The notes under the pieces: generated by a model
Seen by the model: the letters and a program-made list of their open reading frames with translations, nothing else
Database searches by the model: none
What the model was told of the DNA's origin: nothing
Shown: positions 1-64,000 of the stretch, one piece after another
How the letters are laid out: the number at the start of each line of letters is the position of its first letter
How positions within the stretch are numbered: position 1 is the first letter of the stretch
IMG/VR virus record: IMGVR_UViG_2923159863_000006
Reading direction: 5' to 3' (one strand)
DNA length: 64,000 bases
From: a virus
Lineage: Duplodnaviria > Heunggongvirae > Uroviricota > Caudoviricetes
Translations under genes and position numbers: made by a program

Positions 1-1590
<1,590 letters not shown>

Positions 1591-1620
1591 GGCATTGTCC
1601 TGCGGGGCTTTGCGAGATGG

Positions 1621-2838
1621 TTACGCGCTTTCCTCTGCTTCCTGTACCAATTCCGTACCAGTTTTAACCCTGGTCTGTAGCTTCTCCAGCTCGCTCCAAT
1701 CCGAGGCGGAGTTAAGCCACTTGGCATAAGTCGATAGCAGCATCTGCACGCTGTGGCCTAGCTGCCCAGCGATAAACGCAGGGTTCATGCCAGCCATCAG
1801 GCACATGGTTGCGTATGTGTGGCGGGTGTCATACTGCCGGCGCCTTCTGATGGATAGAGCATCAAGCGCGGCGTGGAAGTGCTTTATGGTAACACTTGGC
1901 TCCTTGATCCACAGCCCGCCTTTGCTGGGCGGGAATACGAACGGGCTGACTGCGAACTCCGAGACGGATGCGACCTGCTTCAGGCGCGCAATCCGCTTGG
2001 CCTCTGCCAGGGCATTTAAGGCACGATCATTGAGCAGCACGTCGCGCTCATGCTTGGTCTTTACTCGCTCCTCGATCCCGCGATCTATGACGATCCGGCA
2101 CACATGAATACGTCGTGCCTCTTCGTCTACCTCATCCCATCGAAGGGCGAACGCCTCTCCAGGCCGAAGACCAGTGAAGAACAGGAATTCGTACAGTGCG
2201 GCGTAGATCCTAGAGTACTTCCCTAGGGTCGCGTACAGGTGCTGGATGATGCGTTCTGCCTCGTCCCTGGTGAATGGATCTACCAGTTTCTTAGACACCC
2301 GCGGCTTCTCAAGGGGCGCCATCGGGTTCTTCTTGATCAGGCCGTCTTTCACAGCGGAATCTAGGATCGTCGACAGCTTGAACATCGCGTTTCGCTTCAC
2401 GCCTGGCGACGTCCACTCGATGCTGCTGATGATTCGGCGCAAGAGGGTAGGCGTGATTTGATCAAGCCGGGCTACTGCTAGATGCGGCATCCAGTATTGG
2501 TTGAGGATGCTCTTGTAGTTCTTCCGTGTCCCAAGCACAATCTCTCGGCTGTCTAGCCAGAGTTGAGCATGCTCACCGAACAGAGGGATTTGGCTGCTGA
2601 CCGATTCCGCAATCGCAGACCCTGGGAAGAACTCTGCATACTTGGCTTCATCCATGATGCCAAGCTTGATTGCCTGGACTACCTGATCTCTAAGACCGGA
2701 TGCAGTCTTAATCCCTTTTTGCGTCGCGGGATAGGGGAGTGTTTCGCACTTCCTTGTTCCGTTCCACATGAAGCGGATACGGATAGAGTTGCCGATGACT
2801 TCCACCCCGGTGGGCATACCCAAAGGCTTTCGAGCCAT
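1621..2838 (-). CDS. int: Tyrosine recombinase / phage integrase (405 aa)
   Basis: C-terminal catalytic region with the R..HxxR..Y pattern (YDTRHTYATMCLMAG ... GHSVQMLLSTYAKW). Identical to 33472-34689. Confidence 0.9.
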   Translation of the reverse strand: MARKPLGMPTGVEVIGNSIRIRFMWNGTRKCETLPYPATQKGIKTASGLRDQVVQAIKLGIMDEAKYAEFFPGSAIAESVSSQIPLFGEHAQLWLDSREIVLGTRKNYKSILNQYWMPHLAVARLDQITPTLLRRIISSIEWTSPGVKRNAMFKLSTILDSAVKDGLIKKNPMAPLEKPRVSKKLVDPFTRDEAERIIQHLYATLGKYSRIYAALYEFLFFTGLRPGEAFALRWDEVDEEARRIHVCRIVIDRGIEERVKTKHERDVLLNDRALNALAEAKRIARLKQVASVSEFAVSPFVFPPSKGGLWIKEPSVTIKHFHAALDALSIRRRRQYDTRHTYATMCLMAGMNPAFIAGQLGHSVQMLLSTYAKWLNSASDWSELEKLQTRVKTGTELVQEAEESA

Positions 2839-3020
2839 TCGTCGTATCTCCGTCGACTGTAGATTATTTTCCCGTTGACCTTGTTCCAGACGCCTTCTGG
2901 AATCTGTCCCTTTGACCGTCTGGTTTGTAGGGCGCGGTAGGTTATCCCAAGCAGCGCCGCCATGACCTGTTCGGGCACCTTGTCTTCGTACTCGATTTGC
3001 TCTGCGGTACTCATAGGCAA
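2679..3020 (-). CDS. xis: Excisionase / AlpA-like small DNA-binding protein
   Basis: Small basic ORF directly upstream of int and overlapping it, with an HTH-like segment (LLGITYRALQTRRSKGQIPEG). The true C-terminus is uncertain. Confidence 0.45.
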   Translation of the reverse strand: MPMSTAEQIEYEDKVPEQVMAALLGITYRALQTRRSKGQIPEGVWNKVNGKIIYSRRRYDEWLESLWVCPPGWKSSATLSVSASCGTEQGSAKHSPIPRRKKGLRLHPVLEIR

Positions 3021-3258
3021 TACCTCTCCGCCCCAGCTATTGCCGGGGAGGGCATGATGGTAGGATTTAGACGCCCAGCCGGGTTAGCTCAGGGAGAGCT
3101 AGTGGCGCCCGGCTGGGCTTACAGCAACCGTCTGATCATTAATTTTCTTATAAATCATGTGCTTATGTGTGATAGCACTAAGAAAATGAGTAAGACCGTC
3201 GGCAACCCGAGCAGCATGGTCTTCATGTAGCCCTTCATGACTCCGTTCCAGAACGGGC

Positions 3259-3444
3259 TCACTCCCCACCACCTGCCTTCCTGCGCTGATTCGCTCTGAT
3301 CCTCTGCGCTTTTTTCTTGGCCTCGTCTCGGCTATCTGCCTCTATGCGAAACACTTCACACAGCGCATAGTCTGGATCATCTGGACTGCCTCCAGTGCTC
3401 CAGCTTCCGTCTGGGAAGCGGGCAACGGTCCATACTAGTTTCAT
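3259..3444 (-). CDS. Hypothetical small phage protein (61 aa)
   Basis: ORF conserved in both repeat copies (35110-35295). Confidence 0.3.
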   Translation of the reverse strand: MKLVWTVARFPDGSWSTGGSPDDPDYALCEVFRIEADSRDEAKKKAQRIRANQRRKAGGGE

Positions 3445-3689
3445 TCCCCACCTCCCATCGACTTGCCGATCTCTGCGGCGGCTTCGGTGATTGCCAGCCT
3501 TGTCGCTGCATCTCGCCTAGCTTTTCCCAATAGATCGCGCAGTATTCGTGACCTGCTTGGTTCGATACCAGGGTCCATTGGTTTTCTCGGTCCGGAGTGA
3601 CTACAAGTCCGCGCTTCACAGCCAGCCTCAGCGCGTCGCCGTCGTCCTTCAGAGGGTTCCAGGTGGCCGGTTATCCCAGCCGCTTCCAT
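3377..3689 (-). pseudogene. Frameshifted homolog of the 115-aa gene at 35292-35639
   Basis: Copy 1 lacks single bases relative to copy 2 (for example gctgcatctcg against gctgccatctcg), which splits the ORF. Confidence 0.5.
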
Positions 3690-3782
3690 CGTTCAGAGGG
3701 CGCGCCATAGTTTCCCAGAACTCGGACCACGTGTATCCAACCCCCGCCGCCCGCGCCGCCAGTTCGAGTAGTTCGCGGTCGT

Positions 3783-4193
3783 TCATTTCTTGGCTCCTTC
3801 TATGGCTGCGTCGATTGCAGCGTCGAGGTGTTCTCCGAATAGATGCGATGTGCGGTTACGAACCACCACAACTCCGCGCTCCTTCTGCCGCAATGCGCGA
3901 TACCGCGCAGCATCCTTCGCCATGCGCCGAATCTGCTCTGGAATGCTGACATTGCCGCCGTCTGGAGGGTCCATGTAGTAGGTACCGGGGAGGGCGCTTG
4001 CGCATTGACTAAGCTCTGCCTCCAGCCGCTCAACCTCGGCAATCAGCCAGAGAACAACATCCGGAGAGGTCGCCACCATGAACTCCTGATCAACGTGGAA
4101 CTCCGGGAAAGCATCTACGGATGAGGCCTTGTACCAGTCGCCTTTGTCGCGCGCCCGCTCCGCCAGCTCCTTCAGCTTGTTGGTGTCGGTCAT
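3783..4193 (-). CDS. Ead/Ea22-like phage early protein (136 aa)
   Basis: Position and sequence are typical of the Ead/Ea22 family in Pseudomonas prophages. Identical to 35636-36046. Confidence 0.6.
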   Translation of the reverse strand: MTDTNKLKELAERARDKGDWYKASSVDAFPEFHVDQEFMVATSPDVVLWLIAEVERLEAELSQCASALPGTYYMDPPDGGNVSIPEQIRRMAKDAARYRALRQKERGVVVVRNRTSHLFGEHLDAAIDAAIEGAKK

Positions 4194-4709
4194 TGCTTTT
4201 TCTCCAAGTGCTTATGAATCAGCCATTGGAGGAAGCTGCCCAAAATGCAAAGCACAAGCAGCACAGGGCCAAGGCCAACGATGTACCCGAGCGCGGCGCC
4301 AAGCCTCATCTCTAGGACGAAGATGAACCATTGGCTGATGGCAATTCCAATGGATGTCCAAGCACGCAATATGCGAGCATCTTCAAAAACGTCTTCATGG
4401 CGCCACCTCGATTCCGGCTTGCTGGAGGGCTTGAGTGATCCGGTCAGTCGCATAGCAGTAGCCGGTATCGAAGTTGTCACGGCAGGAGTTCTGCAGTCAC
4501 GTTGACAGTCCTCGATGCCGTCGTCCGGCAACTCCACCCTCAGAGCCGCGCGGCTGGCTTTCCAAGTCTCCCCAATCCCATTGAATGTGCTCGTACTCGT
4601 ACCGGCCATCAGCCTGTATGGAGAACAGGCCATCGCCAAAGTCGTCGTAATCAGTAGACCAACGCACTTTCGCGTGCGCTTCAAACTCGTCTCTCACTGC
4701 TTGCTCCAT
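4190..4709 (-). pseudogene. Frameshift-fused remnants of two small genes (homologs of 36043-36252 and 36249-36563)
   Basis: The copy-1 ORF is a chimera of two frames. Copy 2 has two clean genes overlapping by ATGA. Confidence 0.5.
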
Positions 4710-4806
4710 CTGCTCAACTCCTGTCCTTTCAACTCGGTCTGCCTGTAGAGTTCCTGCATATCCCGACGACCCGGAAGATTCCCAGGACGGAAGAGAACGA
4801 TGACTA

Positions 4807-5229
4807 TCACTGCCAATATGGTTTCGTTGTCGTTGTCCACGGTTGGTCCTCCGGGGGCGGATGCGTTTGTTTCGTTGTTGGGTGTCGATGCCGTGATTCC
4901 GGCATCGGTATCAGTCGCCCGCCGCTTTGGCGATTAGGTGCATGAGCATTTCGCGCAGTTGCTCGCGCTCGAGCACCTGGCCGGTCTTTGCGTACTCGTC
5001 GGCTTGGCTCAGGATCGCGTCGATCTCGATGTTGAACATGCGGCGAGAGCACGTCTGGCTCACACTGTTCGAGCAGCAACTGGATTGCTCGGGTCGGGTG
5101 CGCCATCGTGATCCCGAGCCAGTTGTAGGCCGAGGCAGTGCGGTAGTAGCGGAGGCCGGCGATCTCATGTCGGCGCGGCGGGCGGAAGGGTTTCGTGCGC
5201 ATATTCAATCCGGGTAGTGGGTAGCCCAT
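4807..5229 (-). pseudogene. Frameshifted homolog of 36765-37082
   Basis: 1-bp insertion (catgcggcg against catcggcg) relative to copy 2. Confidence 0.45.
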
Positions 5230-5273
5230 TATCCGAATTGCTGTATATGCGTACAGTGGTTGGCGATGGGTGG

Positions 5274-5456
5274 CTATGCCTGCTCGCTCAGCAGGGCGCG
5301 GAGTTCGTTGCGAGCTACGACGTAATCAGCATGCGAAAGCAGTGGCTCGCACAGCCTGCGCAAAAGCCCCTCGCTGACCACTACATGGCCCGCTGGAATA
5401 ACTGCCAACTCCCGCACTTCATAGCCTGGCCAGTCCTGAGGGTTTGCTCTGACCAT
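5274..5456 (-). pseudogene. Truncated homolog of 37127-37390
   Basis: Same protein sequence as copy 2 over 60 aa, then interrupted. Confidence 0.4.
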
Positions 5457-5539
5457 GTCGTGGTGCTCCTTGGAGCAGGGGCGCCATTCTCCCGGATGGC
5501 TTGTGAAGAACGAGTAGTACGCTTCATCTCACCCATTGC

Positions 5540-5904
5540 TAACTCTCCGTATCAAGTAGCGCCCGGCATACCGGCAGTCCGGATCGCGTGCTTCGTGCCC
5601 CTCAAGGCAATCGGGGCACAGTCCGTTGTTCATGTGCTTCCTTTCCCGTAGCGGACCTGCGGAGCGTGTCGTGATTCGCTGACCGTCAGGCCGTTGGGCG
5701 CCGTCTCGAGGCAGGCGTTAAAAGCCGTCCGTCTTCAGGTTCTCAGCGGTAGGCAGCAGGCCTCCCCATTGCCGGGCTCCGGCACAACCACCACCCCTGC
5801 GCGCAGGGCTTCTAGGTCTTGCTCGACAACATCCCGTTCGCGCATAGCTTTCAAGCACATGCGCCTGCTCTCGTCGGCGACATGTTTGAGATCCTCGATG
5901 TGCG
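5540..5904 (-). pseudogene. 3' part of the homolog of 37393-37974, truncated at the repeat boundary
   Basis: Identity with copy 2 ends abruptly at 5904 (37764 in copy 2). Confidence 0.4.
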
Positions 5905-6075
5905 GACGACCTGCTGCGGGTGAAATTCGTCTATCGCCTGCCTGGCGCGGCATCCGGTTGCGCAGCTACAACCGGGACGAGTACCCCGATGAGGAGTACA
6001 CCAGGGACCAGATGCGTGCCGGTGACATCAGCGTGATCGGGTGGGGTGTTCTGGTGGTCGGTGATGCGCCGGCGG
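5905..6075 (+). pseudogene. C-terminal fragment of a CI-like (S24 peptidase) repressor
   Basis: DDLLRVKFVYRLPGA ... IRLRSYNRDEYPDEEYT matches the C-terminus of the cI at 47699-48406 (GGELRVKVLYRLPGGGIRVRSYNSDEHPDEEYT). It has no N-terminus and carries one frameshift. Confidence 0.55.
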
Positions 6076-6119
6076 CGACACTGACTGCTCTCAGCCGAAC
6101 CATTTTTCTGCCTAGCTGT

Positions 6120-6177
6120 CTGTATATACAGAGGGATTGATCTACCTCCCAGAGCGGCCTATCATCTGTATATACAA
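6120..6177 (+). promoter_or_regulatory. Promoter with two flanking palindromic operators
   Basis: CTGTATATACAG at 6120-6131 (perfect palindrome), TTGATC-17 bp-TATCAT at 6137-6165, then CTGTATATACAA at 6166-6177 immediately upstream of the brnT-like start. Confidence 0.5.
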
Positions 6178-6196
6178 AGTCAAATGGTAACCGCGC

Positions 6197-6341
6197 TTGG
6201 AAAATCTGATCATTTCGGACGCCATCGAGAGGAAGCTTCAGGAAAAGCATGGTGGCGTGAGCCGCAGAGAAATCGAGCAATGCTTCGAGAACTGCGAGGG
6301 TGAACACCTGATCGAGAGGATCACAAGACAGACCCTGTAAC
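6197..6341 (+). pseudogene. BrnT-like toxin fragment (N-terminal approx. 47 aa only)
   Basis: ISDAIERKLQEKHGGVSRREIEQCFEN resembles the BrnT KHGVSFEEA motif. The ORF stops early. No convincing C-terminal continuation in any frame. Confidence 0.35.
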
Positions 6342-6469
6342 GAATGGTTCGTAGCCGAAACAACGCTGGCAGGCCCTAAAGATCTGTTTCTTCGAGAATG
6401 GTAAGGTTTTCCTGAAAACAGCGAACCCAGTGCTGAAGAAACACGTATCTACAGAAAATTTGCAATCAA

Positions 6470-6829
6470 ATGACAAAGAGTGAGGAAGCTATGAGCAACG
6501 TTGAACTGTGGGAAAGCGGCGAGCTCGGGACGACCGAAGCGCACGCCCAAGTCTCCACTGGCTCAAAGCAAGAGGTGGATGACGCGCTCGGCCTCCAACT
6601 GATTTCCATTCGCCTACAAAAGCAATTAGTAAACGATCTCAAGAAAATTGCCGAGTATCACGGAGTCGGCTATCAGCCGATGATCCGCGACCTACTCAAT
6701 CGGTTTGCTCGATCCGAGATCAAGCAAATCATTTGTCAGCGACTGAATGAAATCGAGTCGTCCGAGAAAACTGTTAGCGAATCCAGCACCGCTCCGGTGA
6801 AGGAGTTCCTCGAAAAAATGAGGGCGTAA
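6470..6829 (+). CDS. BrnA-like RHH antitoxin (119 aa)
   Basis: ISIRLQKQLVNDLKKIAEYHGVGYQPMIRDLLNRF matches the BrnA family signature (IS.RLP..L...LK.IA...GVGYQ.LIR). Confidence 0.6.
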   Translation: MTKSEEAMSNVELWESGELGTTEAHAQVSTGSKQEVDDALGLQLISIRLQKQLVNDLKKIAEYHGVGYQPMIRDLLNRFARSEIKQIICQRLNEIESSEKTVSESSTAPVKEFLEKMRA

Positions 6830-6845
6830 CAGAAAGAGATTGTCC

Positions 6846-6875
6846 AATGGCCCCGCATCTGCGGGGCTTTTCATT
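6846..6875 (+). terminator. Rho-independent terminator after the brnA-like gene
   Basis: ggccccgcatctgcggggc hairpin followed by a T-run. Confidence 0.5.
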
Positions 6876-7061
6876 TCCGCCCTACCCCTCCAGCGCCTGC
6901 CTATCCCACCTCAGCGTTACGGTGCCGTCGTCGTTGAACACCAGGCCGACACCGTCCATCTCAGCCTGCACCTACTCGTAGCCCTTCCTCTTTCTTTCTG
7001 TGCCCCTACACCAGCTTCACGCCCCGCCTCAAAGACTCCGCTCTTGCCATTCTGATTCACA

Positions 7062-7107
7062 GGTACATTTTGCAATTGACAATGTACCTTTAAGGTACTA
7101 GATTGAT
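7062..7107 (+). promoter_or_regulatory. Two GTAC-containing inverted repeats upstream of the luxR-like gene
   Basis: AGGTACATT-N11-AATGTACCT, then AAGGTAC-N18-GTACCTT. Confidence 0.4.
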
Positions 7108-7536
7108 TTGCAGTATGTACCTTCTTGGTTCCAGAGCACGGAGCAGCACATGACCACCACCGCCACCATCACAGCACACGGTTTCACCGGCTTCCTCGGC
7201 AAAGGCCTGTCCCTGCGTGAGCTTCAGTGCGTCCTGGGCATCGCTGCGGGTCGTACCTCGAAGGAGCTGGCCCGCGACCTGGGCATGCAGCCGGGCACGG
7301 TGGGTAAGCGCGTTCTGGCAGCGACCACCAAACTCGGAGTCACCCGCCGTGCCGCCCTGGTGGCTGAAGCCATGCGCCGCGGGCTTATCTCGCCCGCCGT
7401 GATCGCCCTCGCCTTCCTCGTCGCCGGTCAGCCACTGCTCAACGATGACCACATGATGCGCAGCCGCCGTGGCGGCGAAAGGAAGATCGAAACTCGTCTG
7501 ACTGCTCGCCGCGATGGCGTGGCCTGGGTGGCGTGA
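7108..7536 (+). CDS. LuxR/GerE-family HTH transcriptional regulator
   Basis: LSLRELQCVLGIAAGRTSKELARDLGMQPGTVGKRVLAATTKLGV is a classic LuxR C-terminal HTH. The true start may be the downstream ATG at about 7150. Confidence 0.7.
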   Translation: MQYVPSWFQSTEQHMTTTATITAHGFTGFLGKGLSLRELQCVLGIAAGRTSKELARDLGMQPGTVGKRVLAATTKLGVTRRAALVAEAMRRGLISPAVIALAFLVAGQPLLNDDHMMRSRRGGERKIETRLTARRDGVAWVA

Positions 7537-7772
7537 TCATGGCCTGGGACAGAAACGATCCTCTCAACATCCTGGCGCTGCAGCTCGACGGTGAACTGCG
7601 CGCAGCGGCCGACTTCTGCCATGGCTACAACGGGCCGGCACAGCGCGCTTTCGCCCGGCACATCCAGGGCCTGGGCAAGACGCTCGACGAGCTTACCGTG
7701 GCAGACCTGAAGGCAGCGGCCGGATTTGCGGACGCAGAACTGAACGACCTGCAGCAGAGAGGGCTGATCTGA
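7533..7772 (+). CDS. Hypothetical protein (79 aa), translationally coupled (ATGA) to luxR-like
   Basis: ORF and operon position only. Confidence 0.35.
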   Translation: MIMAWDRNDPLNILALQLDGELRAAADFCHGYNGPAQRAFARHIQGLGKTLDELTVADLKAAAGFADAELNDLQQRGLI

Positions 7773-7871
7773 CGCGGCAGACCGAACGCGCCGAAGCAGC
7801 CAAGCAGTAACCAACCGATTTTCGCGAAAGCCAACAACCGCGGCAGGCCATCGGCTTGCCTGGAGGAAAGC

Positions 7872-8126
7872 ATGGACAACAAACCTCTCATCAAGCCCGG
7901 GAAGCTCTTCCTGATCTGTATCGCCCTGCTGGCCTATGCCGGGTTGTCCGTCGCCCTGGTGGGCGGCATTGGGCCGGCCCTGGTCAGCAGTCGCGACGAT
8001 GTTCTGGTCTTCGCGGGATTCGCCATCCCCGGCGTCTGGTTGATCGCCTCGGTCTGCCTCGGCATCCACCTCGCCAACACCCGCCGTGAAGAAGCGGCCA
8101 CCACCAGCAAGGAGAAAGACCAATGA
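7872..8126 (+). CDS. Small two-TM membrane protein (NfeD/YqiJ-like partner of SPFH)
   Basis: Hydrophobic 84-aa ORF, 4-nt overlap with the downstream SPFH gene. Confidence 0.45.
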   Translation: MDNKPLIKPGKLFLICIALLAYAGLSVALVGGIGPALVSSRDDVLVFAGFAIPGVWLIASVCLGIHLANTRREEAATTSKEKDQ

Positions 8127-8959
8127 AGCGGATTCCCGCTGCTGCAATGCTGTGCCTGCTCGCCGTCCTGGCGGGCTGTTCGAAGGTGCCTGCCGGCAAC
8201 GTCGGCGTGATCGTCAACCTCTACGGCTCCGAGAAGGGCGTGGAGACGCGCGAGGTCGGCACTGGGCGCTACTGGGTAGGCGTGAACGAGGAACTCTACC
8301 TGTTCCCCACCTTCACGCAGACCGAGACCTGGGGTGGCGAGGAAGCGATCAGCTTCCAGACCGTTGAGGGCATGAAGGTTGGCGGCGCCGTCGGCATCAC
8401 CTACTCGGTATCTCCCGACAAGGTGACGACGCTGTTCCAGAAGTACCGGGCGGGTATCGACGAAATCACGAACAAGTTCTTGCGGAACATGGTGCGCGAT
8501 GCCTTCAACGATGTTGCCTCGAAGCTTCCAGTCGAGAGCGTCTATGGTGCCGGCAAGGCGGACCTGCTGCTGGCCGTCGAGAAGCGCGTGCGCGACCAGG
8601 TGGCGCCCATCGGCATCAATATCGAGCGCATCTACTACGCATCCGACCTGGTCCTCCCGCCGCAGGTTACGCAGAGCCTGAAACGCGAAGATCCCAGGCC
8701 ACCCAGATGGCCGAGCAGCGCCGTAACGAGGTCGCCCAAGCCAAGGCAGAAGCCGACAAGGAACGCGCTCGGCCCAAGGGGAGGCGGACGCGAAGCTGAC
8801 CCTGGCCACCGCCGATGCGAAGGCGATCGAGATCCGCGCCCAAGCGCTGCGCTCGAACCCCGACGTCGTGACCCTCAACGCGGTCGAGAAGTGGGACGGC
8901 AAGCTGCCACCTACATGGCCAGCGGCTCCCCGCTTCCCTTCATCGGCATCAGCAAGTAG
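8123..8959 (+). pseudogene. SPFH/Band-7 domain lipoprotein, disrupted by at least three 1-bp deletions
   Basis: Lipobox LAGC. SPFH body continues in shifted frames (QATQMAEQRRNEVAQAKAEADKERA..GEADAKLTLATADAKAIEIRAQALRSNPDVVTLNAVEKWDGKLP.TYMASGSPLPFIGISK) through 8958. Confidence 0.6.
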
Positions 8960-9000
8960 CCCCTCGCCCAGGCGCCAGCGATGGCGCCACTGGAGATCCC

Positions 9001-9231
9001 ATGAAACGAGCAACCGTTGTAACCGAACTGCCGGCCAGCACCAGCCGGGACATGGACAAGTTCGTTGTCCGTCTGCCGGACGGCCTGAGGGCCGAGGTCG
9101 AAGCCGAGGCCAAGCGAGACGAGCGCAGCATGAACTCCTTGATCGTCGTTGCCCTGCGCGAGTACCTGCATGGTCAGCGCCGAAAGCATGCGCTCCTCGA
9201 TGCTCTGACCGCTGCCACCGGAGGGCACTGA
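9001..9231 (+). CDS. Arc/MetJ-type ribbon-helix-helix DNA-binding protein (76 aa)
   Basis: FVVRLPDGLRAEVEAEAKRDERSMNSLIVVALREYL matches the Arc family. Confidence 0.6.
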   Translation: MKRATVVTELPASTSRDMDKFVVRLPDGLRAEVEAEAKRDERSMNSLIVVALREYLHGQRRKHALLDALTAATGGH

Positions 9232-9234
9232 CCA

Positions 9235-10381
9235 TGAAGCAAGCACTCATCGGCACCGCGATCAGCCTGCTGCTCAGCGCGTGCCTGTACTTCGGTCAGG
9301 GTCGCTTCACCAGTTCGCCTTCTATGTGGCGCGGCCACGAACGTTCTCTGCTGGCTGCTGATATTCGCCGGCGGCATCAAGGGGCAAGGAGCCGCGAACC
9401 TGCTCGCCCGCCCTTGGCTCTCCATCCCTACCGCGCTCTGCACGTGGCGGCCCTGGCCGTCACAGATCACCCCGCACTCGCGGCTTCGAGTCTGCTGGTG
9501 CAAATGGCTTGCTACGCCTCGCCTACCAGGCGGTGCGCAGCGCCGAGCAAGGGGGTGACCTATGACCATGCCCTGTTTAAACAGATCGACCTGACCGCCA
9601 AGCTCGGCCAGGACGGTAGCTCGCTCCAGGCCATGAACGCGCTACGCGTCATCCGGGAAACGGTAGCGAAGCACCTGGCCGGCACCGGAGGGTGCAGGAG
9701 AGATTCCGCTCGAGCGCGCCCTCCTGGCGCTCCGCACCATCGCCGAGTTCCCCTGTCCCGAGCAGGACAACATGCCGGCGGCGAACATGCGGCAGATCGC
9801 GCTGGCGGCGCTGAGCGGGGCTGGGGTGAGTACGGAGCCGGGCAACCCTGGCGGCGAACCTGTTTCCGGACCGGGTAATACCGGCGAGCCCCCTGGCCCG
9901 CGCCGAGGCCGGGTGATGACTCCCTTGGCGAAAGCCTTCGAACCCTGGAACGCTGGCTTGATCGAGTGGCAATCGAGGACGGCTATGTCGGCGTGCCGGT
10001 GATCGAGGCCGTCGAGGTGGTGGTCACCGAGATGAAGCGCCAGCAACAACCAGTCGATCCGGCCTTCTGCCGCTGCAACCACTGGTTCGCCGGGGATAGC
10101 GTCGAAGCGGCCTTCATTCGCCAGCATGGCCAGTGCCAGGACTGCGTCGAGATGGACCAGATGCTGGAGCGGGAAGGCAGGCGAGAACGCCAAGCGCTAC
10201 CTGTGGCTGCGCAACACGGCTCTCTATGCATCGGACCTGGCCCGCGAGGTCAACCGCATGGACAAGAGGCGTCGTCAACCTGTTCCCGCGGGACAAGGAC
10301 GGCAACCTCCTGGCAGAGGCTGATCTGGACGAGGCCATCGATGCTGCCATGGCGAAGCCGCCGGAAGGCGGTGACGCATGA
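9235..10381 (+). pseudogene. Frameshift-fragmented gene or genes (lipoprotein-like N-terminus, C-terminus ...VVNLFPRDKDGNLLAEADLDEAIDAAMAKPPEGGDA)
   Basis: Protein-like segments appear in three frames in turn. No single clean ORF. Confidence 0.25.
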
Positions 10382-10905
10382 GCATCACCCTCAAGGGCCA
10401 TGCCCTCAACCAGCGCCAACTCGACGCTATCACCCCCGGTGATGAACGACCTGATTCAGGGTCGGGTTGACCTGGCAAGTTCGATGATGCCTGCGTCAAA
10501 GCCCTGGATAACGCCGGCTGCCCGCTGGGCTATGACACCAGCATGCCCGGTACCGGCAGCACCATCGAGGAGCGGGCCGCCAGATGGCTGAGTGACGGTC
10601 AAGTGGGAGCGTCTTCGCGGGCCATCCACGATCACATGCTCGGTCTGCCCATGGAACGCCACCACGCGGCCTATCCCCATGACCCGGACGACCTGAATCG
10701 CTGCCTGCTCCTGCTGAACCTAATCCCTGAATGGGCGTCACGCATCCGCGAGATGGCCCAGCACAGCCAGGAGTGGGCCGCACTGGCGAGCAGTTGGGGA
10801 AAGCTCACCAACCTTTTCCTGCAAGAAGCTGGTCTGGACTGGCAACGCAGCAGCGGAGCCCCCGAAACCTACGCAGCGATGCGATTCCTACTGGGTGATG
10901 CATGA
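10380..10905 (+). pseudogene. Hypothetical gene with a frameshift in a C5 run at about 10437
   Basis: MSITLKGHALNQRQLDAI... continues in the frame of the 10543-10905 ORF (KFDDACVKALDNAGCPLGYDTSMPGTGSTIEE...). Confidence 0.3.
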
Positions 10906-11204
10906 GAAAAGCACTGACCGCCATCGCACTCGTCGCGCTGTTTGGCCTGGCTGCTGTTGCCGCCGGCGCAGCGCTCCAGCCGTTCAAGACCCTGTTCATC
11001 TGGGAGGTATGCCAGTGATGAGAGGCTCCGACATTCCACCACCACCAGGGTATCGCCCTACCCCGCTCGCCACCCTCGGCCAGCAGTTGGTCCGCCTGGC
11101 CAGGCGATGCAGAACCCCAACACCAAGCTCGGCGAGTTGACCGAACTGGTCCAGGCCTGCGGCGTCGACCTGCGGATCTGCGACACGAACAAGGAGAGCC
11201 GGTC

Positions 11205-11924
11205 ATGAGGGGCGCAACGTTGCACAGGCTGATCGATATCTACGCCGACAGTCGCCGTGACCTGCGCGTCCGTTTGGCGGCCCTCCGGATGTTCGTCCGC
11301 GCGGTGTGCGCCGATCGCAACACCAGCTTCGCCGAGTATCGCCTGATGCGTCGGCGGCTCCTCAAGGGCATGCCGTTCACCGAGCAGGCGCTTGAACGCG
11401 AACGAGCGGCATATCTGGATCGCACCAGAGCTGCGAGGCAAGCCATGGAGGAGAGCGGCGCCTGGCTTATCGGAAACTCAGCCATGATCGAGCAGGCCCT
11501 GTCGTTCGACGATCTGTGCGACCTCCTGGTGGTGAACCATGCCCACCGTGCCGAGGCTGCCGAGGTCTGCGCGGGCGACGCCGGAGTCGTTGGCGGCCTG
11601 CTCTGGATTGGCGGGGAGTTCGAGGACAGCGCAGACCACAAGAGCGGCCGCTCCAACCGAGGGAACACGGGGCCACTTACCGCTGCGGTCCAGAACCTGT
11701 TTCAGAAGTTCTTGCTTGAAAACCCGTCGGCCATCCCTGACCCGTTCGCCCTGGGTGGCCCTTTCTACGGCGCCCTGCGGCAGGAGATGGCGCCAGATGG
11801 AACGGTGCAGATTCGGCGACCGGCACTCACCGTCCACAGCCTGGACGGATCGACCCGTACGGTTGAGCGAAAGCCGGAGGCGTATTCGGTAGTGGCGAAA
11901 GATGGTGGGGGTCGCCATGGCTAG
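11205..11924 (+). CDS. Hypothetical protein (239 aa)
   Basis: Intact ORF, no recognisable motifs. Confidence 0.4.
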   Translation: MRGATLHRLIDIYADSRRDLRVRLAALRMFVRAVCADRNTSFAEYRLMRRRLLKGMPFTEQALERERAAYLDRTRAARQAMEESGAWLIGNSAMIEQALSFDDLCDLLVVNHAHRAEAAEVCAGDAGVVGGLLWIGGEFEDSADHKSGRSNRGNTGPLTAAVQNLFQKFLLENPSAIPDPFALGGPFYGALRQEMAPDGTVQIRRPALTVHSLDGSTRTVERKPEAYSVVAKDGGGRHG

Positions 11925-12246
11925 AACTCTGCTTCGCGTGATGAGGGGAGAGTTTGCGTTCTACCTGACCGAAGGGTCGAAGGGAGGCAAGAAAGGTGGG
12001 GCGCGCTGGGCCTTATACCGAACCAGCGGGTACGGGAAGATCAAGGACGGATTCGTCTTCGTCAACAGCGGTGACCGCGCCAGGCTGCTGGCAATGACGA
12101 ACGACGGTGAACGGATGGATGCCTGCCAGGCACTGTTCGACAGTAAGAAACGCCGGGCCTACGTTCGGCGCTGCGAGATTCGCGGCCCATCCGGCCGCTG
12201 GGAGGGGCTTGCATTCAAGCCTAGGCCTCAGGAATGCGCTACCTGA
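11902..12246 (+). CDS. Hypothetical protein (114 aa)
   Basis: ORF only. Confidence 0.3.
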   Translation: MVGVAMARTLLRVMRGEFAFYLTEGSKGGKKGGARWALYRTSGYGKIKDGFVFVNSGDRARLLAMTNDGERMDACQALFDSKKRRAYVRRCEIRGPSGRWEGLAFKPRPQECAT

Positions 12247-12509
12247 CTGTTAAAAAATTCGCCAGCGAGTCTGGCTACACCGAAGACGCCGTGCGCTCGA
12301 AGATCCGCGACGGAATCTGGCGCCTCGGCGAGATATGGAAAAAAGCACCGGATGGCCGGACGCTTATTGATGTAGAGGGGTATGAAGCATGGGTAGAGAT
12401 GGGCGGGGAGTCAGGGCAGTCTCTGATTCGAGTATCGAAATCACGTTCATGTATCGCGGCGTCAGGTGCCGGGAGCGCATCTCGCTCAAGCCCACCGCCA
12501 CTAACCTGA
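12234..12509 (+). CDS. xis: Phage excisionase-like HTH protein
   Basis: LTVKKFASESGYTEDAVRSKIRDGIWRLGEIWKKAPDGRTLIDVEGYEAWVE, immediately upstream of and overlapping int. Confidence 0.55.
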   Translation: MRYLTVKKFASESGYTEDAVRSKIRDGIWRLGEIWKKAPDGRTLIDVEGYEAWVEMGGESGQSLIRVSKSRSCIAASGAGSASRSSPPPLT

Positions 12510-13543
12510 AGCGAGCAGAGCAGCACAAGGCGGCTATCGAACATGCGATCGCCGCCGGTACCTTCGACTACTCGGTGACATTTCCTGGATCTCCGCGCGC
12601 CGCCAAGTTTGCGCCTGAGGCGTCACGCGAGACGGTTGCGGGATTCCTTGGCCGATGGCTTGAGTCGAAGCGCAAGCACGTCTCCAGCAGCACCTTCGAG
12701 GGCTACAGGAAGATTGTAGAGCTTCGTCTGGTGCCGGCCCTTGGGCCCGTCATGGTGGTCGACCTGAAGCGGAAGGCCGTCAAGGATTGGCTGGACACCC
12801 TGAAGGTGAGCAACAAGACGCTCAGCAATATCCAGAGCTGCCTACGCTCGGCCCTCAGTGATGCGATGGAAGAGGAACTGATCGACAGCAACCCCCTCGC
12901 CGGCTGGACATACGCAAGGAAGGGAGAGGTCAAGGACGACGACGTGGACCCATTCTCGCCGGAAGAGCAGCAGGCGATTCTGAGTGCCCTCGATGGTCAA
13001 GGGCGGAACCTAGTACAGTTCGCATTCTGGACGGGGATGCGTACCAGCGAACTCGTCGGCCTCGAGTGGGGCGATATTGACTGGCTCCGCGGCGAGGTGC
13101 GCGTCACCCGCGCCATGACCCAGGCAGCCAAGGGAAAAGCGGAGGTGACGAAGACCACTTCCGGCCGGCGCAGCATCAAGCTGCTCGGCCCTGCGCTGGA
13201 AGCCTTGAAGGCGCAAAAGGAATTCACCTACCTGGCCAATCAGGAAGTCTTCCAGAACCCGAGGACGGGCGAGCGATGGGCCGGCGACGGACCGATCCGG
13301 AAAACACTCTGGGTTTACGCGCTGAAGAAGGCCGGCGTGCGCTACCGTCGTCCGTACCAGACCCGGCACACCTACGCATCCATGATGCTGTCTGCCGGGG
13401 AGCATCCGATGTGGGTAGCCACACAGATGGGGCACAGCGACTGGACCATGATTGCCAGGGTATATGGCAGATGGATGCCTGCCGCAGATGCGTCGGCAGG
13501 GGAAAAGCTGAGCAGATGTGGCAAGGCGACGAGCCTCAATTGA
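12389..13543 (+). CDS. int: Lambda-family tyrosine integrase (384 aa) with an arm-type N-terminal domain
   Basis: DSSIEITFMYRGVRCRERISLKPT...GTFDY matches lambda Int N-terminus. C-terminal R..H..R..Y catalytic region (YQTRHTYASMMLSAG ... GHSDWTMIARVYGRW). Confidence 0.85.
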   Translation: MGRDGRGVRAVSDSSIEITFMYRGVRCRERISLKPTATNLKRAEQHKAAIEHAIAAGTFDYSVTFPGSPRAAKFAPEASRETVAGFLGRWLESKRKHVSSSTFEGYRKIVELRLVPALGPVMVVDLKRKAVKDWLDTLKVSNKTLSNIQSCLRSALSDAMEEELIDSNPLAGWTYARKGEVKDDDVDPFSPEEQQAILSALDGQGRNLVQFAFWTGMRTSELVGLEWGDIDWLRGEVRVTRAMTQAAKGKAEVTKTTSGRRSIKLLGPALEALKAQKEFTYLANQEVFQNPRTGERWAGDGPIRKTLWVYALKKAGVRYRRPYQTRHTYASMMLSAGEHPMWVATQMGHSDWTMIARVYGRWMPAADASAGEKLSRCGKATSLN

Positions 13544-13578
13544 CATCCTTGAAGGCTAGCGGATAATCATCGACCGTT

Positions 13579-14076
13579 TTGATGTCACATGCTATACACA
13601 CGTTATCCACAGGAAATGACCAAGGAGGTCTTATGCCAAGCTCTATCGATGTGGCGAAGTTTTTCCTCGCCCAATCCAACGAAGAGGCCGGCGACCTTGT
13701 GTCCAACCTGAAGCTGCAGAAGCTCGTGTACTACGCTCAGGGCTTCCATCTCGCCGTCTACGATGAGCCTTTGTTCACTGACTCCATCGAAGCATGGACG
13801 CACGGTCCTGTCGTGCCGAACGTCTATCACCACTACAAGCAGTTCGGCTCGGGCAGCATCCCAGCGCCCATAGACTTCAATCTGGAAGCGTTCAGCCCCG
13901 AGCAAGTAGAACTGCTCAATGAAGTGCAGCAGATCTACGGGCAGTATTCGGCTTGGCGACTGCGCGAGATGACCCACGAAGAAGCCCCCTGGCGGAACAA
14001 TTATCAGGCAGGGGCGATGAGCCGTGAAATTCCTGCGGACGACATGCGCCAGTTCTTTAAAACCCTTGTGAAGTAA
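13579..14076 (+). CDS. Panacea-domain (DUF4065, SocA/GepA-like) protein
   Basis: LKLQKLVYYAQGFHLAVYDEPLFTDSIEAWTHGPVVPNVYHHYKQFG is the DUF4065 signature. Alternative start at 13633. Confidence 0.65.
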   Translation: MMSHAIHTLSTGNDQGGLMPSSIDVAKFFLAQSNEEAGDLVSNLKLQKLVYYAQGFHLAVYDEPLFTDSIEAWTHGPVVPNVYHHYKQFGSGSIPAPIDFNLEAFSPEQVELLNEVQQIYGQYSAWRLREMTHEEAPWRNNYQAGAMSREIPADDMRQFFKTLVK

Positions 14077-14085
14077 GGGCGTGGC

Positions 14086-14499
14086 ATGGCACGTCTCAGG
14101 GATAGAGGCTCTAAAAGCAGTCTATTACTCAAGGAAAGGCCAGCACCTACTGAGAACCCGGAGCTGAAGCCGCCTTTGTTTTCCTTCGAGTTCATGCAGG
14201 CGGATTACTGCGTGTCGGAGTGCACGTCTGATGAGAGAAGCCAGGTACTATCCAAGCTTCGCACTCTCAGCCAAATGTCTTGGCAACAGATCAAGCAAGC
14301 CCCTCGCCATGGTCTTGGGTTCGAGATTATCGGGCGTCCATCCTTCAAGGCCGCAATTCCAGCCTTCGTTACAGACGACACCAACCTGATCTCATTCCGT
14401 GCAATTGGCAAAGCCCCAATGGTCGGGTATCGCGACGGTCGGGTATTTCACATCCTTTGGATCGATAGAGATTTCACCGTATACGATCACGGGTCTTAG
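14086..14499 (+). CDS. Hypothetical 137-aa protein immediately downstream of the Panacea gene (candidate toxin/effector partner)
   Basis: Intact ORF 9 nt after the DUF4065 gene. No recognisable family. Confidence 0.45.
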   Translation: MARLRDRGSKSSLLLKERPAPTENPELKPPLFSFEFMQADYCVSECTSDERSQVLSKLRTLSQMSWQQIKQAPRHGLGFEIIGRPSFKAAIPAFVTDDTNLISFRAIGKAPMVGYRDGRVFHILWIDRDFTVYDHGS

Positions 14500-14503
14500 C
14501 TGT

Positions 14504-14525
14504 AATGACAGCCTTATGACAGCTT
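14504..14525 (+). repeat. 22-bp direct repeat, left copy (gtaatgacagccttatgacagc)
   Basis: Repeated with 2 mismatches at 14664-14685. The two copies flank the tmRNA fragment and its terminator. Confidence 0.5.
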
Positions 14526-14529
14526 CCAG

Positions 14530-14587
14530 CCTGGAAGCCGCGTCAAATGGGGGCTAGATGCGGGTTCAAATCCCCCCGGCTCCACCA
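14530..14587 (+). ncRNA. ssrA: 3'-terminal fragment of tmRNA (ssrA), att-site remnant, not a complete gene
   Basis: GGATGCGGGTTCAAATCCCCCCGGCTCCACCA matches the tmRNA T-arm and acceptor end (E. coli GGACGCGGGTTCAACTCCCGCCAGCTCCACCA). No upstream tmRNA or tRNA body. Confidence 0.55.
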
Positions 14588-14604
14588 AACAACCCTTACA
14601 AATC

Positions 14605-14637
14605 AGGCACTTAGCGATTATCGCAAGTGCCTTTTTT
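14605..14637 (+). terminator. Rho-independent terminator (native ssrA terminator carried with the fragment)
   Basis: aggcacttagcgattatcgcaagtgcc hairpin followed by TTTTTT. Confidence 0.55.
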
Positions 14638-14663
14638 GTGCCTGAATGGGCTGTTTTGGCTCG

Positions 14664-14685
14664 GTAATGCCAGCTTTATGACAGC
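14664..14685 (+). repeat. 22-bp direct repeat, right copy
   Basis: gtaatgccagctttatgacagc. Confidence 0.5.
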
Positions 14686-14688
14686 CTG

Positions 14689-14790
14689 TCATTCACCTCT
14701 GTTCGCCTCCGGCAGCGGGAAGCGCACCCTGATCTCATCGACCTTGCGACCCAAGCGCTGTAGTCCGGTTCAGCGCCGGCCTTGACGTGC
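14689..14790 (-). pseudogene. 3' fragment of a tail-fibre-assembly-like gene (diverged duplicate of 15107-15346)
   Basis: Minus-strand translation HVKAGAEPDYSAWVA.VDEIRVRFPLPEAN aligns with DAIKAGVEPDYSAWMAKVEEIKARFPLP. About 75 percent nucleotide identity to 15120-15200. Confidence 0.5.
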
Positions 14791-15106
14791 GGAAAGGGAA
14801 TTTAAACGCTCAACAAAGCACAACAATATCACCGGCCGCCACACGCTCGGACAGGAATGTCAGCTTGCCGATCCCTTCCTGCAGAAATCGGCTGAGTTGC
14901 TCGATGCACTCGCGCTGGTCATCAGTGAGGCTGAACTCAGCCTCCATGCTTTCCATCAGGTCAAGGCAACACTGGTTGAGGAATCCCACCTCCAGTAACT
15001 CCGCCCGGAGCCTACGCCGCAACATCTCGTCCATACCAACATCCCTATCTACTCCGCATATCAGACTGTCGGAACGTGGCAAAAACGTGAACCTCGTCAC
15101 AACTAC

Positions 15107-15346
15107 CTATTCAGCTAGTGGACTAGGCAACGGGAAGCGGGCCTTGATCTCCTCGACCTTGGCCATCCAGGCAGAGTAGTCCGGTTCCACGCCGGCCTTG
15201 ATAGCGTCGAACTCGGCCTCGGTCTTGAGCGGGTCACTCTCCAGGCGGTAGGCATTTGCCCGAGCCACGGCTGCGGCATCGTACTCAGCCTGCCAGCGTT
15301 CTTGCGCCTGCTGTTCAGCGGTCTTTACCTGGCTCCAGTCGATCAT
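15107..15346 (-). CDS. Tail fibre assembly / chaperone-like protein (79 aa)
   Basis: Last gene of a tiled minus-strand tail-fibre operon. Tfa-like size and position. Confidence 0.45.
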   Translation of the reverse strand: MIDWSQVKTAEQQAQERWQAEYDAAAVARANAYRLESDPLKTEAEFDAIKAGVEPDYSAWMAKVEEIKARFPLPSPLAE

Positions 15347-15654
15347 CGCGGTAACTCCACAGGTCCATCAGCCTCGATCAGCAACGGTTCAGGGAAGCGA
15401 GCGGCGGCACTGGCATCAGCGGCCAGCGGGAACCGCAGGGTTAGTTCCAGCCGGCCATTCCTTCGCGCCACAGGACCAGCGAATAACTCCGATCCAATGG
15501 CCTCGGTCGGCAACTCGCCGCCCTCCGGGAGCGGAGTGAAGTCGAACGCCTGGCCGTTCACGGTGAGTACATCGCCAGCCCTGCTCAGTGACAGGCGCTC
15601 GTCGCTTCCCGGCAGCGGAGCAAACGGTGACAACTTGATGATCATCAGAACCAC
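15343..15654 (-). CDS. Hypothetical tail-associated protein (103 aa)
   Basis: Overlaps neighbours by 4 and 10 nt. Confidence 0.35.
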   Translation of the reverse strand: MVLMIIKLSPFAPLPGSDERLSLSRAGDVLTVNGQAFDFTPLPEGGELPTEAIGSELFAGPVARRNGRLELTLRFPLAADASAAARFPEPLLIEADGPVELPR

Positions 15655-16208
15655 CTCCCCACAACCATAATGCTCAACCCGTTGGTACCAAGGTCTTCAT
15701 TCAAGTAGAAAGTAACTTGGTCCCCGCCCATGTAGCCGCCCCTAACCCCCGCCGCAGCCGATGGCCAGCCGCTGAACGGTATCCAGTTGACGATGAGGCT
15801 ATATGAGGATCCTCCGATAAACTCAGCCGCCAACTGCACTGTGTTGGGCCCTGCTTGGTAGTTGCTACCAGACCCCGTGATTTGGCGTATGCAAATCTGA
15901 GTTCCATCTGCAAACCGAACGAACTCACCATTCGCGTTGCTGCCACGCTGGATCACCGCGCCAGTCGGTACGCCGCTCGACTGCGAAACGGCGCCCAGAA
16001 TGCTGTCTCGAGAGTACAAAGCCCCAGTTGAACCCAGGGCAGGTCTAACTGCAGCACTCCCAAGCCCAAGGGACGTGCGCGCACCAGCGGCGGTTGCAGC
16101 TCCTGTTCCGCCGAGTGCTACCGGCACCGTGTCGCCGTCGGCGAACTCGCGGAGACTGCCGTAGCCGTTGCCGTCGGCCTGGAGTTTCGTCGGGCGTATA
16201 TCAGCCAT
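15645..16208 (-). CDS. Tail fibre protein (distal/tip domain), 187 aa
   Basis: Gly/Ser/Ala-rich fibre-like composition, followed by chaperone-like genes. Confidence 0.5.
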   Translation of the reverse strand: MADIRPTKLQADGNGYGSLREFADGDTVPVALGGTGAATAAGARTSLGLGSAAVRPALGSTGALYSRDSILGAVSQSSGVPTGAVIQRGSNANGEFVRFADGTQICIRQITGSGSNYQAGPNTVQLAAEFIGGSSYSLIVNWIPFSGWPSAAAGVRGGYMGGDQVTFYLNEDLGTNGLSIMVVGRWF

Positions 16209-16503
16209 TGAACAGCACCTGGATGTTGAGTTGAGCGCCGGCGGCGGTGTACGCCGGCAATTGGCCGTCTGGGTTCATGGCGAGCCGCAACATAGAGCCG
16301 TCGGCGAGATACCCAGGAACAGCCGCGGGGATGCGGACGTTCATCGGGTATGCCACCACGACGCCCGCGCCGTTGGTCACGAACTGGTCGTATCCGGTGC
16401 TGCGCCGGACGAAGTAGATCGCGTTCGGCTCCAGCACCGCAGGCAACTGCGCGACGACCTTGTGGGTCTGGAGCACAGCCATTACCAGGCCGTCCCATTC
16501 CAC
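16201..16503 (-). CDS. Tail-fibre-related protein, N-terminal paralog of 16482-17075
   Basis: Shared motif LPAVLEPNAIYFV against LPGTLEPDSFYFV. Confidence 0.4.
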   Translation of the reverse strand: MEWDGLVMAVLQTHKVVAQLPAVLEPNAIYFVRRSTGYDQFVTNGAGVVVAYPMNVRIPAAVPGYLADGSMLRLAMNPDGQLPAYTAAGAQLNIQVLFNG

Positions 16504-17075
16504 TCAGCCGGGATCGGCTGGCCGTTGAAGCGCACCAGGCCAGAAGCCTCACCGAACTTGTCCAGCGTCGACTTGTTCGCGTGCGTGTGCGCCTGGGAAA
16601 CGGCAGTGTCGATCTGCGCCGGCGTCGAGGTCGGCCGCCCGTTGATTGCGTCCCAGTTGAGCTCGACGTCCATCGACTCATACTCGGCCACCTTCAGCCA
16701 GGCGCTGGTCGCCGGGTTCCAGGCGTACAGCGCAGCTCCGGACTCGACTGTCGGGTCCGCGCTCGCATCCTGAACCAGAACGAAGATTGCGCCCTCAGGC
16801 TCCAGGGCATCGCGTGCAGCGATATCCGCAACGAACAGGATCGGCGCGCCGGTGCCGGGCAAGCTGGCCAACGCATCGTTGATCAGCGCGTTGATCATCG
16901 TGCTGTTACCGATCGAGCGCGCCACGCCGGCGCTGTTCGTCAGGTAGGACTCCGAGTAGCTGCCGTTCTCGACGAAGTAGAACGAATCGGGTTCCAGCGT
17001 ACCCGGCAGGGTTGCCACTTTGAAAAATCGAATCTGGGCCATTTCATCACCAATCAGTCGCGCCCCATTGGGCAC
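16482..17075 (-). CDS. Tail fibre protein (197 aa)
   Basis: Fibre-like. HTHANKSTLDKF (HxH) motif as seen in fibre C-terminal domains. Confidence 0.5.
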   Translation of the reverse strand: MPNGARLIGDEMAQIRFFKVATLPGTLEPDSFYFVENGSYSESYLTNSAGVARSIGNSTMINALINDALASLPGTGAPILFVADIAARDALEPEGAIFVLVQDASADPTVESGAALYAWNPATSAWLKVAEYESMDVELNWDAINGRPTSTPAQIDTAVSQAHTHANKSTLDKFGEASGLVRFNGQPIPAEWNGTAW

Positions 17076-17230
17076 CGTCTACGCCATCCCTCCCGGGAGG
17101 CCCTTGGTCACCCGCAACAACCACAAGCACATCGGCCGGCGGCGTCACGGTGACCGCGTATTCCTGCATCTCGCTGAGCACAAGCGGCTCGCAATCAACC
17201 TCGATCGCCAGCGCCCAGGGCTCGGCGGCG

Positions 17231-17917
17231 TCATCCATCGCACCCTCCCCCACGGCTCACAGTGATCGGTCCGCTGTAGTAGCGATGGACCGTGCCATCT
17301 GGGTATGTCACGTCCACGTCGTAGACCGCCGACGCCCATGCCAACGCCGCGGTATCGGAGGCCGATATCTCCCGCGAGATCGTTCCGGCGCCAGCGATCT
17401 CAAGGCCGGAGCCGAGCGCCAGCGTCATCAGCACAGTCCCGCCTGGCGCGTCGCGGATCTGCATCCGTACCTCGGCGCCAGCCAGGTCAACGGGTGGCTG
17501 GTAGATCAATTGCCCGCCCACAGGCGCCAGCCCAACGGCTGAAAGCAGGTTGATCTCGACGGTGTTGTCGTCGATGGACGCGACCCGGTGAGGCAGTTGC
17601 CGAAGCCGGGCGCGGTTCAGTTCGGGCATGCCCTGGACGCCATCTATCCATGCCAGCCACGTGCCGGGCAATCCGTGCCCAGGGATGGTCAGCCGGACGG
17701 GAGCAGTCGGCGCGACCTGGGTGATCGGCCGATAGACCAGGCTCGGTTGCATGATCCGCATCGTGTCGCGGAACGTCGCCCCTTTTTCAATGCGCAGGGT
17801 ACACAGGCCGGCGTCATGCGGCTTCTCCTTTGGAGGGATCAAACGTAGGAATAGAAAGCGCTGGGGTCGTTGCGTATAGCGTCGCCGGTGAGAGGGTTGT
17901 AGGAGCCCTTGCCCCAC
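17231..17917 (-). CDS. Tail / host-specificity-associated hypothetical protein (228 aa)
   Basis: Part of the tiled minus-strand operon. Confidence 0.35.
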   Translation of the reverse strand: MGQGLLQPSHRRRYTQRPQRFLFLRLIPPKEKPHDAGLCTLRIEKGATFRDTMRIMQPSLVYRPITQVAPTAPVRLTIPGHGLPGTWLAWIDGVQGMPELNRARLRQLPHRVASIDDNTVEINLLSAVGLAPVGGQLIYQPPVDLAGAEVRMQIRDAPGGTVLMTLALGSGLEIAGAGTISREISASDTAALAWASAVYDVDVTYPDGTVHRYYSGPITVSRGGGCDG

Positions 17918-17927
17918 GCCTCCATCT

Positions 17928-18533
17928 CTAACGGGGAAAAGCCACTAACATCCACATCAACCTGACGCGATCCGTGGGGCCATGCGGGGTGAGAGCCACT
18001 CCAGCAAACCGACGGTCTCTACCACGATAGAAAAAAAGGCCTAGAAGCTTGTTTGAGTATCTAAGCACCGGCCACGCAGATTGGTCGCTTATCGTCGACG
18101 GACGCCCCGGGAACAGCTCAATTGGCGACGACCAGTCCAATCCTTCCGCATAACTGTCGCCAACATCAGGAGTAAGCAGGTATATATCACCCAAGCTAAT
18201 AGACTCCGATCCACTCGCGACACTTTGACCAGTGATGCTGTCAGTCCATTGGATAGAACCAGGCCCATTAAGAACCCCGCTCGTAGAAAGCGAGTTGTAC
18301 AGCGACTCTGAGGACCCGCCGGAAGAAGAGCTCAAGGTGTAGGAAAACGAAATATCTTCGGTCATGCTAAATGAGATGTGATCGCCAGAGATACCTGCCG
18401 AGCGCGACATCGTTGACACGATAGAAACTTCGAGCGTTATTAGTTCAAGGGAGCCAGACAATCCATACCACGCTCCAGCAGTTGACCTTGCGCGAAGTGA
18501 TGCTGAAAACTCTCCGATTAGAACTCTATACAC
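17928..18533 (-). CDS. Ser-rich tail-fibre-like protein (201 aa), low-GC segment
   Basis: Composition. Local GC about 50 percent against about 62 percent in the flanks. Confidence 0.3.
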   Translation of the reverse strand: MYRVLIGEFSASLRARSTAGAWYGLSGSLELITLEVSIVSTMSRSAGISGDHISFSMTEDISFSYTLSSSSGGSSESLYNSLSTSGVLNGPGSIQWTDSITGQSVASGSESISLGDIYLLTPDVGDSYAEGLDWSSPIELFPGRPSTISDQSAWPVLRYSNKLLGLFFYRGRDRRFAGVALTPHGPTDRVRLMWMLVAFPR

Positions 18534-19330
18534 GTGAGGCGCCCACGGATGCCCCGGGTATGGCGGGGTGGCGGCTCTCCACTGCTTTCATTGAACGGGC
18601 CGTCTGGGTCCTCCGGCGTCCCACGCCAAAAGCGGGTATGGGTATTCGGGTCAACATCTGTTCGACTGCTGTCGATAGTCTCGAATTGTATTCGCTCCCA
18701 AGGTGCAACCACGGACAGTTCCGCTTGAAAGCTGTTCGCGCCGCTCGCACTCACACGCAACTCAAGCATCCCACCAACACCAATGAATCCACTCCCAGCG
18801 GTCTCTTGGTATCTAGCCAGGTAGAGACGGCGTGTTCCGTCGTTATTTACATCCAGAACTTCGAAAGAGATACCGTCCGGCTTGACGGGCAATCCAAGGT
18901 CTGACAGAGATATTGCATTGCTACTGACCGTCCCAGAAAACCCTGTAAATCCATCCCGAAACAAACAGCTAGCAGCTATTGTTTCGAGAAAAAAATTGTA
19001 TTGAACGCTTACGCCGTATCGAATCGTGTAACCACGTATAAATGCAGGCTGTAAGGAAACCCCGCCATAAGCTTCGGACAAATCCGTTCCACGCAAAATC
19101 GCTCGGTTTAGCCACTGCTCATCTGGATCATCGGTTTCCACTTCAGGGATAGGCATGCCTACGTCCCAAAGGGCCGTATTATTTGCGAGCCTGACAGGCG
19201 GCATCTTCATCGTTCGCCCGCTTGGTAACGTCAATGTCGAATCAACGGCGTTGATTGGCTGTCGTATTAGGCCGTGCCATGGCCACCCCCATACCTGCGG
19301 AGCTTCATCGAGCGGGCTATTGGGAAACAT
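18518..19330 (-). CDS. Tail-fibre / receptor-binding-like protein (270 aa), low-GC segment
   Basis: Operon tiling. Lower GC. Confidence 0.35.
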   Translation of the reverse strand: MFPNSPLDEAPQVWGWPWHGLIRQPINAVDSTLTLPSGRTMKMPPVRLANNTALWDVGMPIPEVETDDPDEQWLNRAILRGTDLSEAYGGVSLQPAFIRGYTIRYGVSVQYNFFLETIAASCLFRDGFTGFSGTVSSNAISLSDLGLPVKPDGISFEVLDVNNDGTRRLYLARYQETAGSGFIGVGGMLELRVSASGANSFQAELSVVAPWERIQFETIDSSRTDVDPNTHTRFWRGTPEDPDGPFNESSGEPPPRHTRGIRGRLTCIEF

Positions 19331-19637
19331 CGTTCGCGTACTCCATCACAACTTCTGCGCCTGACGCGTCGGTCATGACGATCTTCTTCACGCTGCGATA
19401 CCGGAGCCAGGCCAGGCCATCGCTGGTGGGGATTGTCTGCAGTTCGTAGTATTCGCGCTGGCCAGCATCTTCCTCGATCAGGGGGCTCGCAATACCGCCA
19501 CCCCCGCCGATCTGCTTGCCTGCGGGGTTGTAGTCGGCCCTGCCGCGCGCAGCATCCAGAGCCCCGCGCGGATCGATTTTCCGCAGCGACCGCGCCTGAC
19601 GCTCCGGCTCGATCAGCCGGTTGAGCGCCGCCGTCAA
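19317..19637 (-). CDS. Hypothetical tail protein (106 aa)
   Basis: Operon tiling. Confidence 0.3.
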   Translation of the reverse strand: MTAALNRLIEPERQARSLRKIDPRGALDAARGRADYNPAGKQIGGGGGIASPLIEEDAGQREYYELQTIPTSDGLAWLRYRSVKKIVMTDASGAEVVMEYANDVSQ

Positions 19638-20046
19638 GCCCTGGTCACCGCGTCGCTCCGCTTCGACCCGCTGGCCGCCGGCGCGGCGGATCGCTTCGTC
19701 CTTGCGCCGATGCCGCGGCGCTCATCTGATAGAGCCATGATCCACCTCCGTTATGCCGGCGCAGGCATGTCAGCGAGTACAAGCATGGTCATCGTCCCAG
19801 CGATGGCGTCGTAATACACCCGCGCCCAGGCCTCACCAGCTAGGTCTATGCCTCGGATCTGGAATCCATACTCGCGGGTTGAAGCCCAATTCCTCTGCAT
19901 CCCGACGATGAACGTCCCACCCGGCAAGTCGACGCCACCGCGGTCCCGACGAAAAACACTGAATCTGCGTTCCCTTGACGTGCAAATCAAATTGCCGAGA
20001 AGAGGCTGTCTCGATATCGACAGCCCCGATCTCGTTCTCAGGAATG

Positions 20047-20505
20047 TTATTCAGAGGCGCCTCGACAACAGCGTGCTGCGGCCCAAGCGAGAAATTGCCC
20101 GCCAGTTATGTGCAGTACTTCGGAGGGAGCGCTTCCACCGCCGCCGCCCTGCTTCACCCAATCCGCCGCAGAGGCCGTGCCCTTGGCAAGGTATTGGTCA
20201 CCGTTTGTCGTGTTTACGTAATGAGCGCCCACGCTGGGCGGGGCCGAGGGTGGAGCGCCAGCACCGGACAGGACGTGCGTAACAGTTGCCATCAGTTGTT
20301 CTCCATGATCAGGTTGTTTCCGGCGCCATCGACGAGAGCCGAACGCTCGCATCGACCAGGGCTCCTTCGGGAGTGCCCCCTCAAGGGCCGCGATTCGCGC
20401 TTGCAGTGCCATGAGATCGCCGGCCGTGACGGCTGCATAGATCGCCGACCCCGCCGGCCAGTTGCCGTCGGCGGTGGCTTCCTGGGCGCGCTCGATCGTC
20501 ACCAC
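20047..20505 (-). CDS. Tail-fibre-like protein (152 aa), possibly frameshifted
   Basis: Segment HYVNTTNGDQYLAKGTASAADWVKQ. Operon head. Confidence 0.3.
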   Translation of the reverse strand: MVTIERAQEATADGNWPAGSAIYAAVTAGDLMALQARIAALEGALPKEPWSMRAFGSRRWRRKQPDHGEQLMATVTHVLSGAGAPPSAPPSVGAHYVNTTNGDQYLAKGTASAADWVKQGGGGGSAPSEVLHITGGQFLAWAAARCCRGASE

Positions 20506-20689
20506 CCCACCGGCGCGGCGGTTGCTTTCACGATCTCATGCTGAGCGCCAGCGTCATCCGCCAGCGTCAACAGCACCAGCTACCGCCGGAGAGAGGCAGC
20601 AGCGGCGGCGGCATCCGGCACCGTCAGGCTCAACGCGCCAGGCGACAGCCCTACGCTCAGCGTCGTCTTCCAGTTGTTGATCCAGGCTC

Positions 20690-23135
20690 TCGCCATCGCT
20701 ACATCTCCAGTACGTCATCAGGTACAGCTACCCGGTAAGTGGCTGCGATCTCCGGCGCATGTTCATCCCGGTAGGTCTCCGGAATGTCTTTTGCTGTCAG
20801 CGAGAAGCCTGCTCGTTCAGCCGTCTTTCAGCGCGGGCGAGATGGCGCCTGCAACCTATGCCGTGTTGACCTGGCGCGCTACTACACCGGTCTGCGCACC
20901 TGTCGAAATTTCCAGGTTCTTCCCGAGGGGGGAGTCCAGAACCGGTCTGGTACGAAGTTCATCGCAGAGGTAAAGGGCAGCGCGAATTTCACTCGGCTGA
21001 TCCCTTCCAGTACTCGACCGAGCAGACCTATATCCTGGAATTCGGCAACCTGTATATCCGCTTCGTGAGCAATGGGGACAGGTTGTCAGTGGTTCGGTCC
21101 CGTATGAAATCGCAAGCCCGTACACGACTGCCGATCTGCGCGATCTGAAGTTCACTCAGTCTGCCGACGTTCTGACCATCGTTCACCCGAACTATGCCCC
21201 CGTGAACTGAAGCGTCTCGCTCCGACCAACTGGACTCTGACAACTATCGCGTTCCAGCCTGGTATCGCTGCGCCAACTGGTCTTTCGGGCTCTCCGCGGA
21301 CTGGTGGTTCTGGAGACACAACGAACTATAGGTATCGGGTTACGGCAGTCAGTTCGAAGGAACACCGGCTCGATAGAATCCTGGGCGAGCAATACCGTCA
21401 CTGTCGCTAGTTGGGATGGCAAGCCGGTGCCACCCTGTCCTGGACAGCCGTAACAGGTGCTGACCATTACAACATCTACAAGGACAAGTCCTCTGGCGTT
21501 TTCGGATACATCGGTCAGTCTGACACCACGTCGTTCAGCGACATCAATATCGCTCCTGACAACGACAAGACTGTTCCGATTGGATACAACCCGTTTACTG
21601 GTGGCAACAACCCATCGGTCGTAGGCTACTTCAGCAGCGGCTAGTCTTCGCTGCCAGCAAGGACCAGCCTCAAACTATCTGGATGAGTAGAGTTGGGGAC
21701 TTCCACAACTTCGGCTATTCAGATCCATACAAGGACGATGATGGCATCGAGTTCACAATTGCCAGTCGTGAGGTCAACCAGATTCGTCACCTCGTATCGC
21801 TGCGTGATCTTCTGGGCTGACCTCTGGCGCAGAGTGGTCGGTTAGTTCCTCGAAAGAAACCGGTATCACCCCTGAGTCGATCTCTGTCAGCGCTCAAAGC
21901 TACTTTGGGTCTAGTGGCGTGATTCCTGCCGTCTACGCCAATACTGCGCTTTACATCCAGGCCAGAGGCGGGAAGCTTTCGACGCTCGCCTATAACGATA
22001 TTGATGCCGGCTTCAGGCAAGCGACGTGAGCGTTCTTTTCGTCGCACCTACTGCGCGGGTACACCATCGAGGACCAAGCATTCACGCTGACGCCAAATGG
22101 CGTTCTGTGGATGGTCCGTAACGATGGTGTATTGCTCGGATTCACGTTCATGCCAGAGCAGCAGGTTTTCGCCTGGCATCGTCACGACACCGATGGTGAG
22201 GTTGAATCCGTAGCGACTGTTCCAGAGGGCGACGAAGATATCCTCTACATGATCGTCAAGCGCACGATCAACGGGTCTACCAAGCGTTACATCGAGCGCA
22301 TGCAGTCACGCCAGTTGAACAAGTTCGAAAGCGGCGATTACGTCTATGACCGCTCGTTCTTCGTCGACTGCGGCCTGACCTACGACGGGCGCGGCACCAT
22401 GAGCGCTACGTTAACTGGTGGGACTGACTGGAAATACCCGAACCCTCTGACCCTTGAGGCGCTGTCGGCTCCGTTCAACCCCGGGCATGTCGGGCGCTAT
22501 CTGATCCTCTACGGCGGTGGAGACGAGAACAACATCGGCGATGTGCTAACCGTCAAGATTCTCGCCTATGACTCCCCTGGCGTCGTTTCCGTGGAACCTC
22601 AGACTATCGTCCCTGAGTCCTTGCGCGGGATATCGGCAACGCGCTGGGGCTTCGCCGCAACCACCATCAGTGGGCTTGGCCATCTTGAGGGAAAGACGGT
22701 TTCGATTCTCGCAGACGGAAACGTCGCGCCTCAGGCGGTTGTCTCTGGGGTTCCATCACGCTGGATGGTCCTTCACTTGTTGTGCATGTCGGCCTCCCGA
22801 TCACTGCGGAGATAGAGACGCTAGATATCACCATGCAGAACCAGCAGGCGTTTCTCGGCAACAAGAAGCGCATCAACCAGCTTGTCGTTCTGCTCGAGCA
22901 GAGCCGTGGCTTCTGGGCGGGCGCTCGGAGTGATCGTTTGAGGGCCGCAAGTGGCTGGGAATACAAGCAGCGTGCGACAGAGAACTACGGCGAGCCTATC
23001 GAACTGAAGACAGGCAAGGCGGAGATCAGTATCAGCACAGACTGGACGGACGATGGCCGCATCTTCATCCGCCAAAGCGACCCGCTGCCCATTACGATCT
23101 TGGGAGTTCTTCCGAATGTCCAGGCCGGGGGCTGA
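20690..23135 (+). pseudogene. Large structural (tail-associated) gene or genes broken by several frameshifts; contains an FN3-like segment
   Basis: Protein-like segments shift through three frames (…TIVHPNYAPRELKRL…, LSWTAVTGADHYNIYKDKSSGVFGYIGQSDTTSF, …RTINGSTKRYIERM…, …GKAEISISTDWTDDGRIFIRQSDPLPITILGV). Confidence 0.4.
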
Positions 23136-23595
23136 GCTTAGGGCTGTCGACGAGCAGATTATTGCTCACGTTGTGGCCAATGTCCGCGAGACGGATCGAC
23201 TTGAGTTCGAGGCTATTCGTGGCGCCGATGTAGAGCAGGAGTTGCGCAACGCCCTGGAGCAAAGCGAAGAGGCATTTGTTCTGGTCAGTCGTGGTGAGCC
23301 TGTCGTCATCTTCGGGTGCATCCGATACGACGACCGAATCGGCGTACCCTGGATGATCAGCACGCATGCCGTTACCAGGCATCGCGCAGCCTTCCTCCAG
23401 GAGTGCAGGGATCAGATCGGCCGCATGCGTCAACGCTACGCGGCACTCATCAATTACACCGACGCCAGATATGAGCAGGCCCTGCGCTGGATGCAGTGGC
23501 TCGGCTTCGACATGCTCGATGCTGTCGAGTACGGCGTAAACGGTGAACTTTTCCACCCATTCACTATGCGAGGCGAACTATGGGCGCAGCATTAG
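23116..23595 (+). CDS. Hypothetical virion-associated protein
   Basis: Intact ORF in the structural operon. Confidence 0.4.
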   Translation: MSRPGAELRAVDEQIIAHVVANVRETDRLEFEAIRGADVEQELRNALEQSEEAFVLVSRGEPVVIFGCIRYDDRIGVPWMISTHAVTRHRAAFLQECRDQIGRMRQRYAALINYTDARYEQALRWMQWLGFDMLDAVEYGVNGELFHPFTMRGELWAQH

Positions 23596-24052
23596 CACCA
23601 GCAGCGGCGGCGGCTTCTGTAGGTGGGGAATCCTTAGTGCCTATTCGCAGATTCAGCAGGGCAAGGATGCTGTACGCACCGCGAACCGACAGCAGGCCTA
23701 TCTAAATCGCCAGGCACGCCAGGTGCTGGACCAAGGCGAATTCGAAGACGCTCAATTGTACGAGCAGGGGCGGCAGGTCGTTGGCGCCCAACGTGCCGGG
23801 TTCGCGGCTAACGGCGTAGACGTGAACAGCGGAAGCGCGTCCCGTGTTCAAGAGTCGACGATGAATCAGGTTGCCATGGATGCGGAGCAGGTCAGGCGCA
23901 ACGCATTCAGCCAGGCGTTTGGCCTGGTCACGCAGGGTAACGAAGGGATTCGCCAGGCCCGCGCCGACTATCGCACTCGTCGCCTGAATGCCTTCAGTTC
24001 TCTTCTCACTGGCGGCTCGCAAGCCTACGGCAACTACAGGGCGCTTTCCTGA
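23543..24052 (+). CDS. Hypothetical virion protein (169 aa)
   Basis: ORF. Start uncertain. Confidence 0.35.
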   Translation: MNFSTHSLCEANYGRSISTSSGGGFCRWGILSAYSQIQQGKDAVRTANRQQAYLNRQARQVLDQGEFEDAQLYEQGRQVVGAQRAGFAANGVDVNSGSASRVQESTMNQVAMDAEQVRRNAFSQAFGLVTQGNEGIRQARADYRTRRLNAFSSLLTGGSQAYGNYRALS

Positions 24053-26088
24053 TGGCAGCACAGATCCCGCAATATCGGCGCAGGGTAGGCTCTGACGTCG
24101 CACAGGCGCCCCGCGCGCTTGGCCAGAGCGTTGATGCGTCAGGCCTGGCCCAAGGTTTGTCGAGCGTATCCAACGCGATAACTCAGATATCGCTGAAGGA
24201 GAAACAAGAGGCCGACCAGACTGCGCTCATCGACTTCAGCACGAAGGTTGATCAGCTCCGAAATGATCTGATGTACAACCCAGAAACTGGAGCTATGACA
24301 AAAAAGGGCGGCGCCGCCCTGAATGTAACCGGAAAGACCGTCGGCGCGTTTGATGAGCGAACCGCTCAGCTTATCGACGGCCTGGCAAATGAGGATCAAC
24401 GACGCCAGGCAAAGCAGTATGTTGCAAAGTCGAGGACTGATTTTGAGGGGACTCTTGGTCGGTACGAGTTCAAACAGCAGCAAGCGTATAAGGATCAGGT
24501 CGATCTGGCCGCAATCGCCACGGCGCAGAACACTGCGGCACTGAACTACAACGACCCTAAAGCTGTAGAGGAAAGCCGAAGCCGAATCGACGGGATACTT
24601 CAGCTTCAGGCTCAACGCAATGGCTGGGGCCCAGAGGTATTGGAGGCTAGACGGCAGAAGGTCGGCAGCGAGATGTACGCCGACGTTCTTCAGCGCCAAG
24701 CTGCCGAGGATCCATATCGAGCACAGAAAACTCTGAAAGAGGTCCAGGGCTCTCTTACTGCTGATGATCTGGTTCGTGTTGGCGGCATGATTGAAAGCAA
24801 GATAGACCGGCTTCAACAAAAGGCCGAGATGGCCGCTCTTCGCCGAGAGAACGCAGCTCAGCAGACGCTTAACAAGATCAATGCTCAGATAGCTAGCGGC
24901 GTACCTGCTAGCGATGAAATGTGGAAGGAGTGGAGTCGGTCAGTGCAGGGTACTTCTGCACAGAAAGATTTTCAGGAGTTGGTCTCTCAGGAGGTTGAAA
25001 CTCAAAAGGTTCTCAACGGGATGCCTATTGATCAGCAGGCCATGTATGTGAACCAGAAAGCTGCTGAACTCCAAAAGAACGGGGGCACTCTTGCAGAGGC
25101 CAACAATCTGGCCCGCCTTGGCCGCGCTATAGCTGCAAGCAGCAAGATGCTTGGCGAGGCGCCTCTCGAATATTTCCAGACTCGCCTTGGCGGTGAAGTC
25201 CAACCAATAGACCTTAGTTCTGATGATCTGCCTGACGTGCTATCGCAGCGCATCACCGCTATTCGCAGCTTGCAAGACAAGTTCGGGCAAACGGTTTCAA
25301 TGAAGCCACTACTGCCGCAGGAAGCAAAACAGCTTAGCGCACAGGTCGAAGGTATGAGCCCACAACAGCAAAGTGAGCTTTTTGGCAAGCTACATACTGC
25401 TATGGGTGATGATCGCGCCTATGCCGGGGCAATGCAGCAGATCGCTCCTGACTCTCCAATCAGGGCTCTTACCGGTATGCTAGCAGGGAAACAAAGAAGC
25501 CTTGTGACGGAGACAAAATGGTTCAGGCCTGATGTTGAAGTTACCAGCGGCGACGTAGCGCGCACAATGGCGACTGGAGAGAGCATCCTGAACAAGACGA
25601 GAGCGCAGAGGCAGGCAGATGGCGCATCGACAAAGTACCCGATTCCTCCAGAGAAGGAATTTGTGGTTGAGCTTGATAAACAACTAGGAGGGGTATTTGC
25701 AGGTCAGCCGCAATCTTATGGCCTTGCTCTCCAGGCTGTTAAAGCTTATTACACCGGAGCCGCTGCCGAGCAGGGAATTGCTAGCGCTGATGTTGACAGC
25801 GATCTTATGAATAAAGCCATAAAGGCCTCTATTGGCAGCGTCGTCGACTTTAACGGACAAAAGACGATAGCTCCTTGGGGTATGAGTGGTTCGGACTTTG
25901 AGCCTGCCGCTAGGGCAAGCATCGAGCAGTTGCTGGATGAACAAGGCGCATCCGATCTTGATAAAGCGATGATCGATAATTACACGCTTCGCCAGGCTCG
26001 TGACGGAGTCTACTACGTCATGCAGGGACAGCAGTTCAAATATGGCACGGACGGCAAGCCATTGATTATCAAGGTTGGTGGCCAATGA
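24052..26088 (+). CDS. Internal virion / DNA-ejection protein (678 aa)
   Basis: First of three large, overlapping, alpha-helical genes directly upstream of a sieA-position gene and the tailspike, the same layout as P22 gp7/gp20/gp16. Confidence 0.55.
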   Translation: MAAQIPQYRRRVGSDVAQAPRALGQSVDASGLAQGLSSVSNAITQISLKEKQEADQTALIDFSTKVDQLRNDLMYNPETGAMTKKGGAALNVTGKTVGAFDERTAQLIDGLANEDQRRQAKQYVAKSRTDFEGTLGRYEFKQQQAYKDQVDLAAIATAQNTAALNYNDPKAVEESRSRIDGILQLQAQRNGWGPEVLEARRQKVGSEMYADVLQRQAAEDPYRAQKTLKEVQGSLTADDLVRVGGMIESKIDRLQQKAEMAALRRENAAQQTLNKINAQIASGVPASDEMWKEWSRSVQGTSAQKDFQELVSQEVETQKVLNGMPIDQQAMYVNQKAAELQKNGGTLAEANNLARLGRAIAASSKMLGEAPLEYFQTRLGGEVQPIDLSSDDLPDVLSQRITAIRSLQDKFGQTVSMKPLLPQEAKQLSAQVEGMSPQQQSELFGKLHTAMGDDRAYAGAMQQIAPDSPIRALTGMLAGKQRSLVTETKWFRPDVEVTSGDVARTMATGESILNKTRAQRQADGASTKYPIPPEKEFVVELDKQLGGVFAGQPQSYGLALQAVKAYYTGAAAEQGIASADVDSDLMNKAIKASIGSVVDFNGQKTIAPWGMSGSDFEPAARASIEQLLDEQGASDLDKAMIDNYTLRQARDGVYYVMQGQQFKYGTDGKPLIIKVGGQ

Positions 26089-28007
26089 GCTTCATCGGTG
26101 ACTTGGCGTTTGAGGATCAACGCGCGCTAGAAGATGAGGCGCTAGCCAATCCCGCAGTAAATGACACATCTCCAGATTTTTGGGATGGGTCGCTTGATTC
26201 TATTGGCACGGGCTTCATCCGTGGAGCGTTTGAGGCTGCATCGTCGGTAGAAGCAGGTTTTAACAATCTCTGGATCAGCGGGCTGGATGCCGCTGCATCT
26301 GCATTCTTGCCTGAGCCTCGCGGTGGCGGCACGCCTAGCGTAACTGATGCGGAAACAATGTTGCGCGATGAGCAGGCCAAGGCGAATGCTGAATACATCA
26401 CAAACCTTCGACCAGATCCTGAAACTACCGGCATGGCAGCCCAGGTTACTGGCGAACTGGCAGCCGTAATCCCTCGCACCATCGCAGGTTTTGCTGCCGG
26501 GGGGCCAGTTGGAGGAGCAATTGCCGCAGGCGCTCCGGCTGGATATGCAGGCGCTATTGAGGCTGAAGCGCAGGGAATTGACCCTGAGACGGCTAGAATT
26601 AAAGGTGCTATCGACGCTGCCACATATGGGATTGGTGCACTGATGCCGGCAGCTAGGTTCGTCGGCGCTGCTGTTCCTGACTTTGCTGTAACGGTTGGGG
26701 CAAACGTCGGCCTCGGTGTTGCATCTCGCGGCGGGACTGCTGCGCTACTGGAAGCTAATGGTTACACCCAGCAGGCCCAGCAGTATAAGGCCCTTGACGC
26801 CACTAGCATGGCGGTTGACGCTGTTCTTGGAGCGGCATTCTGGGGTGTAGGGAGGATCGGCGCTCGCGCTCCTCAGCAAGATATAGACGCAGCACTGGCA
26901 GCAAACAACAGCGGCCATGCGCAAGATGGATCGGCCCCAGGGGCTCCGGTTGACCCTGCCTCATCAGTTGCCCATCAAAGCGCTCTGGACTTGGCTATCA
27001 GGCAATTATCCCGAAATGAACCCGTAGACCTTTCGCCTATTGCGCCTTTGGTGGATAGAGCCGAGTTCCTTCGCGGTAATCGTGTTGGGCCAGATGACGC
27101 GGCTATCCGCTCAGCTGCGGAGCAGGAAGTTATCCCGCTGATTCGCCAGGAACTTGAGGCGGAAGCTGGCGGACGCTCAGGCGTCATTAACGACTTAAAG
27201 GTGGAGCGCGCATATCTCAGCTCGGAACTGTCGCGCATCGCAGACACATTCAAAAGCCGCGCCAAGGACTTCCAAGGCCAGCGAATGTCGCGTAAGCAGG
27301 CAGAGTCTGCCGCTCGCCGCGCGATAGCTAGTGAGCGCGCTTCGCTTCAAACCAGAATTACCGAGATAGATCGAGTTTTTTCCGAGAACCGTGCAGCAGA
27401 GCGTGCAGCCGGGGAAATAAACCAGATTGACCGAGGTGAAATCCCGGCGCGATTCATGGACCGCATTGCTTCACGCGAGGCGGAAATTAAGGATGGTTAT
27501 CGCAAGACCGCTCTTGTAAGCAGTGTCAGTCCTGATCGAGGCGCTGCACTTATGCGCCTTGCCAACGATGAGATTCGGAAAATCCTTCCAGAGCAATTCC
27601 CCAATCAGTCTGCTCCTGATGCTACCTCAGTGCGCACCCCTGAGCGTGATGCCGCATCCGCTGTAGATGATGCGCTAGCGAATCCAGGCCGAGGTATCTC
27701 TCGCGCCACGCCTCGCACCGACGAGGCGGCTAGGTCTGGCGGCCCAGAGAGTCAAGCAAGACCCAAATCTTCCGGGCGAGCCGATGAAAGCGAACTGGAT
27801 CCAGTGGTTTCGGATTTGGTCCAGTCAATTATGGCAGGAGAGCGCGAAATAATGCTGCCCACTGGAGCGGTTGATGCGGACGGGAATATGGTCACTGTCT
27901 CGGCCCGCGAGCTACTTGAGCAGGCGGACGCTCAGGTGGCGCGCGCCGAGAATGACTCCAAGGGAATTATTGCTGCTGCGCTTTGTGCGCTGAGGTTTGG
28001 AAACTGA
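26085..28007 (+). CDS. Internal virion / ejection protein with Gly/Ala-rich membrane-like segments (640 aa)
   Basis: AGGPVGGAIAAGAPAGYAGAIEA...VGLGVASRGG. ATGA overlap with the upstream gene. Confidence 0.55.
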   Translation: MSFIGDLAFEDQRALEDEALANPAVNDTSPDFWDGSLDSIGTGFIRGAFEAASSVEAGFNNLWISGLDAAASAFLPEPRGGGTPSVTDAETMLRDEQAKANAEYITNLRPDPETTGMAAQVTGELAAVIPRTIAGFAAGGPVGGAIAAGAPAGYAGAIEAEAQGIDPETARIKGAIDAATYGIGALMPAARFVGAAVPDFAVTVGANVGLGVASRGGTAALLEANGYTQQAQQYKALDATSMAVDAVLGAAFWGVGRIGARAPQQDIDAALAANNSGHAQDGSAPGAPVDPASSVAHQSALDLAIRQLSRNEPVDLSPIAPLVDRAEFLRGNRVGPDDAAIRSAAEQEVIPLIRQELEAEAGGRSGVINDLKVERAYLSSELSRIADTFKSRAKDFQGQRMSRKQAESAARRAIASERASLQTRITEIDRVFSENRAAERAAGEINQIDRGEIPARFMDRIASREAEIKDGYRKTALVSSVSPDRGAALMRLANDEIRKILPEQFPNQSAPDATSVRTPERDAASAVDDALANPGRGISRATPRTDEAARSGGPESQARPKSSGRADESELDPVVSDLVQSIMAGEREIMLPTGAVDADGNMVTVSARELLEQADAQVARAENDSKGIIAAALCALRFGN

Positions 28008-30550
28008 TGAGACGGCAATGTATTCAAGCTGTGCAGCAGGCGATTGGGCGCCCGCTCAATCAGCCAGAAATCAAGGATATCGAGGCGCGCATATCTCGCA
28101 ACATGAGGGAGCTTGCGCGTATCGACCCGAACTGGCAGACGCTTACTCGTAATGACCGGATTACAGCCGCTGGCCAGCGCGCCGCGAATGAACTAACCGC
28201 CGAGGCTGCAAAGGCGCGTCAGCGCACAGCGCTCACTATCCTTGCCCATGATCGCGTGCAAAACTTTCTAGAGGGGTATGACGGCAACCGTCTTGAGGCC
28301 TTGGATAGAATCCTAGCATTCTCTTCTGATTACCCAGGAATCCAGTCAATCGAATCTGCATCTCGCGCAATCCGAGACGAGGCAATGGGTCGCTTGCTAG
28401 ATGTTATCGACCAGACGCGCGGTCGATTTCTTGGTCTTATCGCGAACCGCGAAGGCACCACTGCGCTGGTGCGCGAACTTCATGGAGAAGATTCCGGGGT
28501 TCCGGCAGCGCGTGAGGCGGCGCGCCAATACCATGAGGTTGCCGAGAGCCTTCGCCAGCGCTTCAATAGGGCGGGCGGTGATATTGGTCGGCTAGATGAC
28601 TGGGCTTTGCCCCGTGGGCATTCTCAATACCGTATCGCTCGCGACCTTGCCGGCTGGGTTGACCAACACATGGGTTGGGTTGATCGCAGCCGCTACCTGA
28701 ACGAAGACGGAACCCGCATGACGGATGACCAGCTTCGTGATTTCCTGACTCATGCCGGGACAACGCTAGCGACTGGTGGAGTGAACAAAGTCGAGCCAGG
28801 AAGGGTCGGCGGAAGTGGGATGCGTGCGAATAGAGGCAGCGAGTCTCGCCAGATCCACTACCGTGACGCAGATGCATACATGGCTGCGCAGGAAGCGTAT
28901 GGCGACAAGAATATTATGGATCTGATGTTTGGCCATATTGACCAGATTTCTCGCGACATCGCGCTTGTTGAAACTTTAGGGCCGAATCCGAACCACGCGT
29001 TCAAATATTTCTCAGAATCTGCATTCCAGCATGAGGCTGTGTCATCGCCGAGAGATATAAGTCGGCGCCTTAACAAGCAGCGTAAGCGGCTAGATTACCT
29101 TTACACCGAGGTTGCTGGTACGCGCGAGCCGCCCGTCTCTGCGCGCATTGCAAACTGGTTCGATACATATCGCGGGATTAACGTAGCATCTAGGCTGGGT
29201 AGTGCGGTAATTACGGGGTTTTCTGACCAGGGAACAATCGCACTTACCGCAAAGATGAATGGCATGCCAGTAATGAGGGTCTTTTCCAATGAGGCGAAGA
29301 TGCTCAACCCGCTGAATGACCAGCATCGCCGCATTGCCAGTCGCGCTGGTTTGGGCATTGACCAGCTAATGGGTAGCATGGCGCGCTGGGGGGCTGACGG
29401 TCTTGGCCATGACGCTGAAGTGGCAGGTCGAGCATCGGGTTACTCGCAGACAGCGGCAACAACGCTTCTCCGCGCGTCAGGCATGAATGCTATTGATGCA
29501 GCCAACCGGCGTGCTTTTGGCGCAACCATGATGGATGCTGTCGGATACCTAACGCGCAACCACGAATCCATGTCCTCTCTTGAAGCAGGGGATCGGGCAA
29601 GGCTGCGCAATATGGGTGTGACGGATACCGACTTCTCTGTTTGGCGCTTGGCTGAAACTGAAGACTGGCGCGGCATAGGAGACACCATCCTGACTGCGGG
29701 TAGCATCTACAGGATCACAGACGAGGCTCTTTCAGATATTTCCGCGCGAACACGTACCAGCCCGCAGCGTTTGAGAGACCAGGCCGCCACCAAGTTACTC
29801 GGCTCCGTTCTTGATGAAACCAACATGGCTATCCCTGCGCCAGGGGCTAGGGAGAGAGCATTCATGCATGGGGGCAAAGCCCGTGGAGAGTGGGGCGGCG
29901 AGCTTGCTCGATCCTTCTGGCAGTTCAAGTCCTACTCTGTGTCCATGGTCATGAAGCACTGGAAGAGAGCTTTCGCTCAGCAAACCGGCTGGGGAAAGGC
30001 CGGCTATATGGCGGCGATCTTCGCAAGCACAACTGTGCTTGGAGCTATTTCCCTTCAGCTTAACGAGATAGCCAGCGGGCGCGACCCAAAAAACATGCTA
30101 GACGCCGATGATACGACTGGTGTTCCAGGTCTTCGATTTGCTTTGGCTGCAATGCTTAAAGGGGGCGCCCTGTCTATCTATGGCGACTTCCTATTCTCGG
30201 ATACGACCAGCTATGGAACCTCTCCGCTTGCAGCAATCGGAGGCCCCGTAGCCGGGGACATTGAGGCGCTATTCAAAATCAGAGGGACGGCACAGGACCT
30301 AAAAGGCGACCAGCTTGGAGGGAACCTTGTGAAATTCGCAAAGAGCCACATCCCTGGAGCAAACCTCTGGTACACCAAAGCTGCCACTGATCACATGATC
30401 TTCCACCAGTTGCAAGAGTACTTCTCTCCCGGCTACCTTCGTCGCATGGAGCAGAGAGCCCGCAAGGAATTCGGGCAAAGCTACTGGTGGGAGCCTGGAG
30501 ATTACACCCCTCGAAGAGCGCCAGCCTTAGAATCTGCTTTTGGGCCTTAG
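27983..30550 (+). CDS. Internal virion / ejection protein (855 aa)
   Basis: Third large gene of the set. C-terminal hydrophobic segment. Confidence 0.55.
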   Translation: MCAEVWKLMRRQCIQAVQQAIGRPLNQPEIKDIEARISRNMRELARIDPNWQTLTRNDRITAAGQRAANELTAEAAKARQRTALTILAHDRVQNFLEGYDGNRLEALDRILAFSSDYPGIQSIESASRAIRDEAMGRLLDVIDQTRGRFLGLIANREGTTALVRELHGEDSGVPAAREAARQYHEVAESLRQRFNRAGGDIGRLDDWALPRGHSQYRIARDLAGWVDQHMGWVDRSRYLNEDGTRMTDDQLRDFLTHAGTTLATGGVNKVEPGRVGGSGMRANRGSESRQIHYRDADAYMAAQEAYGDKNIMDLMFGHIDQISRDIALVETLGPNPNHAFKYFSESAFQHEAVSSPRDISRRLNKQRKRLDYLYTEVAGTREPPVSARIANWFDTYRGINVASRLGSAVITGFSDQGTIALTAKMNGMPVMRVFSNEAKMLNPLNDQHRRIASRAGLGIDQLMGSMARWGADGLGHDAEVAGRASGYSQTAATTLLRASGMNAIDAANRRAFGATMMDAVGYLTRNHESMSSLEAGDRARLRNMGVTDTDFSVWRLAETEDWRGIGDTILTAGSIYRITDEALSDISARTRTSPQRLRDQAATKLLGSVLDETNMAIPAPGARERAFMHGGKARGEWGGELARSFWQFKSYSVSMVMKHWKRAFAQQTGWGKAGYMAAIFASTTVLGAISLQLNEIASGRDPKNMLDADDTTGVPGLRFALAAMLKGGALSIYGDFLFSDTTSYGTSPLAAIGGPVAGDIEALFKIRGTAQDLKGDQLGGNLVKFAKSHIPGANLWYTKAATDHMIFHQLQEYFSPGYLRRMEQRARKEFGQSYWWEPGDYTPRRAPALESAFGP

Positions 30551-30567
30551 CTGGTATTGGTTTTGAT

Positions 30568-30918
30568 ATGGAGATTTCTATGAGCTTTTGGGATTTAACT
30601 TCATTTATAGGTCTAGGCGCCGCCCTGTCTTTTGGGCAGACACACAAGAGAGTTTCATCTGGTTTATATGCTGACATTTGTGGGATTTTGATAATCCCGT
30701 GCGTCATATCAATACTTTGGTCTATGTCTCTTGTTTTTTCATGGTGGACTATAGCTATATTTTTGGTTATGTCGCTTGTTGTTGGTTTTATTAACGGTAC
30801 ATTTCTTAGGTCTGGCTTCGGAATGGAGTCACTTGTATCTATGCAGCCAATATTAGGTACGACGTTTGTTGTGTGTAGCATTTCTTCTTGGTGGCCGGCA
30901 ATATCTAAACTGATTTAG
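30568..30918 (+). CDS. AT-rich multi-TM membrane protein in the sieA position (candidate superinfection-exclusion moron)
   Basis: GC about 38 percent. Three to four hydrophobic helices. Sits between the ejection genes and the tailspike. Confidence 0.45.
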   Translation: MEISMSFWDLTSFIGLGAALSFGQTHKRVSSGLYADICGILIIPCVISILWSMSLVFSWWTIAIFLVMSLVVGFINGTFLRSGFGMESLVSMQPILGTTFVVCSISSWWPAISKLI

Positions 30919-31016
30919 AGATAGAGGCGCCATCAACCGGAACGCCTAGTCTAGTTAACCCCCCCCCAGAGAACCCCGCACTTCGCGGGGTTTTCGCATT
31001 TCTGGAGCATCGAAAA

Positions 31017-33293
31017 TTGACCGTACCTACCAATACCAGCGTTGTTGAGTACGAAGGCAATGGCGTTACCACGGCATTCCCTGTGCCGTTCAAGTTCCCG
31101 GCCAATGACGACCTTGTGGTTACGAAAGTCTATAACGACGTTGCAAATGTCTTGGTGCTCGGAACTGATTACACAGTGGTGGGTGCTGGTGCGCAGAGTG
31201 GCGGAGCCGTTATCGCCACTAGCGCTCCTGAAAATGGGGCGACCATCAACATAACCCGCGAGCTTGAAACTGTTCAGGAAACAGATCTTAGAAACCAGGG
31301 TAGGTACTTCGCAGAGACGCACGAAAGCGTATTCGATTATTTGACTATGCTTATTCAGCAAGGATTTGCTGTTCTGGCTAGAACCCTGAAGCGGCCAGTC
31401 GGTAAAGACTATTTTGACGCGGAAAATCGAAGAATCTCAAGGGTAGATGATCCTGTAGAGGATGGAGATGCTGCTAACAAAGTATGGACTCAGCAGTATG
31501 TTGGGTCTTTGATCTCTAGCGGCACCGGACCGATTAACCTTGCTTCTAACGTCATCTATTTTTCTCCTGAACTGGTTCCGCATGTTCTACAGGATCTTTC
31601 TGGCGGATCTTCCTCTGATGGCGCGGCGCTAGTTTCTCGCGCAACTGTCGCTCTCGACTCTGTTTACAACCTACAGGGCGCCCGGAAGATTTCCAATCAA
31701 CTGATGCGCGTTGCCGGCTACTACCCAGGCGGATCTGTATCTGGAAACTCAGCGGCCGCTGGTGGCGGCCTGTTCCGATGGGATGGCGCTAGACCGAAGT
31801 CTCAACACAATGGCGGCACCATCATCAGCCCGACCGTTCCATGGAACGGACTCCAAAGCACATTAGGTGCATACCTATTGGGATCTGGAGAAACTTCACC
31901 TGGCGAGAATGGCTGCTGGGTTCGTGTTGCTGATGATGTCAAGCTTGTTGACTTTGGTGGGGTTGTAAGTGAGTCCGTCGATTCATCCGCCGCTTTTTAT
32001 GCAGCGCTGAAGTACTGCTTATCGACTAATAAGGAACTCTACCTGCCAGAAGGCGTAGTTCGCGTAAACTCTGCTGCTGTAATAGATGGTGCCACAACGA
32101 TTTTCTCGTCTGTGAAAATTCGAGGTACTTTCAAGACAAGTGGAGTGGCTGCTGGTTATGTGGTTAGCAGAGTTGGAAGCCTGATCTATACTAATGGAAA
32201 CAGCGCTCTAGACATTTCGTTCAACGACTTTAGGAACGAGAACTTTGATATCCGTGGAGTGGCATTTGTAGACACCTCATTCTATCCTCCGGGAACTCCT
32301 GCAAGCTCGAATCCTGCGATAATTATTAGAAAGGGTAATCCTGATGGCAGCAGCAATCGATATATAACTGGTAACGTTCTTGAGGACGTTGCTTTCGTTA
32401 GCTATCAAGACGCTGTGAAAACTATTGGGGTTGCAACAGGGTTGCCGACCTATAACTACGTTGGTCCAACCTCGTTGAATCGTGTGTACTTCTATAAGTG
32501 CGGAACCGCTATGCATCTTCAGGATTGCACGTACAATCATCTATTCCTGAATGAATGTCTTCTCTTTGATCTGTCGTCTCAAGCTATATTCCTGACAAAG
32601 ACGGTTAGCGGGACTGGCGGCAACGTAGATGTAACGTTCAGCAATTGTGTGTTCGAATCGATTTGGGGGATTATGAATACGGCCAATGGGTTGACGTCTT
32701 CCACGAAACGTAACACGGCAGTTTTCAATTCTTGCAATAGAGAATTCTGCGGGCTGTACGGCCCGACAGGCGGAGGCGGAAACTTCGCAGGGAGTCCGCT
32801 TGGGTATATAGGTCACACCGATGTAATGATCAATGGAAATTGGGAGAGAGGTCAGGCTTTTGGGGAAACTGCTTTACCGGCAATCGATTCTGGTGCTGTT
32901 ATTTTCGCGAGCAGATATGTTGATGTTCTTATGAATGGCGGCCAAGTTGGATCTCCAGAATACGTCAACGTTGTTGACGTAAGCGGGACAATTCCAGCCT
33001 CTGGCAGCCTGACCAAGACGTTCAATGTGAGCGGATCGTTTGTGTTGAATGCTGACGTCGCATATGACGACGGGTTTGGCGGGCACCAGAATGTAGTTGC
33101 GTATGGCAACCCTACTGGCTCAAAGGCGCGGGACGTGACAGGGACGATCATTTCTGCTGGTCTATCTGCGACCTACGGGGACGGACCGTCGGGTGCGGCT
33201 TTCACCGTTACGTTCAATAACGGGACTGCATCGCCGATCAATGTGAAGATCCGGGTCACGAACAAAGCAGGCTTGATCGTTACTGTTTCGTGA
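31017..33293 (+). CDS. Tailspike with N-terminal particle-binding domain and right-handed beta-helix (likely polysaccharide depolymerase), 758 aa
   Basis: N-terminus VEYEGNGVTTAFPVPFKF is typical of fibre/spike adaptor domains. Long repeated hydrophobic beta-strand units of pectate-lyase type. Lower GC. Last gene before the att. Confidence 0.65.
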   Translation: MTVPTNTSVVEYEGNGVTTAFPVPFKFPANDDLVVTKVYNDVANVLVLGTDYTVVGAGAQSGGAVIATSAPENGATINITRELETVQETDLRNQGRYFAETHESVFDYLTMLIQQGFAVLARTLKRPVGKDYFDAENRRISRVDDPVEDGDAANKVWTQQYVGSLISSGTGPINLASNVIYFSPELVPHVLQDLSGGSSSDGAALVSRATVALDSVYNLQGARKISNQLMRVAGYYPGGSVSGNSAAAGGGLFRWDGARPKSQHNGGTIISPTVPWNGLQSTLGAYLLGSGETSPGENGCWVRVADDVKLVDFGGVVSESVDSSAAFYAALKYCLSTNKELYLPEGVVRVNSAAVIDGATTIFSSVKIRGTFKTSGVAAGYVVSRVGSLIYTNGNSALDISFNDFRNENFDIRGVAFVDTSFYPPGTPASSNPAIIIRKGNPDGSSNRYITGNVLEDVAFVSYQDAVKTIGVATGLPTYNYVGPTSLNRVYFYKCGTAMHLQDCTYNHLFLNECLLFDLSSQAIFLTKTVSGTGGNVDVTFSNCVFESIWGIMNTANGLTSSTKRNTAVFNSCNREFCGLYGPTGGGGNFAGSPLGYIGHTDVMINGNWERGQAFGETALPAIDSGAVIFASRYVDVLMNGGQVGSPEYVNVVDVSGTIPASGSLTKTFNVSGSFVLNADVAYDDGFGGHQNVVAYGNPTGSKARDVTGTIISAGLSATYGDGPSGAAFTVTFNNGTASPINVKIRVTNKAGLIVTVS

Positions 33294-33415
33294 TCTGGAG
33301 AAGGAAGGCGTGTACCATTTTTTGTACCAATCGCTGCGAATTCTGGCGAATCATGTCGCCTGAAAGCCTTGATTTTACAGCGCTGCGCATCGCTTTACAT
33401 CGCGAAAAAAATCGC

Positions 33416-33443
33416 ATGGTGATGTTAGCTGTAGATATCAAGG
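33416..33443. other. Internal att (attP-like junction) carrying a ybiT 5'-end mimic
   Basis: Same 27 bp as 1563-1590, preceded by phage rather than ybiT sequence. Confidence 0.5.
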
Positions 33444-33471
33444 CATTGTCCTGCGGGGCTTTGCGAGATGG

Positions 33472-34689
33472 TTACGCGCTTTCCTCTGCTTCCTGTACCA
33501 ATTCCGTACCAGTTTTAACCCTGGTCTGTAGCTTCTCCAGCTCGCTCCAATCCGAGGCGGAGTTAAGCCACTTGGCATAAGTCGATAGCAGCATCTGCAC
33601 GCTGTGGCCTAGCTGCCCAGCGATAAACGCAGGGTTCATGCCAGCCATCAGGCACATGGTTGCGTATGTGTGGCGGGTGTCATACTGCCGGCGCCTTCTG
33701 ATGGATAGAGCATCAAGCGCGGCGTGGAAGTGCTTTATGGTAACACTTGGCTCCTTGATCCACAGCCCGCCTTTGCTGGGCGGGAATACGAACGGGCTGA
33801 CTGCGAACTCCGAGACGGATGCGACCTGCTTCAGGCGCGCAATCCGCTTGGCCTCTGCCAGGGCATTTAAGGCACGATCATTGAGCAGCACGTCGCGCTC
33901 ATGCTTGGTCTTTACTCGCTCCTCGATCCCGCGATCTATGACGATCCGGCACACATGAATACGTCGTGCCTCTTCGTCTACCTCATCCCATCGAAGGGCG
34001 AACGCCTCTCCAGGCCGAAGACCAGTGAAGAACAGGAATTCGTACAGTGCGGCGTAGATCCTAGAGTACTTCCCTAGGGTCGCGTACAGGTGCTGGATGA
34101 TGCGTTCTGCCTCGTCCCTGGTGAATGGATCTACCAGTTTCTTAGACACCCGCGGCTTCTCAAGGGGCGCCATCGGGTTCTTCTTGATCAGGCCGTCTTT
34201 CACAGCGGAATCTAGGATCGTCGACAGCTTGAACATCGCGTTTCGCTTCACGCCTGGCGACGTCCACTCGATGCTGCTGATGATTCGGCGCAAGAGGGTA
34301 GGCGTGATTTGATCAAGCCGGGCTACTGCTAGATGCGGCATCCAGTATTGGTTGAGGATGCTCTTGTAGTTCTTCCGTGTCCCAAGCACAATCTCTCGGC
34401 TGTCTAGCCAGAGTTGAGCATGCTCACCGAACAGAGGGATTTGGCTGCTGACCGATTCCGCAATCGCAGACCCTGGGAAGAACTCTGCATACTTGGCTTC
34501 ATCCATGATGCCAAGCTTGATTGCCTGGACTACCTGATCTCTAAGACCGGATGCAGTCTTAATCCCTTTTTGCGTCGCGGGATAGGGGAGTGTTTCGCAC
34601 TTCCTTGTTCCGTTCCACATGAAGCGGATACGGATAGAGTTGCCGATGACTTCCACCCCGGTGGGCATACCCAAAGGCTTTCGAGCCAT
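33472..34689 (-). CDS. int: Tyrosine integrase (identical to 1621-2838)
   Basis: As above. Confidence 0.9.
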   Translation of the reverse strand: MARKPLGMPTGVEVIGNSIRIRFMWNGTRKCETLPYPATQKGIKTASGLRDQVVQAIKLGIMDEAKYAEFFPGSAIAESVSSQIPLFGEHAQLWLDSREIVLGTRKNYKSILNQYWMPHLAVARLDQITPTLLRRIISSIEWTSPGVKRNAMFKLSTILDSAVKDGLIKKNPMAPLEKPRVSKKLVDPFTRDEAERIIQHLYATLGKYSRIYAALYEFLFFTGLRPGEAFALRWDEVDEEARRIHVCRIVIDRGIEERVKTKHERDVLLNDRALNALAEAKRIARLKQVASVSEFAVSPFVFPPSKGGLWIKEPSVTIKHFHAALDALSIRRRRQYDTRHTYATMCLMAGMNPAFIAGQLGHSVQMLLSTYAKWLNSASDWSELEKLQTRVKTGTELVQEAEESA

Positions 34690-34871
34690 TCGTCGTATCT
34701 CCGTCGACTGTAGATTATTTTCCCGTTGACCTTGTTCCAGACGCCTTCTGGAATCTGTCCCTTTGACCGTCTGGTTTGTAGGGCGCGGTAGGTTATCCCA
34801 AGCAGCGCCGCCATGACCTGTTCGGGCACCTTGTCTTCGTACTCGATTTGCTCTGCGGTACTCATAGGCAA
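34530..34871 (-). CDS. xis: Excisionase / AlpA-like
   Basis: As 2679-3020. Confidence 0.45.
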   Translation of the reverse strand: MPMSTAEQIEYEDKVPEQVMAALLGITYRALQTRRSKGQIPEGVWNKVNGKIIYSRRRYDEWLESLWVCPPGWKSSATLSVSASCGTEQGSAKHSPIPRRKKGLRLHPVLEIR

Positions 34872-35109
34872 TACCTCTCCGCCCCAGCTATTGCCGGGGA
34901 GGGCATGATGGTAGGATTTAGACGCCCAGCCGGGTTAGCTCAGGGAGAGCTAGTGGCGCCCGGCTGGGCTTACAGCAACCGTCTGATCATTAATTTTCTT
35001 ATAAATCATGTGCTTATGTGTGATAGCACTAAGAAAATGAGTAAGACCGTCGGCAACCCGAGCAGCATGGTCTTCATGTAGCCCTTCATGACTCCGTTCC
35101 AGAACGGGC

Positions 35110-35295
35110 TCACTCCCCACCACCTGCCTTCCTGCGCTGATTCGCTCTGATCCTCTGCGCTTTTTTCTTGGCCTCGTCTCGGCTATCTGCCTCTATGCGA
35201 AACACTTCACACAGCGCATAGTCTGGATCATCTGGACTGCCTCCAGTGCTCCAGCTTCCGTCTGGGAAGCGGGCAACGGTCCATACTAGTTTCAT
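35110..35295 (-). CDS. Hypothetical 61-aa protein
   Basis: Conserved with 3259-3444. The upstream extension of the listed ORF overlaps the next gene out of frame. Confidence 0.3.
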   Translation of the reverse strand: MKLVWTVARFPDGSWSTGGSPDDPDYALCEVFRIEADSRDEAKKKAQRIRANQRRKAGGGE

Positions 35296-35639
35296 TCCCC
35301 ACCTCCCATCGACTTGCCGATCTCTGCGGCGGCTTCGGTGATTGCCAGCCTTGTCGCTGCCATCTCGCCTAGCTTTTCCCAATAGATCGCGCAGTATTCG
35401 TGACCTGCTTGGTTCGATACCAGGGTCCATTGGTTTTCTCGGTCCGGAGTGACTACAAGTCCGCGCTTCACAGCCAGCCTCAGCGCGTCGCCGTCGTCCT
35501 TCAGAGGGTTCCAGGTGGCCCGGTTATCCCAGCCGCTTCCATCGTTCAGAGGGCGCGCCATAGTTTCCCAGAACTCGGACCACGTGTATCCAACCCCCGC
35601 CGCCCGCGCCGCCAGTTCGAGTAGTTCGCGGTCGTTCAT
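35292..35639 (-). CDS. Hypothetical phage early protein (115 aa)
   Basis: Intact here. Frameshifted in copy 1. Confidence 0.45.
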   Translation of the reverse strand: MNDRELLELAARAAGVGYTWSEFWETMARPLNDGSGWDNRATWNPLKDDGDALRLAVKRGLVVTPDRENQWTLVSNQAGHEYCAIYWEKLGEMAATRLAITEAAAEIGKSMGGGE

Positions 35640-36046
35640 TTCTTGGCTCCTTCTATGGCTGCGTCGATTGCAGCGTCGAGGTGTTCTCCGAATAGATGCG
35701 ATGTGCGGTTACGAACCACCACAACTCCGCGCTCCTTCTGCCGCAATGCGCGATACCGCGCAGCATCCTTCGCCATGCGCCGAATCTGCTCTGGAATGCT
35801 GACATTGCCGCCGTCTGGAGGGTCCATGTAGTAGGTACCGGGGAGGGCGCTTGCGCATTGACTAAGCTCTGCCTCCAGCCGCTCAACCTCGGCAATCAGC
35901 CAGAGAACAACATCCGGAGAGGTCGCCACCATGAACTCCTGATCAACGTGGAACTCCGGGAAAGCATCTACGGATGAGGCCTTGTACCAGTCGCCTTTGT
36001 CGCGCGCCCGCTCCGCCAGCTCCTTCAGCTTGTTGGTGTCGGTCAT
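35636..36046 (-). CDS. Ead/Ea22-like protein
   Basis: Identical to 3783-4193. Confidence 0.6.
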   Translation of the reverse strand: MTDTNKLKELAERARDKGDWYKASSVDAFPEFHVDQEFMVATSPDVVLWLIAEVERLEAELSQCASALPGTYYMDPPDGGNVSIPEQIRRMAKDAARYRALRQKERGVVVVRNRTSHLFGEHLDAAIDAAIEGAKK

Positions 36047-36252
36047 TGCTTTTTCTCCAAGTGCTTATGAATCAGCCATTGGAGGAAGCTGCCCAAAATG
36101 CAAAGCACAAGCAGCACAGGGCCAAGGCCAACGATGTACCCGAGCGCGGCGCCAAGCCTCATCTCTAGGACGAAGATGAACCATTGGCTGATGGCAATTC
36201 CAATGGATGTCCCAAGCACGCAATATGCGAGCATCTTCAAAAACGTCTTCAT
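36043..36252 (-). CDS. Small two-TM membrane protein (69 aa)
   Basis: Hydrophobic. ATGA-coupled to the upstream gene. Confidence 0.45.
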   Translation of the reverse strand: MKTFLKMLAYCVLGTSIGIAISQWFIFVLEMRLGAALGYIVGLGPVLLVLCILGSFLQWLIHKHLEKKQ

Positions 36253-36563
36253 GGCGCCACCTCGATTCCGGCTTGCTGGAGGGCTTGAGTGATCCGGTCA
36301 GTCGCATAGCAGTAGCCGGTATCGAAGTTGTCACGGCAGGAGTTCTGCCAGTCACGTTGACAGTCCTCGATGCCGTCGTCCGGCAACTCCACCCTCAGAG
36401 CCGCGCGGCTGGCTTTCCAAGTCTCCCAATCCCATTGAATGTGCTCGTACTCGTACCGGCCATCAGCCTGTATGGAGAACAGGCCATCGCCAAAGTCGTC
36501 GTAATCAGTAGACCAACGCACTTTCGCGTGCGCTTCAAACTCGTCTCTCACTGCTTGCTCCAT
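36249..36563 (-). CDS. Hypothetical protein (104 aa)
   Basis: Intact ORF. Confidence 0.45.
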   Translation of the reverse strand: MEQAVRDEFEAHAKVRWSTDYDDFGDGLFSIQADGRYEYEHIQWDWETWKASRAALRVELPDDGIEDCQRDWQNSCRDNFDTGYCYATDRITQALQQAGIEVAP

Positions 36564-36764
36564 CTGCTCAACTCCTGTCCTTTCAACTCGGTCTGCCTGT
36601 AGAGTTCCTGCATATCCCCGACGACCCGGAAGATTCCCAGGACGAAGAGAACGATGACTATCACTGCCAATATGGTTTCGTTGTCGTTGTCCACGGTTGG
36701 TCCTCCGGGGGCGGATGCGTTTGTTTCGTTGTTGGGTGTCGATGCCGTGATTCCGGCATCGGTA

Positions 36765-37082
36765 TCAGTCGCCCGCCGCTTTGGCGATTAGGTGCATGAG
36801 CATTTCGCGCAGTTGCTCGCGCTCGAGCACCTGGCCGGTCTTTGCGTACTCGTCGGCTTGGCTCAGGATCGCGTCGATCTCGATGTTGAACATCGGCGAG
36901 AGCACGTCTGGCTCACACTGTTCGAGCAGCAACTGGATTGCTCGGGTCGGGTGCGCCATCGTGATCCCGAGCCAGTTGTAGGCCGAGGCAGTGCGGTAGT
37001 AGCGGAGGCCGGCGATCTCATGTCGGCGCGGCGGGCGGAAGGGTTTCGTGCGCATATTCAATCCGGGTAGTGGGTAGCCCAT
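36765..37082 (-). CDS. Hypothetical protein (105 aa)
   Basis: Intact ORF. Confidence 0.45.
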   Translation of the reverse strand: MGYPLPGLNMRTKPFRPPRRHEIAGLRYYRTASAYNWLGITMAHPTRAIQLLLEQCEPDVLSPMFNIEIDAILSQADEYAKTGQVLEREQLREMLMHLIAKAAGD

Positions 37083-37126
37083 TATCCGAATTGCTGTATA
37101 TGCGTACAGTGGTTGGCGATGGGTGG

Positions 37127-37390
37127 CTATGCCTGCTCGCTCAGCAGGGCGCGGAGTTCGTTGCGAGCTACGACGTAATCAGCATGCGAAAGCAGTGGCT
37201 CGCACAGCCTGCGCAAAAGCCCCTCGCTGACCACTACATGGCCCGCTGGAATAACTGCCAACTCCCGCACTTCATAGCCTGGCCAGTCCTGAGGGTTTGC
37301 TCTGACCATGTCGTGGTGCTCCTTGGAGCAGGGGCGCCATTCTCCCGGATGGCTTGTGAAGAACGAGTAGTACCGCTTCATCTCACCCAT
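37127..37390 (-). CDS. Hypothetical protein (87 aa)
   Basis: Intact ORF. Confidence 0.45.
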   Translation of the reverse strand: MGEMKRYYSFFTSHPGEWRPCSKEHHDMVRANPQDWPGYEVRELAVIPAGHVVVSEGLLRRLCEPLLSHADYVVARNELRALLSEQA

Positions 37391-37392
37391 TG

Positions 37393-37974
37393 CTAACTCT
37401 CCGTATCAAGTAGCGCCCGGCATACCGGGCAGTCCGGATCGCGTGCTTCGTGCCCCTCAAGGCAATCGGGGCACAGTCCGTTGTTCATGTGCTTGACTTT
37501 CCCGGTAGCGGACCTGCGGAGCGTGTCGAGCGCTGATTCGCTGACCGTCAGGCCGTTGAGGCGCGCCAGTTCGTCGAGGCAGGCGTTAAAGCCGTCCGTC
37601 TTCAGGTTCTCAGCGGTAGGCAGCAGGCCTCCCCATTGCCGGCGCTCCGGCACAACCACCACCCCTGCGCGCAGGGCTTCTAGGTCTTGCTCGACAACAT
37701 CCCGTTCGCGCATAGCTTTCAAGCACATGCGCCTGCTCTCGTCGGCGACATGTTTGAGATCCTCGATGTGCGCCCCGATCATCCGACCAATGTCATCCGG
37801 CTTGTCTGGGAATCGTGCGCGGTCTTCGAGAAGGCGCGCGACTTCCTCCCTTAGCGCCTGGGCCTCGGCTTCGAGCTTGGCGTAGTCGGCATCCGCGACG
37901 TGACCCTTCACAGCGCCGCAGTCCGGGCATTGCAGCGCGCCGAAATCCCAAGCTTCGTGCGAGCAGTTACTCAT
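37393..37974 (-). CDS. Zinc-ribbon protein with coiled-coil middle (193 aa)
   Basis: N-terminal CPDCG and C-terminal CPDCLEGHEARDPDCPVC cysteine pairs. Confidence 0.45.
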   Translation of the reverse strand: MSNCSHEAWDFGALQCPDCGAVKGHVADADYAKLEAEAQALREEVARLLEDRARFPDKPDDIGRMIGAHIEDLKHVADESRRMCLKAMRERDVVEQDLEALRAGVVVVPERRQWGGLLPTAENLKTDGFNACLDELARLNGLTVSESALDTLRRSATGKVKHMNNGLCPDCLEGHEARDPDCPVCRALLDTES

Positions 37975-38146
37975 GACCTACCTCCTTGCTGACCGACTTG
38001 TTCCAGGCATCTACCAAGCCTTCGCCGGTGAATGCCTGAACTGAGTGGTTGCACTTCGGGCAGTGCAAAGAGAGGTATCCCTCTTTATGCCTGATCCCAG
38101 CTAGGGCGCCGTCGTAGCCACATTTGCAGGGCTTCAACGTATCCAT
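37967..38146 (-). CDS. Lar-family restriction-alleviation-like zinc-finger protein (approx. 59 aa)
   Basis: CKCGYDG...HCPKCNHS. Lar-like size and cysteine spacing. Confidence 0.45.
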   Translation of the reverse strand: MDTLKPCKCGYDGALAGIRHKEGYLSLHCPKCNHSVQAFTGEGLVDAWNKSVSKEVGHE

Positions 38147-39450
38147 CACACCCCCTCCTTGCCGGGCGCGGCGGCGAGCAGGCCGCACACGTCCACCAGC
38201 ATCATGGACATGTTGGCCACGTCGGCGGCGTACTCGACGATGCCCGCCGCGTCGTTGTCCTTTGTCGCCTTCTGGAGCTTGGCCAAGTGGTAGTAGATTT
38301 CCAGCAGGGCAGTCCTGCGGTCCATTTGCAGCCAGCCGGGGCGGTCTCCTTTCCCGGCGTTGGCGTGCAGCTCATGCTCCATGCTTTTCAGGAACGGCAG
38401 CAGCACATCATCGTACTTGCCCGGCACGCTGTGCTGAGCCTGGGTGGTTTGTGCAGCCAGTTCCACGGCAGTGTCACACCCTGGTTCAGTGGTGAAGACT
38501 GCATTCTGCGCAGCTTTCAGCCTCTCCATTGCGAGAGAAATGGACCGGTCATAAATTTCTTTGTTGTCTGACTTGTCGCGGTCGCTGCGCATCCTATCAA
38601 TGTCGCGTTCTACATAACAAAGAAGCGAATTCAGCAATGACCTAAGTCCTGCGACTTCGGCCAGGGCGGCGTCGCGCTCTGCTTTCACTGAGCGCAGTAG
38701 TTCGCGCTGACCTGCCTGATTCTCCGCACGCCATTCGAGTGCTTCGCGAAGTTGATCAGCCTTAGCCCGCAGCGCCCCGACGATGCGGGCGTGCTGGGCG
38801 ACGGTCATCAGCTTTTCAGGGTCGTAAAATTCACCGCCCTCCTTGTCGCAATCGCCAGCGACAGCAAATGCCTTGAACCCTATGACGTTATGAACTTTCT
38901 CATTCGGCGTGAACAGGGTTGCAACGATCTCCGGCCGCTCCGCCTCTGCCTGCTCGGGCTTTGCGTCGGAAGACAGCTCTACTAGGTTTTCGCTCAGCAC
39001 CTTCGAGAACTCCGTGCCAAGCGGTTCGAAGCACTGTTCGCGAAACGCTTGTAGCCGCTCGATGCGTTCCGCCTCTTTCTCAGGAGTGGACTCGAACTCG
39101 TACAGCCGCTGGGCGGCTTCGACTACCAGACGAGACGACACGCCGGCGCTGAAGCGAATGGCTCCTACCTGGGCAGGCTTTTCCAGCTTCGGCCAGTGCT
39201 GCTCGGCCTGCGCCGGGGAGGGTTGCGCCAGGGCGGCGCGTAGGTCTGCAATCTCTGCCGCCATGTGCTCAACCAGCAGCGCGTCCGGCCAGAAGCCAGG
39301 GTCGCTGTTGGGATGCGCCGCCAAGATTCGTTCACGCCAGCCAATCACGCGCTCATCCCCGCCTGCCTGCTCTACCGCAGGATGTGCCGGGCACGGATGG
39401 ACGAGGGAGCCGTCGCCAGAAGGGCAGCTGCATTCATTCGCTTTGTTCAT
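38146..39450 (-). CDS. Hypothetical 434-aa protein; N-terminal Cys cluster, possible all-alpha NTP-pyrophosphohydrolase (MazG/DUF550-like) C-terminus
   Basis: C-terminus RRTALLEIYYHLAKLQKATKDNDAAGIVEYAADVANMSMMLVDVCGLL is reminiscent of MazG-like helices (weak). Confidence 0.4.
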   Translation of the reverse strand: MNKANECSCPSGDGSLVHPCPAHPAVEQAGGDERVIGWRERILAAHPNSDPGFWPDALLVEHMAAEIADLRAALAQPSPAQAEQHWPKLEKPAQVGAIRFSAGVSSRLVVEAAQRLYEFESTPEKEAERIERLQAFREQCFEPLGTEFSKVLSENLVELSSDAKPEQAEAERPEIVATLFTPNEKVHNVIGFKAFAVAGDCDKEGGEFYDPEKLMTVAQHARIVGALRAKADQLREALEWRAENQAGQRELLRSVKAERDAALAEVAGLRSLLNSLLCYVERDIDRMRSDRDKSDNKEIYDRSISLAMERLKAAQNAVFTTEPGCDTAVELAAQTTQAQHSVPGKYDDVLLPFLKSMEHELHANAGKGDRPGWLQMDRRTALLEIYYHLAKLQKATKDNDAAGIVEYAADVANMSMMLVDVCGLLAAAPGKEGV

Positions 39451-39653
39451 GGGAGCTTTCTCCAGGCCTCGGTTTCGAGGTCAGAAACGGTTATCAGTCG
39501 GCGCCGGCGCTCGATGTTTTCGAGTTGCAGGACATCGCCCAGGCTGTCGATGACGACCCAGTGAATGCCGGTGGGAATGTGCAGGTAGCGTGCTGGCGCG
39601 GGGGAACAGAGGGCGTTTATGCGGCGGACTGCGGGGCTTTCGTCGAATGGCAT
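39447..39653 (-). CDS. Hypothetical small protein
   Basis: ORF in operon. Confidence 0.3.
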   Translation of the reverse strand: MPFDESPAVRRINALCSPAPARYLHIPTGIHWVVIDSLGDVLQLENIERRRRLITVSDLETEAWRKLP

Positions 39654-39829
39654 GGCTCATCCTCCGGGTAGACCCGAACGCCATCGGCGCCCTGGGACTG
39701 GTTGATCGCCATCTGCTTAACCGCTCTCGCGATGCGCAGAATGTCGTCCGGCGTCATAAGCTGGCTTTCTTCAGGCCAGCCGGTGACCGTCACACCGCAA
39801 GGGCGGTGATTCGCTGTTAGCTGGTGCAT
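39617..39829 (-). CDS. Hypothetical small protein
   Basis: ORF in operon. Confidence 0.3.
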   Translation of the reverse strand: MHQLTANHRPCGVTVTGWPEESQLMTPDDILRIARAVKQMAINQSQGADGVRVYPEDEPCHSTKAPQSAA

Positions 39830-40016
39830 GGGGTTATTCCTGTTCGGTCAGGGGTGGCAGACTTCGACGACGCGGTGATAGTCGCCACGGAAGGGCATTG
39901 CCTTGTAACCCTGGTTCATGGGGTAGATTCCCCAGGACTGGCGAGAGCAGGCCGCCATCATCGCCGCGTACTTGATGACCTCGATGACGTCTTTCTTGAT
40001 GTGCATGACATGGCCC

Positions 40017-40352
40017 TCATGCACTCATCGCCGATTTGATCTGCGCTGAGTGGCTGCGGCTGACGGGTATCCAGTTCTCGGTTCCGAGCAGTAGTACCTC
40101 GCCGGCTTGGCTGTCATCAGGTCGGGTTTTGAACATGCTGATCAGCGAGCGTCGGACTAGGGCTTTCCGGTGGGCGCGGATGAACTCGTCGGCGAACTCA
40201 GTCTCCAGAGCCTTAAGCGTTTCGTTCAAGACAAGTACGCCATCCGGGTAGTACGCGATGACGTACTTGTCTTCGGCGACGAAGTGGGTGATCTGCGAGA
40301 CGGAGATTGCCTTGGAGTGCTTGCCGCAGGTGGCTTTGAGTACGGTTCTCAT
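40017..40352 (-). CDS. LytTR-domain DNA-binding protein
   Basis: MRTVLKATCGKHSKAISVSQITHFVAEDKYVIAYYPDGVLVLNETLKALE matches the LytTR signature. Confidence 0.6.
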   Translation of the reverse strand: MRTVLKATCGKHSKAISVSQITHFVAEDKYVIAYYPDGVLVLNETLKALETEFADEFIRAHRKALVRRSLISMFKTRPDDSQAGEVLLLGTENWIPVSRSHSAQIKSAMSA

Positions 40353-40993
40353 GCTGCCTTCTCCCGTAACTTTGCCTCGTACTCGTCGACAAGCAGCTTG
40401 AACGACCACAAGTCGGACTCAAGTTCCTCGATGTAGTCGTCGTCGCGCTTGAACTCTCGCCACCAGAGTTGACGGCCTACAGGCTCCAGCGCAGGGCAGT
40501 ACATGCCGACGTGCCAGAACTTGCGGCCAGTGATCCACATGCATCCTTGAACCTGATCCATGATTCCGCTGGCGTCGTTGTCGATGTGGAAGGCGCGAAG
40601 CTTCTCCGGGGCGAGGAAGCACTTGTACTCGCTGCCGCCATCCTCGCCGATCAGTCCGTCAGCGCTGGCTCCGAACATGCCGTCGTCGGTTGTCACGAAG
40701 CCGGCGCGCTGGATGATCAGGCCTGTCTGAATCTCGTGCTCCATGCGGGCCTCTGGTTCCAGTTCGTGACCACGCTTCATCTGCCAGGTCTCGAATCCTC
40801 CATCTAGCGGCTGCCCGCTGATACGCTCAACGGCCAGCTTGAAGGCGTAATCCAGAGCGGCGGAAGTCGGCTGGCCTTTGTTGGCGCCAGATTTAAGCCT
40901 TGCGCGGGCATCGCCGAACATACTGGCGGTGATGCACCCGGCCCTGGCCTGGTGCCATTCGGGGCTTCCTTGGTCGCAGGTGATAATAATCAT
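40349..40993 (-). CDS. YqaJ-type viral recombinase exonuclease
   Basis: CDQGSPEWHQARAGCITASMF is a classic YqaJ N-terminal motif. Confidence 0.8.
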   Translation of the reverse strand: MIIITCDQGSPEWHQARAGCITASMFGDARARLKSGANKGQPTSAALDYAFKLAVERISGQPLDGGFETWQMKRGHELEPEARMEHEIQTGLIIQRAGFVTTDDGMFGASADGLIGEDGGSEYKCFLAPEKLRAFHIDNDASGIMDQVQGCMWITGRKFWHVGMYCPALEPVGRQLWWREFKRDDDYIEELESDLWSFKLLVDEYEAKLREKAA

Positions 40994-41739
40994 TTCTCTG
41001 TCCCCTCAAGAGCCTTGCCACGTTCGGCCGCAGCCGCTTTAACGCGCTCATAGCCAGTCGTGTCGCCGGCCGCGCGAAGCACCCCGACAGCCGCCTTCCA
41101 GATCGCGGCGAGTTCGTCCTTATCCTTGGCCTCGTCAATGCGCTCCAGAATGTCGATAACGACCTGCTGATCCAGAGCGGGCTGCTGCGATACGGCGTTG
41201 AACGCGTCATCGTCTTCGCCGTGGGTTGTGTAGTTGAGCAGGGCGCCTGCTGTGTAGCGCTTGCCGTAGCTGACCGAACTGGCCACGGCCTGGACGGCGT
41301 TCTTGTTGCCGCTGGTGTCTGCCGGAAGCAGCATCGAGGTGCGCTCGCTGTGACCGCCGCGGTGACTGAGGACGCCTTCAACTTCGACGCCTTTCTCATT
41401 GCGCGGGGTGCGGAATGTCAGGGCAAATCCGTGCTTGGCCAGGATCGGCTTTAGGCGCTCGTTGATGTCCTCCCAGAGCGCGTAGCTGTAGCGGCCATTC
41501 GCGTCTCCACGCTCCGCAATTGCGGGCAGTTCTTGCTGCATTGCAGCTAGCGCCTCGGTGTACTGCTGCTCTGCCTGTCTGGCCTGGAATCGCTCGTGCA
41601 TCTGCATCAGGCGCTCCATCTTCTCGATGTCGCACTGAGGGTCTGCGGCGGCGCGCTGGATAACTTGGAGGATGGTGGCCGACTCTCCGGCCTGAATTAC
41701 GGCAGCACTTTCATGCCGCTGTGCAATGGAGTTGCTCAT
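40990..41739 (-). CDS. erf: ERF-family single-strand annealing protein
   Basis: YSYALWEDINERLKPILAKHGFAL and ASSVSYGKRYTAGALL align with P22 Erf (YKYRSCEDILEGVKPLL..., ATSSYARKYCLNGLF). Confidence 0.7.
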   Translation of the reverse strand: MSNSIAQRHESAAVIQAGESATILQVIQRAAADPQCDIEKMERLMQMHERFQARQAEQQYTEALAAMQQELPAIAERGDANGRYSYALWEDINERLKPILAKHGFALTFRTPRNEKGVEVEGVLSHRGGHSERTSMLLPADTSGNKNAVQAVASSVSYGKRYTAGALLNYTTHGEDDDAFNAVSQQPALDQQVVIDILERIDEAKDKDELAAIWKAAVGVLRAAGDTTGYERVKAAAAERGKALEGTEK

Positions 41740-41747
41740 GATGGGCC

Positions 41748-42812
41748 TCAGTAGTTGATTGTGATGTGAGGAACCTTGCGCTGAGCGATCAGTGTGATCG
41801 CCTGCTTGGCGCATTCCTCGGGCATGCCGCCGGCGATCAGGGCCGCCAGGGCTTCGTTGTTGATGGCTTTCTTGTGGGCCTTGTCGGCTTCTCGGGCTGC
41901 TGCCTCGCGCTCGATCCTGGCTTGCTCGTCTGCCTGCCGTTGGCGCTCTGCGGCAGCGGCTTCTTCGGCGCGCCGCTGTGCATCACGCTCAGCCTGCTCG
42001 GCGCGCTGCTGTGCTTCCAACTTCTCGCGCTCCGCCTTCTCGGCAGCGAGTCGCAGTTCCAGTTCCCGGCGCTCTGCGGCAGCCTTTGCCTCGGTTTCGC
42101 GGCGAGCGGCGGCTTCGCGTTCTTCCTGGGCGCGTCGTTCCGCTGCCAGGCGCTCGGCCTCGGCTGCTTCGCGGGCAATGCGTTCCTCGCGCTCTTTCTG
42201 CTCGCGAGCAGCAGCTTCGGCGCGCAGTCGCTCCAGCTCGGCCTGCTCGGCTTCATACTTCTCGCGTGCAACGAGGGCTTCGCGCAGCGCGGCCAGGGCC
42301 TTATCCTTGGTGCGGGCGGCCTCGGTTTCGAACTCTTCCCAGTCTGCGCCAATGGATAGGCCTTCCAGCCATTCAATGTTGGCTTTCAACTCGGTCGAAT
42401 CTAGGTCTCGGCATTCCAGGCGCAGGTTGATCTGATCGATGCCGGCCTGGTGTTTGGCCTTGCGCATTTCCTCGCGCTGCTCCCACTCCGTTAGGGGCTG
42501 GCGTACCTCTGCCTGCCAGGAGTCCAGCAGGTCACGCATGCGCTTACGCTCGGCGTCGACCTTCTTCGGCACTTCCTTCAGCTCGGCGACCAGTTCCTTA
42601 CCTACGTTGTCCAGCGCCGTCTTGGAGCGGGCTACCTTGTAGGCGATGGAGGCGATGGCCTCTCTGCCCTTGCGGGTAGTGACGTCTGGCACGAAGCCGT
42701 CGATCTCTTCGCGAATCTTGGCCAGGAACGGGTCAAGGCCATTGGCGGCCGAGTAGACTTGGAGGGCGGTTTCTTTGGCCGGCACTTCGACCAGTTGGGT
42801 TTCTGCGGACAT
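41748..42812 (-). CDS. Coiled-coil phage protein (E/A/R-rich repeat core, conserved termini)
   Basis: Low-complexity AEERRA repeats. Antisense ORFs in this span are artefacts. Confidence 0.5.
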   Translation of the reverse strand: MSAETQLVEVPAKETALQVYSAANGLDPFLAKIREEIDGFVPDVTTRKGREAIASIAYKVARSKTALDNVGKELVAELKEVPKKVDAERKRMRDLLDSWQAEVRQPLTEWEQREEMRKAKHQAGIDQINLRLECRDLDSTELKANIEWLEGLSIGADWEEFETEAARTKDKALAALREALVAREKYEAEQAELERLRAEAAAREQKEREERIAREAAEAERLAAERRAQEEREAAARRETEAKAAAERRELELRLAAEKAEREKLEAQQRAEQAERDAQRRAEEAAAAERQRQADEQARIEREAAAREADKAHKKAINNEALAALIAGGMPEECAKQAITLIAQRKVPHITINY

Positions 42813-43131
42813 GATTTCTCCGATCCGCCCGAGGGCAGAGATTGAAAGGGAAGGGGAAAAGCGCTTACGGCGCCACTCGGCAGCGTCACCCCTGCGGGAT
42901 GAATAGCGTTGCGCTAGAAGCCGCTGCTGCGGGTGTTTTCTTCATGCCGCCCACCGCCCGCTGGGGAAGCCGCAGTTATCCGGATTACCGGCCTGCTGCG
43001 GACAGGTGCGTAGCTTCTGCGGTGATGATGCCTCCCCAGATCGGGCCGGCTGCCAGGATGAAGAGGTACAGCAGGCCGACGAAGAGGCTGCCTAGCCAGA
43101 TTGCTGTTCGACGAGTTCTCATGCTGCCTCC

Positions 43132-43809
43132 TTATGCGAGCGCAAGAAGCACCAGTGCTGTCGCAGCCACGATTGGAATTTGGCCATTTCCAGTGGACTT
43201 GAATCGCTCCATCCTTCTGGCCATCCAATTAGCCACTCTTGGTTCTCCGGGCTTGGCCTGCCAAACGCCATGACGAAAGCCCGAGCTGAAGGCCATTTCT
43301 GCATTGATTGCGCGGCGTAGTTGGCTTTTGTCGTCGGCGTATGCAAGTAGCCAATGTCTTTCCCGAATGTGGTCACCACCCAGGTCAGACGCTCCAAGGG
43401 AAATGGCTTGGGTGCGGTAACCCATAGCCCGACAGTCTTCGGCGGCATATTCGATTGCGACTTCCGAAACGTTTTCGGCGAAGACGTACCAGGGAGCAAC
43501 ATCTGCCACGACTCTCCGCATCTCCGGCCAAAGGTCTTCAGCGTTGTTTCGTCCAGAAGGGGCAGTGCTGTACTTCTGGCAGGGAAATCCTCCAGATACG
43601 AGTCCAGCTCTTCCGCGGTAGGGTCTTCCATCAAACGTTCGGATGTCACTGAAGATTGGGAAGTGTGGAACTGCTCCGTCTCTCTGACGCTGAGTGAGCA
43701 CCCTTCTTGAGTGTGCTCTGTACTCAACAGCGCCGATGCACCGGATGCCGAGCAGCATTGATGCGAGCAGTCCTCCCCCGTCGCCAGTGAAGAGTGATAG
43801 CTCATTCAT
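43132..43809 (-). pseudogene. Orphan DNA cytosine-5 methyltransferase with two compensating frameshifts
   Basis: Motif I FTGDGGGL, motif IV GGFPCQ, motif VI ENV and motif X GNGQIPIV lie in one frame. Motif IX (ENQEWLIGWPEGWS) lies only in the overlapping ORF at 43119-43805. Confidence 0.6.
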
Positions 43810-43928
43810 CTGTCCTCCTCATAGCCCGGCTACCTCAACAAACGCCACGGCGAACATGAACACGCTGCCCACAAAAAAGCCGCCGAAGATCAGGACTTGG
43901 GCGGCCTTGGTCAGGTCTATGGTGATGG

Positions 43929-44228
43929 TCATGGCGTGCGCTCCATTGCGGAATCGATGGCCTGATCTGCGCGGATGCTTTCTCTTTCATCAGGTGGCAA
44001 ACCGAAGTTGATGAAGTCAGATTGAGCCAACTCAATCGCCTCGACAGTTAGGATGTCGCGCGCATGACGCCAGCGCTTAGCGTCGACCTCAGCAGCGCGC
44101 AGGCGGGCGATAAGACCGCGCAGTTCTCCCATGGTGATTGCTGCGTCTTCGTCGCCAAGGTAGGCGGTATGCTGCGAATACCCTTCCAACTCCGCCAACT
44201 CCTCATCACTGATCGGTTGCACGGTCAT
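43929..44228 (-). CDS. Hypothetical (99 aa)
   Basis: ORF. Confidence 0.35.
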   Translation of the reverse strand: MTVQPISDEELAELEGYSQHTAYLGDEDAAITMGELRGLIARLRAAEVDAKRWRHARDILTVEAIELAQSDFINFGLPPDERESIRADQAIDSAMERTP

Positions 44229-44791
44229 TTCCCTTCCTCCTGGCGGCGGTAGCCGGCGTCGTAGAGAACGCGGCAGAAGTCGGCGCGAGACATCATTCCG
44301 CCGCGATCCTGGCCATGCGGGTACTCATCGAGCGCCAACATCTCCTGCACGGCCTTCTCCCGCTCCTCGGCGGCGATCTGTTCGGGGGTGCGGAGTGGGC
44401 GGAACTCGTCTACCCAGGCCGGCTTCGTGTTCTCGGCGTCGTAGACCAGGCATTCACGCTCGGCACCAGGAATCCCGGCGACTGCCACGATCACGCGACG
44501 CCAGTGGTAGTGCGTGCCAGTGGTATCTGTCACAGTAAAGTTGGCCTCGACCTCGGTGCCCACCGGCGGCAGGCCCTGGCCGTTCCAGGCCTCTTGCGGT
44601 CTAGCCTCGAATGTCGCCTCACGCTCTGCGGACACATTGCAGGAAAGCTTCCCTTGGAACCATCTTTTGGTTCCTTCGCCCCAATAAAACCATTCATTCC
44701 CTTCTTTCTTCATCCAGCCTTCATTGAAACTAGGTCCACTCGGCTCCCAATGAGTCGCACCCTCCGGTGCCTTGCTCCAGTCAATGCTCAT
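44225..44791 (-). CDS. Hypothetical (188 aa)
   Basis: ORF. Confidence 0.4.
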   Translation of the reverse strand: MSIDWSKAPEGATHWEPSGPSFNEGWMKKEGNEWFYWGEGTKRWFQGKLSCNVSAEREATFEARPQEAWNGQGLPPVGTEVEANFTVTDTTGTHYHWRRVIVAVAGIPGAERECLVYDAENTKPAWVDEFRPLRTPEQIAAEEREKAVQEMLALDEYPHGQDRGGMMSRADFCRVLYDAGYRRQEEGK

Positions 44792-45153
44792 ACTCGCCTC
44801 TCCCTAACCAGCTTCTCAGCGTTCTCGATAAGCGTGGATTCGAATGCGCGGAACCAGATGCGTTGGGCCAGTTCCAGGTCGCCACGGCGGACGGCTAGGA
44901 GTAGCTGAGTCATCGGGCATTCTTTGCTGTCGACTTCCGCTAGCCACTCCGGGACGAATCCGGCGAATCCGTAGACGGTGAAGTCAGGCCCGGAAAAGGC
45001 CCGCTGCCGCTTGTCATGGAACGGAACGCAATCACCGTCCTCGCAGTTCAATAGCTTGCCGACTTGCTCAGTAACATACTCGCTGTCGCCGTCATCGTCG
45101 GGCGGTAGCGCGTTGTCCCAGCGCTCCTGGGCGTATTTCAATGCGGTGTTCAT
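44788..45153 (-). CDS. Hypothetical (121 aa)
   Basis: ORF. Confidence 0.4.
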   Translation of the reverse strand: MNTALKYAQERWDNALPPDDDGDSEYVTEQVGKLLNCEDGDCVPFHDKRQRAFSGPDFTVYGFAGFVPEWLAEVDSKECPMTQLLLAVRRGDLELAQRIWFRAFESTLIENAEKLVRERRV

Positions 45154-45452
45154 GACTTCCTCTCCATACCATCATCGTGGTAATAGATATGTTTCCCAGG
45201 ATCGAGCTTCGTTGATCGGAAGAGACGAGCAAGGTTCTCTAAATGAAGAGCCGCTGTTTCAAGAAACTCTTCTCGATCCTGATCAATATCGGAGATCAGT
45301 TCAGAAAGAAATGTCTCTCTAATACACTCTTTGCGTGGCATGTAGTTGAGGACTCTGTAGTCAATGATTGGGCTAGACTCGTCATCCTCGTCTTTGTGGA
45401 TTGGCCAAATTTGGAGCGGAAGATTGAATGCCCAGTACATCGAATTCTTCAT
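45150..45452 (-). CDS. Hypothetical low-GC (approx. 45 percent) acidic protein (100 aa)
   Basis: Compositional outlier in the early operon. Confidence 0.4.
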   Translation of the reverse strand: MKNSMYWAFNLPLQIWPIHKDEDDESSPIIDYRVLNYMPRKECIRETFLSELISDIDQDREEFLETAALHLENLARLFRSTKLDPGKHIYYHDDGMERKS

Positions 45453-46029
45453 GTCTCACCTCGCGGTCGCGTGCATGCGGCAGCGTTCCGAATCGCTGTC
45501 GTCATACAGGCGAAAAAATGCCCGGACTTGCCGGGCTAATGAGGGGGAGGGTGGGGATGGCCGGCGATGAATCCGGCTTTCGGTGTGGCACTGATTCCGA
45601 GCTTGTACGGCTACGCCGCGCATACCACCTATCACTGCGCCGAAGCGGCTTACGTTTCGATCTCGCTGCGGATCATCACTCCGCTATACATCCCCATTGA
45701 AGGGTGGCGTCATTGCGGGGGAAGTCAGTCGTGGCGCTCGGTATATGATCCCCAAGCTGCCTCTTGTTCGAACCACTCGCCTTCGGCCATCTTCTCGGGC
45801 CAGCCAGGCGCGCCCTGGTTCTGAAGCCAAAAGCTGGCAAAGCGCTCAAGCTCAGCCTTGCGTTGCTCAACGTACTTGAGCACTGTGATTTGTTCGCTCA
45901 TCTTGCCTCCAGTGTGTATGCGCCAGGGCGCGGTTATGCGGTGGCCTTGTCGATTGCGGCATTCATCAGTTCATGAATGGCGTCGTACTCCTTAACCGAT
46001 TCAGGCGAGAGGAAGCCCGATCCGCTTGG

Positions 46030-46263
46030 CTAGACGACATCCCACAAACGAGCGTACAGGCGCGAGAAGGCTTGGCACGCCTCCAGAAGCTCAGGCGCCG
46101 CAGCCATCAGGCGGGCGTTTGCAATCGACATAGCAACGTCTTCAGCTATGTTTTGCGGGGTCGGCGAGGCGGCATTGACGTTTGAACAGATACACTTTTT
46201 CCCACCGAAGACCATGTTATTTCGAGACACCCAAGGCCCCGGCGTATGCGATTGCTTGCTCAT
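46030..46263 (-). CDS. Hypothetical; probably frameshifted near its 3' end
   Basis: Protein-like continuation (..SPESVKEYDAIHELMNAAIDKATA) in the adjacent frame. Confidence 0.3.
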   Translation of the reverse strand: MSKQSHTPGPWVSRNNMVFGGKKCICSNVNAASPTPQNIAEDVAMSIANARLMAAAPELLEACQAFSRLYARLWDVV

Positions 46264-46597
46264 TCTGTTCTCCTGCCTGTCAGGCGTCTTGCGGTTGAAT
46301 AGGGCGACGCTTCAAACGGATCGGCAAAAACATCGTCAGAAGCAGAATTCCCCACATTGCAGCGAACTCAAAAAGGGTTGGCATGGATTCCTCTCTTGCC
46401 CGGGGGCTGGTAATTGGCTGTATGGGGGAGTGGTCTGGCCGGTGCTGATCTCCGGCGTAGCTGGAAGCTTCGATGGCATAAAGCCAACCCTTCACCGTCC
46501 AACCCAGTCGTCTGTGACGCACCTACGCTACAGCTATGCGCTCAGACCACTCTCCGATACAGCCATAAGGCTGGTGTTCGTTGATGCCCCGGCGAAC

Positions 46598-46655
46598 CGG
46601 GGCGTGTTGACTTCTTCGATGCCCCTCTTGCGAAGGGCATCTGAGAAATCGTTTA
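46598..46655. repeat. 58-bp direct repeat, copy 1, containing a TTGACT box and a GATGCCC/GGGCATC hairpin
   Basis: Matches 47307-47364 with one mismatch. Confidence 0.7.
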
Positions 46656-46664
46656 TTCATGGGT

Positions 46665-46850
46665 TTATGCTGAGTAGAGATACCAAGGGTTTAAACCGTC
46701 CTTGTGTCTCCAGATGAATCGGTCAAGCTCATGCGAACATGGCGGTTTGAAAATGCAGATATTCCCGTCGACTTTCTCGCACCAACCGATCAGCTCGCCG
46801 GCTGGCTTGGTCATGTGCTGCTCACTGGCGAAGATGCGGCAGCCCCGCAT
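46665..46850 (-). CDS. Small Cys-rich protein (approx. 61 aa), low GC
   Basis: Cassette gene 3. CEKVDGNICIFKPPC. Confidence 0.3.
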   Translation of the reverse strand: MRGCRIFASEQHMTKPAGELIGWCEKVDGNICIFKPPCSHELDRFIWRHKDGLNPWYLYSA

Positions 46851-46870
46851 CGGCTTGAAGAATTGGTACC

Positions 46871-47077
46871 TCACGCGTGCATCCGCACGGTGATGTAGCC
46901 GTTGCTGGCAACAACGTGGTCCCATCGGTTGAACCAGATGAGGTCGCCGAACTTCTTCATGGCGGCCTGGCGTACCTTGATCAGCACGTCATCCGGTGTC
47001 TCGTTGCCTTCCGGCAGGGCAATCCAGTCCAGGCGCTTGCCGTTGCTCAGGTGCGCATCGACATTGAATTGAGCCAT
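46871..47077 (-). CDS. Small hypothetical protein (approx. 68 aa)
   Basis: Cassette gene 2. Confidence 0.3.
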   Translation of the reverse strand: MAQFNVDAHLSNGKRLDWIALPEGNETPDDVLIKVRQAAMKKFGDLIWFNRWDHVVASNGYITVRMHA

Positions 47078-47087
47078 TTCAGTCTCC

Positions 47088-47294
47088 TTACCAGGGTTTC
47101 CCAGCGTTGATGTATGCGTTTCCTGCGAGTTGCGTGAGCGCAACTAGCTCCATCGAATCGATCTCACCGCCGTAGTACAGGCCGCGCAGCATTCCAACCG
47201 TTTCGTGGTACTCAATGCGCGCCTCGCGATCGTCTTTCTCCTTTCGGAGGATCCGAAGTTCCTGGCGTACAGCAAGTAAGGATTTTTCATTCAT
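47088..47294 (-). CDS. Small hypothetical protein (68 aa)
   Basis: Cassette gene 1. Confidence 0.3.
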   Translation of the reverse strand: MNEKSLLAVRQELRILRKEKDDREARIEYHETVGMLRGLYYGGEIDSMELVALTQLAGNAYINAGKPW

Positions 47295-47306
47295 TTTCTG
47301 CTCCTC

Positions 47307-47364
47307 CAGGGCGTGTTGACTTCCTCGATGCCCCTCTTGCGAAGGGCATCTGAGAAATCGTTTT
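47307..47364. repeat. 58-bp direct repeat, copy 2
   Basis: See 46598-46655. Confidence 0.7.
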
Positions 47365-47665
47365 CCCCTTTCGGGGCCGGTCGATCCCGCTTGATGCTTT
47401 CGCCTTGCGGGGCCGGGGAGGGTTTCGCGTCCTCCGTGCTAGCCGGTGAGTCTCCGGCTTGTTGCCGCGGTGTTCTGCGGCGTTGAGGTAAATCTACAAC
47501 CCAAAGTTACAGAGCGCAAGGGTTTCAGGTGTAAAAATTTAGAATAAAAGTTGTTGATCATAGAATTCAGTAACTTACGGTTGTTTCCATGGGCGAACGA
47601 AGCCGACCAGCGGCTGAATGCCACTACCAGAAATAAGGTTTTACAAAGGCGTTTCGGTCAGACAG

Positions 47666-47697
47666 GCAAGAAAAAGCCCCATTCAAGGGGCTTGTTC
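47666..47697 (-). terminator. Rho-independent terminator of cI
   Basis: agcccc-attcaa-ggggct hairpin with a T5 tract on the minus strand immediately after the cI stop. Confidence 0.55.
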
Positions 47698-47698
47698 G

Positions 47699-48406
47699 TT
47701 ACCAGAGGGCTGATGACCAGAAGACTCTACCAAGGACTCGGATCTCTTGGCTCACCATTTCCTGATGTGTGTACTCTTCGTCCGGGTGCTCATCGCTGTT
47801 ATAGCTGCGAACGCGAATGCCGCCGCCTGGGAGGCGGTACAACACCTTCACTCTGAGTTCTCCGCCGTGGTCGAGAGCATACATCTTGCCATCGACCACG
47901 ACAGTGCTTCCCTGGTCTATTCCTACGGTGCTCCCATCAGGCAACACTGGCTCCATGCTGTTACCACTTACGGTCACGCATACAGCATCTGATGGGTCTA
48001 CCTGTTGTTGTCGTAGTGTCAGCTTTCCAAAACGAAGCTTCCTGCTAGAGGACTGCTGTATTGCGGTCCTGCCGCTACCAGCAGAAAGCTCTACTTCCTT
48101 GAGAAAAGGCACGTAAACCTCGTCGTTCTCTAGAGGTGTTTCATCGTCCCAAACGTCCATCGGGCCAAGGAGCTGGGCGTTACTGATGGGGCCTCGAGCT
48201 TTAGGCTCTTCTCCAGAGAATAGATAGGAGGCAGTTGTATTCAAATTGAATGCTATCTCTTCCAGCCGCTTCCCACGCGGTGTAGAGACCTCAGATTCCC
48301 ATTTCTGAACGGCCTGGGGCGAAACCCCTAGGCGCCGTGCTAGCTCGGACTGGTTCAGGCCTGCTTCTTCGCGTTTGCGCGCAATGCGCTTTCCTATCGT
48401 GCTCAT
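47699..48406 (-). CDS. cI: CI-like repressor (XRE HTH plus S24 LexA-like peptidase), approx. 235 aa
   Basis: LNQSELARRLGVSPQAVQKWE HTH. C-terminal S24 region (GNSMEP, Ser/Lys dyad). The listed ORF's N-terminal extension to 48637 is probably artefactual. Confidence 0.8.
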   Translation of the reverse strand: MSTIGKRIARKREEAGLNQSELARRLGVSPQAVQKWESEVSTPRGKRLEEIAFNLNTTASYLFSGEEPKARGPISNAQLLGPMDVWDDETPLENDEVYVPFLKEVELSAGSGRTAIQQSSSRKLRFGKLTLRQQQVDPSDAVCVTVSGNSMEPVLPDGSTVGIDQGSTVVVDGKMYALDHGGELRVKVLYRLPGGGIRVRSYNSDEHPDEEYTHQEMVSQEIRVLGRVFWSSALW

Positions 48407-48512
48407 GCAGAAATGATGCAACCAGCGGTTGTAGAAATCATTGTGAATTTGAGTTGTAGTCAGGCGCGGCATGCGATAACCTCTAGTTGTAACTGTAACT
48501 TTGAGGTTCACC
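48407..48512. promoter_or_regulatory. Divergent cI/cro promoter-operator region
   Basis: Repeated AGTTGTA half-sites (gttgtagaaatcat, gagttgtagtc, tagttgtaactgtaac). Confidence 0.4.
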
Positions 48513-48716
48513 ATGGAAGAGCACCCGATCTGTAAGGCAGTCAAGGCTGCCGGCGGCCAGTCCGCCCTGGCTCGCATCCTCAACGTCACTCCCCAGGCAG
48601 TGCAGAAGATGTGTGCTTTTGGGCGGGTGCCTGCCAAGCGAGTCCTCGAAATTGAGAAGGCTACTGGCGTTTCTCGCCATGAGCTTCGCCCCGACCTTTA
48701 CCCGTTAGCCGCATAA
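48513..48716 (+). CDS. cro: Cro-like HTH protein
   Basis: GGQSALARILNVTPQAVQKM HTH. Divergent from cI. Confidence 0.6.
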   Translation: MEEHPICKAVKAAGGQSALARILNVTPQAVQKMCAFGRVPAKRVLEIEKATGVSRHELRPDLYPLAA

Positions 48717-48729
48717 GGAAATCCACCAG

Positions 48730-48918
48730 ATGTACGACGACCCTCGTCACCGCAATACCAACGAGACAAAGCTCCGCCTCGACGATGACTACGAGGCATT
48801 TCTTCGTGACCTCGCTCGGATTCATCGCACGCAAAAAGGCGTGATTGTTCGTGCGGTGATGAAGGAGTGGATCGACGAAATGAGGGCACAGCTTACCGCG
48901 AACACTGATGCGGCCTGA
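48730..48918 (+). CDS. Hypothetical small regulator (62 aa)
   Basis: ORF in the cII position. Confidence 0.3.
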   Translation: MYDDPRHRNTNETKLRLDDDYEAFLRDLARIHRTQKGVIVRAVMKEWIDEMRAQLTANTDAA

Positions 48919-48936
48919 AGGCCCGAAGGAGGGCCT

Positions 48937-49134
48937 ATGGGCACTGATGATGGGCTGGCTCTCGAATCTCTGCTGAGTGAGGAAGACCTCAGATTCTTGA
49001 AGGATCTGGCAGCAGAGAGAGGGGTAACACCGCAAGAACTGGCTAAGCAGGGAATTCAATCCCTGATCGTCAGAAAGACAAGACCAAAGCTGATGCCAGT
49101 CTCTGGAGAGATAAGGCAGTTCAAGCTGAGATGA
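48937..49134 (+). CDS. Hypothetical (65 aa)
   Basis: ORF. Confidence 0.3.
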   Translation: MGTDDGLALESLLSEEDLRFLKDLAAERGVTPQELAKQGIQSLIVRKTRPKLMPVSGEIRQFKLR

Positions 49135-49208
49135 CTGGCCGGAATAGGCCCTTAGAAAAGAAAAAGCCGGGATTACGGCCCGGCTGATTCAACTACAGAA
49201 CGGAAACG

Positions 49209-50018
49209 ATGATAACAAATATTGTTCAGCTTGACAAGTCCAGGGGGTTCACCCGGATGGACAATGAATTGTACGAGGCCCTTATTGGGGCTGATCTTTC
49301 CGGGCGCGAGCTTAGGGTAGCTCTGGCGGTTCATCGCCTCACTGCTGGGTTCAACCAAGATGAGTCTCGCATCACAGCTTCGGTGATCGCTGAAATGTCA
49401 GGAATTCGTCGTGAGCATGTATCTCGGATGCTGTGTGAGCTTCTGCGTCAGCGGGTTATTTACCGGGTTGGTGGGTCTAAAGGCCCAATCGGTTTTTCTC
49501 CGGTTTCTGAGTGGAAGATTGATGAAAAGATGTGTGCCGAAAACGGCACAAAGGATTTGGCACAGAGTGCCGAAAACGGCACAAAAGTAGTGCCAATTTC
49601 GGCACACTATAAAGACAGTAAAGACAATACAACTCCTAACGGAGTTGTTACGCCCGCGAAGCCTGTCGAAGAAAAACCTGCGAAGGCTAAATCGTTTGGT
49701 CTGGCCGATCTCCTGGCTGACAACCCGCATAGCATCCCCGAACAACTCCTGGCTGACTGGATCACCACCCGCAAGGCAAAGCGAGCAGCGCTGACCCCGA
49801 CCGCCTGGAAGCGACTGAATAACTCTCTGGCCAAGTGCAAGGCTGCTGGGTTCACCGCTGAATACGCTGTGGAAACCATGGTTTCGAAGGGCTGGCAGAC
49901 CGTTGAGGTCGACTGGCTGAAGAACTCAACTCGGAGTTTTTCAGGGCCTCAATCGGTCCCTGCGTACGACGCCAATGACACCTCGTGGGCCATTGGCCTG
50001 GAACAGGACCTGTTCTGA
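49209..50018 (+). CDS. Replication initiation protein (lambda O-like N-terminal domain)
   Basis: FTRMDNELYEALIGADLSGRELRVALAVHRLTAGFNQ matches the O N-terminal family. Iterons lie inside the gene. Confidence 0.65.
   Translation: MITNIVQLDKSRGFTRMDNELYEALIGADLSGRELRVALAVHRLTAGFNQDESRITASVIAEMSGIRREHVSRMLCELLRQRVIYRVGGSKGPIGFSPVSEWKIDEKMCAENGTKDLAQSAENGTKVVPISAHYKDSKDNTTPNGVVTPAKPVEEKPAKAKSFGLADLLADNPHSIPEQLLADWITTRKAKRAALTPTAWKRLNNSLAKCKAAGFTAEYAVETMVSKGWQTVEVDWLKNSTRSFSGPQSVPAYDANDTSWAIGLEQDLF
49532..49612 (+). repeat. Three iterons (TGCCGAAAACGGCACA-type inverted repeats), candidate ori
   Basis: gtgtgccgaaaacggcacaaagg, gagtgccgaaaacggcacaaaag, tagtgccaatttcggcacactat. Confidence 0.5.
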
Positions 50019-50668
50019 TGAAACGCGCCGGCAGCTTGATCCCGCAAGCGATGTCGACCGCGCCGAGTCAGGTGCAGGCTCCGCGTGAGCTTGACGATGC
50101 AACCGTAAGCGTCGTGAACCAGTTGTTCTCTGAGCTTCAATCGATTTTCCCGGCCTGGCGTCAGGCATGGCCGACAACTGAGGCTATCGCCAAGGCCAAG
50201 CGTACGTGGATCAAGGCGTTCATGGACGCGGGCCTGAACAGTCTGGAACAGATCCGCTATGGCATTCAGCAATGCCGGGCCTCTGGCGGCGACTTCGCGC
50301 CCAGCGTCGGCAAGTTCATCAAGTGGTGCAACCCGAGCCCTGAACATCTGGGGCTGCCCAGCGTAGAGAAGGCCTATCTGGAGGCTGCCCGGAAGGCACA
50401 CCCAGCTTTCACTGGAGGCTGGAGTCATCAAGCGGTGTATCACGCGGCAACGATGACCGGCTTCTACGAACTGACGAACCTCTCCGAGGAGCGCAGCAGG
50501 AAGCTGTTCGAGCGCAACTACGAAGCGACTGTTCGGATGATTGTCTCCGGTCAGCCATTGCGCCAGATCCCGAAAGCTCTACCCGAATCCGTATCGATCA
50601 GAACGCCAGAGATCGGAAAAGCCGCGCTCAACGAACTGCGTGCAACTCTGGCAAGGAGTCACCAATGA
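50018..50668 (+). CDS. Putative replication protein (P-like / helicase loader position)
   Basis: Position downstream of O. No firm motif. Confidence 0.35.
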   Translation: MKRAGSLIPQAMSTAPSQVQAPRELDDATVSVVNQLFSELQSIFPAWRQAWPTTEAIAKAKRTWIKAFMDAGLNSLEQIRYGIQQCRASGGDFAPSVGKFIKWCNPSPEHLGLPSVEKAYLEAARKAHPAFTGGWSHQAVYHAATMTGFYELTNLSEERSRKLFERNYEATVRMIVSGQPLRQIPKALPESVSIRTPEIGKAALNELRATLARSHQ

Positions 50669-50813
50669 CCCAAGCAAACAATGGAAAGATCACCACTGAA
50701 GGCCTGCAACTCCCGAGCGCTTGCGACATCTGCGGAAAGTCCCGGGCCCATGGAAGCCACGTGAAGTGCAGCAAGATCCGTCAGGCGCAGTACCAGGCCA
50801 AGAGGGCTGCGAA

Positions 50814-51029
50814 ATGAAGACCTTCGAACTCCTGCGCATGGAAGGCCTGCGCACCTACGGTCGTCAGGTCGAAGCCAATACCTGGCGCGAAGCGGAGCAG
50901 CAATGCCGCGAAGGCGAGATCGTAAACGGCGAACTGATCGGTGTGTACGACTGCGATCCGGTGACTGAGGCGGTCTGCACTGCGCGCAATGACGTGATGA
51001 TTGAGAGCTTGGAGGTGTGCTGTGGCTGA
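50814..51029 (+). CDS. Hypothetical
   Basis: ORF. Confidence 0.3.
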   Translation: MKTFELLRMEGLRTYGRQVEANTWREAEQQCREGEIVNGELIGVYDCDPVTEAVCTARNDVMIESLEVCCG

Positions 51030-51438
51030 CCGCACTTTCCGCATCCAAGGCGCTGCCGGCATCCGCCCAGCTTTCGTCGCTGCCTGGAACCTCATCCAGG
51101 GTCTGATGAAAGAAGCACAGGGTGGCTACGAGCTGGTTCTACGCCCTCTCAAGTCGAAGCGCTCGATCGAACAGAACAAGCGGTACTGGTCCCTTCTGCG
51201 TGAACTGGCTGCCGTGGCATGGATCGACAACCGCCAATTCGACGATCAGGTCTGGCATGAGCAGTTCAAGCGCTGGTTCATCGGCTGCGAGGACGTGAAG
51301 TTGCCGGACGGCTCGACCGAGTTGCGCGGCATCAGCACCACGAAGCTGACCGTCGACGAGTTTGGAATCTACATGACCAAGATCGAAGCGTGGGCCGCCG
51401 AGCAAGGGTGGCCTCTGATGATGCAGGAGGCCGCATGA
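51001..51438 (+). CDS. ninB: NinB-like recombination protein
   Basis: ELVLRPLKSKRSIEQNKRYWSLLRELA matches the NinB family. Confidence 0.6.
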   Translation: MRAWRCAVADRTFRIQGAAGIRPAFVAAWNLIQGLMKEAQGGYELVLRPLKSKRSIEQNKRYWSLLRELAAVAWIDNRQFDDQVWHEQFKRWFIGCEDVKLPDGSTELRGISTTKLTVDEFGIYMTKIEAWAAEQGWPLMMQEAA

Positions 51439-51698
51439 GCAAGTTCAAGGCGGGCGATCTCGCTCTTAATCTGCAAGACATCCCCAACTGCATCAGTGCG
51501 GGAGTGGTAGTCGAGTTGATGTCTCGACTTGCCCCCGGTGATCTATTTGTCGACGACGGCCAGACCTTTCAGGTGAATCGGCCAGCTTGGTGGGTGCTCC
51601 ATGAAGGAGACCGGCTCTACATACCTGAACGGTATCTCATGCCCCTACGCGGCGACTTCCAGCCCGAGCAGCAGAAGGCGAAGGAGGTGGAGGTATGA
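51435..51698 (+). CDS. Hypothetical
   Basis: ORF. Confidence 0.3.
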   Translation: MSKFKAGDLALNLQDIPNCISAGVVVELMSRLAPGDLFVDDGQTFQVNRPAWWVLHEGDRLYIPERYLMPLRGDFQPEQQKAKEVEV

Positions 51699-52009
51699 AG
51701 GGCCGCACTCCCACTCGCTACGAGAAGCACATCCACGACCGCATGGCCTCCGAGATCGGCTGCATCGCCTGCCGCAAGGATGGCATCCGCAACATGCACG
51801 TCAGCATCCACCACATCGACGGGCGCACGAAGCCAGGCGCGCACCTGAAGGTGCTTCCACTCTGCGCCGGACACCACCAGGACGGCACCGGAGCGCCCGG
51901 ACTAATCGCAGTACACCCATGGAAAAGACGATTCGAAGAGAAGTACGGGAGCCAGCTCGAACTGCTGGAAGAGTGCATGGAAATCCTGGCCGAGAGGGAC
52001 TGCGCATGA
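51695..52009 (+). CDS. Zn-binding HNH-like small protein
   Basis: CIACRKDG...HHIDG...CAGHH. Confidence 0.3.
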   Translation: MKGRTPTRYEKHIHDRMASEIGCIACRKDGIRNMHVSIHHIDGRTKPGAHLKVLPLCAGHHQDGTGAPGLIAVHPWKRRFEEKYGSQLELLEECMEILAERDCA

Positions 52010-52082
52010 TCCTAGAACAGTACGTGAAGCAGCAGACCGCCCAGCTAGCGCGCATGGGCCTCATCGATGCGAAGGAGGGGGT

Positions 52083-52277
52083 ATGAGCAATATCGCAATG
52101 CTCTCTGCTGGAGGCGTCGTTTCTCGCCAGCAGAAGGAGGCACTCTTCGAGATGGATCGGAAGATCGCCGAAGCCATCGACGAAGCGAAGAAAGCTGGAG
52201 TTCCGCAAGGCTTCATCGTCTCGACACTAGCTGGCCATGCCCATGTGCAGACGCACAGGATGGTGACAAATGCGTGA
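52083..52277 (+). CDS. Hypothetical
   Basis: ORF. Confidence 0.3.
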   Translation: MSNIAMLSAGGVVSRQQKEALFEMDRKIAEAIDEAKKAGVPQGFIVSTLAGHAHVQTHRMVTNA

Positions 52278-52542
52278 GTACAACATTCGTATACCCAGGG
52301 GTTGTTCCTGCAACGCTGTCGAATTCGGCGACTACAGCAATCAAGTTGAGCTTCCCACGCCAAGACACATGCTGGAACTCGGTGCAGTTGGATGCCTTCA
52401 GTTCCGAGAAACGACCTGCATTGATCGGTGTATTGCTCCCGCTGTTAAGGCTCTTTGGGAGATTGGGGTCGTCACTACTGGCTGTTGTTGCGGGCACAAC
52501 AGGTCAGACGGATTCATTGGGGTGTTGGAGGAAGATCAATGA
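52270..52542 (+). CDS. Cys-rich hypothetical (90 aa)
   Basis: CxC...C...CCCGH. Confidence 0.3.
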   Translation: MREYNIRIPRGCSCNAVEFGDYSNQVELPTPRHMLELGAVGCLQFRETTCIDRCIAPAVKALWEIGVVTTGCCCGHNRSDGFIGVLEEDQ

Positions 52543-52772
52543 GCAACATCCGCAACGTCCAGTGGAACGAAGGGGCGCCGGAGAAGCTTCAAGCCGGGAT
52601 GCTGATCGAGATTATCGGAAAGCCGATCTTCTTGGTTGGCGGGCCAATTGATAACCCGGCTTTCACTCACTCGTTCAAGAAGATCAAGCGCTGGGCCTGG
52701 CTTATCCAGCCCCACGAACTCGCCTGGCTCGAAGACATGGCAAACAAGCACAAAGCGAGGGCGCGGGGATGA
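52539..52772 (+). CDS. Hypothetical
   Basis: ORF. Confidence 0.3.
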   Translation: MSNIRNVQWNEGAPEKLQAGMLIEIIGKPIFLVGGPIDNPAFTHSFKKIKRWAWLIQPHELAWLEDMANKHKARARG

Positions 52773-52969
52773 GCGAAGTCGTGCAATTCAAACGCAAGGC
52801 GGACGCAGTGATTGAAGCCGCCGAGGAATTCGAGGGTAACGTCCTTGCCTGCGTTGTAGATGCGCAGGAGAAGGGCGTTCCTGCCTGGATGATGCTCGGC
52901 AAGATGATGGAGGTCATCGCCGATCTACAGCATGGCGGCGTGGTCTTGGAGCCGGAGGACGGGGCATGA
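52769..52969 (+). CDS. Hypothetical
   Basis: ORF. Confidence 0.3.
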   Translation: MSEVVQFKRKADAVIEAAEEFEGNVLACVVDAQEKGVPAWMMLGKMMEVIADLQHGGVVLEPEDGA

Positions 52970-53430
52970 TCATAGGAATTGACCCTGGCTGTACAGGCGC
53001 CGTTGTTGTTCTGCGGGACGATTTCTCGTATGTGGCATCACTCGCCATGCCAACCACTAAGGTAGGCACGAAGAGCCGCGTGAACGGCGCCGCTATCGCC
53101 GCCTTCTTGCTTGATGAGGTCAGTAGCAAGCCGGCCCATGCATATCTGGAGAAAGTTGGTGCGATGCCGGGGCAGGGTGTCTCATCAATGTTCACCTTTG
53201 GCCATGCCGCAGGTGTGGTTGAGGGGATTCTCCAGGGACTTGGCATTCCCTATACCCTCGTAACGCCTCAGGCATGGAAGAAGCGCGCCGGCCTAATTGG
53301 AAGCGACAAGGATGCTGCGCGCAGTCGCGCTATCCAGCTGTATCCAACACTTCGAGAGTTAGACACTAAGTGCCGTGGTCAAGCGATTGCGGACGCCATT
53401 CTCATCGCCAGGCATGGAGAAAGCGCATGA
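52966..53430 (+). CDS. RuvC-like Holliday junction resolvase
   Basis: MIIGIDPGCTGAVVVL N-terminal RNase-H-fold motif. Confidence 0.65.
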   Translation: MIIGIDPGCTGAVVVLRDDFSYVASLAMPTTKVGTKSRVNGAAIAAFLLDEVSSKPAHAYLEKVGAMPGQGVSSMFTFGHAAGVVEGILQGLGIPYTLVTPQAWKKRAGLIGSDKDAARSRAIQLYPTLRELDTKCRGQAIADAILIARHGESA

Positions 53431-53717
53431 CTGAAGTGACTGTAAATACATCCATCGATCAGACCCTTAGCGAGCGCGGTAGCCGATATGGATCATTCAT
53501 GGACCACGCGCGTATTGCGCAAAGGCTCCAGGATGTCATGCGGGAAGAAAAGGGATGGTACGCACTCCAGCATGACCAGCGCCAAGCGCTTACGGTGATA
53601 GCAGACAAGATCGCACGGATGCTCAATGGGAAGCCTGACTACCGCGATAACTGGCACGACATTGTTGGCTACGCGAAGTTGGTAGACGACAGAATGGCAG
53701 CGCAGGAGAACGTCTGA
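53427..53717 (+). CDS. Hypothetical
   Basis: ORF. Confidence 0.3.
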   Translation: MTEVTVNTSIDQTLSERGSRYGSFMDHARIAQRLQDVMREEKGWYALQHDQRQALTVIADKIARMLNGKPDYRDNWHDIVGYAKLVDDRMAAQENV

Positions 53718-54850
53718 TGTCCACTCGCAGTTTCAGTGATGATGATCTCATCGAAGCCCTGAAGAGCATGACGAACTCCCAGGCGGCGAAGCACTTCGAC
53801 GTCAGCAAGCGGCAGATTGAGCGTCGGCGAGCGGCCCTGGTGCGCAAAGGCTGGAGTCCTGCTCATGACCTGCACCATGCCGTTCCGGACGGGTACATGC
53901 TGAAGGGCGCGTCGACGCTCTACAAGGAAGGTAAGCCCGTTCTCCAGTGGGTTAAGTCGACTATCGACGAGGAACGTCAGCGCGAACTGTTCGAGTCGTC
54001 CTGCAAGGCGGCTGTCAAAGACCTTCCCGTGGTAGTGCCTAAAGAGGCCCGCGGGAAGCATGTCGATCACCTGATGACCGTATACCCAATCGGAGATCCT
54101 CACTTCGGCGAATACATCTGGGGCGACGAATGCGGCAGGGATTGGGATCTGTCGATTGCAGAACGTGTGCACTGCCAGGCCATGGCGGCGCTCGTCGATG
54201 CTGCGCCGAAGACCGAGCGCGCGCTGATCATCAACCTGGGCGATGCCGCGCACTATGACTCGATGATTGCTGTCACTCCACGCTCAGGCCACCACCTGGA
54301 CGCCGACAGCCGCTATGCCAAGATGGTCGACGTGCTGATCCTGGCAATGCGTCAGGTCGTCGAATCAGCGCTCAAGAAGCACCGCTATGTCCACGTCGTC
54401 CACGTCATCGGCAATCACGACGAAACGGGTGCGGTCTGGCTCAGCCGGCTGTTTGCCCATCTCTACAGCAAAGAGCCCCGCGTGACGGTGGAAACCTCGC
54501 CGAGCGTGTTCAGCTACTACCGCTGGGGCAAGACCCTGATCGGCATGCACCACGGCCACACGGCCAAGGCTCATGTCCTGCCCGGCGTAATGGCCACCGA
54601 CCGCGCCAAGGACTGGGGCGAAACAACGCACCGCTACTGGTACACCGGCCATATCCACCACGAAAGCAAAAAAGAATTCCCGGGCTGCGTAGTCGAGTCG
54701 TTCAACACCCTGGCTCCGGCAGACAGCTACGCACACAGCGGCGGCTATCGCGCTCGGCAGAACATGAAATGCGTGGTTCTACACAAAGAGCACGGCGAAG
54801 TCGCACGGCACACGGTTAGTCCTGACATGTTGGAAGGGGAAGCAGCATGA
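53717..54850 (+). CDS. Calcineurin-like metallophosphoesterase with N-terminal HTH-like segment
   Basis: GDPHFG, GDAAHYD, GNHD and GHIHH motifs. Confidence 0.6.
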   Translation: MSTRSFSDDDLIEALKSMTNSQAAKHFDVSKRQIERRRAALVRKGWSPAHDLHHAVPDGYMLKGASTLYKEGKPVLQWVKSTIDEERQRELFESSCKAAVKDLPVVVPKEARGKHVDHLMTVYPIGDPHFGEYIWGDECGRDWDLSIAERVHCQAMAALVDAAPKTERALIINLGDAAHYDSMIAVTPRSGHHLDADSRYAKMVDVLILAMRQVVESALKKHRYVHVVHVIGNHDETGAVWLSRLFAHLYSKEPRVTVETSPSVFSYYRWGKTLIGMHHGHTAKAHVLPGVMATDRAKDWGETTHRYWYTGHIHHESKKEFPGCVVESFNTLAPADSYAHSGGYRARQNMKCVVLHKEHGEVARHTVSPDMLEGEAA

Positions 54851-55245
54851 ACAAAAAACGGGGAGCGCTTTGGGATACCGAATACATGCTCGAGCAATGG
54901 GGCTGGTGGCGAATGAGCGGAATGGGGGTTCCTCGCTACGTCTCGCCGAGCTTCGCGCTCATGCGTGACAACGTACAGCAGCACAGCAGCATCAGCTTCA
55001 GCATTACCGACGAACTTGCAATGAGCGTGGATAGCGCTGTTGCCCGTCTAACCGCAAGGGAGAAGCAGCACGGCGTCAATGGGCCATTTATGGGAGACTG
55101 CCTGTGGCTTTACTTCGGCGCAAAATGGACGGCTGTCCGCGTCGGCAAGCACCATGGCATCAGCGAAGCCAAGGCTCGCGAACTGATCAAGGCCGGCGTA
55201 GCATGGGTGGATAGCGCTCTAGAGAGCATGAGGGAGGCGGCATGA
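54847..55245 (+). CDS. Q: Late-gene antiterminator Q-like protein
   Basis: LEQWGWW motif (Phage_antitermQ-like). Sits immediately upstream of the late promoter and terminator. Confidence 0.55.
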   Translation: MNKKRGALWDTEYMLEQWGWWRMSGMGVPRYVSPSFALMRDNVQQHSSISFSITDELAMSVDSAVARLTAREKQHGVNGPFMGDCLWLYFGAKWTAVRVGKHHGISEAKARELIKAGVAWVDSALESMREAA

Positions 55246-55421
55246 AAGTCTCTGAGGTCATCGAGCTATTAAGAAAAGATCTTGAACTAAAAGGAGATAG
55301 AGAATTCTTCTTAGAAGATGCAGATACTGGTTGGCGTTTGAGAGTTAACCAAGAGAATTTTTATAGTTTTGATGAACGCATTGAACTGTCTGTAGGTTAT
55401 TCGTCTGCGTTACGTGATTGA
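55242..55421 (+). CDS. AT-rich (about 35 percent GC) 59-aa ORF, candidate moron
   Basis: MKVSEVIELLRKDLELKGDREFFLEDADTGWRLRVNQENFYSFDERIELSVGYSSALRD. ATGA-coupled to Q. Confidence 0.35.
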   Translation: MKVSEVIELLRKDLELKGDREFFLEDADTGWRLRVNQENFYSFDERIELSVGYSSALRD

Positions 55422-55423
55422 TA

Positions 55424-55453
55424 TTGACAGCCGCGCGGAAGAGTGAAAAGATT
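55424..55453 (+). promoter_or_regulatory. Putative late promoter (PR'-like)
   Basis: TTGACA at 55424-55429, then 18 bp, then AAGATT. Confidence 0.35.
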
Positions 55454-55487
55454 CACATAGTTTGCGGTTTTACCGCATGAGATTCAG

Positions 55488-55513
55488 AGCCCAGCCTAGC
55501 GCTGGGCTTTTTC
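55488..55513 (+). terminator. tR'-like rho-independent terminator (Q antitermination target)
   Basis: gcccagc-ctagc-gctgggc hairpin followed by TTTTT, just upstream of the first late gene. Confidence 0.6.
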
Positions 55514-55531
55514 GTTTCTGGAGAGCCCGAA

Positions 55532-55897
55532 ATGACTGATCAAGCTATCGAGCAAGAAATCCAAGCCAAGGGCCTTACCGCACCGCGTATCACGCCTGCC
55601 AGTCTCGAAGCGAACATAGATAGCGAGCATTACTTCACTGCATTGGATGGCGTAGACGGTTACTACCGTGGCGGCTATGAGGCACAAGGTGTGCGTAATG
55701 CCGAAGCACTAAGCCTGCTAACCTTCTGCGTGTTGGTACTCAAAAACGGTTTCACCGTTACCGGCGAAAGCGCCTGCGCCAGTCCGGAGAACTTCGACGC
55801 CGAGATCGGCCACAAGATCGCCCGGCAGAACGCCGTTTCCAAGGTCTGGCCGCTGATGGGCTACGAGTTGCGCAGCAAGTTGAGCTTAGCCTCCTGA
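55532..55897 (+). CDS. Conserved phage protein (possibly Gp49/Sf6 gp66-like family)
   Basis: First late ORF. Confidence 0.4.
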   Translation: MTDQAIEQEIQAKGLTAPRITPASLEANIDSEHYFTALDGVDGYYRGGYEAQGVRNAEALSLLTFCVLVLKNGFTVTGESACASPENFDAEIGHKIARQNAVSKVWPLMGYELRSKLSLAS

Positions 55898-56005
55898 TAT
55901 TGATCCCCATCAGCGCTGCACCCCAGCGGCGCCTTTGCCCGCAGCCCCGCGGGCGTTTTATTCCGCAGTGCCCAAGGCCGGCGAGTCCGCAGGACTCTCA
56001 GAGAC

Positions 56006-56398
56006 ATGAAGATGACAGAACCAGCCAGCACAGCGGCAGGAGGCCTAGTCTTGTACAAGCTAGGTGCTTTCGGTGTTGTGGCCGTCCTGGCTGCCATCGT
56101 TGTTATGTGCATGACAGTGCCGAAGACCATCAAGGAATTCGCCTGTGCATTGATTGTGACGCTGATGTTTTCGATTGGCGGCGGCGGCTGGATCATCAAG
56201 GCCAAAGGTCTGGAAGAGTGGGTTAATGATGAGTTCGGCCTATTTGCTCTACTGGGCCTTGTGTTCGTGTGCGGTCTGCCAGGTTGGGTGATGACCCGTG
56301 GCTTCTTTGCCTATGCCGAATATCGCAAGAGCGGCCGCAGCTTCATGAAGATGGTCAGCGACATCACCAGCGTGATTAAGGCGGTAGTCTGGAAATGA
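56006..56398 (+). CDS. Holin (3 TM)
   Basis: Three hydrophobic helices with a charged C-terminus, directly upstream of the endolysin. Confidence 0.6.
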   Translation: MKMTEPASTAAGGLVLYKLGAFGVVAVLAAIVVMCMTVPKTIKEFACALIVTLMFSIGGGGWIIKAKGLEEWVNDEFGLFALLGLVFVCGLPGWVMTRGFFAYAEYRKSGRSFMKMVSDITSVIKAVVWK

Positions 56399-56829
56399 AC
56401 ATCTCGAAGGCCGGTCTCGATCTCATCAAAGAGTTCGAGGGTCTTCGCCTGAGCGCCTATCAGGACTCAGTTGGCGTTTGGACCATTGGCTACGGCCATA
56501 CGCGCACAGCCAAACAAGGGATGAGCATTACTGGCGACCAGGCTGATGCGCTTCTCATCGCTGATCTAGCCGATGCAGAGGACGACGTTGAACGGTACGT
56601 CCGGCAAGACATGCTGCAGAACGAGTTCGACGCACTGGTCAGCCTCGTCTTCAACATCGGTGGCAGCAATTTCTCCCGTTCCACCATGCTCCGCTTGATC
56701 AATGAGAAGGCCGAGGCTTGGAAGATTGGCGCTGAATTCCTGAAGTGGGTATACGCCAAGGGGCGAAAGCTTCCAGGGTTGGAGCGTCGTCGCCTAGCCG
56801 AGCGGAACCTGTACCTAAAAGGTGCGTGA
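56395..56829 (+). CDS. Endolysin, GH24 lysozyme (muramidase)
   Basis: LIKEFEGLRLSAYQDSVGVWTIGYGHT matches the T4-lysozyme-like family. Confidence 0.85.
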   Translation: MNISKAGLDLIKEFEGLRLSAYQDSVGVWTIGYGHTRTAKQGMSITGDQADALLIADLADAEDDVERYVRQDMLQNEFDALVSLVFNIGGSNFSRSTMLRLINEKAEAWKIGAEFLKWVYAKGRKLPGLERRRLAERNLYLKGA

Positions 56830-57005
56830 TGGAATGGCTCGGCGCGATCCTAATGCTCGCTGTGATCGCACGGAACGCCTACCTCTTTATTGATGAGTGG
56901 TCCACTGGTGGAATCATCTGGCACGTCTTGATGGTCCTGGGCTGGTCGGCTCTGTTCTGGATCCACGTATCAGGCATCGTACTCGGCAAGGTGTTCTGTG
57001 ACTAA
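56829..57005 (+). CDS. Small membrane protein (approx. 58 aa)
   Basis: Hydrophobic ORF between the endolysin and Rz. Confidence 0.3.
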   Translation: MEWLGAILMLAVIARNAYLFIDEWSTGGIIWHVLMVLGWSALFWIHVSGIVLGKVFCD

Positions 57006-57441
57006 GTGGCTGCTCGTTGCAGTGGGTGTGCTGGCTGTCTTTGCAGCAGGTACCGCGGCAGCCTGGCGCATGAGCGTTCTAAGCAACGAGCGCGATGAGT
57101 ACCGCGCCGCCGCTGAGCAAGCCAAAGCACAGGCAAGCGACTATCAACGCCGCGTAGAAGCCGGCAACGCCATCGAGCGCACCTATCTAGAGGCAGTGAA
57201 GAGTGCAAACGCTCAAAACGATCAGCTTCGCGCTGACATCGCTTCTGGTTCTCGCCGGGTGTACGTCAAAGCCAATTGTCCAGTGCAGCATCCCGGAGCC
57301 GCCCCAGGCCCTGATGCAGGAAGAGCCGAGCTTGCTCCCGCTGATGGACAAACTGTTTCAGATCTCCGAGCCGGTATCGAGCGAAAAGAAGCGCTGATCA
57401 AGGCCCTACAGGAATACATCCGTAAAGGACACGAACAATGA
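56998..57441 (+). CDS. Rz-like i-spanin
   Basis: N-terminal TM, then coiled-coil. Contains the embedded Rz1. Confidence 0.6.
   Translation: MTKWLLVAVGVLAVFAAGTAAAWRMSVLSNERDEYRAAAEQAKAQASDYQRRVEAGNAIERTYLEAVKSANAQNDQLRADIASGSRRVYVKANCPVQHPGAAPGPDAGRAELAPADGQTVSDLRAGIERKEALIKALQEYIRKGHEQ
57203..57397 (+). CDS. Rz1-like o-spanin lipoprotein, embedded in the +1 frame of Rz
   Basis: LVLAGC lipobox. Pro-rich mature region. Confidence 0.55.
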   Translation: MQTLKTISFALTSLLVLAGCTSKPIVQCSIPEPPQALMQEEPSLLPLMDKLFQISEPVSSEKKR

Positions 57442-57668
57442 GCAAGTACGAAGTAAAGACTTCCGATGGCATCGTCCACCAAGCGGAAGCTGCCACCCAC
57501 TTCATCGATGCTAACGGCCTGCATCTGCACTCTGATGCCGGGCGAGTGGTTGGCGTGTTTCGTGAATTCCTGTGGATGCGCATCACTCCTGCGGTTGTGA
57601 ACGCTCCGGTTGATCCGGTACAGCCCGCCCCCGAAACCACCACCAGCCCGGAAGCTACCGGGGAGTAA
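57438..57668 (+). CDS. Hypothetical
   Basis: ORF. Confidence 0.3.
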   Translation: MSKYEVKTSDGIVHQAEAATHFIDANGLHLHSDAGRVVGVFREFLWMRITPAVVNAPVDPVQPAPETTTSPEATGE

Positions 57669-57671
57669 GTC

Positions 57672-58118
57672 ATGAGCATTGGTCGTCCTACCAAGTACAA
57701 GCCCGAGTACGTCAAGACAGCTCGGGCATTGGCAAAGCTTGGCGCGACTAATGCCGAGATGGCGGAAGCGTTCGGGGTCTCCCTCTCTACGTTCAATCTG
57801 TGGAAGGTGCAGCACGAAGCCTTTTCGGATGCCATAAAAATTGGCAAGGACGTTGCTGACGCTCGAGTGGTGGATGCGCTGTACCACCGAGCAATGGGGT
57901 TCAGCCATGTCGACACGGATATCCGCGTTGTGGATGGCGCAATCGTTGAGACGCCCATCGTCAAGCACTATGCCCCCGACACTACCGCTGCAATCTTCTG
58001 GCTGAAGAACCGGCGCCCTGATGAGTGGCGCGACAAGCAAGAGCTTGAGCACAGCGGCAACATTGCGCTGACTGATCGAATCTTGGCGGCCCGTAAGCGT
58101 GCAAACACAGAGGATTGA
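57672..58118 (+). CDS. terS: Terminase small subunit
   Basis: GRPTKYKPEYVKTARALAKLGATNAEMAEAFGVSLSTF (HTH) matches the terS family. Confidence 0.6.
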   Translation: MSIGRPTKYKPEYVKTARALAKLGATNAEMAEAFGVSLSTFNLWKVQHEAFSDAIKIGKDVADARVVDALYHRAMGFSHVDTDIRVVDGAIVETPIVKHYAPDTTAAIFWLKNRRPDEWRDKQELEHSGNIALTDRILAARKRANTED

Positions 58119-59568
58119 TCCAGAGGCCTTGCTCGCCGAGGACATGGGGAGGTTCTTCTATGACCCGCTTGGGTGGGTGCTATACGCATTCGAATGGGGG
58201 AAGGGTGAGCTAGAGGGTTTCGATGGGCCTGATGAGTGGCAGCGCGAGTTCCTCATCGACTGGGGCGCCGCGATTCGATCGAACAACTTCGATGGGATGA
58301 AGCCTGTCGAGGCATATAGATCGGCAACCAGTTCTGGGCATGGTATTGGGAAGTCCGCGCTGTCGTCTTGGATCATCCTCTACATCATGAGCACCAGGCC
58401 GCAGTCCAAGGGCGTTGTGACGGCCAACACTGGCGAGCAGTTGCGCACCAAGACCTGGGGCGAGCTAGGCAAGTGGAAGAAGCGCTGCATAACTGGCCAC
58501 TGGTTTGAGTACAACAACGGCAAAGGGAACATGAACATCTATCACCCGGCTCACAGCGAAAGCTGGAGGGTAGATGGACAGACCTGCCGGGAAGAGAATA
58601 GTGAGTCATTTGCTGGTCTGCATGCTGCAACTTCATCGCCCTGGTATCTGTTCGACGAAGCATCTGCTGTTCCGGACAAGATATGGGAGGTTGCAGAAGG
58701 CGGCCTAACTGACGGTGAGCCATTCTGGTTCGTGTTTGGGAACCCCACCAGGAACACAGGTCGATTCCGCGAGTGCTGGCGTAAGTTCCGCCATCGTTGG
58801 AAGACCAGGCAGATCGATAGCCGGTCGGCCAGGATGACCAACAAAGACCTAATCAAGCAATGGGCCGCGGACTACGGCGAAGACTCCGACTTCTTCAAGG
58901 TGCGTGTTCGCGGTCTGTTCCCCTCGTCCTCTGATCTGCAATTCATCGGCACTGGCCTGGTCGATGCCGCAATGGCACGCGTCGTCACGGAGGCGATGGT
59001 AAGCCACGCGCCAGTTGTTATCGGCGTTGATCCGTCGTGGTCAGGCGATGATGAATTCGCGATCTATATGCGGCAGGGGCTGCATAGCAAGCTGATCGCC
59101 ACTTACCAGAAGTCAGATGACGACGTTCTGATGGCTCAGCGTATTGCCCAACTGGAGGACCAGTATAAGGCCGACGCTGTATTCGTCGACTTTGGCTATG
59201 GCACAGGCATTGTCAGCGCTGCTCGAGCAATGGGGCGCAACTGGACGCTTGTGCAGTTCGGGGGTGCCTCAAGCGATCCGGCAATGCTGAACAAGCGTGG
59301 CGAGATCTGGAACGCGATGAAGGAATGGCTCAAGGCTGGCGGCGAACTGAACGACCAGCAGACCGCAGACGAGATCTCTGCGCCTGAGTATCGCGTCAAG
59401 CTCGACGGCAAGATCGTTCTGGAGGACAAGGCCGAGTTGAAGAAGCGTGCAGGTATCAGCCCCAACCGGGCGGATGCGCTGGCTCTGACGTTCTCCTTCC
59501 CTGTGGTCAAGAAATCTTTCTATGCCGGTAACGGCGGGCACCAATCCACGTACGACCCATTTAGCTGA
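58099..59568 (+). CDS. terL: Terminase large subunit
   Basis: Walker A SSGHGIGKS. ATPase then nuclease domain order. Confidence 0.85.
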   Translation: MQTQRIDPEALLAEDMGRFFYDPLGWVLYAFEWGKGELEGFDGPDEWQREFLIDWGAAIRSNNFDGMKPVEAYRSATSSGHGIGKSALSSWIILYIMSTRPQSKGVVTANTGEQLRTKTWGELGKWKKRCITGHWFEYNNGKGNMNIYHPAHSESWRVDGQTCREENSESFAGLHAATSSPWYLFDEASAVPDKIWEVAEGGLTDGEPFWFVFGNPTRNTGRFRECWRKFRHRWKTRQIDSRSARMTNKDLIKQWAADYGEDSDFFKVRVRGLFPSSSDLQFIGTGLVDAAMARVVTEAMVSHAPVVIGVDPSWSGDDEFAIYMRQGLHSKLIATYQKSDDDVLMAQRIAQLEDQYKADAVFVDFGYGTGIVSAARAMGRNWTLVQFGGASSDPAMLNKRGEIWNAMKEWLKAGGELNDQQTADEISAPEYRVKLDGKIVLEDKAELKKRAGISPNRADALALTFSFPVVKKSFYAGNGGHQSTYDPFS

Positions 59569-59579
59569 GGACACACGCC

Positions 59580-59834
59580 ATGGGCGGAGCAGTCAAGAAG
59601 GTGGCCAGCGTTGCAACGCTTGGCTTGAGTGATGCTGTGCTTGGCGCGACTGAAGCGCCGAAGACTCAGACAACTGAGATGAAGGACATCGAGAGCAACG
59701 AGGCTCAGAACGTCGACAGCTTCAATGAGGACCGCCGCCGCCGTGCACGGATGGCTGGCATCTCCAGCACGATCCTCGGTGGCGCGCTGGGCACTCCTGC
59801 GACCACTGCAACCAAAACCCTGCTTGGGGGCTGA
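59580..59834 (+). CDS. Hypothetical
   Basis: ORF. Confidence 0.3.
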   Translation: MGGAVKKVASVATLGLSDAVLGATEAPKTQTTEMKDIESNEAQNVDSFNEDRRRRARMAGISSTILGGALGTPATTATKTLLGG

Positions 59835-59835
59835 C

Positions 59836-61524
59836 ATGTCTGAAGCTCTGCGCCGAAACGCGGAAAAGCGCCTGGCGATGCTCAAGAACGAGCGGACGTC
59901 CTGGGAGCAGAACTGGCGCGAGCTTTCTGACTTCATCCAGCCCATGCGGTCCCGCCTGCTGTGCGATCAGCAGGTAAACAAGGGCGACAGGCGCAATAAC
60001 AAGATCATCAACAACGAGGCCACCGAGGATGCCGGCGCGCTTGCTGCGGGCATGATGAGCGGTCTTACTTCGCGCTCCAGGCCGTGGTTCAATCTTGTCG
60101 TCCAGTCAAAGGAGGCAATGGAGTTTGGCCCGGTCAAGTCGTGGCTCTTTGAGGCGACCGAGCGTGTTCGTGATGTGCTGTTGCGCTCTAACTTCTACAA
60201 CTGCCAACACGTGTCCTACCTTGAGATGGGCGTGTTCGGCACTGGCGCAATCTGGATCGACGAAGACCCGAAGAACGGCATTCGTTGCGAGGTGTTCACT
60301 GCCGGTGAGTACTACGTGGCCAACGGCGCAGACGGTAGGTGCAACGCCTTCTATCGCGAGTTCAAGCTGACTGCGGCCCAGATGGCCGAGCGGTTCGGCA
60401 AAGAGAACCTCAGCCCCCAGGCGCAGAATGCGCTCAAAGAGGCGCGCCAAGATCAGTGGTTCGACTGCGTGCAGATGGTTGAGCCAAACGCCGACTACCT
60501 GCCAGGCGCAAAGGTAAGCCGTCTGCTGCCGTATGTCTCGCTGGTGTGGGAGAAGAGCGCCACGCCTGACAAGGTTCTCGAGCATCGCGGCTTCCACGAA
60601 TTCCCGGTAGCCGTAGTGCGCTGGGACACTCTGCCGGGCGACTGCTATGGTACTGGCCCTGGCCGTCGCTGCCTGGGCGATATCAAGGCGCTCCAGCTCT
60701 ATGAGCGCAGTTCTGCACGGATGGCCGAAACCGGCTCCAATCCTGCTGTTCAAGCGCCGATGTCGCTGCAAGGCAAGCCGAGTTCAACTAACCCGGGGAG
60801 CATCACATACGTCGACCAGGTTGGCGCGCAGAACTCGATCATGCCGATCTACGAGCCCAACCCTCAGTGGCTCGCAGTGATCGAAGGCAAGATTGCGCGT
60901 CATGAGGCTCGCATTCGCCGCTCGTTTTACACCGATCTGTTCCTGATGATCAGCGAGATGGACGACGTACGCACAGCTACTGAGATCAACGCACGCCGCG
61001 AAGAGAAGATGGCGATGCTTGGGCCTGTTGTTGAGCGCGTCGACTACGAAGGCCTTGACCCGATCATCGAGCGCGTGTTCGGCATCATGCTGCGCCAGTC
61101 CATGCCGATTTGGGCGGGCATCATCGATGGCGAACCGTTACTTCCTGAGCCGCCGGAAGAGTTGGGCCAGAACGTAGTCGAGGCCGACTACATCTCGATC
61201 CTGGCGCAGGCTCAGAAGGCCGGCGCGGTCAATGGCCTGGAGCGTATTGCGAACACCATTGGTCACTTGTCTGGAGCCTTCCCTGAGGTCAAGGACAAAT
61301 TCAACGCCGATCAATGGGTTGATGAGTATGCAGAAGCCGCAGGTGTCATTCCCACGGTTATCCGCGGCGATGAAGAGGTCGATGCAATCCGCGAACAGCG
61401 CGCCCGTCAGCAGCAGGCAGCAGAAGCACAGCAGGCGCTCACCAGTGGCATCGAAGGCGCCAAGCTTCTATCCGAAACCCAGGTCACGCCAGACAACGCT
61501 TTAGGCCAGCTACTCGGAGCATAA
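59836..61524 (+). CDS. Portal / head-to-tail connector protein (T7 gp8-type), 563 aa
   Basis: Size, position after terL, podovirus-connector-like sequence. Confidence 0.7.
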   Translation: MSEALRRNAEKRLAMLKNERTSWEQNWRELSDFIQPMRSRLLCDQQVNKGDRRNNKIINNEATEDAGALAAGMMSGLTSRSRPWFNLVVQSKEAMEFGPVKSWLFEATERVRDVLLRSNFYNCQHVSYLEMGVFGTGAIWIDEDPKNGIRCEVFTAGEYYVANGADGRCNAFYREFKLTAAQMAERFGKENLSPQAQNALKEARQDQWFDCVQMVEPNADYLPGAKVSRLLPYVSLVWEKSATPDKVLEHRGFHEFPVAVVRWDTLPGDCYGTGPGRRCLGDIKALQLYERSSARMAETGSNPAVQAPMSLQGKPSSTNPGSITYVDQVGAQNSIMPIYEPNPQWLAVIEGKIARHEARIRRSFYTDLFLMISEMDDVRTATEINARREEKMAMLGPVVERVDYEGLDPIIERVFGIMLRQSMPIWAGIIDGEPLLPEPPEELGQNVVEADYISILAQAQKAGAVNGLERIANTIGHLSGAFPEVKDKFNADQWVDEYAEAAGVIPTVIRGDEEVDAIREQRARQQQAAEAQQALTSGIEGAKLLSETQVTPDNALGQLLGA

Positions 61525-61836
61525 ATGTTCGAAGACGACGAGATCACGCAGCAGCGTGAGGAAGCCTCGCGCCTGAAGCAAAGGCAGCGTGCAGACGACG
61601 TGAAGTCTCAGATGGCGACCCTAAGCGGTCGCCGTTTTGTTTGGGATCTCCTGGGCTACACGCGGTACGAAGGCCGCTCAACCCTCTTCGATACCCACGG
61701 CGGACGGCAGAGCTATCTGCTCGGCGCCTATGAGGTAGGCCGAAAACTTTCCGAAGAAATCCGAACCCTCTGTCCTGAGCAGTACCTGCTCATGGTCAGG
61801 GAGAACAGCAAACAACCCGACGAGGTTACCCAATGA
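61525..61836 (+). CDS. Hypothetical
   Basis: ORF. Confidence 0.3.
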   Translation: MFEDDEITQQREEASRLKQRQRADDVKSQMATLSGRRFVWDLLGYTRYEGRSTLFDTHGGRQSYLLGAYEVGRKLSEEIRTLCPEQYLLMVRENSKQPDEVTQ

Positions 61837-62441
61837 CCGAAGCAGTCGATACCGCCACCACTACCGTAAGCGGGACCGAGAGTGCGACGTCAGAGGCCCA
61901 GGCTAGCCAGCAACAAGCTGCCGAGCAGGGCCAACAGCAGCAAGCCCAAGCGCAACAGCAGGAACAGAAGCCCGCAGTACCCGACGCGTACAAGTTCGCC
62001 CTCCCGGAGGGCTACGACTTCAGCGCCGAGGCTCAGGCCGAATGGTCCGGCGTGTTCAAGGAACTGGGTCTGACCCAGGAACAGGCCAGCAAGCTGGTCG
62101 AGATGGACGCCAAGCGGCAGGCCTCGGGTGCTCAGGCATCTGAGCAGGCCGCAATCGAGTACCGCAACCAGCAGGTCTCCAAGTGGGAGTCCGAACTGAA
62201 GCAAGACGCGGCATTCGGTGGCGCCAATTTCGAGGCCAACGTTGGCATCGCACAGAAAGCCCTGGCCGATTACGGCACCCCTGAGCTTACCGCGATGCTG
62301 AAGGAATCCGGGCTGGGATCTCACCCGGAAGTCGTCCGCTTCTTCCACCGAGTCGGCCAGCAATTGGCCGAGGGCAAGTTGCATCGCACCACCACCGAAG
62401 TCCCTAAGCAAGAAATCTCGATTGTTGACGCCTTTCGATAA
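61833..62441 (+). CDS. Scaffolding protein
   Basis: Q/A/E-rich alpha-helical ORF between portal and capsid. Confidence 0.5.
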   Translation: MTEAVDTATTTVSGTESATSEAQASQQQAAEQGQQQQAQAQQQEQKPAVPDAYKFALPEGYDFSAEAQAEWSGVFKELGLTQEQASKLVEMDAKRQASGAQASEQAAIEYRNQQVSKWESELKQDAAFGGANFEANVGIAQKALADYGTPELTAMLKESGLGSHPEVVRFFHRVGQQLAEGKLHRTTTEVPKQEISIVDAFR

Positions 62442-62456
62442 GGCCAGGAGTAAAAC

Positions 62457-63452
62457 ATGGCAATTCTCACCTCGACCATGCCTACCCTGATCGACAAATT
62501 CAGTCGTCAGGACAGCACCCAGAAGATCATGAAGATCGTGGAGCTGATGGCAAAGCAAAACGACATTCTCATGGATGCCGAATATATGGAGTGCAATGAC
62601 GGCTCCAAGCATAAGACCACCATGCGCTCTGGCATTCCAGAGCCGACCTGGCGGATGTTTAACCAAGGCATTCAGCCCAGCAAGTCGACTACCGTTCCGG
62701 TACTGGATACCACGGGCATGATGGAAGACTATGGCCTGGTTGATAAGGCTCTGGCCGACCTCTCGGGTAACGCAGATGCTTTCCGCGCCTCCGAGAACCT
62801 TGGAAAGCTGCAAGGCTTTAACAACAAGGCCGCGCGCTACATGTTCTACGGCAACACTCAGACCGAACCTCAAGCCTTCCTTGGTCTTTCGCCGCGCTAC
62901 AACTCCCTGGCAGCGGAATCTGGCCGGAACATCGTCGATGCTGGCGGCACTGGCTCATCCAACACCTCGATCTGGTTCGTGACCTGGGGCGAACTGACTA
63001 CGCACCTGCTCTATCCGAAAGGCAGCATTGCCGGCTTCCAGCATCGTTTCCTTGGCGAAGATACCGTTAAGGATGATGTGGGCGGCGAGTTCCAGGCGTA
63101 CCGCGACCACTTCAAGTGGGATATCGGCATGTCGGTTCGCGACTGGCGCGCCAACGCCCGCGTTGCGAACATCGATGTCACTCAGCTGACCTCCGATGCG
63201 TCTGCCGGGCCCAAATTGATCGATAACATGATCAAGGCTTACTACCTGCTGGATAACCCCATGCAGGGCGAAGGCAAAACCGTGATCTACGCCAACCGGA
63301 CCATTCAGACCTTCCTGCATCTGCAAGCGATGAACTCCAAGAATGTCAACCTGACGCTCGGCGAGTACGCTGGCCGCAAGATCCCTGAGCTGCTCGGCAT
63401 TCCGATCAAGCGCTGCGACGAACTTCTCAACACTGAAGCCCGTGTGGTTTAA
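62457..63452 (+). CDS. Major capsid protein
   Basis: 331 aa directly after the scaffold gene. Confidence 0.65.
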   Translation: MAILTSTMPTLIDKFSRQDSTQKIMKIVELMAKQNDILMDAEYMECNDGSKHKTTMRSGIPEPTWRMFNQGIQPSKSTTVPVLDTTGMMEDYGLVDKALADLSGNADAFRASENLGKLQGFNNKAARYMFYGNTQTEPQAFLGLSPRYNSLAAESGRNIVDAGGTGSSNTSIWFVTWGELTTHLLYPKGSIAGFQHRFLGEDTVKDDVGGEFQAYRDHFKWDIGMSVRDWRANARVANIDVTQLTSDASAGPKLIDNMIKAYYLLDNPMQGEGKTVIYANRTIQTFLHLQAMNSKNVNLTLGEYAGRKIPELLGIPIKRCDELLNTEARVV

Positions 63453-63464
63453 GGAGATCCGATT

Positions 63465-63857
63465 ATGCTTTTCGATAAGAAGCTTCTGATGTCGAACGCT
63501 CAGGCGATTACCGCCTCTGCTGCATCGACCGATGTCATCGACCGTGGCGATACCAAGGATGTTGGTCGCGCTGGAGATATCCCGTTGTGCATCCAGGTAG
63601 TCGAGGCTTTCAACACCCTGACCAGCCTGACCATTGAGCTGCAAACTGACGACAACTCGGGATTCAGTTCGCCGCGCAGCCTGTTCTCGGTAGTTGTGCC
63701 GCTGGCCGATCTGAAAGTCGGTTATCAGACGCCAGTCATTGTTCTTCCGCAGAAGACCGAGCGTTACCTGCGCCTGAACTACACCGTGACTGGCACGGCT
63801 CCGACTACCGGCAAGGTGACTGCTGGTGTTGTAGCCGGGGTGCAGACCAATGCCTAA
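63465..63857 (+). CDS. Head-associated hypothetical (130 aa)
   Basis: ORF after the capsid gene. Confidence 0.35.
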   Translation: MLFDKKLLMSNAQAITASAASTDVIDRGDTKDVGRAGDIPLCIQVVEAFNTLTSLTIELQTDDNSGFSSPRSLFSVVVPLADLKVGYQTPVIVLPQKTERYLRLNYTVTGTAPTTGKVTAGVVAGVQTNA

Positions 63858-64000
63858 GTCGTACAGGGTCCTGGAGCGTTCGTTTATCAACGGCCAGCTC
63901 AAGGAGAAGGGCTCCATTGTGACTCTGGAAATTGACAGCCCTGGCAGCAACCTAGAGTTGGTCCCTGATAATTCTAGTGCCGACGAGCGAGAGTCCATCA
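63856..64000 (+). CDS. Partial ORF, continues beyond the window
   Basis: Open to the window end. Confidence 0.3.

Follow-up and report, generated by a model that had tools for sequence, protein, structure and literature searches.

The window analysed here, 64,000 nucleotides in length, carries a 4.3-kb integrase module twice. Very probably it does so through an assembly artefact, in which poorly polished contig ends were concatenated rather than merged, and not through gene decay or any other biological feature. The window is 100% identical to positions 3,599,693-3,663,692 of GenBank CP022000.1, the record of P. aeruginosa Pa127 (L026, L036, L042). According to the genome announcement (PMC5589533), this strain was sequenced with PacBio RS-II P4-C2 chemistry, and HGAP/Quiver assembly of the reads gave 13 contigs, which were deposited under one 7,148,302-bp accession (CP022000) with 205 pseudogenes. 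The announcement makes no mention of short-read polishing and is silent on how the 13 contigs became one record. A long-read-only, multi-contig assembly deposited as a single sequence, as an artefact of this kind presupposes, is thus documented. The features discussed below are collected in Table 1.

Table 1. Features of the window relevant to the repeat and the joins (strand left empty where not applicable).
Feature	Position	Strand	Basis or remark
Host ABC-F type ATPase gene, 529 aa	1..1590	-	Pfam ABC_tran x2 + ABC_tran_Xtn
Integrase/early-gene module, copy 1, attL-proximal end of prophage B	1563..5904		self-BLAST; identical to L013, L017, L020 except for 20 private indel events
Tyrosine integrase, copy 1, 405 aa, intact	1621..2838	-	ORF list; Pfam domains found on identical copy 2
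Error zone of copy 1	3508..5775		density climbs toward 5904; comparator loci carry copy-2 allele
Blunt join 1	5904..5905 (CP022000.1 3605596/3605597)		no microhomology
Piece of a different temperate phage, A (like CF60a/PAN70/LPPA33), 14.9 kb, in excised (attP) order	5905..20807		comparisons with L023, L063
attP core of phage A	14562..14595		ends of homology to integrated A prophages
Blunt join 2	20807..20808 (CP022000.1 3620499/3620500)		no microhomology
Phage B, temperate podophage like Ab31/YA3/HB2107-3I, with JBD44-type integrase module	20808..64000	+	unit length 43,970 bp
Noisy start of phage B contig	20808..23628		12 private single-base indels fragment 779-aa gene
attP region of phage B	33294..33471		between tail-fibre stop and integrase stop
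Integrase/early-gene module, copy 2, intact	33414..37772		L013 comparison; gene sizes match calls in other genomes
Half-length C5 DNA methylase ORF, 225 aa	43132..43809	-	Pfam PF00145, model positions 2-167 of 324

Self-BLAST aligned the two modules (1563-5904 and 33414-37772) as a direct repeat over 4363 columns with 99.4% identity. The initial annotation had recognized this repeat correctly, with copy 2 placed slightly too narrowly (33416-37764). It had counted about 12 one-base indels, a number that proved too low: the alignment contains 20 indel events comprising 25 nt, and three of them are not single-base (a 5-nt deletion, AGCGC; a 2-nt deletion; and a replacement of GA by C at 5639/5640). 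The last of these combines one deletion with the sole substitution of the module, so that the reported absence of substitutions was wrong at this one site beside a gap, and right in that the differences are almost purely indels. By type, the error zone of copy 1 holds 16 deletion events, 4 insertions and the substitution. No difference was found at 1563-3507, and 12 of the 20 events, including the multi-base deletions, fall in the final 400 bp before the repeat ends at 5904. Short homopolymers, proposed as the main setting of the indels, do not account for them, since about half of the single-base events are in runs of just 1-2 identical bases.

The consequences for the genes are confined to copy 1. 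On its minus strand, copy 2 encodes proteins of 405, 61, 115, 136, 69, 104, 48, 105, 87 and 193 aa, the sizes called in other genomes, with the 193-aa gene running beyond the repeat end. Only the integrase (405 aa) and the 61- and 136-aa ORFs are intact in copy 1; the 115-, 69/104-, 48-, 105-, 87- and 193-aa genes have been disrupted or scrambled, and, contrary to what had been assumed, the two copies therefore do not encode identical proteins. An exact look-up of a fused 164-aa ORF of copy 1 returned no match; the record calls that ORF as 147 aa, and the empty result is probably a matter of the start codon. The 405-aa ORF combines a catalytic domain (Phage_integrase, PF00589, E 3e-16) with an N-terminal arm-binding domain (Arm-DNA-bind_2, PF12167, E 1e-12) and also matches Phage_int_M (PF22022), as is characteristic of tyrosine recombinases.

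Comparison with independent genomes identified the deviant alleles. At each of the 20 sites, five of five full-length comparator loci in P. aeruginosa (L013, L015, L017, L018, L020) have the allele of copy 2, and therefore the faults are private to copy 1, where the initial annotation had located all the frame breaks. Phage outgroups side with the comparator loci at 4493, 4761, 4789, 5040 and 5519. Copy 2 and the sequence that follows it (33414-39847, 6434 bp) differ from L013 by one mismatch and no gaps, and the first 3508 nt of the window are identical to L013 and L017.

The same signature recurs in the neighboring segments. The phage A piece differs from L023 by 26 indel events and no substitutions over 5905-14589, and from L063 by 12 deletions (at 17797-20602) and no substitutions over 14562-20808. 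The phage B tail module at 20808-29480 differs from the record's own downstream copy by 18 indels and no substitutions over 8683 columns; at 20808-23628, which was also compared with 12-17 relatives, 12 indels are private. Frameshifting indels had indeed been noted outside the module, and we confirm them at approximately 8681-11098 and 20859-23628; those at 5947-6422 and 17797-20602 had escaped attention. Both repeated modules, integrase and tail, thus differ between their copies by indels with essentially no substitutions, and the deviant alleles are private to the record.

This pattern bears directly on whether copy 1, the phage A fragment and the broken tail genes might be a decayed, defective hybrid prophage beside an intact prophage B. 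Bacterial genomes do contain frameshifted and truncated prophage remnants adjacent to intact prophages, and the deposited sequence reads in just this way. Pseudogenes, however, should show substitutions alongside indels, and lesions inherited by related strains. Here about 70 indels stand against one substitution, whereas in natural relatives, at 94-97% identity, substitutions run into the hundreds and all indels are either compensated or in frame. The lesions are specific to this record and clustered at blunt joins, one of which is the start of an overlap repeat (see below); the record of a sister strain has other lesions and other end points; and the assembly history is one of 13 contigs. 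We therefore consider genuine pseudogenization very improbable.

One gene had been grouped with these lesions in error. The half-length C5 methylase of phage B was taken for a frameshifted methyltransferase, a reading that we rejected: the surrounding DNA (42981-47462) is identical to L020, with 0 mismatches and 0 gaps, the ORF itself is identical to L020 and L013, and the 225-aa ORF is called elsewhere too. By these comparisons, it is a genuine natural truncation common to other genomes and lies outside the artefact.

The private events are concentrated in one part of the window. Approximately 70 of them (58 deletions and 12 insertions), together with the one substitution, lie within 3508-23628, and effectively none at 23,651-64,000, where relatives at ≥94% identity cover 36.7 kb. 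The indel rate per kb is 0 at 1-3508, 6.7 at 3509-5904 and 10.3 at 5905-6500; it is 4.3 at 17751-20807, 4.2 at 20808-23650 and approximately 0 afterwards. Just to the right of join 1, 8 indel events lie within 5947-6422, and to the right of join 2, 12 single-base events within 20859-23628, with no substitutions relative to the downstream copy in the record. Errors are thus denser toward blunt, homology-free joins that cut genes, with the exception of an internal noisy patch (8651-10500). Its 16 indels (8681-10480) lie in the middle of the phage A piece, remote from the joins, and require the extra assumption that this entire small contig was supported by very few reads.

Both joins lie inside genes. 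Join 1 passes from the 193-aa early gene of phage B, which is intact in copy 2 and has its exact protein in 240 collection blocks, into the phage A gene for an S24-type repressor, at its 3' end. Join 2 passes from a phage A tail gene into the phage B nozzle/tail gene (779 aa), at a point 5 nt within it; the downstream copy has this gene intact (L036 gene calls). The repeat of 20808-29480 begins exactly at this join, at 20808, which corresponds to window-equivalent 64778, one unit length (43,970 bp) downstream; the join is thus the point where the overlap between the ends of a more-than-unit-length contig starts. The far end of the downstream repeat is noisy as well, with 6 deletions that fragment 640- and 847-aa genes. 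A mosaic recombination joint at 20808 was ruled out by the fact that the same base starts the overlap repeat. The chimeric 40-mer at join 2 was absent from IMG/VR, and the control 40-mer for the natural tubular-protein/nozzle continuity was present in 16 IMG/VR contigs. The 40-mer at join 1 had no IMG/VR match, and neither did its control for natural continuity at 37772. The two contig joins, the 14.9 kb from another phage and the recurrence of 20808-29480 past the window end had been missed by the initial annotation.

The phage A piece is in the order of an excised phage. Homology of its integrase side to integrated A prophages stops at 14595 (L022-L025), and homology of its tail side starts at 14562 (L063/L064). 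The core between these points, GGGTTCAAATCCCCCCGGCTCCACCA..., resembles a tRNA 3' end, and in other P. aeruginosa assemblies phage A is integrated elsewhere, at a tRNA-like att site; ARAGORN detected no complete tRNA within the window. An insertion of phage A into copy 1 was ruled out, as the B sequence does not resume at the 37773-equivalent after the A segment, and it is also contradicted by the attP order of the piece, which is not the integrated one, and by the cut genes at both ends. The record of the sister strain Pa124 (CP021774.1), from the same paper, also contains an attP-spanning piece of phage A (window-equivalent 10865-19896). Its end points and lesions differ from those in Pa127, and it is flanked by two copies of a 5.2-kb filamentous-phage segment with 2 mismatches and 7 gap openings between them.

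Phage B can be followed in the window in vegetative order, from tail genes, tail fibre and attP through integrase, early genes, replication and lysis to terminase, portal and capsid. It shares gene order and 94-97% DNA identity over the tail, replication, lysis and head genes with Ab31/YA3/HB2107-3I, and in the integrase and attP flank it matches JBD44 at 97% identity; its mosaic departs from the Ab31/YA3/HB2107-3I type in the early region and in the tail-fibre gene (approximately 75-77% identity). In other genomes, phage B occupies a site next to the ABC-F ATPase gene of the host, and the same 529-aa gene adjoins the same 405-aa integrase in L013, L017, L019 and L020. The first 28 nt of the ABC-F gene (1563-1590) lie inside the att region shared with the phage, and the crossover point, 33414, is equivalent to 1563. 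In at least 6 other assemblies, host genes come after the same 758-aa tail fibre; here the integrase does, as in phage records.

We propose that three contigs met in this region. Contig X would comprise the host chromosome across attL and 4.3 kb of prophage B, its read support thinning until it stopped at 5904. Contig Y (5905-20807) would be a small, thinly supported contig spanning the attP of phage A. Contig Z, from 20808 to past the window end, would represent phage B at more than unit length, its source being either a tandem array or the excised phage, circular or replicating, with an overlapping start and end that were both poorly polished. X, Y and Z would then have been joined end to end with their overlaps unmerged, so that the integrase module would be present twice. 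Copy 1 would be the low-coverage overhang of X with uncorrected consensus indels, and copy 2 the well-covered interior of Z. We infer the low coverage at contig ends, and concatenation would be the way in which the joins were made. Consensus errors in a repeat or low-coverage region were one of two explanations offered initially; the private, indel-only alleles, their density toward the blunt join and the PacBio-only, 13-contig origin of the record bear it out. The other, a very recent duplication, is not needed.

A real tandem of phage B, as lysogen or multimer with two chromosomal copies of the module, is the strongest competitor, and we consider it unlikely. Even then the indels would be consensus errors and phage A would be misplaced. 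The window resembles tandem polylysogeny in its order (attL ... attP ...) and in having the same integrase module twice, and the record does contain phage B at more than unit length, with a junction of tail fibre, attP and integrase; a tandem repeat, once collapsed, would yield the same contigs as a free circle. However, the junction at 33294-33471 is equally expected from excised circles, and a complete first unit from attL to attP is missing. In its place stand 4.3 kb from B, then a 14.9-kb stretch of another phage, arranged in attP order, and then 12.6 kb of tail genes from B; approximately 27 kb of phage B (the segment equivalent to 37773-64777) is lacking, and the joins are blunt and inside genes. 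In the other P. aeruginosa assemblies examined, prophage B is present once only, with the ABC-F gene on one side and host genes on the other, and no visible end of the B contig reaches host DNA. Finally, the attP-spanning phage A piece occurs in both sister strains, and spontaneous excision of both phages is more economical than two tandem arrays. The attP-spanning reads would accordingly derive from excised circles, not from tandem prophages.

It is just as hard to credit as pseudogenization that the deposited structure is real, a defective hybrid prophage in tandem with an intact B, struck by indel-only, deletion-biased mutation at its recombination joints. Hypermutation through mismatch-repair deficiency was rejected as a source of such lesions, given that there are no accompanying transitions, that about half of the single-base events lie in 1-2-base runs, and that multi-base deletions occur beside the join.

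Concatenation of unmerged contig ends has a precedent in part. Long-read assemblies are known to produce contigs of circular DNA with near-identical overlaps at both ends and "low-quality contig ends" (Circlator, PMC4699355). The window resembles these HGAP assemblies of circular molecules in its near-identical, low-quality contig ends that differ by indels, and the integrase-module overhang is alike. It differs in that the contigs were pasted into one "complete chromosome," where they mimic a prophage duplication and a hybrid prophage, and in that an unrelated small contig, phage A, lies between the overlapping pieces.

Approximately 20 kb of CP022000.1 (3,603,200-3,623,320) is therefore unreliable and inflates pseudogene and prophage counts. 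The false "hybrid prophage" and the false 4.3-kb duplication could mislead surveys of prophages, pan-genomes and pseudogenes, and the sister record CP021774.1 contains the same kind of pasted contig. The value of the finding is practical, and the biology behind it is ordinary. As a small by-product, attP-spanning reads were obtained for phage A in both strains and for phage B in Pa127, which suggests that these prophages excise spontaneously in culture.

Self-comparison of the window revealed one long direct repeat, consisting of two copies of the integrase and early-gene module of the temperate podophage B at 1563-5904 (copy 1) and 33414-37772 (copy 2). The copies were 99.4% identical over 4363 columns, with 1 mismatch and 20 gap openings comprising 25 gap columns. 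In a global alignment with copy 2, bases were absent from copy 1 in 16 events, including a 5-nt deletion (AGCGC) and a 2-nt deletion, and extra bases were present in 4 events. The sole substitution abutted a gap (GA to C at 5639/5640), and the core claim of the initial annotation, that the copies differ by indels only, was therefore right. Its estimate of about 12 one-base indels has to be replaced by 20 indel events, some longer than one base. No differences were found in 1563-3507, and 3508-5775 held all 21, 12 of them in the final 400 bp of copy 1 up to the repeat end. Only about half of the single-base events were located in runs of at least three identical bases, and not most of them, as had been described.

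Other genomes indicated which of the copies is faulty. On the minus strand, the ORFs of copy 2 follow one another with 4-bp overlaps, and an exact-protein look-up with the 193-aa gene across the copy-2 end identified several independent P. aeruginosa genomes, four of which (loci L013, L017, L019 and L020) have the module next to the same host ABC-F ATPase gene. The gene sizes called in these four are those of copy 2 (193, 87, 105/96, 48, 104, 69, 136, 115, 61 and 405 aa). Over 6434 bp, copy 2 and its continuation had 1 mismatch and 0 gaps relative to L013, and 1-5904 matched L013, L017 and L020 perfectly except for the same 20 indel events. Loci L015 and L018 showed the same pattern over 3058-5904, and distant phage outgroups sided with copy 2 at all 5 sites covered. 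The copy-2 form in independent genomes and outgroups indicates that the frame breaks, as noted before, are all in copy 1, and that they are private to this record. The two copies thus do not encode identical proteins, as had been stated.

Further stretches were each compared with a near-identical reference. In the piece of temperate phage A at 5905-20807, the comparison of 5905-14589 with locus L023 gave 0 substitutions and 26 indel events (8 in 5947-6422, 16 in 8681-10480, the others at 11098 and 13499), and that of 14562-20808 with locus L063 gave 0 substitutions and 12 deletions, all within 17797-20602. At the beginning of phage B, 20808-23628 carried 12 indels relative to every one of 12-17 relatives. 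The similar frameshifting indels noted earlier at 8690-11210 and 20690-23135 were borne out, with indels in 8681-10480, at 11098, in 17797-20602 and in 20808-23628. Summed over 3508-23628, private changes amount to about 70 indel events (58 deletions, 12 insertions) and 1 substitution. The clean part of the window differed from its relatives by hundreds of substitutions, and its indels were only in-frame or locally compensated. Indel densities from an automated count, in which an indel was scored when all covering relatives disagreed with the window, are listed in the table. The 3 events counted in 23651-64000 are not private errors; two of them, at 40675/40678, compensate each other (-1/+1), and at 39833 the window allele is common to L013. 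The 16 single-base indels in 8681-10480 occupy a central part of the phage A piece, at a distance of more than 2.7 kb from both of its joins. The length of the Band_7 gene (8123-8959) is preserved only because its +1, +1, -1 and -1 changes cancel.

Coordinates of features and density of window-specific indels
Feature	Position	Strand	Remark
Host ABC-F ATPase gene	1-1590	minus	
attP core, phage A	14562-14595		reads GGGTTCAAATCCCCCCGGCTCCACCA..., like the 3' end of a tRNA gene (T-arm, acceptor stem, CCA)
C5 DNA methylase ORF, 225 aa	43132-43809	minus	Pfam model positions 2-167 of 324
Window-specific indels	1-3508		0 per kb
Window-specific indels	3509-5904		6.7 per kb
Window-specific indels	5905-6500		10.3 per kb
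Window-specific indels	6501-8650		0 per kb
Window-specific indels	8651-10500		8.1 per kb
Window-specific indels	10501-17750		0.3 per kb
Window-specific indels	17751-20807		4.3 per kb
Window-specific indels	20808-23650		4.2 per kb
Window-specific indels	23651-64000		0.08 per kb

The repeat starts 28 nt within the 5' end of the ABC-F ATPase gene, identifying 1563 as the attL crossover. The phage B att region (1563-1590 and 33414-33441) overlaps the first 28 nt of this host gene, and after integration the gene start and upstream region are phage DNA directly past the integrase stop. Copy 1 stops at 5904, within the 193-aa gene, and from 5905 (join 1) the sequence is that of phage A, which resembles CF60a, CF79a, PAN70 and LPPA33. 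The phage A piece starts 180 bp short of the end of an S24-type repressor gene and stops at 20807 within a tail gene. Phage B, which resembles Ab31, YA3 and HB2107-3I, begins at 20808 (join 2), 5 nt into a 779-aa nozzle/tail gene, and continues to the window end in vegetative order (tail genes, tail fibre, attP at 33294-33471, integrase in copy 2, early genes, repressor, replication, lysis, terminase, portal, capsid). The two joins are blunt and lack microhomology. In 6 other assemblies, examined among at least 25 similar places, host genes come after the identical 758-aa tail fibre, where the window has attP and integrase. Phage A sits elsewhere, integrated, in other genomes, and the window is homologous to this form up to 14595 on the side of the integrase and from 14562 onward on the tail side. 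These limits delineate a 34-bp tRNA-like attP core, indicating that the phage A piece, like phage B, is in excised (attP) order. ARAGORN did not find a complete tRNA in the window, which fits a phage A attP carrying the tRNA 3' part only.

Three loci of GenBank CP022000.1 were 100% identical to the window, which corresponds to 3,599,693-3,663,692 of this record; joins 1 and 2 fall at its 3,605,596/3,605,597 and 3,620,499/3,620,500. The strain, Pa127 (PRJNA389181, SAMN05020324), was sequenced by PacBio RS-II only, with P4-C2 chemistry and a 20-kb library, and HGAP/Quiver was used for the assembly (PMC5589533). The announcement gives 13 contigs in its Table 1, yet one 7,148,302-bp accession, describes no short-read polishing or gap closure, and reports 205 pseudogenes versus 131 in the sister ST309 strain Pa124 (PMC5589533). 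L036, a locus from CP022000.1 itself, reaches 9452 bp beyond the window, and there 20808-29480 recurs from window-equivalent 64778, the repeat start coinciding with join 2 to the base. The alignment of the two versions, 8683 columns long, contains 18 single-base indels and 0 substitutions. The window copy is faulty over the first 2.8 kb, where the downstream copy equals the relatives and has the 779-aa gene intact; from 26499 the downstream copy is faulty, with 6 deletions, and the gene calls show its 640- and 847-aa genes in fragments. This arrangement amounts to a stretch of the 43,970-bp phage that exceeds one unit and has overlapping ends, each of them poorly polished. In long-read assemblies, near-identical end overlaps of contigs from circular DNA, and contig ends of low quality, are described (PMC4699355). 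Because the repeat opens exactly at 20808, join 2 is a contig start, and a recombination joint at this base is ruled out. The chimeric join-2 40-mer was absent from IMG/VR; the matching natural-continuity 40-mer was found in 16 viral contigs there. Relative to HB2107-3I and YA3 (96-97% identity), 6-nt and 2-nt extra segments fall within 15 bp at 23616-23630, at the boundary of the 159/157-aa genes, and the downstream copy differs from the window there by one G only (23624-23628). This site combines natural local divergence with one consensus error.

We propose that three assembly pieces were joined. Contig X would be the chromosome, crossing attL and entering prophage B only up to the limit of those reads that have an anchor in unique host sequence. 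Its support would drop with distance and its consensus degrade, which would explain why the first 1.9 kb of copy 1 is clean and the last 2.4 kb increasingly faulty. Contig Y would be a small, thinly supported contig across the phage A attP, and contig Z a phage B molecule with overlapping ends. Copy 1 would then be the overhang of X and copy 2 the interior of Z, and their concatenation would make the integrase module appear twice. The 8681-10480 patch is not accounted for by distance to a join or contig end, and our conjecture is that contig Y has very few reads behind it. For the attP-spanning reads we prefer an origin from excised circles, because both A and B show such reads and other genomes carry single prophages; a tandem array is the improbable alternative source.

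An attP-spanning phage A piece, of 9 kb, is also present in the sister record CP021774.1 (Pa124, from the same paper and obtained by the same method), with other end points (window-equivalent 10865-19896) and its own private indels close to the ends. A conserved biological structure should have equal ends in sister strains, and arbitrary contig ends should be unequal. In L065 (CP021774.1 3485233-3505796), a 5.2-kb Pf-like filamentous-phage segment with Zot, G2P_X_C and RstB-like genes stands on both sides of this piece. Its two copies show 2 mismatches and 7 gap openings when compared, and the arrangement probably arose by concatenation in the same way. At window-equivalent 38155, two other complete genomes, L015 and L018 (CP124626.1, CP124657.1), differ from the window in the length of one C-run, by +1 and -1 C, and the called gene has 528 and 568 aa versus 434 + 59 aa, the 434-aa gene being at window-equivalent 38146-39450. 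Other long-read records likely carry homopolymer slips as well.

The phage B methyltransferase, previously grouped with the indel-type frameshifts, does not belong there. Its ORF matches the N-terminal half only of the C5 methylase model, 42981-47462 showed 0 differences from L020, and the same 225-aa product is called in independent genomes. The half-length methylase is thus a genuine shared truncation, unrelated to the artefact. In 43119-43809 (minus strand), this ORF overlaps almost wholly with a 228-aa ORF in another frame, and gene callers choose either frame (225 or 228 aa), varying by record. The phage B early region also contains a 58-bp direct repeat (46597-46654 and 47306-47363, about 700 bp apart, 96.6% identity) near two consecutive 68-aa genes.

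The earlier observation proved largely correct, and the private indel-only faults, the blunt joins, the overlap repeat and the 13-contig history support its reading as consensus error. We are highly confident that assembly and curation of the public record produced this feature as an artefact, and that it is neither gene decay nor a demonstrated duplication. About 20 kb of CP022000.1 are unfit for gene-content or pseudogene inference.

Follow-up and report, generated by a model that had tools for sequence, protein, structure and literature searches.

A Panacea-domain gene pair with a putative RNase toxin in the integrase–attP slot of a temperate Pseudomonas aeruginosa phage

Organization of the locus

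The window, as we call the whole stretch of 64,000 nucleotides analysed here (Caudoviricetes virus record IMGVR_UViG_2923159863_000006), carries behind a tyrosine integrase gene two adjoining plus-strand genes, which we designate panA and panT (Table 1). The two genes are in the same frame and the gap between the stop codon of panA and the start codon of panT is 9 nt, a spacing within the limit of ≤100 nt applied by Kurata et al. 2022 to predicted Panacea pairs. Their products form an acidic/basic couple (pI 5.0 for PanA, 9.0 for PanT), as is typical for type II modules. The first-pass annotation had described four elements, namely a Panacea gene, its partner, an integrase and a tmRNA-like att element; all four are indeed present, with two corrections to their coordinates, one of which concerns the start of panA.

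Table 1. Features of the panAT cassette and its immediate surroundings (positions in the window)
Feature	Position	Strand	Basis
Tyrosine integrase (context gene)	12389..13543	+	Pfam Arm-DNA-bind_2 5e-21, Phage_integrase 8e-16, Phage_int_SAM_3
Exchangeable cargo cassette, 1048 bp	13456..14503	.	blastn against JBD68 and D14B
Sigma-70-like promoter of panAT	13540..13567	+	TTGACA-16 nt-GATAAT, 11/12 consensus positions; consensus match only
panA Shine-Dalgarno AAGGAGG	13622..13628	+	By eye in the sequence; 4 nt 5' of ATG 13633
panA, putative antitoxin, 147 aa	13633..14076	+	PF13274; phrog_1281 1e-58
panT, putative toxin, 137 aa	14086..14499	+	RelE/YafQ-like BECR core predicted
attP core, 38-nt copy of the tmRNA 3' end (T-arm, acceptor strand, CCA)	14550..14587	+	Rfam RF00023
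Intrinsic terminator, 12-bp hairpin then UUUUUUG	14605..14640	+	RNA fold

The open reading frame of panA could be extended upstream to a TTG at 13579. We rejected this start, which lies ~12 nt past the -10 box; ATG 13633, almost certainly the true start, is favoured by the end of the promoter at 13567, by the ribosome-binding site and by the length of the publicly annotated protein, 147 aa. On the minus strand, ORFs at 13603-13977 and 14205-14411 overlap the pair; we regarded them as non-coding because the plus-strand genes encode conserved proteins.

The promoter-like site and the integrase stop codon overlap. No operator-like inverted repeat was found in the promoter region, and since PanA is also devoid of a DNA-binding domain, classical autoregulation of the operon is unsupported. 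On the 3' side, panT is followed by the att core, the terminator and then a minus-strand DUF7364 gene. The terminator hairpin, which a simple terminator scan missed, has a predicted ΔG of -22.3 kcal/mol (z -6.35 versus shuffled sequences). It would stop the panAT transcript and, after integration into ssrA, would presumably also sit behind the rebuilt tmRNA gene. The GC content of the cassette is 0.537, versus 0.634 in its left and 0.596 in its right flank.

The carrier phage and its cargo slot

Six records of temperate P. aeruginosa phages, for example vB_Pae_CF55b, match the region 12200-14700 with 100% identity; all of them come from isolates of cystic fibrosis and bronchiectasis. A 41.4-kb entry deposited as a plasmid carries this region in identical form as well. 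The phage records share a colinear order in which the integrase gene is followed by the pair, the att core and the tail-fibre genes. The att element, which occurs once in the window, gives a local match to the Rfam tmRNA model (E 1.5e-4). The window contains no complete gene for a tmRNA or a tRNA, and a 39-mer of the core also occurs in the phage records CF55b and CF34a. We considered a prophage/host junction at this site and discarded it: because the phage records run colinearly through the att core, it represents an attP core within contiguous phage DNA.

Two related phages reveal the limits of the cassette. JBD68 and vB_PaeS-D14B are ~95% identical to the window from 12200 up to 13455 and again from 14504 onward (blastn), with identical break points in both phages. 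Between these points they carry two unrelated minus-strand genes that belong to no Pfam family. The exchangeable segment thus takes in the last ~29 codons of the integrase gene, from 13456 onward. The cargo position, previously proposed from the neighbouring integrase and att site, is borne out by this comparison, in which homology is found on both sides of 13456-14503 and other genes lie inside. The carrier is a temperate siphovirus of P. aeruginosa and the cassette occupies its integrase–attP slot.

The same pair is found in the P22-like phages Emek, EC.P3, E212 and phiv205-1 of Salmonella and E. coli, with 55% identity for PanA and 41% for PanT. In these phages its neighbours are the injection-protein genes on one side and mnt/arc/ant on the other, and an annotated terminator follows the pair. 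In P22 itself, this location is the site of the superinfection-exclusion gene sieA. The presence of the pair in different phage backbones indicates that the cassette acts as a moron of accessory-gene slots. Most likely, panAT is a self-contained moron with its own promoter-like site, two genes, a terminator and low GC content.

PanA is a Panacea-domain protein

PanA matches the Pfam family PF13274 SocA_Panacea (DUF4065) with 88.6 bits versus a cut-off of 25.7 (E 6.9e-25), and the match spans positions 1-112 of the 113 in the profile. The assignment to DUF4065/Panacea, made earlier from the letters, thus holds in a profile search. The exact 147-aa protein is present on 996 contigs under the public name 'Panacea domain-containing protein'. 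As it contains no extra domain, it corresponds to the 'noNTD' type of Kurata et al. The NCBIfam SocA equivalog NF047745 gives 73.1 bits versus a cut-off of 190 (E 2.2e-20), which represents partial similarity; with a score below the equivalog cut-off, PanA is a Panacea protein but not an orthologue of SocA. A comparison of PanA with the PDB sequences found no solved relative.

PanT has a predicted RelE/YafQ-like fold

The reality of panT as a gene is supported by its distribution: the identical protein is encoded on 931 P. aeruginosa contigs and 1721 cluster representatives match the PanT family profile at E<=1e-3. The best 150 of these 1721 matches are all standalone proteins of ~100-165 aa. 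The lack of a family match noted for the partner in the first-pass annotation is confirmed for Pfam, where no family was detected for PanT or any of 46 members (E<=1). It does not extend to other collections, as PanT matches PHROG 8366 (4e-62), the PADLOC model of NsnC (see below) and, under the curated cut-off, NCBIfam MAG6450_fam.

Sequence comparison did not link PanT to RelE, YoeB, YafQ or ParE. The family profile gave 0 matches at E<=10 against all PDB sequences, and its hhalign comparison with E. coli YafQ and YoeB returned a probability <1%. An AlphaFold2 model built from an alignment of 46 homologues has a mean pLDDT of 88. In this model, residues ~1-28 form a Lys/Arg-rich tail that is of low confidence or disordered, and the core (~30-137) is arranged in the order strand, two helices, four strands. 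The Foldseek search that had been suggested for the 137-aa protein ranked RelE, HigB and YoeB top in the PDB, but with E >= 0.25, which is not significant; a search against the BFVD viral models gave nothing significant. In the model, the core of PanT has the RelE/YoeB/YafQ (BECR) fold of the RelE/ParE superfamily. Compared with RelE, YoeB, YafQ and HigB, to which it has no detectable sequence similarity, PanT possesses ~45 extra N-terminal residues, comprising the basic low-confidence tail and one strand.

The conserved polar residues of PanT are R74, H75, E80, R105, R116, D127, R128, Y133 and H135. Conservation in the family is high for H75 (51/58), E80 (57/58), R105 (55/58) and D127 (57/58), and Y133 and H135 are present in 56/56 sequences each. 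H75, E80, R105, Y133 and H135 are near-invariant, and their positions are plausible for the predicted secondary structure. This pattern suggests a putative RNase site resembling that of YoeB and YafQ.

Relationship of PanT to the Menshen effector NsnC

Residues 32-136 of PanT align with positions 182-284 of the 284-position PADLOC model of NsnC, PDLC03891 (E 8.8e-11), and 44 of the 46 PanT family members match this model. According to Li et al. 2025 (PMC12065111), the C-terminal part of NsnC is a PB-BECR1 domain, an RNase of the BECR fold that resembles YafQ and carries an H-R-H triad. This domain is the proposed effector of Menshen, a defence system found experimentally (Millman 2022 system; PMC12065111). 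By this alignment, the whole folded core of PanT is homologous in sequence to this RNase effector domain, and PanT retains H75, R105 and H135 as putative counterparts of the triad.

However, the locus does not encode a Menshen system. The match of PanT to the NsnC model is confined to its C-terminal part, and the 137-aa protein is without the N-terminal inactive-PIN domain that NsnC carries. Neither NsnA (ParB-DUF262) nor NsnB (ABC ATPase) genes adjoin panT, the upstream neighbours of which are the integrase and PanA genes. We therefore rejected membership in NsnABC. The two systems would also differ in the way the effector is controlled, by an ATPase in Menshen and by a Panacea protein in the case of PanT. 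A word-index search with the PanT alignment returned only standalone ~135-aa 'hypothetical protein' matches and no multidomain NsnC.

Conservation of the pair across genomes

In a GTDB sample of one genome per species, 80 loci encode a relative of PanT. In 77 of them the ORF directly upstream, in the same orientation, is PanA-like; in the remaining 3/80 a contig end falls within 150 nt, so that the association holds in 77/77 evaluable loci. The tight linkage noted in the single sequence is consequently a property of the pair in very different taxa. Its hosts include Pseudomonas, many cyanobacteria, deltaproteobacteria, Acidobacteria, Bacteroidota and one ANME archaeon. Metagenomic contigs keep the PanA-PanT order as well, and the neighbouring genes are unrelated between loci. 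The divergences of PanA and PanT are correlated (r = 0.76), with a mean conservation of 0.56 for PanA versus 0.52 for the PanT core. Such a pattern is characteristic of a two-gene module that is autonomous and moves horizontally.

Relationship to described PanAT systems

Kurata et al. 2022 (PMC8832971) surveyed the neighbourhoods of DUF4065 genes and predicted 1268 PanA-toxin pairs with 88 toxin clusters. Cluster T1, with 217 of the 1268 predicted pairs from many phyla, is among the two largest predicted groups of Panacea toxins (PMC8832971). PanT aligns over its full length (100% of the query) with WP_043255446.1 of P. knackmussii B13 at 83% identity. Dataset S1 of that study lists this homologue as pT1/T1, together with the PanA WP_043255445.1 in the order A|T and with a gap of 11 (PMC8832971). 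At the sequence level, PanT of the window can thus be assigned to cluster T1. The arrangement is also the one seen in T1, where the gene of a standalone Panacea protein leads and that of a toxin of ~135 aa, annotated as 'hypothetical protein', follows a few bases downstream. The window copy differs from the P. knackmussii homologue, which is only listed by Kurata et al., in residing on temperate phages of P. aeruginosa, in the int-attP slot.

The experimental record of T1 is short. A single T1 pair, from Clostridium cadaveris, has been assayed in E. coli; the toxin was classed as 'mRNase' and recorded as 'toxic', and the antitoxin 'failed to neutralise' it (PMC8832971). Since the lone assayed pair is toxic without neutralisation, T1 is not yet a validated toxin–antitoxin family. 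In our literature search we found no published test of the present Pseudomonas phage pair.

SocAB, a type VI toxin–antitoxin system of Caulobacter, has an antitoxin with the same Pfam SocA_Panacea domain as PanA; however, its partner SocB is cluster T10 of Kurata et al., and PanT is T1. With the SocA score of 73.1 versus 190 bits and a T1 partner instead of SocB, membership in SocAB was rejected. The antitoxins of RelE-type toxins are RelB, YefM, DinJ and HigA, whereas that of PanT would be a globular Panacea domain.

Discussion

The pair belongs to a kind already catalogued, PanAT with a toxin of cluster T1. The earlier description of the pair as novel and of its partner as unknown therefore has to be abandoned, in view of the listed 83% identical homologue (PMC8832971), the predicted RelE/ParE fold and the homology to NsnC. 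The present analysis contributes the assignment of a fold to PanT, its homology to the effector domain of Menshen and the cassette-swap context. The more general reading of the locus as a candidate toxin–antitoxin or defence module was reasonable and is supported as a candidate.

We consider it probable that the two genes form a type II PanAT operon in which the putative toxin PanT is a translation-inhibiting RNase that PanA masks. PanT would be an endoribonuclease, most likely cleaving mRNA on the ribosome in the manner of RelE, YoeB and YafQ. Catalysis would involve H75, E80, R105, Y133 and H135, and would bring translation to a stop. PanA would bind PanT directly through its Panacea domain and keep it inactive. 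We favour direct binding because direct neutralisation by standalone Panacea domains and PanA-PanT complexes have both been reported. If PanA were lost or displaced, whether because the prophage has been lost or because an infecting phage gives a cue, PanT would be set free, translation would halt and the cell would be arrested. The lysogen might gain abortive-infection-type protection from superinfection, stabilization of the prophage, or both. We are less confident of the biological role, defence or addiction, than of this mechanism; for a role in defence, it is the context of the genes that speaks.

The part played by PanA may be conceived differently, as that of a SocA-like protease adaptor, or mainly of a sensor that needs host factors to control PanT. 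The failure of the PanA of the sole assayed T1 toxin to neutralise in the heterologous host E. coli fits such a role, as do the partial match to SocA in NCBIfam (2.2e-20) and the proposal of Ernits et al. 2023 (PMC10440598) that sensing is the primary task of the Panacea domain. The conservation of PanA relative to the PanT core (0.56 vs 0.52) may also hint at constraints beyond PanT binding. However, the score of 73 versus 190 bits for the SocA equivalog and the assignment of the partner to T1, with SocB in T10, argue against a SocA-like adaptor. Pull-downs have moreover shown stable PanA-PanT complexes for five pairs of other clusters (PMC8832971), and direct neutralisation by standalone Panacea domains is backed by mutagenesis (Ernits et al. 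2023, PMC10440598). We consider the adaptor or sensor role unlikely.

It is also conceivable that the pair is neither a toxin–antitoxin nor a defence module, PanT being catalytically inactive or harmless and the genes serving some other function of the phage. Such cases may exist among predicted pairs, as 8 of 25 assayed PanTs were non-toxic in E. coli (PMC8832971), and no defence-system model covers the pair as a whole. Against this stand the toxic member of the same cluster T1, the resemblance of the conserved polar residues of PanT to an active site and the homology to a domain put forward as the effector of Menshen, a defence system discovered by experiment. Strictly linked in varied genomic surroundings, from bacteria and an archaeon to unrelated phages, the two genes show the hallmark of autonomous addictive or defensive modules. 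A function outside toxin–antitoxin and defence systems is thus quite improbable. The RelE/ParE fold takes in gyrase poisons too, and PanT might accordingly be a ParE-like gyrase poison or another non-RNase toxin of this fold; the pair would still be a toxin–antitoxin module, with a block of replication instead of translation. To this possibility we give very little credence.

A further speculation, which we regard as doubtful, is that the T1 pair might not be a classical addiction module but a minimal abortive-infection system of prophages, in which the Panacea protein senses an incoming phage and releases the PB-BECR1 RNase, an effector that an ATPase controls in the three-gene Menshen system. 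A sensing function of Panacea would explain why the assayed T1 PanA did not act as a simple antitoxin in E. coli. If this were true, one RNase effector would have been plugged into two unrelated sensing architectures, Panacea and the Menshen ATPase.

These results leave current concepts unchanged and their value is incremental. We did not find the connection between the T1 toxin and the Menshen PB-BECR1 domain stated in the papers we consulted, and their homology provides a hypothesis for both systems, that of the same RNase under two different controllers. The Pseudomonas phage copy would be a convenient test case for T1, because its native host and related cassette-free phages exist. The 931 P. 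aeruginosa contigs with the identical toxin include phages induced from cystic-fibrosis and bronchiectasis isolates. As the pair is common in P. aeruginosa, panAT could affect host range in phage therapy or the stability of prophages in this species of clinical importance.

Composition of the window

The window is mosaic, with a junction at about 20808. Matches between 14.5 and 20.8 kb are to siphovirus genes for tails and tail fibres (LESphi2, MD8 and LPPA33-like), those from 20.8 to 31.4 kb are to genes of Ab31/YA3/MPK9/Shamal-type phages, and those to YA3 and HB2107-3I reach as far as ~35.9–36.4 kb. The phage records underlying these matches annotate a portal, a tail fibre, an O-polysaccharide acetyltransferase or acyltransferase and a second site-specific integrase. 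From 38 to 63 kb the matches are to replication, repressor and terminase regions in the same phage group.

Two near-identical blocks, at 1563-5904 and 33414-37772, lie ~31.85 kb apart and consist of stretches of 100% identity broken by small indels. Because this early-gene-like block is the only duplicated part of the window, the sequence does not look like a simple concatemer and appears instead to hold a pair of related phage genomes or prophages lying next to each other.

Downstream of the att core

A strong terminator hairpin (14605-14640) lies a short way 3' of the copy of the tmRNA 3' end. Integration into ssrA would place this hairpin behind the rebuilt tmRNA gene, so that the phage apparently supplies both a substitute tmRNA 3' end and a terminator. 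The first gene past the att region codes for a DUF7364 protein and stands at the end of a minus-strand block of tail-fibre genes (see table).

Features of the window and of related phage records
Record	Feature	Coordinates	Strand	Details
Window	DUF7364 protein gene	14810-15100	minus	Pfam 4.4e-43
Salmonella phage Emek (L089)	homologous PanA-PanT pair	3014-3887		
Escherichia phage EC.P3 (L090)	homologous PanA-PanT pair	3022-3893		
Phage JBD68 (L006)	int-attP slot equivalent	2858-3717	minus	two genes: gp30 (127 aa), gp29 (137 aa)
Phage D14B (L007)	int-attP slot equivalent	3032-3717	plus (52-aa ORF)	137-aa gene and 52-aa ORF

Cargo and PanA-PanT in other phages

The slot between integrase and attP (13456-14503 in the window) carries different cargo in the related phages JBD68 and D14B. 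A Pfam search assigned none of their slot genes to a family; these genes may represent another uncharacterised moron or defence pair.

Homologues of the PanA-PanT pair are also found in P22-like phages, where the pair has its own annotated terminator and is flanked by injection-protein genes and mnt/arc/ant. The annotated start of the second ORF in Emek gives a 62-nt overlap with panA, and this ORF as annotated is probably too long.

The pair is present at 100% identity, adjoining an integrase, in PLSDB record NZ_CP124653.1 (40410-41370). This P. aeruginosa record of 41.4 kb is classed as a non-mobilizable plasmid and probably represents a circular phage genome that was assembled as a replicon.

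In phage vB_Pae_CF34a (L008; 1738-3365) the integrase is split between two short ORFs, and the annotated PanA is a fragment of 87 aa next to an intact PanT. Either the copy is degraded or its assembly or annotation is faulty. Were the arrangement genuine, an intact toxin gene would adjoin a truncated antitoxin gene.

What the first reader, a model, noticed from the sequence alone, without database searches (positions are those of the whole stretch)
33290..33470. Tandem arrangement: a decayed prophage and an intact prophage share one att and near-identical int modules
The internal junction at 33416 has phage sequence on both sides of the core (attP-like). The window-left junction has ybiT on one side (attL-like). 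Serial integration of related phages at the same site would produce this. Prophage A has since lost head, replication and lysis genes and gained foreign segments. Prophage B is complete.
Basis: inference. Interest (0 to 1): 0.5.

Follow-up and report, generated by a model that had tools for sequence, protein, structure and literature searches.

The report
Tandem prophage that is probably misassembled

Summary
The window carries attL at 1563 (ybiT | core | int) and a full attP at 33414 (tailspike, P arm | core | int). I found the matching attR 13.4 kb past the window, at window-coordinate 77385. Empty attB sites in other strains complete the four-way check; the core is the 10 bp GCATGGTGAT.

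The interpretation mostly fails. "Prophage A" is not an older relative of B. Its 4.3-kb int module and 12.6-kb late module match B with no reliable substitution (none in the late module). They differ only by 1-nt indels, and in each case the variant base is absent from other strains' copies of the same phage.

These indels cluster against three breakpoints: 5904/5905, 20807/20808 and one 4 kb left of the window. They also occur inside the unique foreign block next to its two ends. About 40 kb elsewhere has none.

The window is P. aeruginosa Pa127 (CP022000.1). The genome paper describes a PacBio HGAP assembly of 13 contigs, deposited as one record of the same total size. The sister strain's record holds a different-length piece of the same foreign phage, between filamentous-phage pieces.

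Most likely A is a finishing artefact. One 43,971-bp phage is real, seen in integrated form and in circular or tandem form. Interest is low.

The parts
1..1590 (-). ybiT-like ABC-F ATPase gene (529 aa, TTG start at 1590). This is the bacterial side of attL. Its first 9 codons (1564-1590) are phage-supplied.
   Evidence: ORF list. Pfam ABC_tran x2 and ABC_tran_Xtn on the identical protein. The 529-aa product is identical in strains with an empty site.
1563..1572 (.). 10-bp common core GCATGGTGAT in attL (B-O-P').
   Evidence: Four-way comparison of attB, attL, attP and attR.
1563..5904 (.). Int-module copy 1, equal to B 33414-37772. It is clean to 3507 and indel-ridden from 3508 to 5904. Together with about 5.6 kb of left chromosomal flank it forms a 9.9-kb island (window -4030 to 5904) with poor sequence at both ends.
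1621..2838 (-). Tyrosine integrase, copy 1 (405 aa), identical to copy 2.
   Evidence: Pfam Arm-DNA-bind_2, Phage_int_M, Phage_integrase.
5905..20807 (.). Foreign block C: 14.9 kb of a PAN70/CF60a-like siphophage. It holds early genes (+), a 384-aa integrase, a Panacea-domain gene pair, an unsplit attP near 14562, and tail genes (-). Both ends cut genes. 1-nt indels sit at 5905-6470 and 17799-20604; apart from an unresolved frame change at about 9567-10357 (seen only against a 64%-identical reference), the interior is clean.
12389..13543 (+). Integrase of phage C (384 aa). It is unrelated to the ybiT-site integrase module.
   Evidence: Pfam Arm-DNA-bind_2, Phage_integrase. The exact protein occurs once in this record.
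20808..33413 (+). Late-module copy 1, equal to B 64778-77384. Order: nozzle/tubular protein B, T7 gp14-like and large internal virion proteins, tailspike, P arm. 1-nt indels lie at 20859-23624; it is clean from 23625.
31017..33293 (+). Tailspike (758 aa). In other strains it is followed directly by attR and chromosomal genes.
   Evidence: (PF27114; loci L002-L006, L008).
33311..33413 (.). attP P arm, collinear with JBD44 attP. It holds two direct GTACCA motifs at 33312 and 33324, which are candidate arm-type integrase sites.
33414..33423 (.). 10-bp common core in the internal attP-type junction (P-O-P').
33424..33520 (.). attP P' arm. It holds a synonymously recoded copy of ybiT codons 1-6 (33424-33441) and two direct GTACCA motifs at 33495 and 33506, and it overlaps the 3' end of int.
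33472..34689 (-). Tyrosine integrase, copy 2 (405 aa).
33414..64000 (.). Phage B, 43,971 bp from core to core; it continues to 77384 past the window. Gene order: int, Erf/YqaJ recombination genes, methylase, immunity and replication genes, Q-like antiterminator, lysis genes, terminase, T7-type portal, capsid, tubular A. It has zero indels against other strains' copies wherever a near-identical reference covered it (33414-39847, 42981-44954 and 52457 to the window end).

Best explanation
**What is real (shown).** One temperate podophage, B, is 43,971 bp long. It combines a JBD44-type int/att module with an Ab31/YA3/HB2107-3I-type structural module. Its tyrosine integrase recombines a 10-bp core, GCATGGTGAT, that overlaps codons 7-10 of the ABC-F gene ybiT, including the internal Met codon. 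attP carries a synonymously recoded copy of the first six codons, so the lysogen still makes the identical 529-aa protein. The sequenced DNA held integrated junctions (attL, attR) and an attP junction.

**What is probably not real (inferred).** "Prophage A" (1563-33413) is not one physical element. It consists of three separately assembled HGAP contigs joined end to end when 13 contigs were turned into one record:
- the end of a 9.9-kb attL contig;
- a 14.9-kb contig of an unrelated phage C in circular form;
- the redundant leading 12.6 kb of a phage-B contig that runs late genes, attP, int. Such an end is what HGAP produces for a circular or concatemeric molecule, or for a collapsed tandem.

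The "frameshift decay" is unpolished consensus at contig ends and inside long repeats.
For: **att system.**
- attB, attL, attP and attR fit exactly, and attR lies at 77385.
- The P arm matches free phage JBD44.
- JBD44 was reported to integrate between PA14_39110 and PA14_39130 (PMC9112912).

**Same phage, not a relative.**
- There are 0 mismatches over the 12.6-kb late module. In the 4.3-kb int module the only base differences lie in the garbled last 270 nt.
- Other strains' copies differ from B by 0-1 substitutions in 8.7 kb.

**Error signature.**
- At every A/B difference one copy departs from independent strains. A departs at 3508-5904 and 20859-23624; B departs at 70476-75919.
- Foreign block C, unique in the record as far as could be checked (its integrase occurs once), shows 0 substitutions but 12 indel events against three other strains, all at 17799-20604. 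Frame changes also occur at 5905-6470. Most interior proteins are 100% identical to CF60a with no frameshift.
- The left chromosomal flank has 34 indel columns in the 2.8 kb before synteny stops at window -4030, where filamentous-phage genes begin.
- About 40 kb elsewhere has no indel at all.
- Indel density rises toward each breakpoint.

**Provenance.** The strain is Pa127, sequenced on PacBio RS-II and assembled with HGAP/Quiver.

**No independent support.**
- Among the 24 contigs read that carry this integrase, only this record has tailspike-attP-int.
- The sister strain Pa124's record holds a shorter C piece (equal to window 10868-19896), also attP-unsplit and also with error-rich ends, between two filamentous-phage pieces.
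- Both A breakpoints are blunt, with 0-1 nt of homology, and three of the four cut edges lie within genes.
Against: - No reads were available, so physical linkage across 5904/5905 and 20807/20808 was not tested directly.
- The paper does not say how the 13 contigs became one record.
- Where the B contig ends and the attR-bearing piece begins is unclear. The 70476-75919 error zone could be a contig join, or a repeat interior that the polisher skipped.
- I could not show that ybiT or the flanks occur a second time in the record (one search did not return it), nor find the rest of phage C.
- The integrase occurs only twice in the record, so no separate clean copy of the integrated prophage exists there.
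- A rare real recombinant present in a minority of cells could give a partly similar pattern.
Confidence: 0.75

Rival explanations
1. The tandem lysogen is real but consists of two intact B copies (attL-B-attP-B-attR). The 44-kb repeat could not be resolved with reads of 20 kb or less, the assembly broke inside copy 1, and the C contig was dropped into the gap. The tandem is real; "decayed A" is still an artefact.
For: - attL, attP and attR lie in one orientation in the record.
- Copy 1's late module is clean for about 9.8 kb to the left of attP, which suggests many attP-spanning reads.
- Tandem lysogeny at one attB is a classical outcome of integrase recombination between an incoming attP and a resident attL or attR (own knowledge: lambda dilysogens).
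Against: - The attL piece is a 9.9-kb island with degraded ends whose left synteny breaks into filamentous-phage DNA. It is not the end of a long chromosomal contig.
- Circular or concatemeric phage DNA explains attP reads equally well.
- Circular-form pieces of two other phages (C and a Pf-like phage) sit next to it in both sister records.
Confidence: 0.13
2. A is a real 31.9-kb hybrid element. In this reading, a B genome had its central 27 kb replaced by 14.9 kb of circular phage C through two illegitimate crossovers, and the hybrid now sits in tandem with an intact B. It might be mobilised by B as a helper.
For: - The record shows exactly this structure.
- The retained B parts are collinear and in the same orientation as in B.
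- The right breakpoint falls 5 nt into the nozzle gene, close to a gene boundary.
- C is in circular form, as expected for recombination between replicating genomes.
Against: - If the hybrid were present in all cells, the ends of unique block C and the sequence beside them would be as clean as C's interior and the rest of the 91x assembly. Instead errors pile up on both sides of each breakpoint.
- No other assembly that was read shows the structure.
- The sister strain carries a different C fragment with different neighbours.
- A lacks replication and packaging genes (B 37773-64777 is absent from A), so spread as a unit is unlikely; no pac site was searched for.
Confidence: 0.08
3. An older, related phage A integrated first at ybiT. 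It decayed by deletions, frameshifts and foreign insertions, and a second related phage B later integrated beside it.
For: The att topology fits. A lacks most essential genes.
Against: - There are no substitutions between A and B in the 12.6-kb late module, and none outside a garbled 270-nt stretch in the 4.3-kb int module, yet about 30 indel events separate them. Both copies match other strains' prophages at the substitution level.
- Real decay leaves substitutions as well as indels (own knowledge).
- B carries the same kind of "decay" at 70476-75919.
Confidence: 0.03

Closest known systems
Pseudomonas phage JBD44 (NC_030929) int/attP module and its integration site between PA14_39110 and PA14_39130
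   Same: The 405-aa integrase module and attP are collinear with JBD44, at about 92-93% identity over the matched parts. The 10-bp core and P' arm are identical, and the P arm, including the GTACCA pair, is similar. The published integration locus fits the ybiT / 111-aa-gene interval (PMC9112912). My mapping of the PA14 locus tags onto these genes is from memory, not tested.
   Different: JBD44 has a different late region; endolysin and small genes precede its attP instead of a tailspike. B's structural genes are of the Ab31/YA3/HB2107-3I podophage type.
Temperate podophages vB_PaeP_Tr60_Ab31, YA3, HB2107-3I and MPK9
   Same: The late module (nozzle, internal virion proteins) is 95-96% identical. 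The replication, lysis and terminase region is about 94% identical over the matched parts.
   Different: YA3 and Ab31 integrate into a tRNA-Ser gene through a 64-bp attP/attB identity (PMC7326022). B uses the JBD44-type integrase and the 10-bp core in ybiT. B is therefore a mosaic of two known module types.
Tandem (multiple) lysogens of lambdoid phages at a single attB
   Same: The record has the diagnostic order attL - attP - attR in one orientation.
   Different: In a true tandem lysogen each unit is a phage genome, and the junctions are supported at chromosomal depth (own knowledge). Here unit A is a composite bounded by error-rich sequence, and linkage is unproven.
HGAP/Celera long-read assembly by-products: short low-coverage contigs, and contigs of circular molecules with redundant overlapping ends
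   Same: Short pieces of 9.9 and 14.9 kb have clean centres and indel-rich ends. A phage contig starts with sequence that recurs 44 kb later. The errors are deletion-biased 1-nt indels in short G/C runs. The source paper documents 13 contigs.
   Different: The identification is indirect. No read pile-up, quality values or contig table for this record were available.
Prophages that integrate into a protein-coding gene and replace the displaced end (for example coliphage 21 and e14 at icd; own knowledge)
   Same: attP carries a substitute for the displaced gene end, so the host protein is unchanged. YbiT is identical in lysogens and in strains with an empty site.
   Different: Here the 5' end is replaced, only 9 codons lie upstream of the crossover, and the replacement is fully synonymous.

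Membership tests
Tyrosine-integrase (lambda-type) attachment-site system | One common core is present in attB, attP, attL and attR, with the arms exchanged as B-O-B', P-O-P', B-O-P' and P-O-B'. | tested here: met
   All four sites were aligned. The core is the 10 bp GCATGGTGAT and the flanks swap exactly.
Tyrosine-integrase (lambda-type) attachment-site system | A tyrosine recombinase gene with an arm-binding N-terminal domain lies next to attP. | tested here: met
   The 405-aa product carries precomputed Pfam hits PF12167 Arm-DNA-bind_2, PF22022 and PF00589. The gene ends 49 nt from the core.
Tyrosine-integrase (lambda-type) attachment-site system | Repeated arm-type sites lie in the P and P' arms. 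| tested here: inconclusive
   Two direct GTACCA motifs lie in each arm, four in 350 bp against 0.39 per kb in the window. The P-arm pair is conserved in JBD44. Binding was not tested.
Tandem polylysogen at one attB | The order attL - attP - attR occurs in one orientation on one molecule. | tested here: inconclusive
   The order is present in the deposited record. The record is a join of 13 contigs, and the stretch between attL and attP contains two breakpoints with a contig-end signature. Read-level linkage cannot be tested here.
Tandem polylysogen at one attB | Each unit between att sites is a phage genome, whether intact or a recognisable derivative of one lineage. | tested here: not met
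   Unit A is 4.3 kb of B, then 14.9 kb of an unrelated siphophage cut inside genes, then 12.6 kb of B.
Decayed (cryptic) prophage | It has diverged from intact relatives through substitutions as well as indels and deletions. | tested here: not met
   No substitution separates A from B outside a garbled 270-nt stretch, in about 17 kb of shared sequence. All differences are short indels in which one copy departs from other strains.
Long-read finishing artefact (concatenated contigs) | Sequence quality collapses on both sides of the junction, including in unique sequence, while interiors are clean. | tested here: met
   Indel events cluster at -4022 to -1216, 3508-5904, 5905-6470, 17799-20604 and 20859-23624. 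There are none in about 40 kb of other sequence that could be compared.
Long-read finishing artefact (concatenated contigs) | There is a documented multi-contig origin, and the junction is absent from independent assemblies. | tested here: met
   The paper lists 13 contigs with a total size equal to the record length. Only this record shows tailspike-attP-int among the 24 contigs read. The sister record has a different C fragment with different neighbours.
Long-read finishing artefact (concatenated contigs) | No reads span the junction. | not testable with these tools

The most novel reading that the evidence does not exclude
Prophage A is a real 31.9-kb hybrid kept in tandem with its parent. 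It retains only B's integrase/att module and its tail and ejection-protein module, joined through a 14.9-kb piece of an unrelated siphophage that brings its own integrase, an unsplit attP and a Panacea-domain gene pair. Such an element would be a helper-dependent, satellite-like derivative formed by recombination between two co-induced phages.
Probability: 0.08. Interest if true: 0.35.

Novelty: not a real feature. Interest (0 to 1): 0.1.

Why it matters
As biology it matters little. The real components are of known kinds: a JBD44-type integrase and attachment site on a mosaic Ab31/YA3-like podophage, inserted at a site used in many P. aeruginosa genomes.

The practical value is as a caution. 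A GenBank record labelled as a complete genome contains an apparent "tandem decayed plus intact prophage". Prophage finders and comparative studies would count it as two prophages, one degraded, and would score dozens of phage and flanking genes as pseudogenes.

The artefact can be recognised from sequence alone. Differences between repeat copies are indels only, the variant base is always absent from other strains, and the differences pile up against the breakpoints.

If the minority reading were true, the locus would be a small example of a hybrid defective phage formed between two resident phages.

Tried and rejected
- **tRNA target.** None is present in the window. The target is the 5' end of a protein-coding gene.
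- **A third core copy inside the window.** None was found. attR lies beyond the window.
- **Reaching attR by direct look-up.** A tailspike look-up returned only copy A for this record, probably because copy B is frameshifted. I got there by looking up a 338-aa frameshift product that exists only in copy B but is also encoded as a sub-ORF of the clean copy A gene (window 26991-28007).
- **The foreign block as a Mu-like transposable phage.** I considered this because relatives annotate a "transposase". I rejected it: that gene is a tyrosine integrase, the relatives are integrase-bearing siphophages, and the block spans an unsplit attP.
- **Real mutational decay or a mismatch-repair mutator.** I rejected this because there are no substitutions, the runs affected are short, and both copies are affected in complementary zones.
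- **Short-read polishing failure in repeats.** I rejected this because the unique C sequence is also affected and the method was PacBio only.
- **A second copy of ybiT in the record**, which would prove redundancy. The protein is in 10,628 index blocks and this record was not among those read, so the test gave no information.
- **Error-checking the filamentous-phage piece left of the window.** No near-identical reference exists in the phage collection; the best is about 90% identical.
- **Microhomology at the two breakpoints.** There is 0-1 nt, which fits either an artificial join or illegitimate recombination, so it does not discriminate.
- **Literature search on tandem-prophage assembly artefacts.** It returned nothing usable.
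Full report
**1. What is at the coordinates.**

The window contains a 4.34-kb direct repeat, 1563-5904 and 33414-37772. Each copy begins with the same 30 nt, which occur twice in the window against 0 expected by chance. Each copy encodes an identical 405-aa tyrosine integrase on the minus strand, with an arm-binding domain.

To the left of 1563 lies the 5' end of a 529-aa ABC-F ATPase gene of the ybiT type, on the minus strand. To the left of 33414 lie about 100 nt that are collinear with the attP P arm of free phage JBD44. A 758-aa tailspike gene precedes them. No tRNA gene is present.

**2. The att system.**

In six other P. aeruginosa assemblies the same tailspike is followed by P arm, core and then chromosomal genes, which is an attR. 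Strains with an empty site supplied attB. The four sites fit exactly:

| Site | Left arm | Core | Right arm |
|---|---|---|---|
| attB | ...gccgaact | GCATGGTGAT | attcgcggtggagatcaactt... |
| attL | same as attB | GCATGGTGAT | gttagctgtagatatcaaggc... |
| attP | ...cgaaaaaaatc | GCATGGTGAT | same as attL |
| attR | same as attP | GCATGGTGAT | same as attB |

- The perfect core is 10 bp. It overlaps ybiT codons 7-10, including an internal Met codon.
- The next 18 nt of attP differ from attB only at third codon positions. They encode the same residues, (M)ISTANIT. YbiT is identical, all 529 residues, in lysogens and in strains with an empty site.
- Each arm has two direct GTACCA motifs, at 33312 and 33324 and at 33495 and 33506. 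The window background is 0.39 per kb. They are candidate arm-type sites; binding was not tested.
- JBD44 was reported to integrate between PA14_39110 and PA14_39130 (PMC9112912). From memory of the gene order I take this to be the same interval.

**3. Source of the window, and attR.**

Exact-protein look-ups place the window in CP022000.1, at window position = record position minus 3,599,692.

To read past base 64000 I used a frameshift product called only in the second copy of a 640-aa gene. It is also encoded as a sub-ORF of the clean first copy, at window 26991-28007. This gave the record out to window-coordinate 81983.

A third core lies at 77385 in an attR context identical to that of other strains. 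The chromosomal genes that flank the empty site follow it: the 111-aa gene, CHMI and others. The record reads attL(1563) - 31,851 bp - attP(33414) - 43,971 bp - attR(77385).

**4. What "prophage A" is made of.**

- **Second long repeat.** Window 20808-33413 equals 64778-77384. There are 0 mismatches over the 8.7 kb first compared and only single-base indel events over the rest.
- **Composition.** A is therefore B's first 4.3 kb, then 14.9 kb of foreign DNA (5905-20807), then B's last 12.6 kb. B's central 27 kb (37773-64777) is missing from A.
- **The foreign block C.** It matches PAN70/CF60a-type siphophages. It holds early genes, a different 384-aa integrase (12389-13543), a Panacea-domain gene pair and tail genes on the opposite strand.
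- **C is in circular form.** In strains where this phage type is integrated, homology to the window stops at 14562, just after the 74-aa tail-end gene. C therefore contains an unsplit attP.
- **Breakpoints.** Both ends of C cut genes: the repressor at 5905 and a 565-aa tail gene at 20807. The joins are blunt, with 0-1 nt of homology.

**5. The differences between copies are errors, and they mark contig ends.**

Every A/B difference was compared with independent strains whose prophages differ from B by 0-1 substitutions in 8.7 kb.

| Zone (window coordinates) | Indels | Which copy departs from other strains |
|---|---|---|
| -4022 to -1216 (left chromosomal flank) | 34 indel columns | This record. 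Synteny stops at -4030 and filamentous-phage genes follow. |
| 3508-5904 (A int module) | about 20 events | A in all cases |
| 5905-6470 (left end of C) | repeated frame changes inside otherwise identical proteins | window copy |
| 17799-20604 (right end of C) | 12 events, 0 substitutions, against three strains | window copy |
| 20859-23624 (A late module) | 12 events | A in all cases |
| 70476-75919 (B late module, past the window) | 21 events | B in all cases |

- Most are 1-nt deletions in short G or C runs. Density rises toward 5904 and falls away from 20808.
- C was unique in the record as far as could be checked; its integrase occurs there once. Its interior, 6491-17238, encodes many proteins 100% identical to CF60a without frameshifts. 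One unresolved frame change lies at about 9567-10357, seen only against a 64%-identical reference.
- No indel occurs in 1-3507, 23625-39847, 42981-44954 or 52457-70475, about 40 kb in total.
- Real decay cannot give about 60 indels and no substitutions in phage DNA that matches other strains' copies. Low coverage of a genuine element cannot leave a unique block clean in the middle and dirty only at its ends. The pattern is that of assembled pieces whose ends were poorly supported.

**6. Provenance.**

CP022000 is strain Pa127 (ST309). It was sequenced on PacBio RS-II with P4-C2 chemistry and assembled with HGAP/Quiver at about 91x. The announcement lists 13 contigs and a genome size of 7,148,302 bp, which is exactly the length of the single deposited record. 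How the contigs were joined is not stated. The window contains no N spacers.

The sister strain Pa124 (CP021774, same study) carries a shorter piece of the same phage C, equal to window 10868-19896. That piece is also attP-unsplit and also has indel-rich ends, and it lies between two filamentous-phage pieces. Neighbours that differ between sister records, plus error-rich ends, point to small contigs of extrachromosomal phage forms having been strung into the chromosome records.

Among the 24 contigs read that carry this integrase, only CP022000.1 shows tailspike-attP-int. All the others show ybiT-int.

**7. Best reading.**

- **Shown.** One phage B is present with a JBD44-type integrase, a 10-bp core in ybiT, and attL, attR and attP junction sequences in the assembly.
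- **Inferred (confidence about 0.75).** "Prophage A" is three pieces:
  - the end of a 9.9-kb attL contig (window -4030 to 5904);
  - a 14.9-kb contig of circular phage C;
  - the redundant leading 12.6 kb of a phage-B contig that runs through attP.
- **Origin of the attP junction.** It reflects either excised circular or concatemeric B DNA, or less probably a true B-B tandem lysogen (about 0.13).

**8. Comparison with known systems, and novelty.**

The int/att module is JBD44-like. The structural, replication and lysis modules are Ab31/YA3/HB2107-3I-like. Those phages integrate at tRNA-Ser instead (PMC7326022). B is thus an ordinary mosaic temperate phage, found nearly identical in many P. 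aeruginosa genomes.

Tandem lysogeny and replacement of a gene end by attP are classical. Nothing here lies outside known kinds, and the specific claim of a decayed prophage beside an intact one most likely describes a finishing artefact. Interest is low; the main use is as a warning about this record.

**9. Limits.**

- I had no reads, quality values or contig table.
- I could not show duplicated flanks in the record or find the rest of phage C.
- The nature of the 70476-75919 error zone is unresolved. It may be a contig join or an unpolished repeat interior.
- Two more single-G deletions in the right chromosomal flank (79172 and 81670, the latter probably inside braB) suggest that the attR-bearing stretch is also not of full quality.

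Noticed in passing
window 1573-1590 and 33424-33441: The phage attP carries a fully synonymous recoded copy of the first six ybiT codons (TTG ATA TCT ACA GCT AAC against the host's TTG ATC TCC ACC GCG AAT). Integration therefore leaves the 529-aa protein unchanged but gives the gene a phage-derived start and upstream region. Any effect on ybiT expression is unknown.
   Followed up: partly
window 13633-14496 (genes at 13633-14073 and 14086-14496, + strand): Next to phage C's integrase lies a 147-aa protein with a SocA_Panacea domain, followed by a 137-aa protein. Both are 100% identical to CF60a proteins. They are a candidate toxin-antitoxin or defence cargo pair beside attP.
   Followed up: no
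window about 14499-14790; repeat pair 14711-14785 and 15126-15201: Phage C's attP should lie here, because homology to integrated C-type prophages in other strains stops at 14562. An 82%-identical 76-nt direct repeat pair lies at and just right of it. Elsewhere, C-type prophages sit next to TetR and hydrolase genes (L045).
   Followed up: partly
L030 16870-21218 (window -4031 to -8379, left of the window) and L047 (CP021774.1): Pf1/WX-Y-like filamentous phage genes (HTH repressor, G2P replication protein, RstB-like, Zot) abut the attL island in Pa127 and flank the C piece on both sides in sister strain Pa124. One copy has a split replication gene. They are probably replicative-form contigs inserted into the records.
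   Followed up: partly
window 46597-46654 and 47306-47363 (weak third copy at 47398-47427): A 58-nt direct repeat (97% identical) lies in phage B's early/immunity region. It contains a hairpin (GATGCCC ... GGGCATC) and may be a repeated terminator or regulatory site.
   Followed up: no
L034 18206 and 20704 (window-coordinates 79172 and 81670, past the window): Two single-G deletions relative to three other strains lie in the chromosomal flank right of attR. No gene is called where braB (437 aa) should be. This is either further consensus error or a real braB frameshift.
   Followed up: no
window 185-224 and 1028-1067: A 40-nt, 90%-identical internal repeat lies within ybiT. It probably reflects the two ABC domains of an ABC-F protein and is trivial.
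   Followed up: no

What the first reader, a model, noticed from the sequence alone, without database searches (positions are those of the whole stretch)
46598..47364. Three-gene low-GC cassette flanked by 58-bp direct repeats in the rex position downstream of cI
Two 58-bp near-perfect direct repeats, each with a TTGACT box and a GATGCCC...GGGCATC hairpin, bracket three small minus-strand genes that are co-oriented with cI and lie just beyond its terminator. In lambda the equivalent position holds the rexAB exclusion genes. This looks like a self-contained moron that may encode an exclusion or anti-phage function, or a recombination-delimited module.
Basis: partly seen in the sequence, partly recalled or inferred. 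Interest (0 to 1): 0.7.

Follow-up and report, generated by a model that had tools for sequence, protein, structure and literature searches.

The report
Repeated RNA hairpin leader flanking early-gene cassette
The two 58-base repeats are copies of a structured RNA leader found in over 100 Pseudomonas aeruginosa temperate-phage sequences, always in the early-left operon next to the repressor gene. There it sits just ahead of many unrelated small genes and marks where such genes are swapped, so this is not a self-contained 'moron' in the rex position.

Summary
The repeats are real: 46597-46654 and 47306-47363, 56 of 58 bases identical, bracketing three small minus-strand ORFs. The interpretation needs revision.

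- **Location.** The window holds a P. aeruginosa lambdoid prophage (relatives D3, PAJU2, Ab31, YA3, JBD44). An operator-flanked pL promoter lies between the cI terminator and the cassette. The cassette is therefore in the lambda N position (first pL genes), not the rex position.
- **The TTGACT box.** It is the complement of the 3' arm of a long RNA hairpin on the gene strand, not a -35 box.
- **The hairpin.** It has a 7-bp lower stem, a 2x2 internal loop, a 10-bp upper stem and a tetraloop. It shows compensatory changes and G:U pairs only in the pL-transcript sense. It has no U-tract and no Rfam match.
- **Distribution.** I found about 115 copies, always co-oriented with cI. Of 105 scored copies, 76 lie exactly 20-21 nt upstream of the ATG of ORFs from 23 unrelated families.
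- **The cassette.** In other phages the same cassette is again flanked by element copies. PAJU2 has the same flanks, one copy and no cassette.

Best reading: a portable hairpin-plus-RBS leader that also serves as a homology patch for cassette exchange. Its molecular role is untested (RNase III-type processing or RBS insulation, or read-through of a conserved downstream terminator). The functions of ORF1-3 are unknown.

The parts
47306..47363 (-). Element copy 1 (promoter-proximal). RNA hairpin at 47359-47318: lower stem GAUUUCU/GGAAGUC, internal loop CA/GA, upper stem GAUGCCCUUC/GAGGGGCAUC, GCAA loop.
   Evidence: MFE -37.3 kcal/mol, z -5.6; CM 75.8 bits on the minus strand against 26.4 on the plus strand
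46597..46654 (-). Element copy 2 (distal). Same hairpin at 46650-46609. One of its two differences from copy 1 turns a U:G pair into U:A in the lower stem. No SD or ATG follows it.
   Evidence: z -7.8; 75.2 bits
47295..47317 (-). Conserved single-stranded spacer with the Shine-Dalgarno sequence (AACACGCCCUGGAGGAGCAGAAA; GGAGG at 47307-47303). It joins hairpin 1 to the ORF1 start codon.
   Evidence: Conservation across 30 distinct variants stops at ATG+2.
47088..47294 (-). ORF1, 68 aa (phrog_9139). It is the commonest gene found directly behind the element. Homologs only in P. aeruginosa, all annotated hypothetical.
46871..47077 (-). ORF2, 68 aa (phrog_7788). Homologs across Pseudomonas species. 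The AF2 model (pLDDT 91) is a small alpha+beta fold with only generic structural matches.
46665..46874 (-). ORF3, 69 aa with a GTG start overlapping the ORF2 stop (phrog_29680). C12, H20 and C32 are invariant and C40 nearly so. The AF2 model (pLDDT 85) is an SH3/Tudor/KOW-like beta-barrel.
47491..47519 (-). Inferred pL promoter: -35 TTGCGC (47519-47514), 17-nt spacer, -10 TAGATT (47496-47491). It is overlapped by the operator-like CTGTAACTTTGGGTTGTAG (47512-47494). A related, oppositely oriented copy of that motif lies at 47586-47568.
   Evidence: The call rests on positional homology to D3 pL/OL. The generic promoter scan did not reach threshold here.
47364..47489 (-). pL leader upstream of element 1. 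It begins with the block ACCUCAACGCCGCAGAAC, shared with D3 and Ab31, and is strongly structured.
   Evidence: (z -6.2)
47674..47693 (-). Intrinsic terminator of the cI transcript
47699..48406 (-). cI-type repressor (HTH_3 plus Peptidase_S24)
46586..46603 (-). UUCG-tetraloop hairpin (GCCCCGG UUCG CCGGGGC) directly after element copy 2. Its arm forms the first bases of the reported left repeat.
   Evidence: present in D3, absent in PAJU2; two copies in BUCT566
45520..45536 (-). tL1-like intrinsic terminator inside the pL operon, downstream of the variable small genes. The surrounding 71-nt block is conserved in 60 phage records.

Best explanation
Each 58-nt repeat is one copy of a conserved, strand-specific RNA module of the early-left (pL) operon of D3/PAJU2/Ab31/YA3/JBD44-type P. 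aeruginosa temperate phages. The module is a roughly 42-nt interrupted hairpin followed by about 21 nt of unstructured sequence carrying the Shine-Dalgarno site and the start codon. The three ORFs between the copies are immediate-early genes transcribed from cI-repressed pL. They are not cI-operon (rex-like) genes.

The duplication exists because the operon is built of units of the form [hairpin leader + small gene(s)]. Copy 1 is the leader of ORF1. Copy 2 is the resident leader copy, which in cassette-free relatives such as PAJU2 and D3 is the only one. Homologous recombination within the conserved flanks of the hairpin moves cassettes in and out, plausibly helped by the phage's own ERF/YqaJ recombination pair.

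At the RNA level I think the hairpin most likely acts post-transcriptionally. It would be an RNase III-type processing or stability site, and a structural insulator that keeps the adjacent RBS open whatever lies upstream, as in the T7 early-mRNA sites and the lambda N-leader hairpin.

Shown here: the structure, the strand, the position in the operon, the fixed distance to start codons, the presence/absence polymorphism and the family-wide distribution. Inferred: expression from pL only, the recombination route, and the processing or insulation role.
For: **Structure**
- The fold on the minus strand gives 7 bp, a 2x2 internal loop, 10 bp and a tetraloop, with z-scores of -3.5 to -7.8 in four phages. 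The same fold appears in eight more phages.
- On a MAFFT alignment of 23 distinct variants, 93.4% of cells are paired, against 37-58% when partners are slid by 1-3 columns. Four pairs change on both sides (CG<->GC), and 0 of 500 shuffles reach the observed covariation score.

**Strand**
- All non-Watson-Crick positions are U:G in the gene-sense strand.
- The sense RNA is more stable than the antisense in 35 of 35 variants, by a mean of 8 kcal/mol.
- The covariance model scores about 75 bits on the minus strand and 26-29 bits on the plus strand.

**Position**
- A cI-like ORF lies within 3.5 kb upstream, on the same strand, in 57 of 91 loci. About 22 of the other 34 hold under 2 kb of upstream sequence.
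- In D3 the operator motif recurs over TTGACA-17-CATACT, just upstream of a leader block that the window shares.
- The YA3 paper places PL downstream of the cI region and finds no N homolog (PMC7326022).

**Portable leader**
- 82 of 105 copies are followed by a complete ORF, 76 of them at 20-21 nt. These ORFs fall into 23 BLASTP-unrelated families.
- Conservation ends at ATG+2.

**Cassette shuffling**
- Multi-copy loci bracket the same ORF1-2(-3) cassette, with different hairpin types on either side.
- PAJU2 is an 'empty site'.
- Each downstream gene family occurs with several hairpin types.
- ERF and YqaJ genes lie in the same operon.

**Independence from the cassette**
- ORF1 occurs in 15 phage records and the element in at least 56. 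JBD44 carries a copy that BLAST missed.
Against: - No cleavage, stability or translation data exist. RNase III is proposed from geometry and analogy only.
- The lower stem and the 3' tail are almost invariant while the upper stem varies. Simple hairpin function does not explain that; it suggests sequence-specific recognition or homogenisation by recombination.
- Copy 2 in the window, and the single copies in D3 and PAJU2, are not next to an RBS. RBS insulation therefore cannot be the whole story.
- The covariation rests on about five hairpin types that are related by descent, so the number of independent events is small.
- The IMG/VR loci include many near-identical prophages, so copy counts are not independent.
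- The pL call is by homology and motif. The generic promoter scan did not reach threshold there.
Confidence: 0.6

Rival explanations
1. The hairpin is a cis-acting antitermination signal in the pL leader (nut-like with an unknown protein, or put-like and protein-independent). It would let RNA polymerase read through the conserved tL1-like terminator into the delayed-early genes (ERF, exonuclease, xis/int). The second copy is then a redundant by-product of cassette recombination.
For: - The element always lies in the pL leader, upstream of the first genes.
- A strong intrinsic terminator (45536-45520) lies about 1.1 kb downstream of the distal copy, inside the same operon.
- The terminator block is 94-99% conserved in most of its 60 phage records, which largely overlap the element-bearing set.
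- Similar terminators lie 0.9-3.3 kb downstream of the element in 37 of 91 loci.
- No N homolog has been reported, and the genes between the element and the terminator vary.
- The lower stem and 3' tail are sequence-invariant while the upper stem only keeps its pairing. That is what recognition by a fixed partner would predict.
Against: - There is no boxA.
- The stem is 17 bp with non-conserved loops (GCAA, GAGA, CACC, CAAC and others). This is unlike a 5-bp boxB with a defined loop, and unlike the two-hairpin put RNA.
- There is no counterpart in the pR operon. The covariance model finds only the two pL copies in 64 kb.
- Antitermination does not explain the exact 20-21-nt spacing to 76 start codons, or 2-4 copies per operon.
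- Co-occurrence with the terminator is confounded by common ancestry.
Confidence: 0.2
2. One reading: a self-contained moron in the rex position, with its own TTGACT promoter and hairpin terminator, expressed in the lysogen and giving superinfection exclusion or anti-phage defence.
For: - The cassette is an accessory, presence/absence-variable segment.
- The proteins are small and of unknown function, so a defence or exclusion role cannot be excluded.
Against: - TTGACT is on the strand opposite the ORFs and has no -10 partner. It forms the 3' arm of the RNA stem.
- The hairpin has no U-tract.
- The cI terminator and pL/OL lie between cI and the cassette.
- GC content is within one sd of the window mean.
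- There are no PADLOC hits.
- The same element precedes 23 unrelated gene families, so it is not specific to this cassette.
Confidence: 0.05
3. The element is a DNA-level site: a target of a site-specific recombinase or nuclease (attC-like cassette site), or a palindromic operator for a DNA-binding regulator. The RNA fold would be incidental.
For: - The imperfect palindrome has conserved outer arms and a variable centre, and it flanks mobile cassettes. This superficially resembles integron attC sites.
Against: - All imperfect positions are G:U-compatible on one strand only. The complementary strand would carry A.C mismatches.
- Loop length varies (4 to 10 nt) and the upper stems are completely different yet paired. 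That is unexpected for a dsDNA operator.
- There are no RYYYAAC/GTTRRRY core sites at the stem ends, and no integron integrase. The only integrases are ordinary phage tyrosine integrases more than 12 kb away.
- In YA3 a junction falls inside the hairpin. This fits general homologous or illegitimate recombination, not a fixed crossover point.
Confidence: 0.07

Closest known systems
PeSLs (promoter-early stem-loops) of T4-type phages (Arbiol et al. 2010, PMC2839356)
   Same: Both are short conserved motifs with a stem-loop, repeated between small accessory ORFs in a hypervariable early region. In both, recombination between copies explains insertions, deletions and replacements between related phages.
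   Different: PeSLs hold a working sigma-70 promoter and an effective terminator, so each cassette is its own transcription unit. Here no promoter or U-tract is present and all copies lie inside one cI-controlled operon. The conserved part runs into the RBS and start codon. The hosts are temperate Pseudomonas phages, with 1-4 copies per genome.
SAS/ESAS (start-associated sequences) of Cluster K mycobacteriophages (Pope et al. 2011, PMC3203893)
   Same: In both, a conserved inverted repeat with a variable spacer sits immediately upstream of a conserved motif at the translation start of many unrelated genes. The function is unknown in both.
   Different: ESAS departures are reported as not compensatory, which gives little support for an mRNA hairpin. 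Here the pairing covaries and is strand-specific. ESAS occur at many sites across the genome, whereas this element is confined to the pL operon.
RNase III sites of the T7 early polycistronic mRNA, and the RNase III hairpin in the lambda N leader (from established knowledge, not tested here)
   Same: All are interrupted hairpins of about 17-20 bp with an internal loop, placed in the leader or between cistrons of an early phage operon and directly upstream of an RBS.
   Different: There is no sequence similarity. Cleavage in Pseudomonas is untested. Copy 2 is not adjacent to an RBS.
Lambda nutL / HK022 putL
   Same: All are structured RNAs in the pL leader, ahead of the first early gene and of a tL1-type terminator.
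   Different: Here there is no boxA, no short boxB with a defined loop, no N homolog, no second site in pR, one hairpin rather than two, and several copies per operon.
Lambdoid 'boundary/linker' sequences at module junctions, and morons (from established knowledge of the HK97/HK022/HK620 comparisons)
   Same: Short conserved sequences at gene boundaries coincide with the mosaic joints. The cassette is an optional extra between genes that are neighbours elsewhere.
   Different: Moron criteria (own promoter, own terminator, deviant composition) are not met. The linker here is a covarying RNA structure, not merely conserved DNA.

Membership tests
Moron | Inserted between genes or sequences that are adjacent in related phages | tested here: met
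   PAJU2 has the same leader flanks with one element and no cassette.
Moron | Own promoter on the gene strand | tested here: not met
   TTGACT is on the opposite strand and has no -10 partner. No minus-strand promoter-like site was found in 45800-48800. Caveat: the same scan also missed the inferred pL.
Moron | Own factor-independent terminator | tested here: not met
   The hairpin has no T/U run on either strand and is not listed by the terminator scan.
Moron | Nucleotide composition different from the neighbours | tested here: not met
   GC is 0.545 against 0.578 +/- 0.042.
Moron | Expressed from the repressed prophage | not testable with these tools
   Needs lysogen RNA-seq. The anatomy predicts repression by cI at pL.
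rex-position (cI-operon) genes | Located between the cI stop codon and the cI-operon terminator, upstream of pL/OL, and co-transcribed from pRM | tested here: not met
   The terminator at 47693-47674 directly follows cI. The pL/OL-like region at 47491-47586 lies between it and the cassette.
Lambda-type nut site | boxA (CGCUCUUA-like) next to a short boxB stem with a conserved GNRA-like loop | tested here: not met
   There is no boxA. The interrupted stem is 17 bp, and the loop varies from GCAA/GAGA to CACC/CAAC/CUCC.
Lambda-type nut site | A second site in the pR operon and an N-family protein | tested here: not met
   The covariance model finds only the two pL copies in the window. No N homolog appeared in Pfam or PHROG scans of the ORFs, and none was found in YA3.
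PeSL-type mobile regulatory cassette | Conserved repeat flanking small accessory ORFs, with indels between relatives bounded by the repeats | tested here: met
PeSL-type mobile regulatory cassette | The repeat holds a functional early promoter and a terminator | tested here: not met
RNase III processing site | About two turns of dsRNA, often interrupted by an internal loop, in a transcribed leader or intercistronic region | tested here: met
   7 + 10 bp with a 2x2 loop, on the transcript-sense strand.
RNase III processing site | Cleavage by RNase III in vivo or in vitro | not testable with these tools
   No transcript-end data are available.
Integron attC site | RYYYAAC / GTTRRRY core sites at the ends of the folded strand, and an IntI integrase nearby | tested here: not met
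   The stem arms are GAUUUCU/GGAAGUC. Only phage tyrosine integrases were found, at 33475-34689, 1621-2838 and 12389-13543.
Rfam families | Match to any curated covariance model | tested here: not met
   Only chance-level hits (E >= 0.5, far below gathering scores) in 45500-49000.

The most novel reading that the evidence does not exclude
The hairpin-plus-RBS module is a natural 'plug-and-play adapter' for immediate-early accessory genes in P. aeruginosa temperate phages. It would be one conserved RNA structure doing three jobs. It would set the expression of whatever small gene is placed 21 nt behind it, by RNase III-gated processing or RBS insulation. It might also license read-through of the conserved tL1 terminator without an N protein, in a put-like way. 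And it would provide the homology patch on which the phage ERF/YqaJ system swaps these genes between phages.
Probability: 0.25. Interest if true: 0.7.

Novelty: new variant of a known kind. Interest (0 to 1): 0.45.

Why it matters
- **Correct regulatory class.** The analysis puts three unknown genes in the immediate-early pL class, not among lysogen-expressed rex-like genes. That changes which phenotypes to test: host takeover or anti-defence during infection or induction, not prophage-mediated exclusion.
- **An undescribed RNA motif.** The motif covaries and is absent from Rfam. It is shared by a large, clinically relevant group of P. aeruginosa temperate phages, including D3, PAJU2, Ab31, YA3 and JBD44, none of which has a known N-type antiterminator.
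- **A marker for accessory genes.** The motif precisely marks the hypervariable immediate-early slot. It can be used to harvest accessory genes: 23 unrelated families were found here.
- **A worked example of cassette exchange.** It shows how short structured regulatory sequences can double as recombination linkers in temperate phages.
- **A possible engineering part.** If the insulation or processing role holds, the module is a ready-made 5'-UTR part for Pseudomonas.

Tried and rejected
- **Rfam scan of 45500-49000** at a permissive E-value gave only chance hits.
- **Pfam, NCBIfam, PADLOC and PDB-sequence searches** of ORF1-3 and the neighbouring small ORFs found nothing beyond PHROG families of unknown function.
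- **Homolog searches** for ORF1-3 returned only 'hypothetical protein'.
- **The genome contigs pattern scan** was a poor choice. With 18 specified bases and a wide gap, all 120 returned rows were chance matches in unrelated taxa. It says nothing about taxonomic spread.
- **About a quarter of the viral-contig scan rows** were also chance matches and were filtered out by requiring the inner stem.
- **A SAS-like genome-wide start-associated motif** was looked for. The SD-spacer motif is not repeated elsewhere in the window.
- **ORF1 as the element's protein partner** was rejected, because the element is far more widespread than ORF1.
- **The conserved leader-start block** is present in only 25 of 91 loci, so it is not a universal landmark.
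- **Papers.** The Kropinski 2000 paper on D3 is not held in the library. The Fc02 RNA-seq paper concerns an unrelated Mu-like phage.
- **The covariance-model-fitted alignment A3** mixes sense and antisense hits. Its pair counts were therefore not used as primary evidence.
Full report
**1. The observation**

The repeat finder reports one 58-nt direct repeat pair, 46597-46654 and 47306-47363, at 97% identity and 709 bp apart. A 50-nt core matches only these two places in the 64-kb window, with none expected in shuffles. Each copy holds TTGACT followed by GATGCCCC-N-GGGCATC.

Three compact minus-strand ORFs lie between the copies. They are ORF1 (47294-47088, 68 aa), ORF2 (47077-46871, 68 aa) and ORF3 (46874-46665, 69 aa, with a GTG start overlapping the ORF2 stop). 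Each matches a PHROG family of unknown function at E of about 1e-40 or lower. An identical gene set is annotated in phage phPA-G.

The repressor is 47699-48406, with an HTH and an S24 peptidase domain. Its terminator is at 47693-47674, and cro runs divergently from 48513.

'Low GC' does not hold. The cassette is 0.545 GC against 0.578 +/- 0.042 for the window.

**2. Where it lies in the phage**

Megablast places the window among P. aeruginosa lambdoid temperate phages such as Ab31, phPA-G, PAJU2, D3 and YA3. The minus-strand operon continues through an ERF recombinase (40993-41814), a YqaJ exonuclease (40352-40993) and an integrase (33475-34689). This is the classical early-left operon.

Between the cI terminator and the first repeat lies an AT-rich stretch. 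It holds two related, oppositely oriented copies of an operator-like motif (47512-47494 and 47586-47568). It also holds a TTGCGC-17-TAGATT promoter whose -10 is followed by ACCTCAACGCCGCAGAAC.

That block aligns with D3 and Ab31. In D3 it is preceded by TTGACA-17-CATACT, which is overlapped by two copies of the annotated D3 operator motif. The YA3 paper likewise places PL downstream of the cI region and reports no N homolog (PMC7326022).

The cassette therefore sits downstream of pL/OL. This is the position lambda gives to N, not to rexAB. The pL assignment is by homology and motif; the generic promoter scan did not reach its threshold there.

**3. What the repeat is**

The 58-mer is not private to this window. 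BLAST finds it in 56 Pseudomonas phage records, mostly once per genome. A pattern scan of IMG/VR plus these records gave 105 filtered copies in 91 loci. A covariance model found about 115 sense-strand copies in the 100 loci searched, which did not include the window. It also found a diverged copy in JBD44 that BLAST had missed.

On the gene strand the sequence folds into a 7-bp lower stem (GAUUUCU/GGAAGUC), a 2x2 internal loop, a 10-bp upper stem and a tetraloop. The z-scores are -3.5 to -7.8, and the same fold is seen in D3, PAJU2, PAE2, EV13, Marin, D14O and FBPa19.

Several upper-stem types exist:
- GAUGCCCUUC-GCAA-GAGGGGCAUC
- GAUGCGCUUG-GAGA-CAGGCGCAUC
- CUGGCCCUC-CACC-GAGGGCCAG
- an extended form
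- a GAUGCCGG...CCGGCAU form in YA3

On a plain MAFFT alignment of 23 distinct variants, 93.4% of cells pair, against 37-58% when partners are slid. Four pairs change on both sides, and no shuffle reaches the covariation score.

Every non-Watson-Crick position is U:G in the gene sense. The sense RNA is more stable than the antisense in 35 of 35 variants, by a mean of 8 kcal/mol. The model scores 75 bits on the minus strand and 26-29 bits on the plus strand.

So the TTGACT 'box' is simply the complement of ...GGAAGUCAA, the 3' arm of the lower stem. The hairpin has no U-run on either strand and is not a terminator. Rfam has no match.

**4. A portable leader**

Of the 105 copies, 82 are followed by a complete ORF. 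In 76 of these the ATG is exactly 20-21 nt after ...GAAGUCAA, through a conserved spacer CACGCCCUGGAGGGCAAGACG. The ORFs fall into 23 BLASTP-unrelated families. Conservation across 30 distinct variants is 77-100% up to the ATG and drops to background two bases later.

ORF1-type genes are the commonest partner, at 35 of 82. However, the element occurs in many phages that lack ORF1. A cI-like ORF lies within 3.5 kb upstream on the same strand in 57 of 91 loci, and about 22 of the other 34 hold under 2 kb of upstream sequence. The window has only the two copies, both in the pL operon and none in pR.

**5. Why there are two copies here**

Loci with 2-3 copies almost always bracket this same ORF1-ORF2(-ORF3) cassette. 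In phPA-G the upstream copy has the CUGGCCCUC-type stem and the downstream copy the GAUGCCC-type. The flanking copies are therefore independent family members, not a target-site duplication.

PAJU2 carries the window's right-flank leader (...GGCCCCGAAAGGGGAcAACGAUUUC), one element, and then the window's left-flank sequence, with no cassette. Each downstream gene family is found with several hairpin types, and YA3 holds a half element.

Together this shows repeated recombination within the conserved arms. The operon encodes its own ERF/YqaJ pair, a class of recombinase known to use short, diverged homology (established knowledge; PMC3945230 was listed but not read).

Copy 1 is thus the leader of ORF1. 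Copy 2 is the resident leader copy. Here, as in D3, it is followed by a UUCG hairpin and a structured non-coding stretch and not by an RBS.

**6. Mechanism**

Structure, strand and position are shown; function is inferred. I favour a post-transcriptional role, either RNase III-type processing or stabilisation, together with insulation of the adjacent RBS. Three points support this:
- The geometry (about 17 bp interrupted by an internal loop).
- The intercistronic or leader placement in an early polycistronic mRNA.
- The fixed distance to start codons, which parallels the T7 early RNase III sites and the lambda N-leader hairpin (established knowledge).

The main rival is antitermination. A strong intrinsic terminator (45536-45520) lies in the same operon, after the variable small genes. 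Its 71-nt block is conserved in 60 phage records that largely overlap the element-bearing set. No N homolog is known, and the lower stem and tail are sequence-invariant.

Against that rival:
- There is no boxA.
- The loops vary.
- There is one hairpin, not two.
- There is no pR counterpart.
- Multiplicity and RBS spacing go unexplained.

A DNA-level recombination or operator site is unlikely, given the one-strand G:U pattern and the variable loop length. The moron/rex model fails on anatomy.

**7. The proteins**

ORF1 homologs are confined to P. aeruginosa. ORF2 and ORF3 homologs occur across Pseudomonas, and are adjacent in an uncultured phage (3S11_44/45). All are annotated hypothetical.

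ORF3 has invariant C12, H20 and C32 and a nearly invariant C40. It models as a small SH3/Tudor/KOW-like barrel. ORF2 models confidently as a small alpha+beta fold with generic matches. There are no defence-system or Pfam hits.

Their function stays unknown. As cI-repressed immediate-early genes, they are better candidates for host takeover or anti-defence than for lysogen-expressed exclusion. This last point is inference.

**8. Comparison and novelty**

The closest known kinds are:
- T4-type PeSLs. They are also repeated stem-loop motifs that flank and shuffle small ORFs, but they carry a promoter and a terminator.
- Cluster K mycobacteriophage SAS/ESAS. They are also inverted repeats plus a start-associated motif before many genes, but they lack compensatory changes.
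- T7 and lambda RNase III sites.
- Lambda nutL and HK022 putL.
- Lambdoid boundary sequences.

The element fails the defining tests for moron, rex-position gene, nut site, PeSL (the promoter/terminator criterion) and attC. I found no description of it in the searchable literature, although older D3 papers are not held. I rate it a new variant of a known kind: a conserved regulatory or linker motif that mediates cassette exchange.

Noticed in passing
window 1563-5904 and 33414-37772: A 4.36-kb direct repeat at 99.4% identity carries an integrase gene (1621-2838 and 33475-34689). A third tyrosine integrase lies at 12389-13543(+). The window seems to hold two adjacent or tandem prophages, or a prophage plus a remnant, that share one int module.
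   Followed up: partly
window 45520-45536 (minus strand), block 45495-45565: A strong intrinsic terminator (GCCCGGCAAGUCCGGGC + AUUUUUU) lies inside the early-left operon, after the variable small genes. The 71-nt block is conserved in 60 Pseudomonas phage records, 58 of them at 90-99% identity. This suggests regulated read-through, like lambda tL1.
   Followed up: partly
window 46415-46437 / 46543-46565 (minus-strand RNA): A 23-bp long-range stem closes a roughly 105-nt interior within a strongly structured non-coding stretch (z -6.3) downstream of element copy 2. The arms are conserved in Ab31 and phPA-G but the interiors differ. This looks like another conserved-arms, variable-centre arrangement.
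   Followed up: partly
window 46586-46603: A UUCG-tetraloop hairpin (GCCCCGG-UUCG-CCGGGGC) lies immediately after element copy 2. It is present in D3 and absent from PAJU2, where the 24-nt indel is bounded by UCAAC microhomology. It occurs twice in BUCT566, flanking other genes.
   Followed up: partly
window 46280-46384 (minus): A 34-aa hydrophobic ORF (MPTLFEFAAMWGILLLTMFLPIRLKRRPIQPQDA) lies in a block conserved in Ab31, BUCT566 and PAJU2. It may be a small membrane peptide of the immediate-early region.
   Followed up: no
window 49534-49552, 49567-49585, 49590-49607: Two identical 19-nt direct repeats plus an inverted copy (GTGCCGAAAACGGCAC-type) lie inside the replication protein O-like gene (49209-50018). 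They look like iterons, as in lambda ori within O.
   Followed up: no
window 55338-55367 and 55486-55510 (plus strand): A good sigma-70-like promoter (TTGAGA-18-TATAGT) is followed about 120 nt later by a 10-bp-stem terminator. This is the layout expected for a late promoter and terminator pair (pR'/tR') under Q-type antitermination.
   Followed up: no
window 47538-47566 (plus strand): A promoter-like site (TTTAGA-17-TAGAAT) within the pL/OL region points into the 3' end of cI, antisense to it. It may be chance.
   Followed up: no
L130 (YA3) 1950-2085 and about 2660-2710: YA3 carries one intact element with a distinct upper stem (GAUGCCGG...CCGGCAU) upstream of its 'putative transcription factor' ORF48. 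It also carries a truncated copy lacking the 5' lower-stem arm ahead of the next gene, so a recombination joint falls inside the hairpin.
   Followed up: partly
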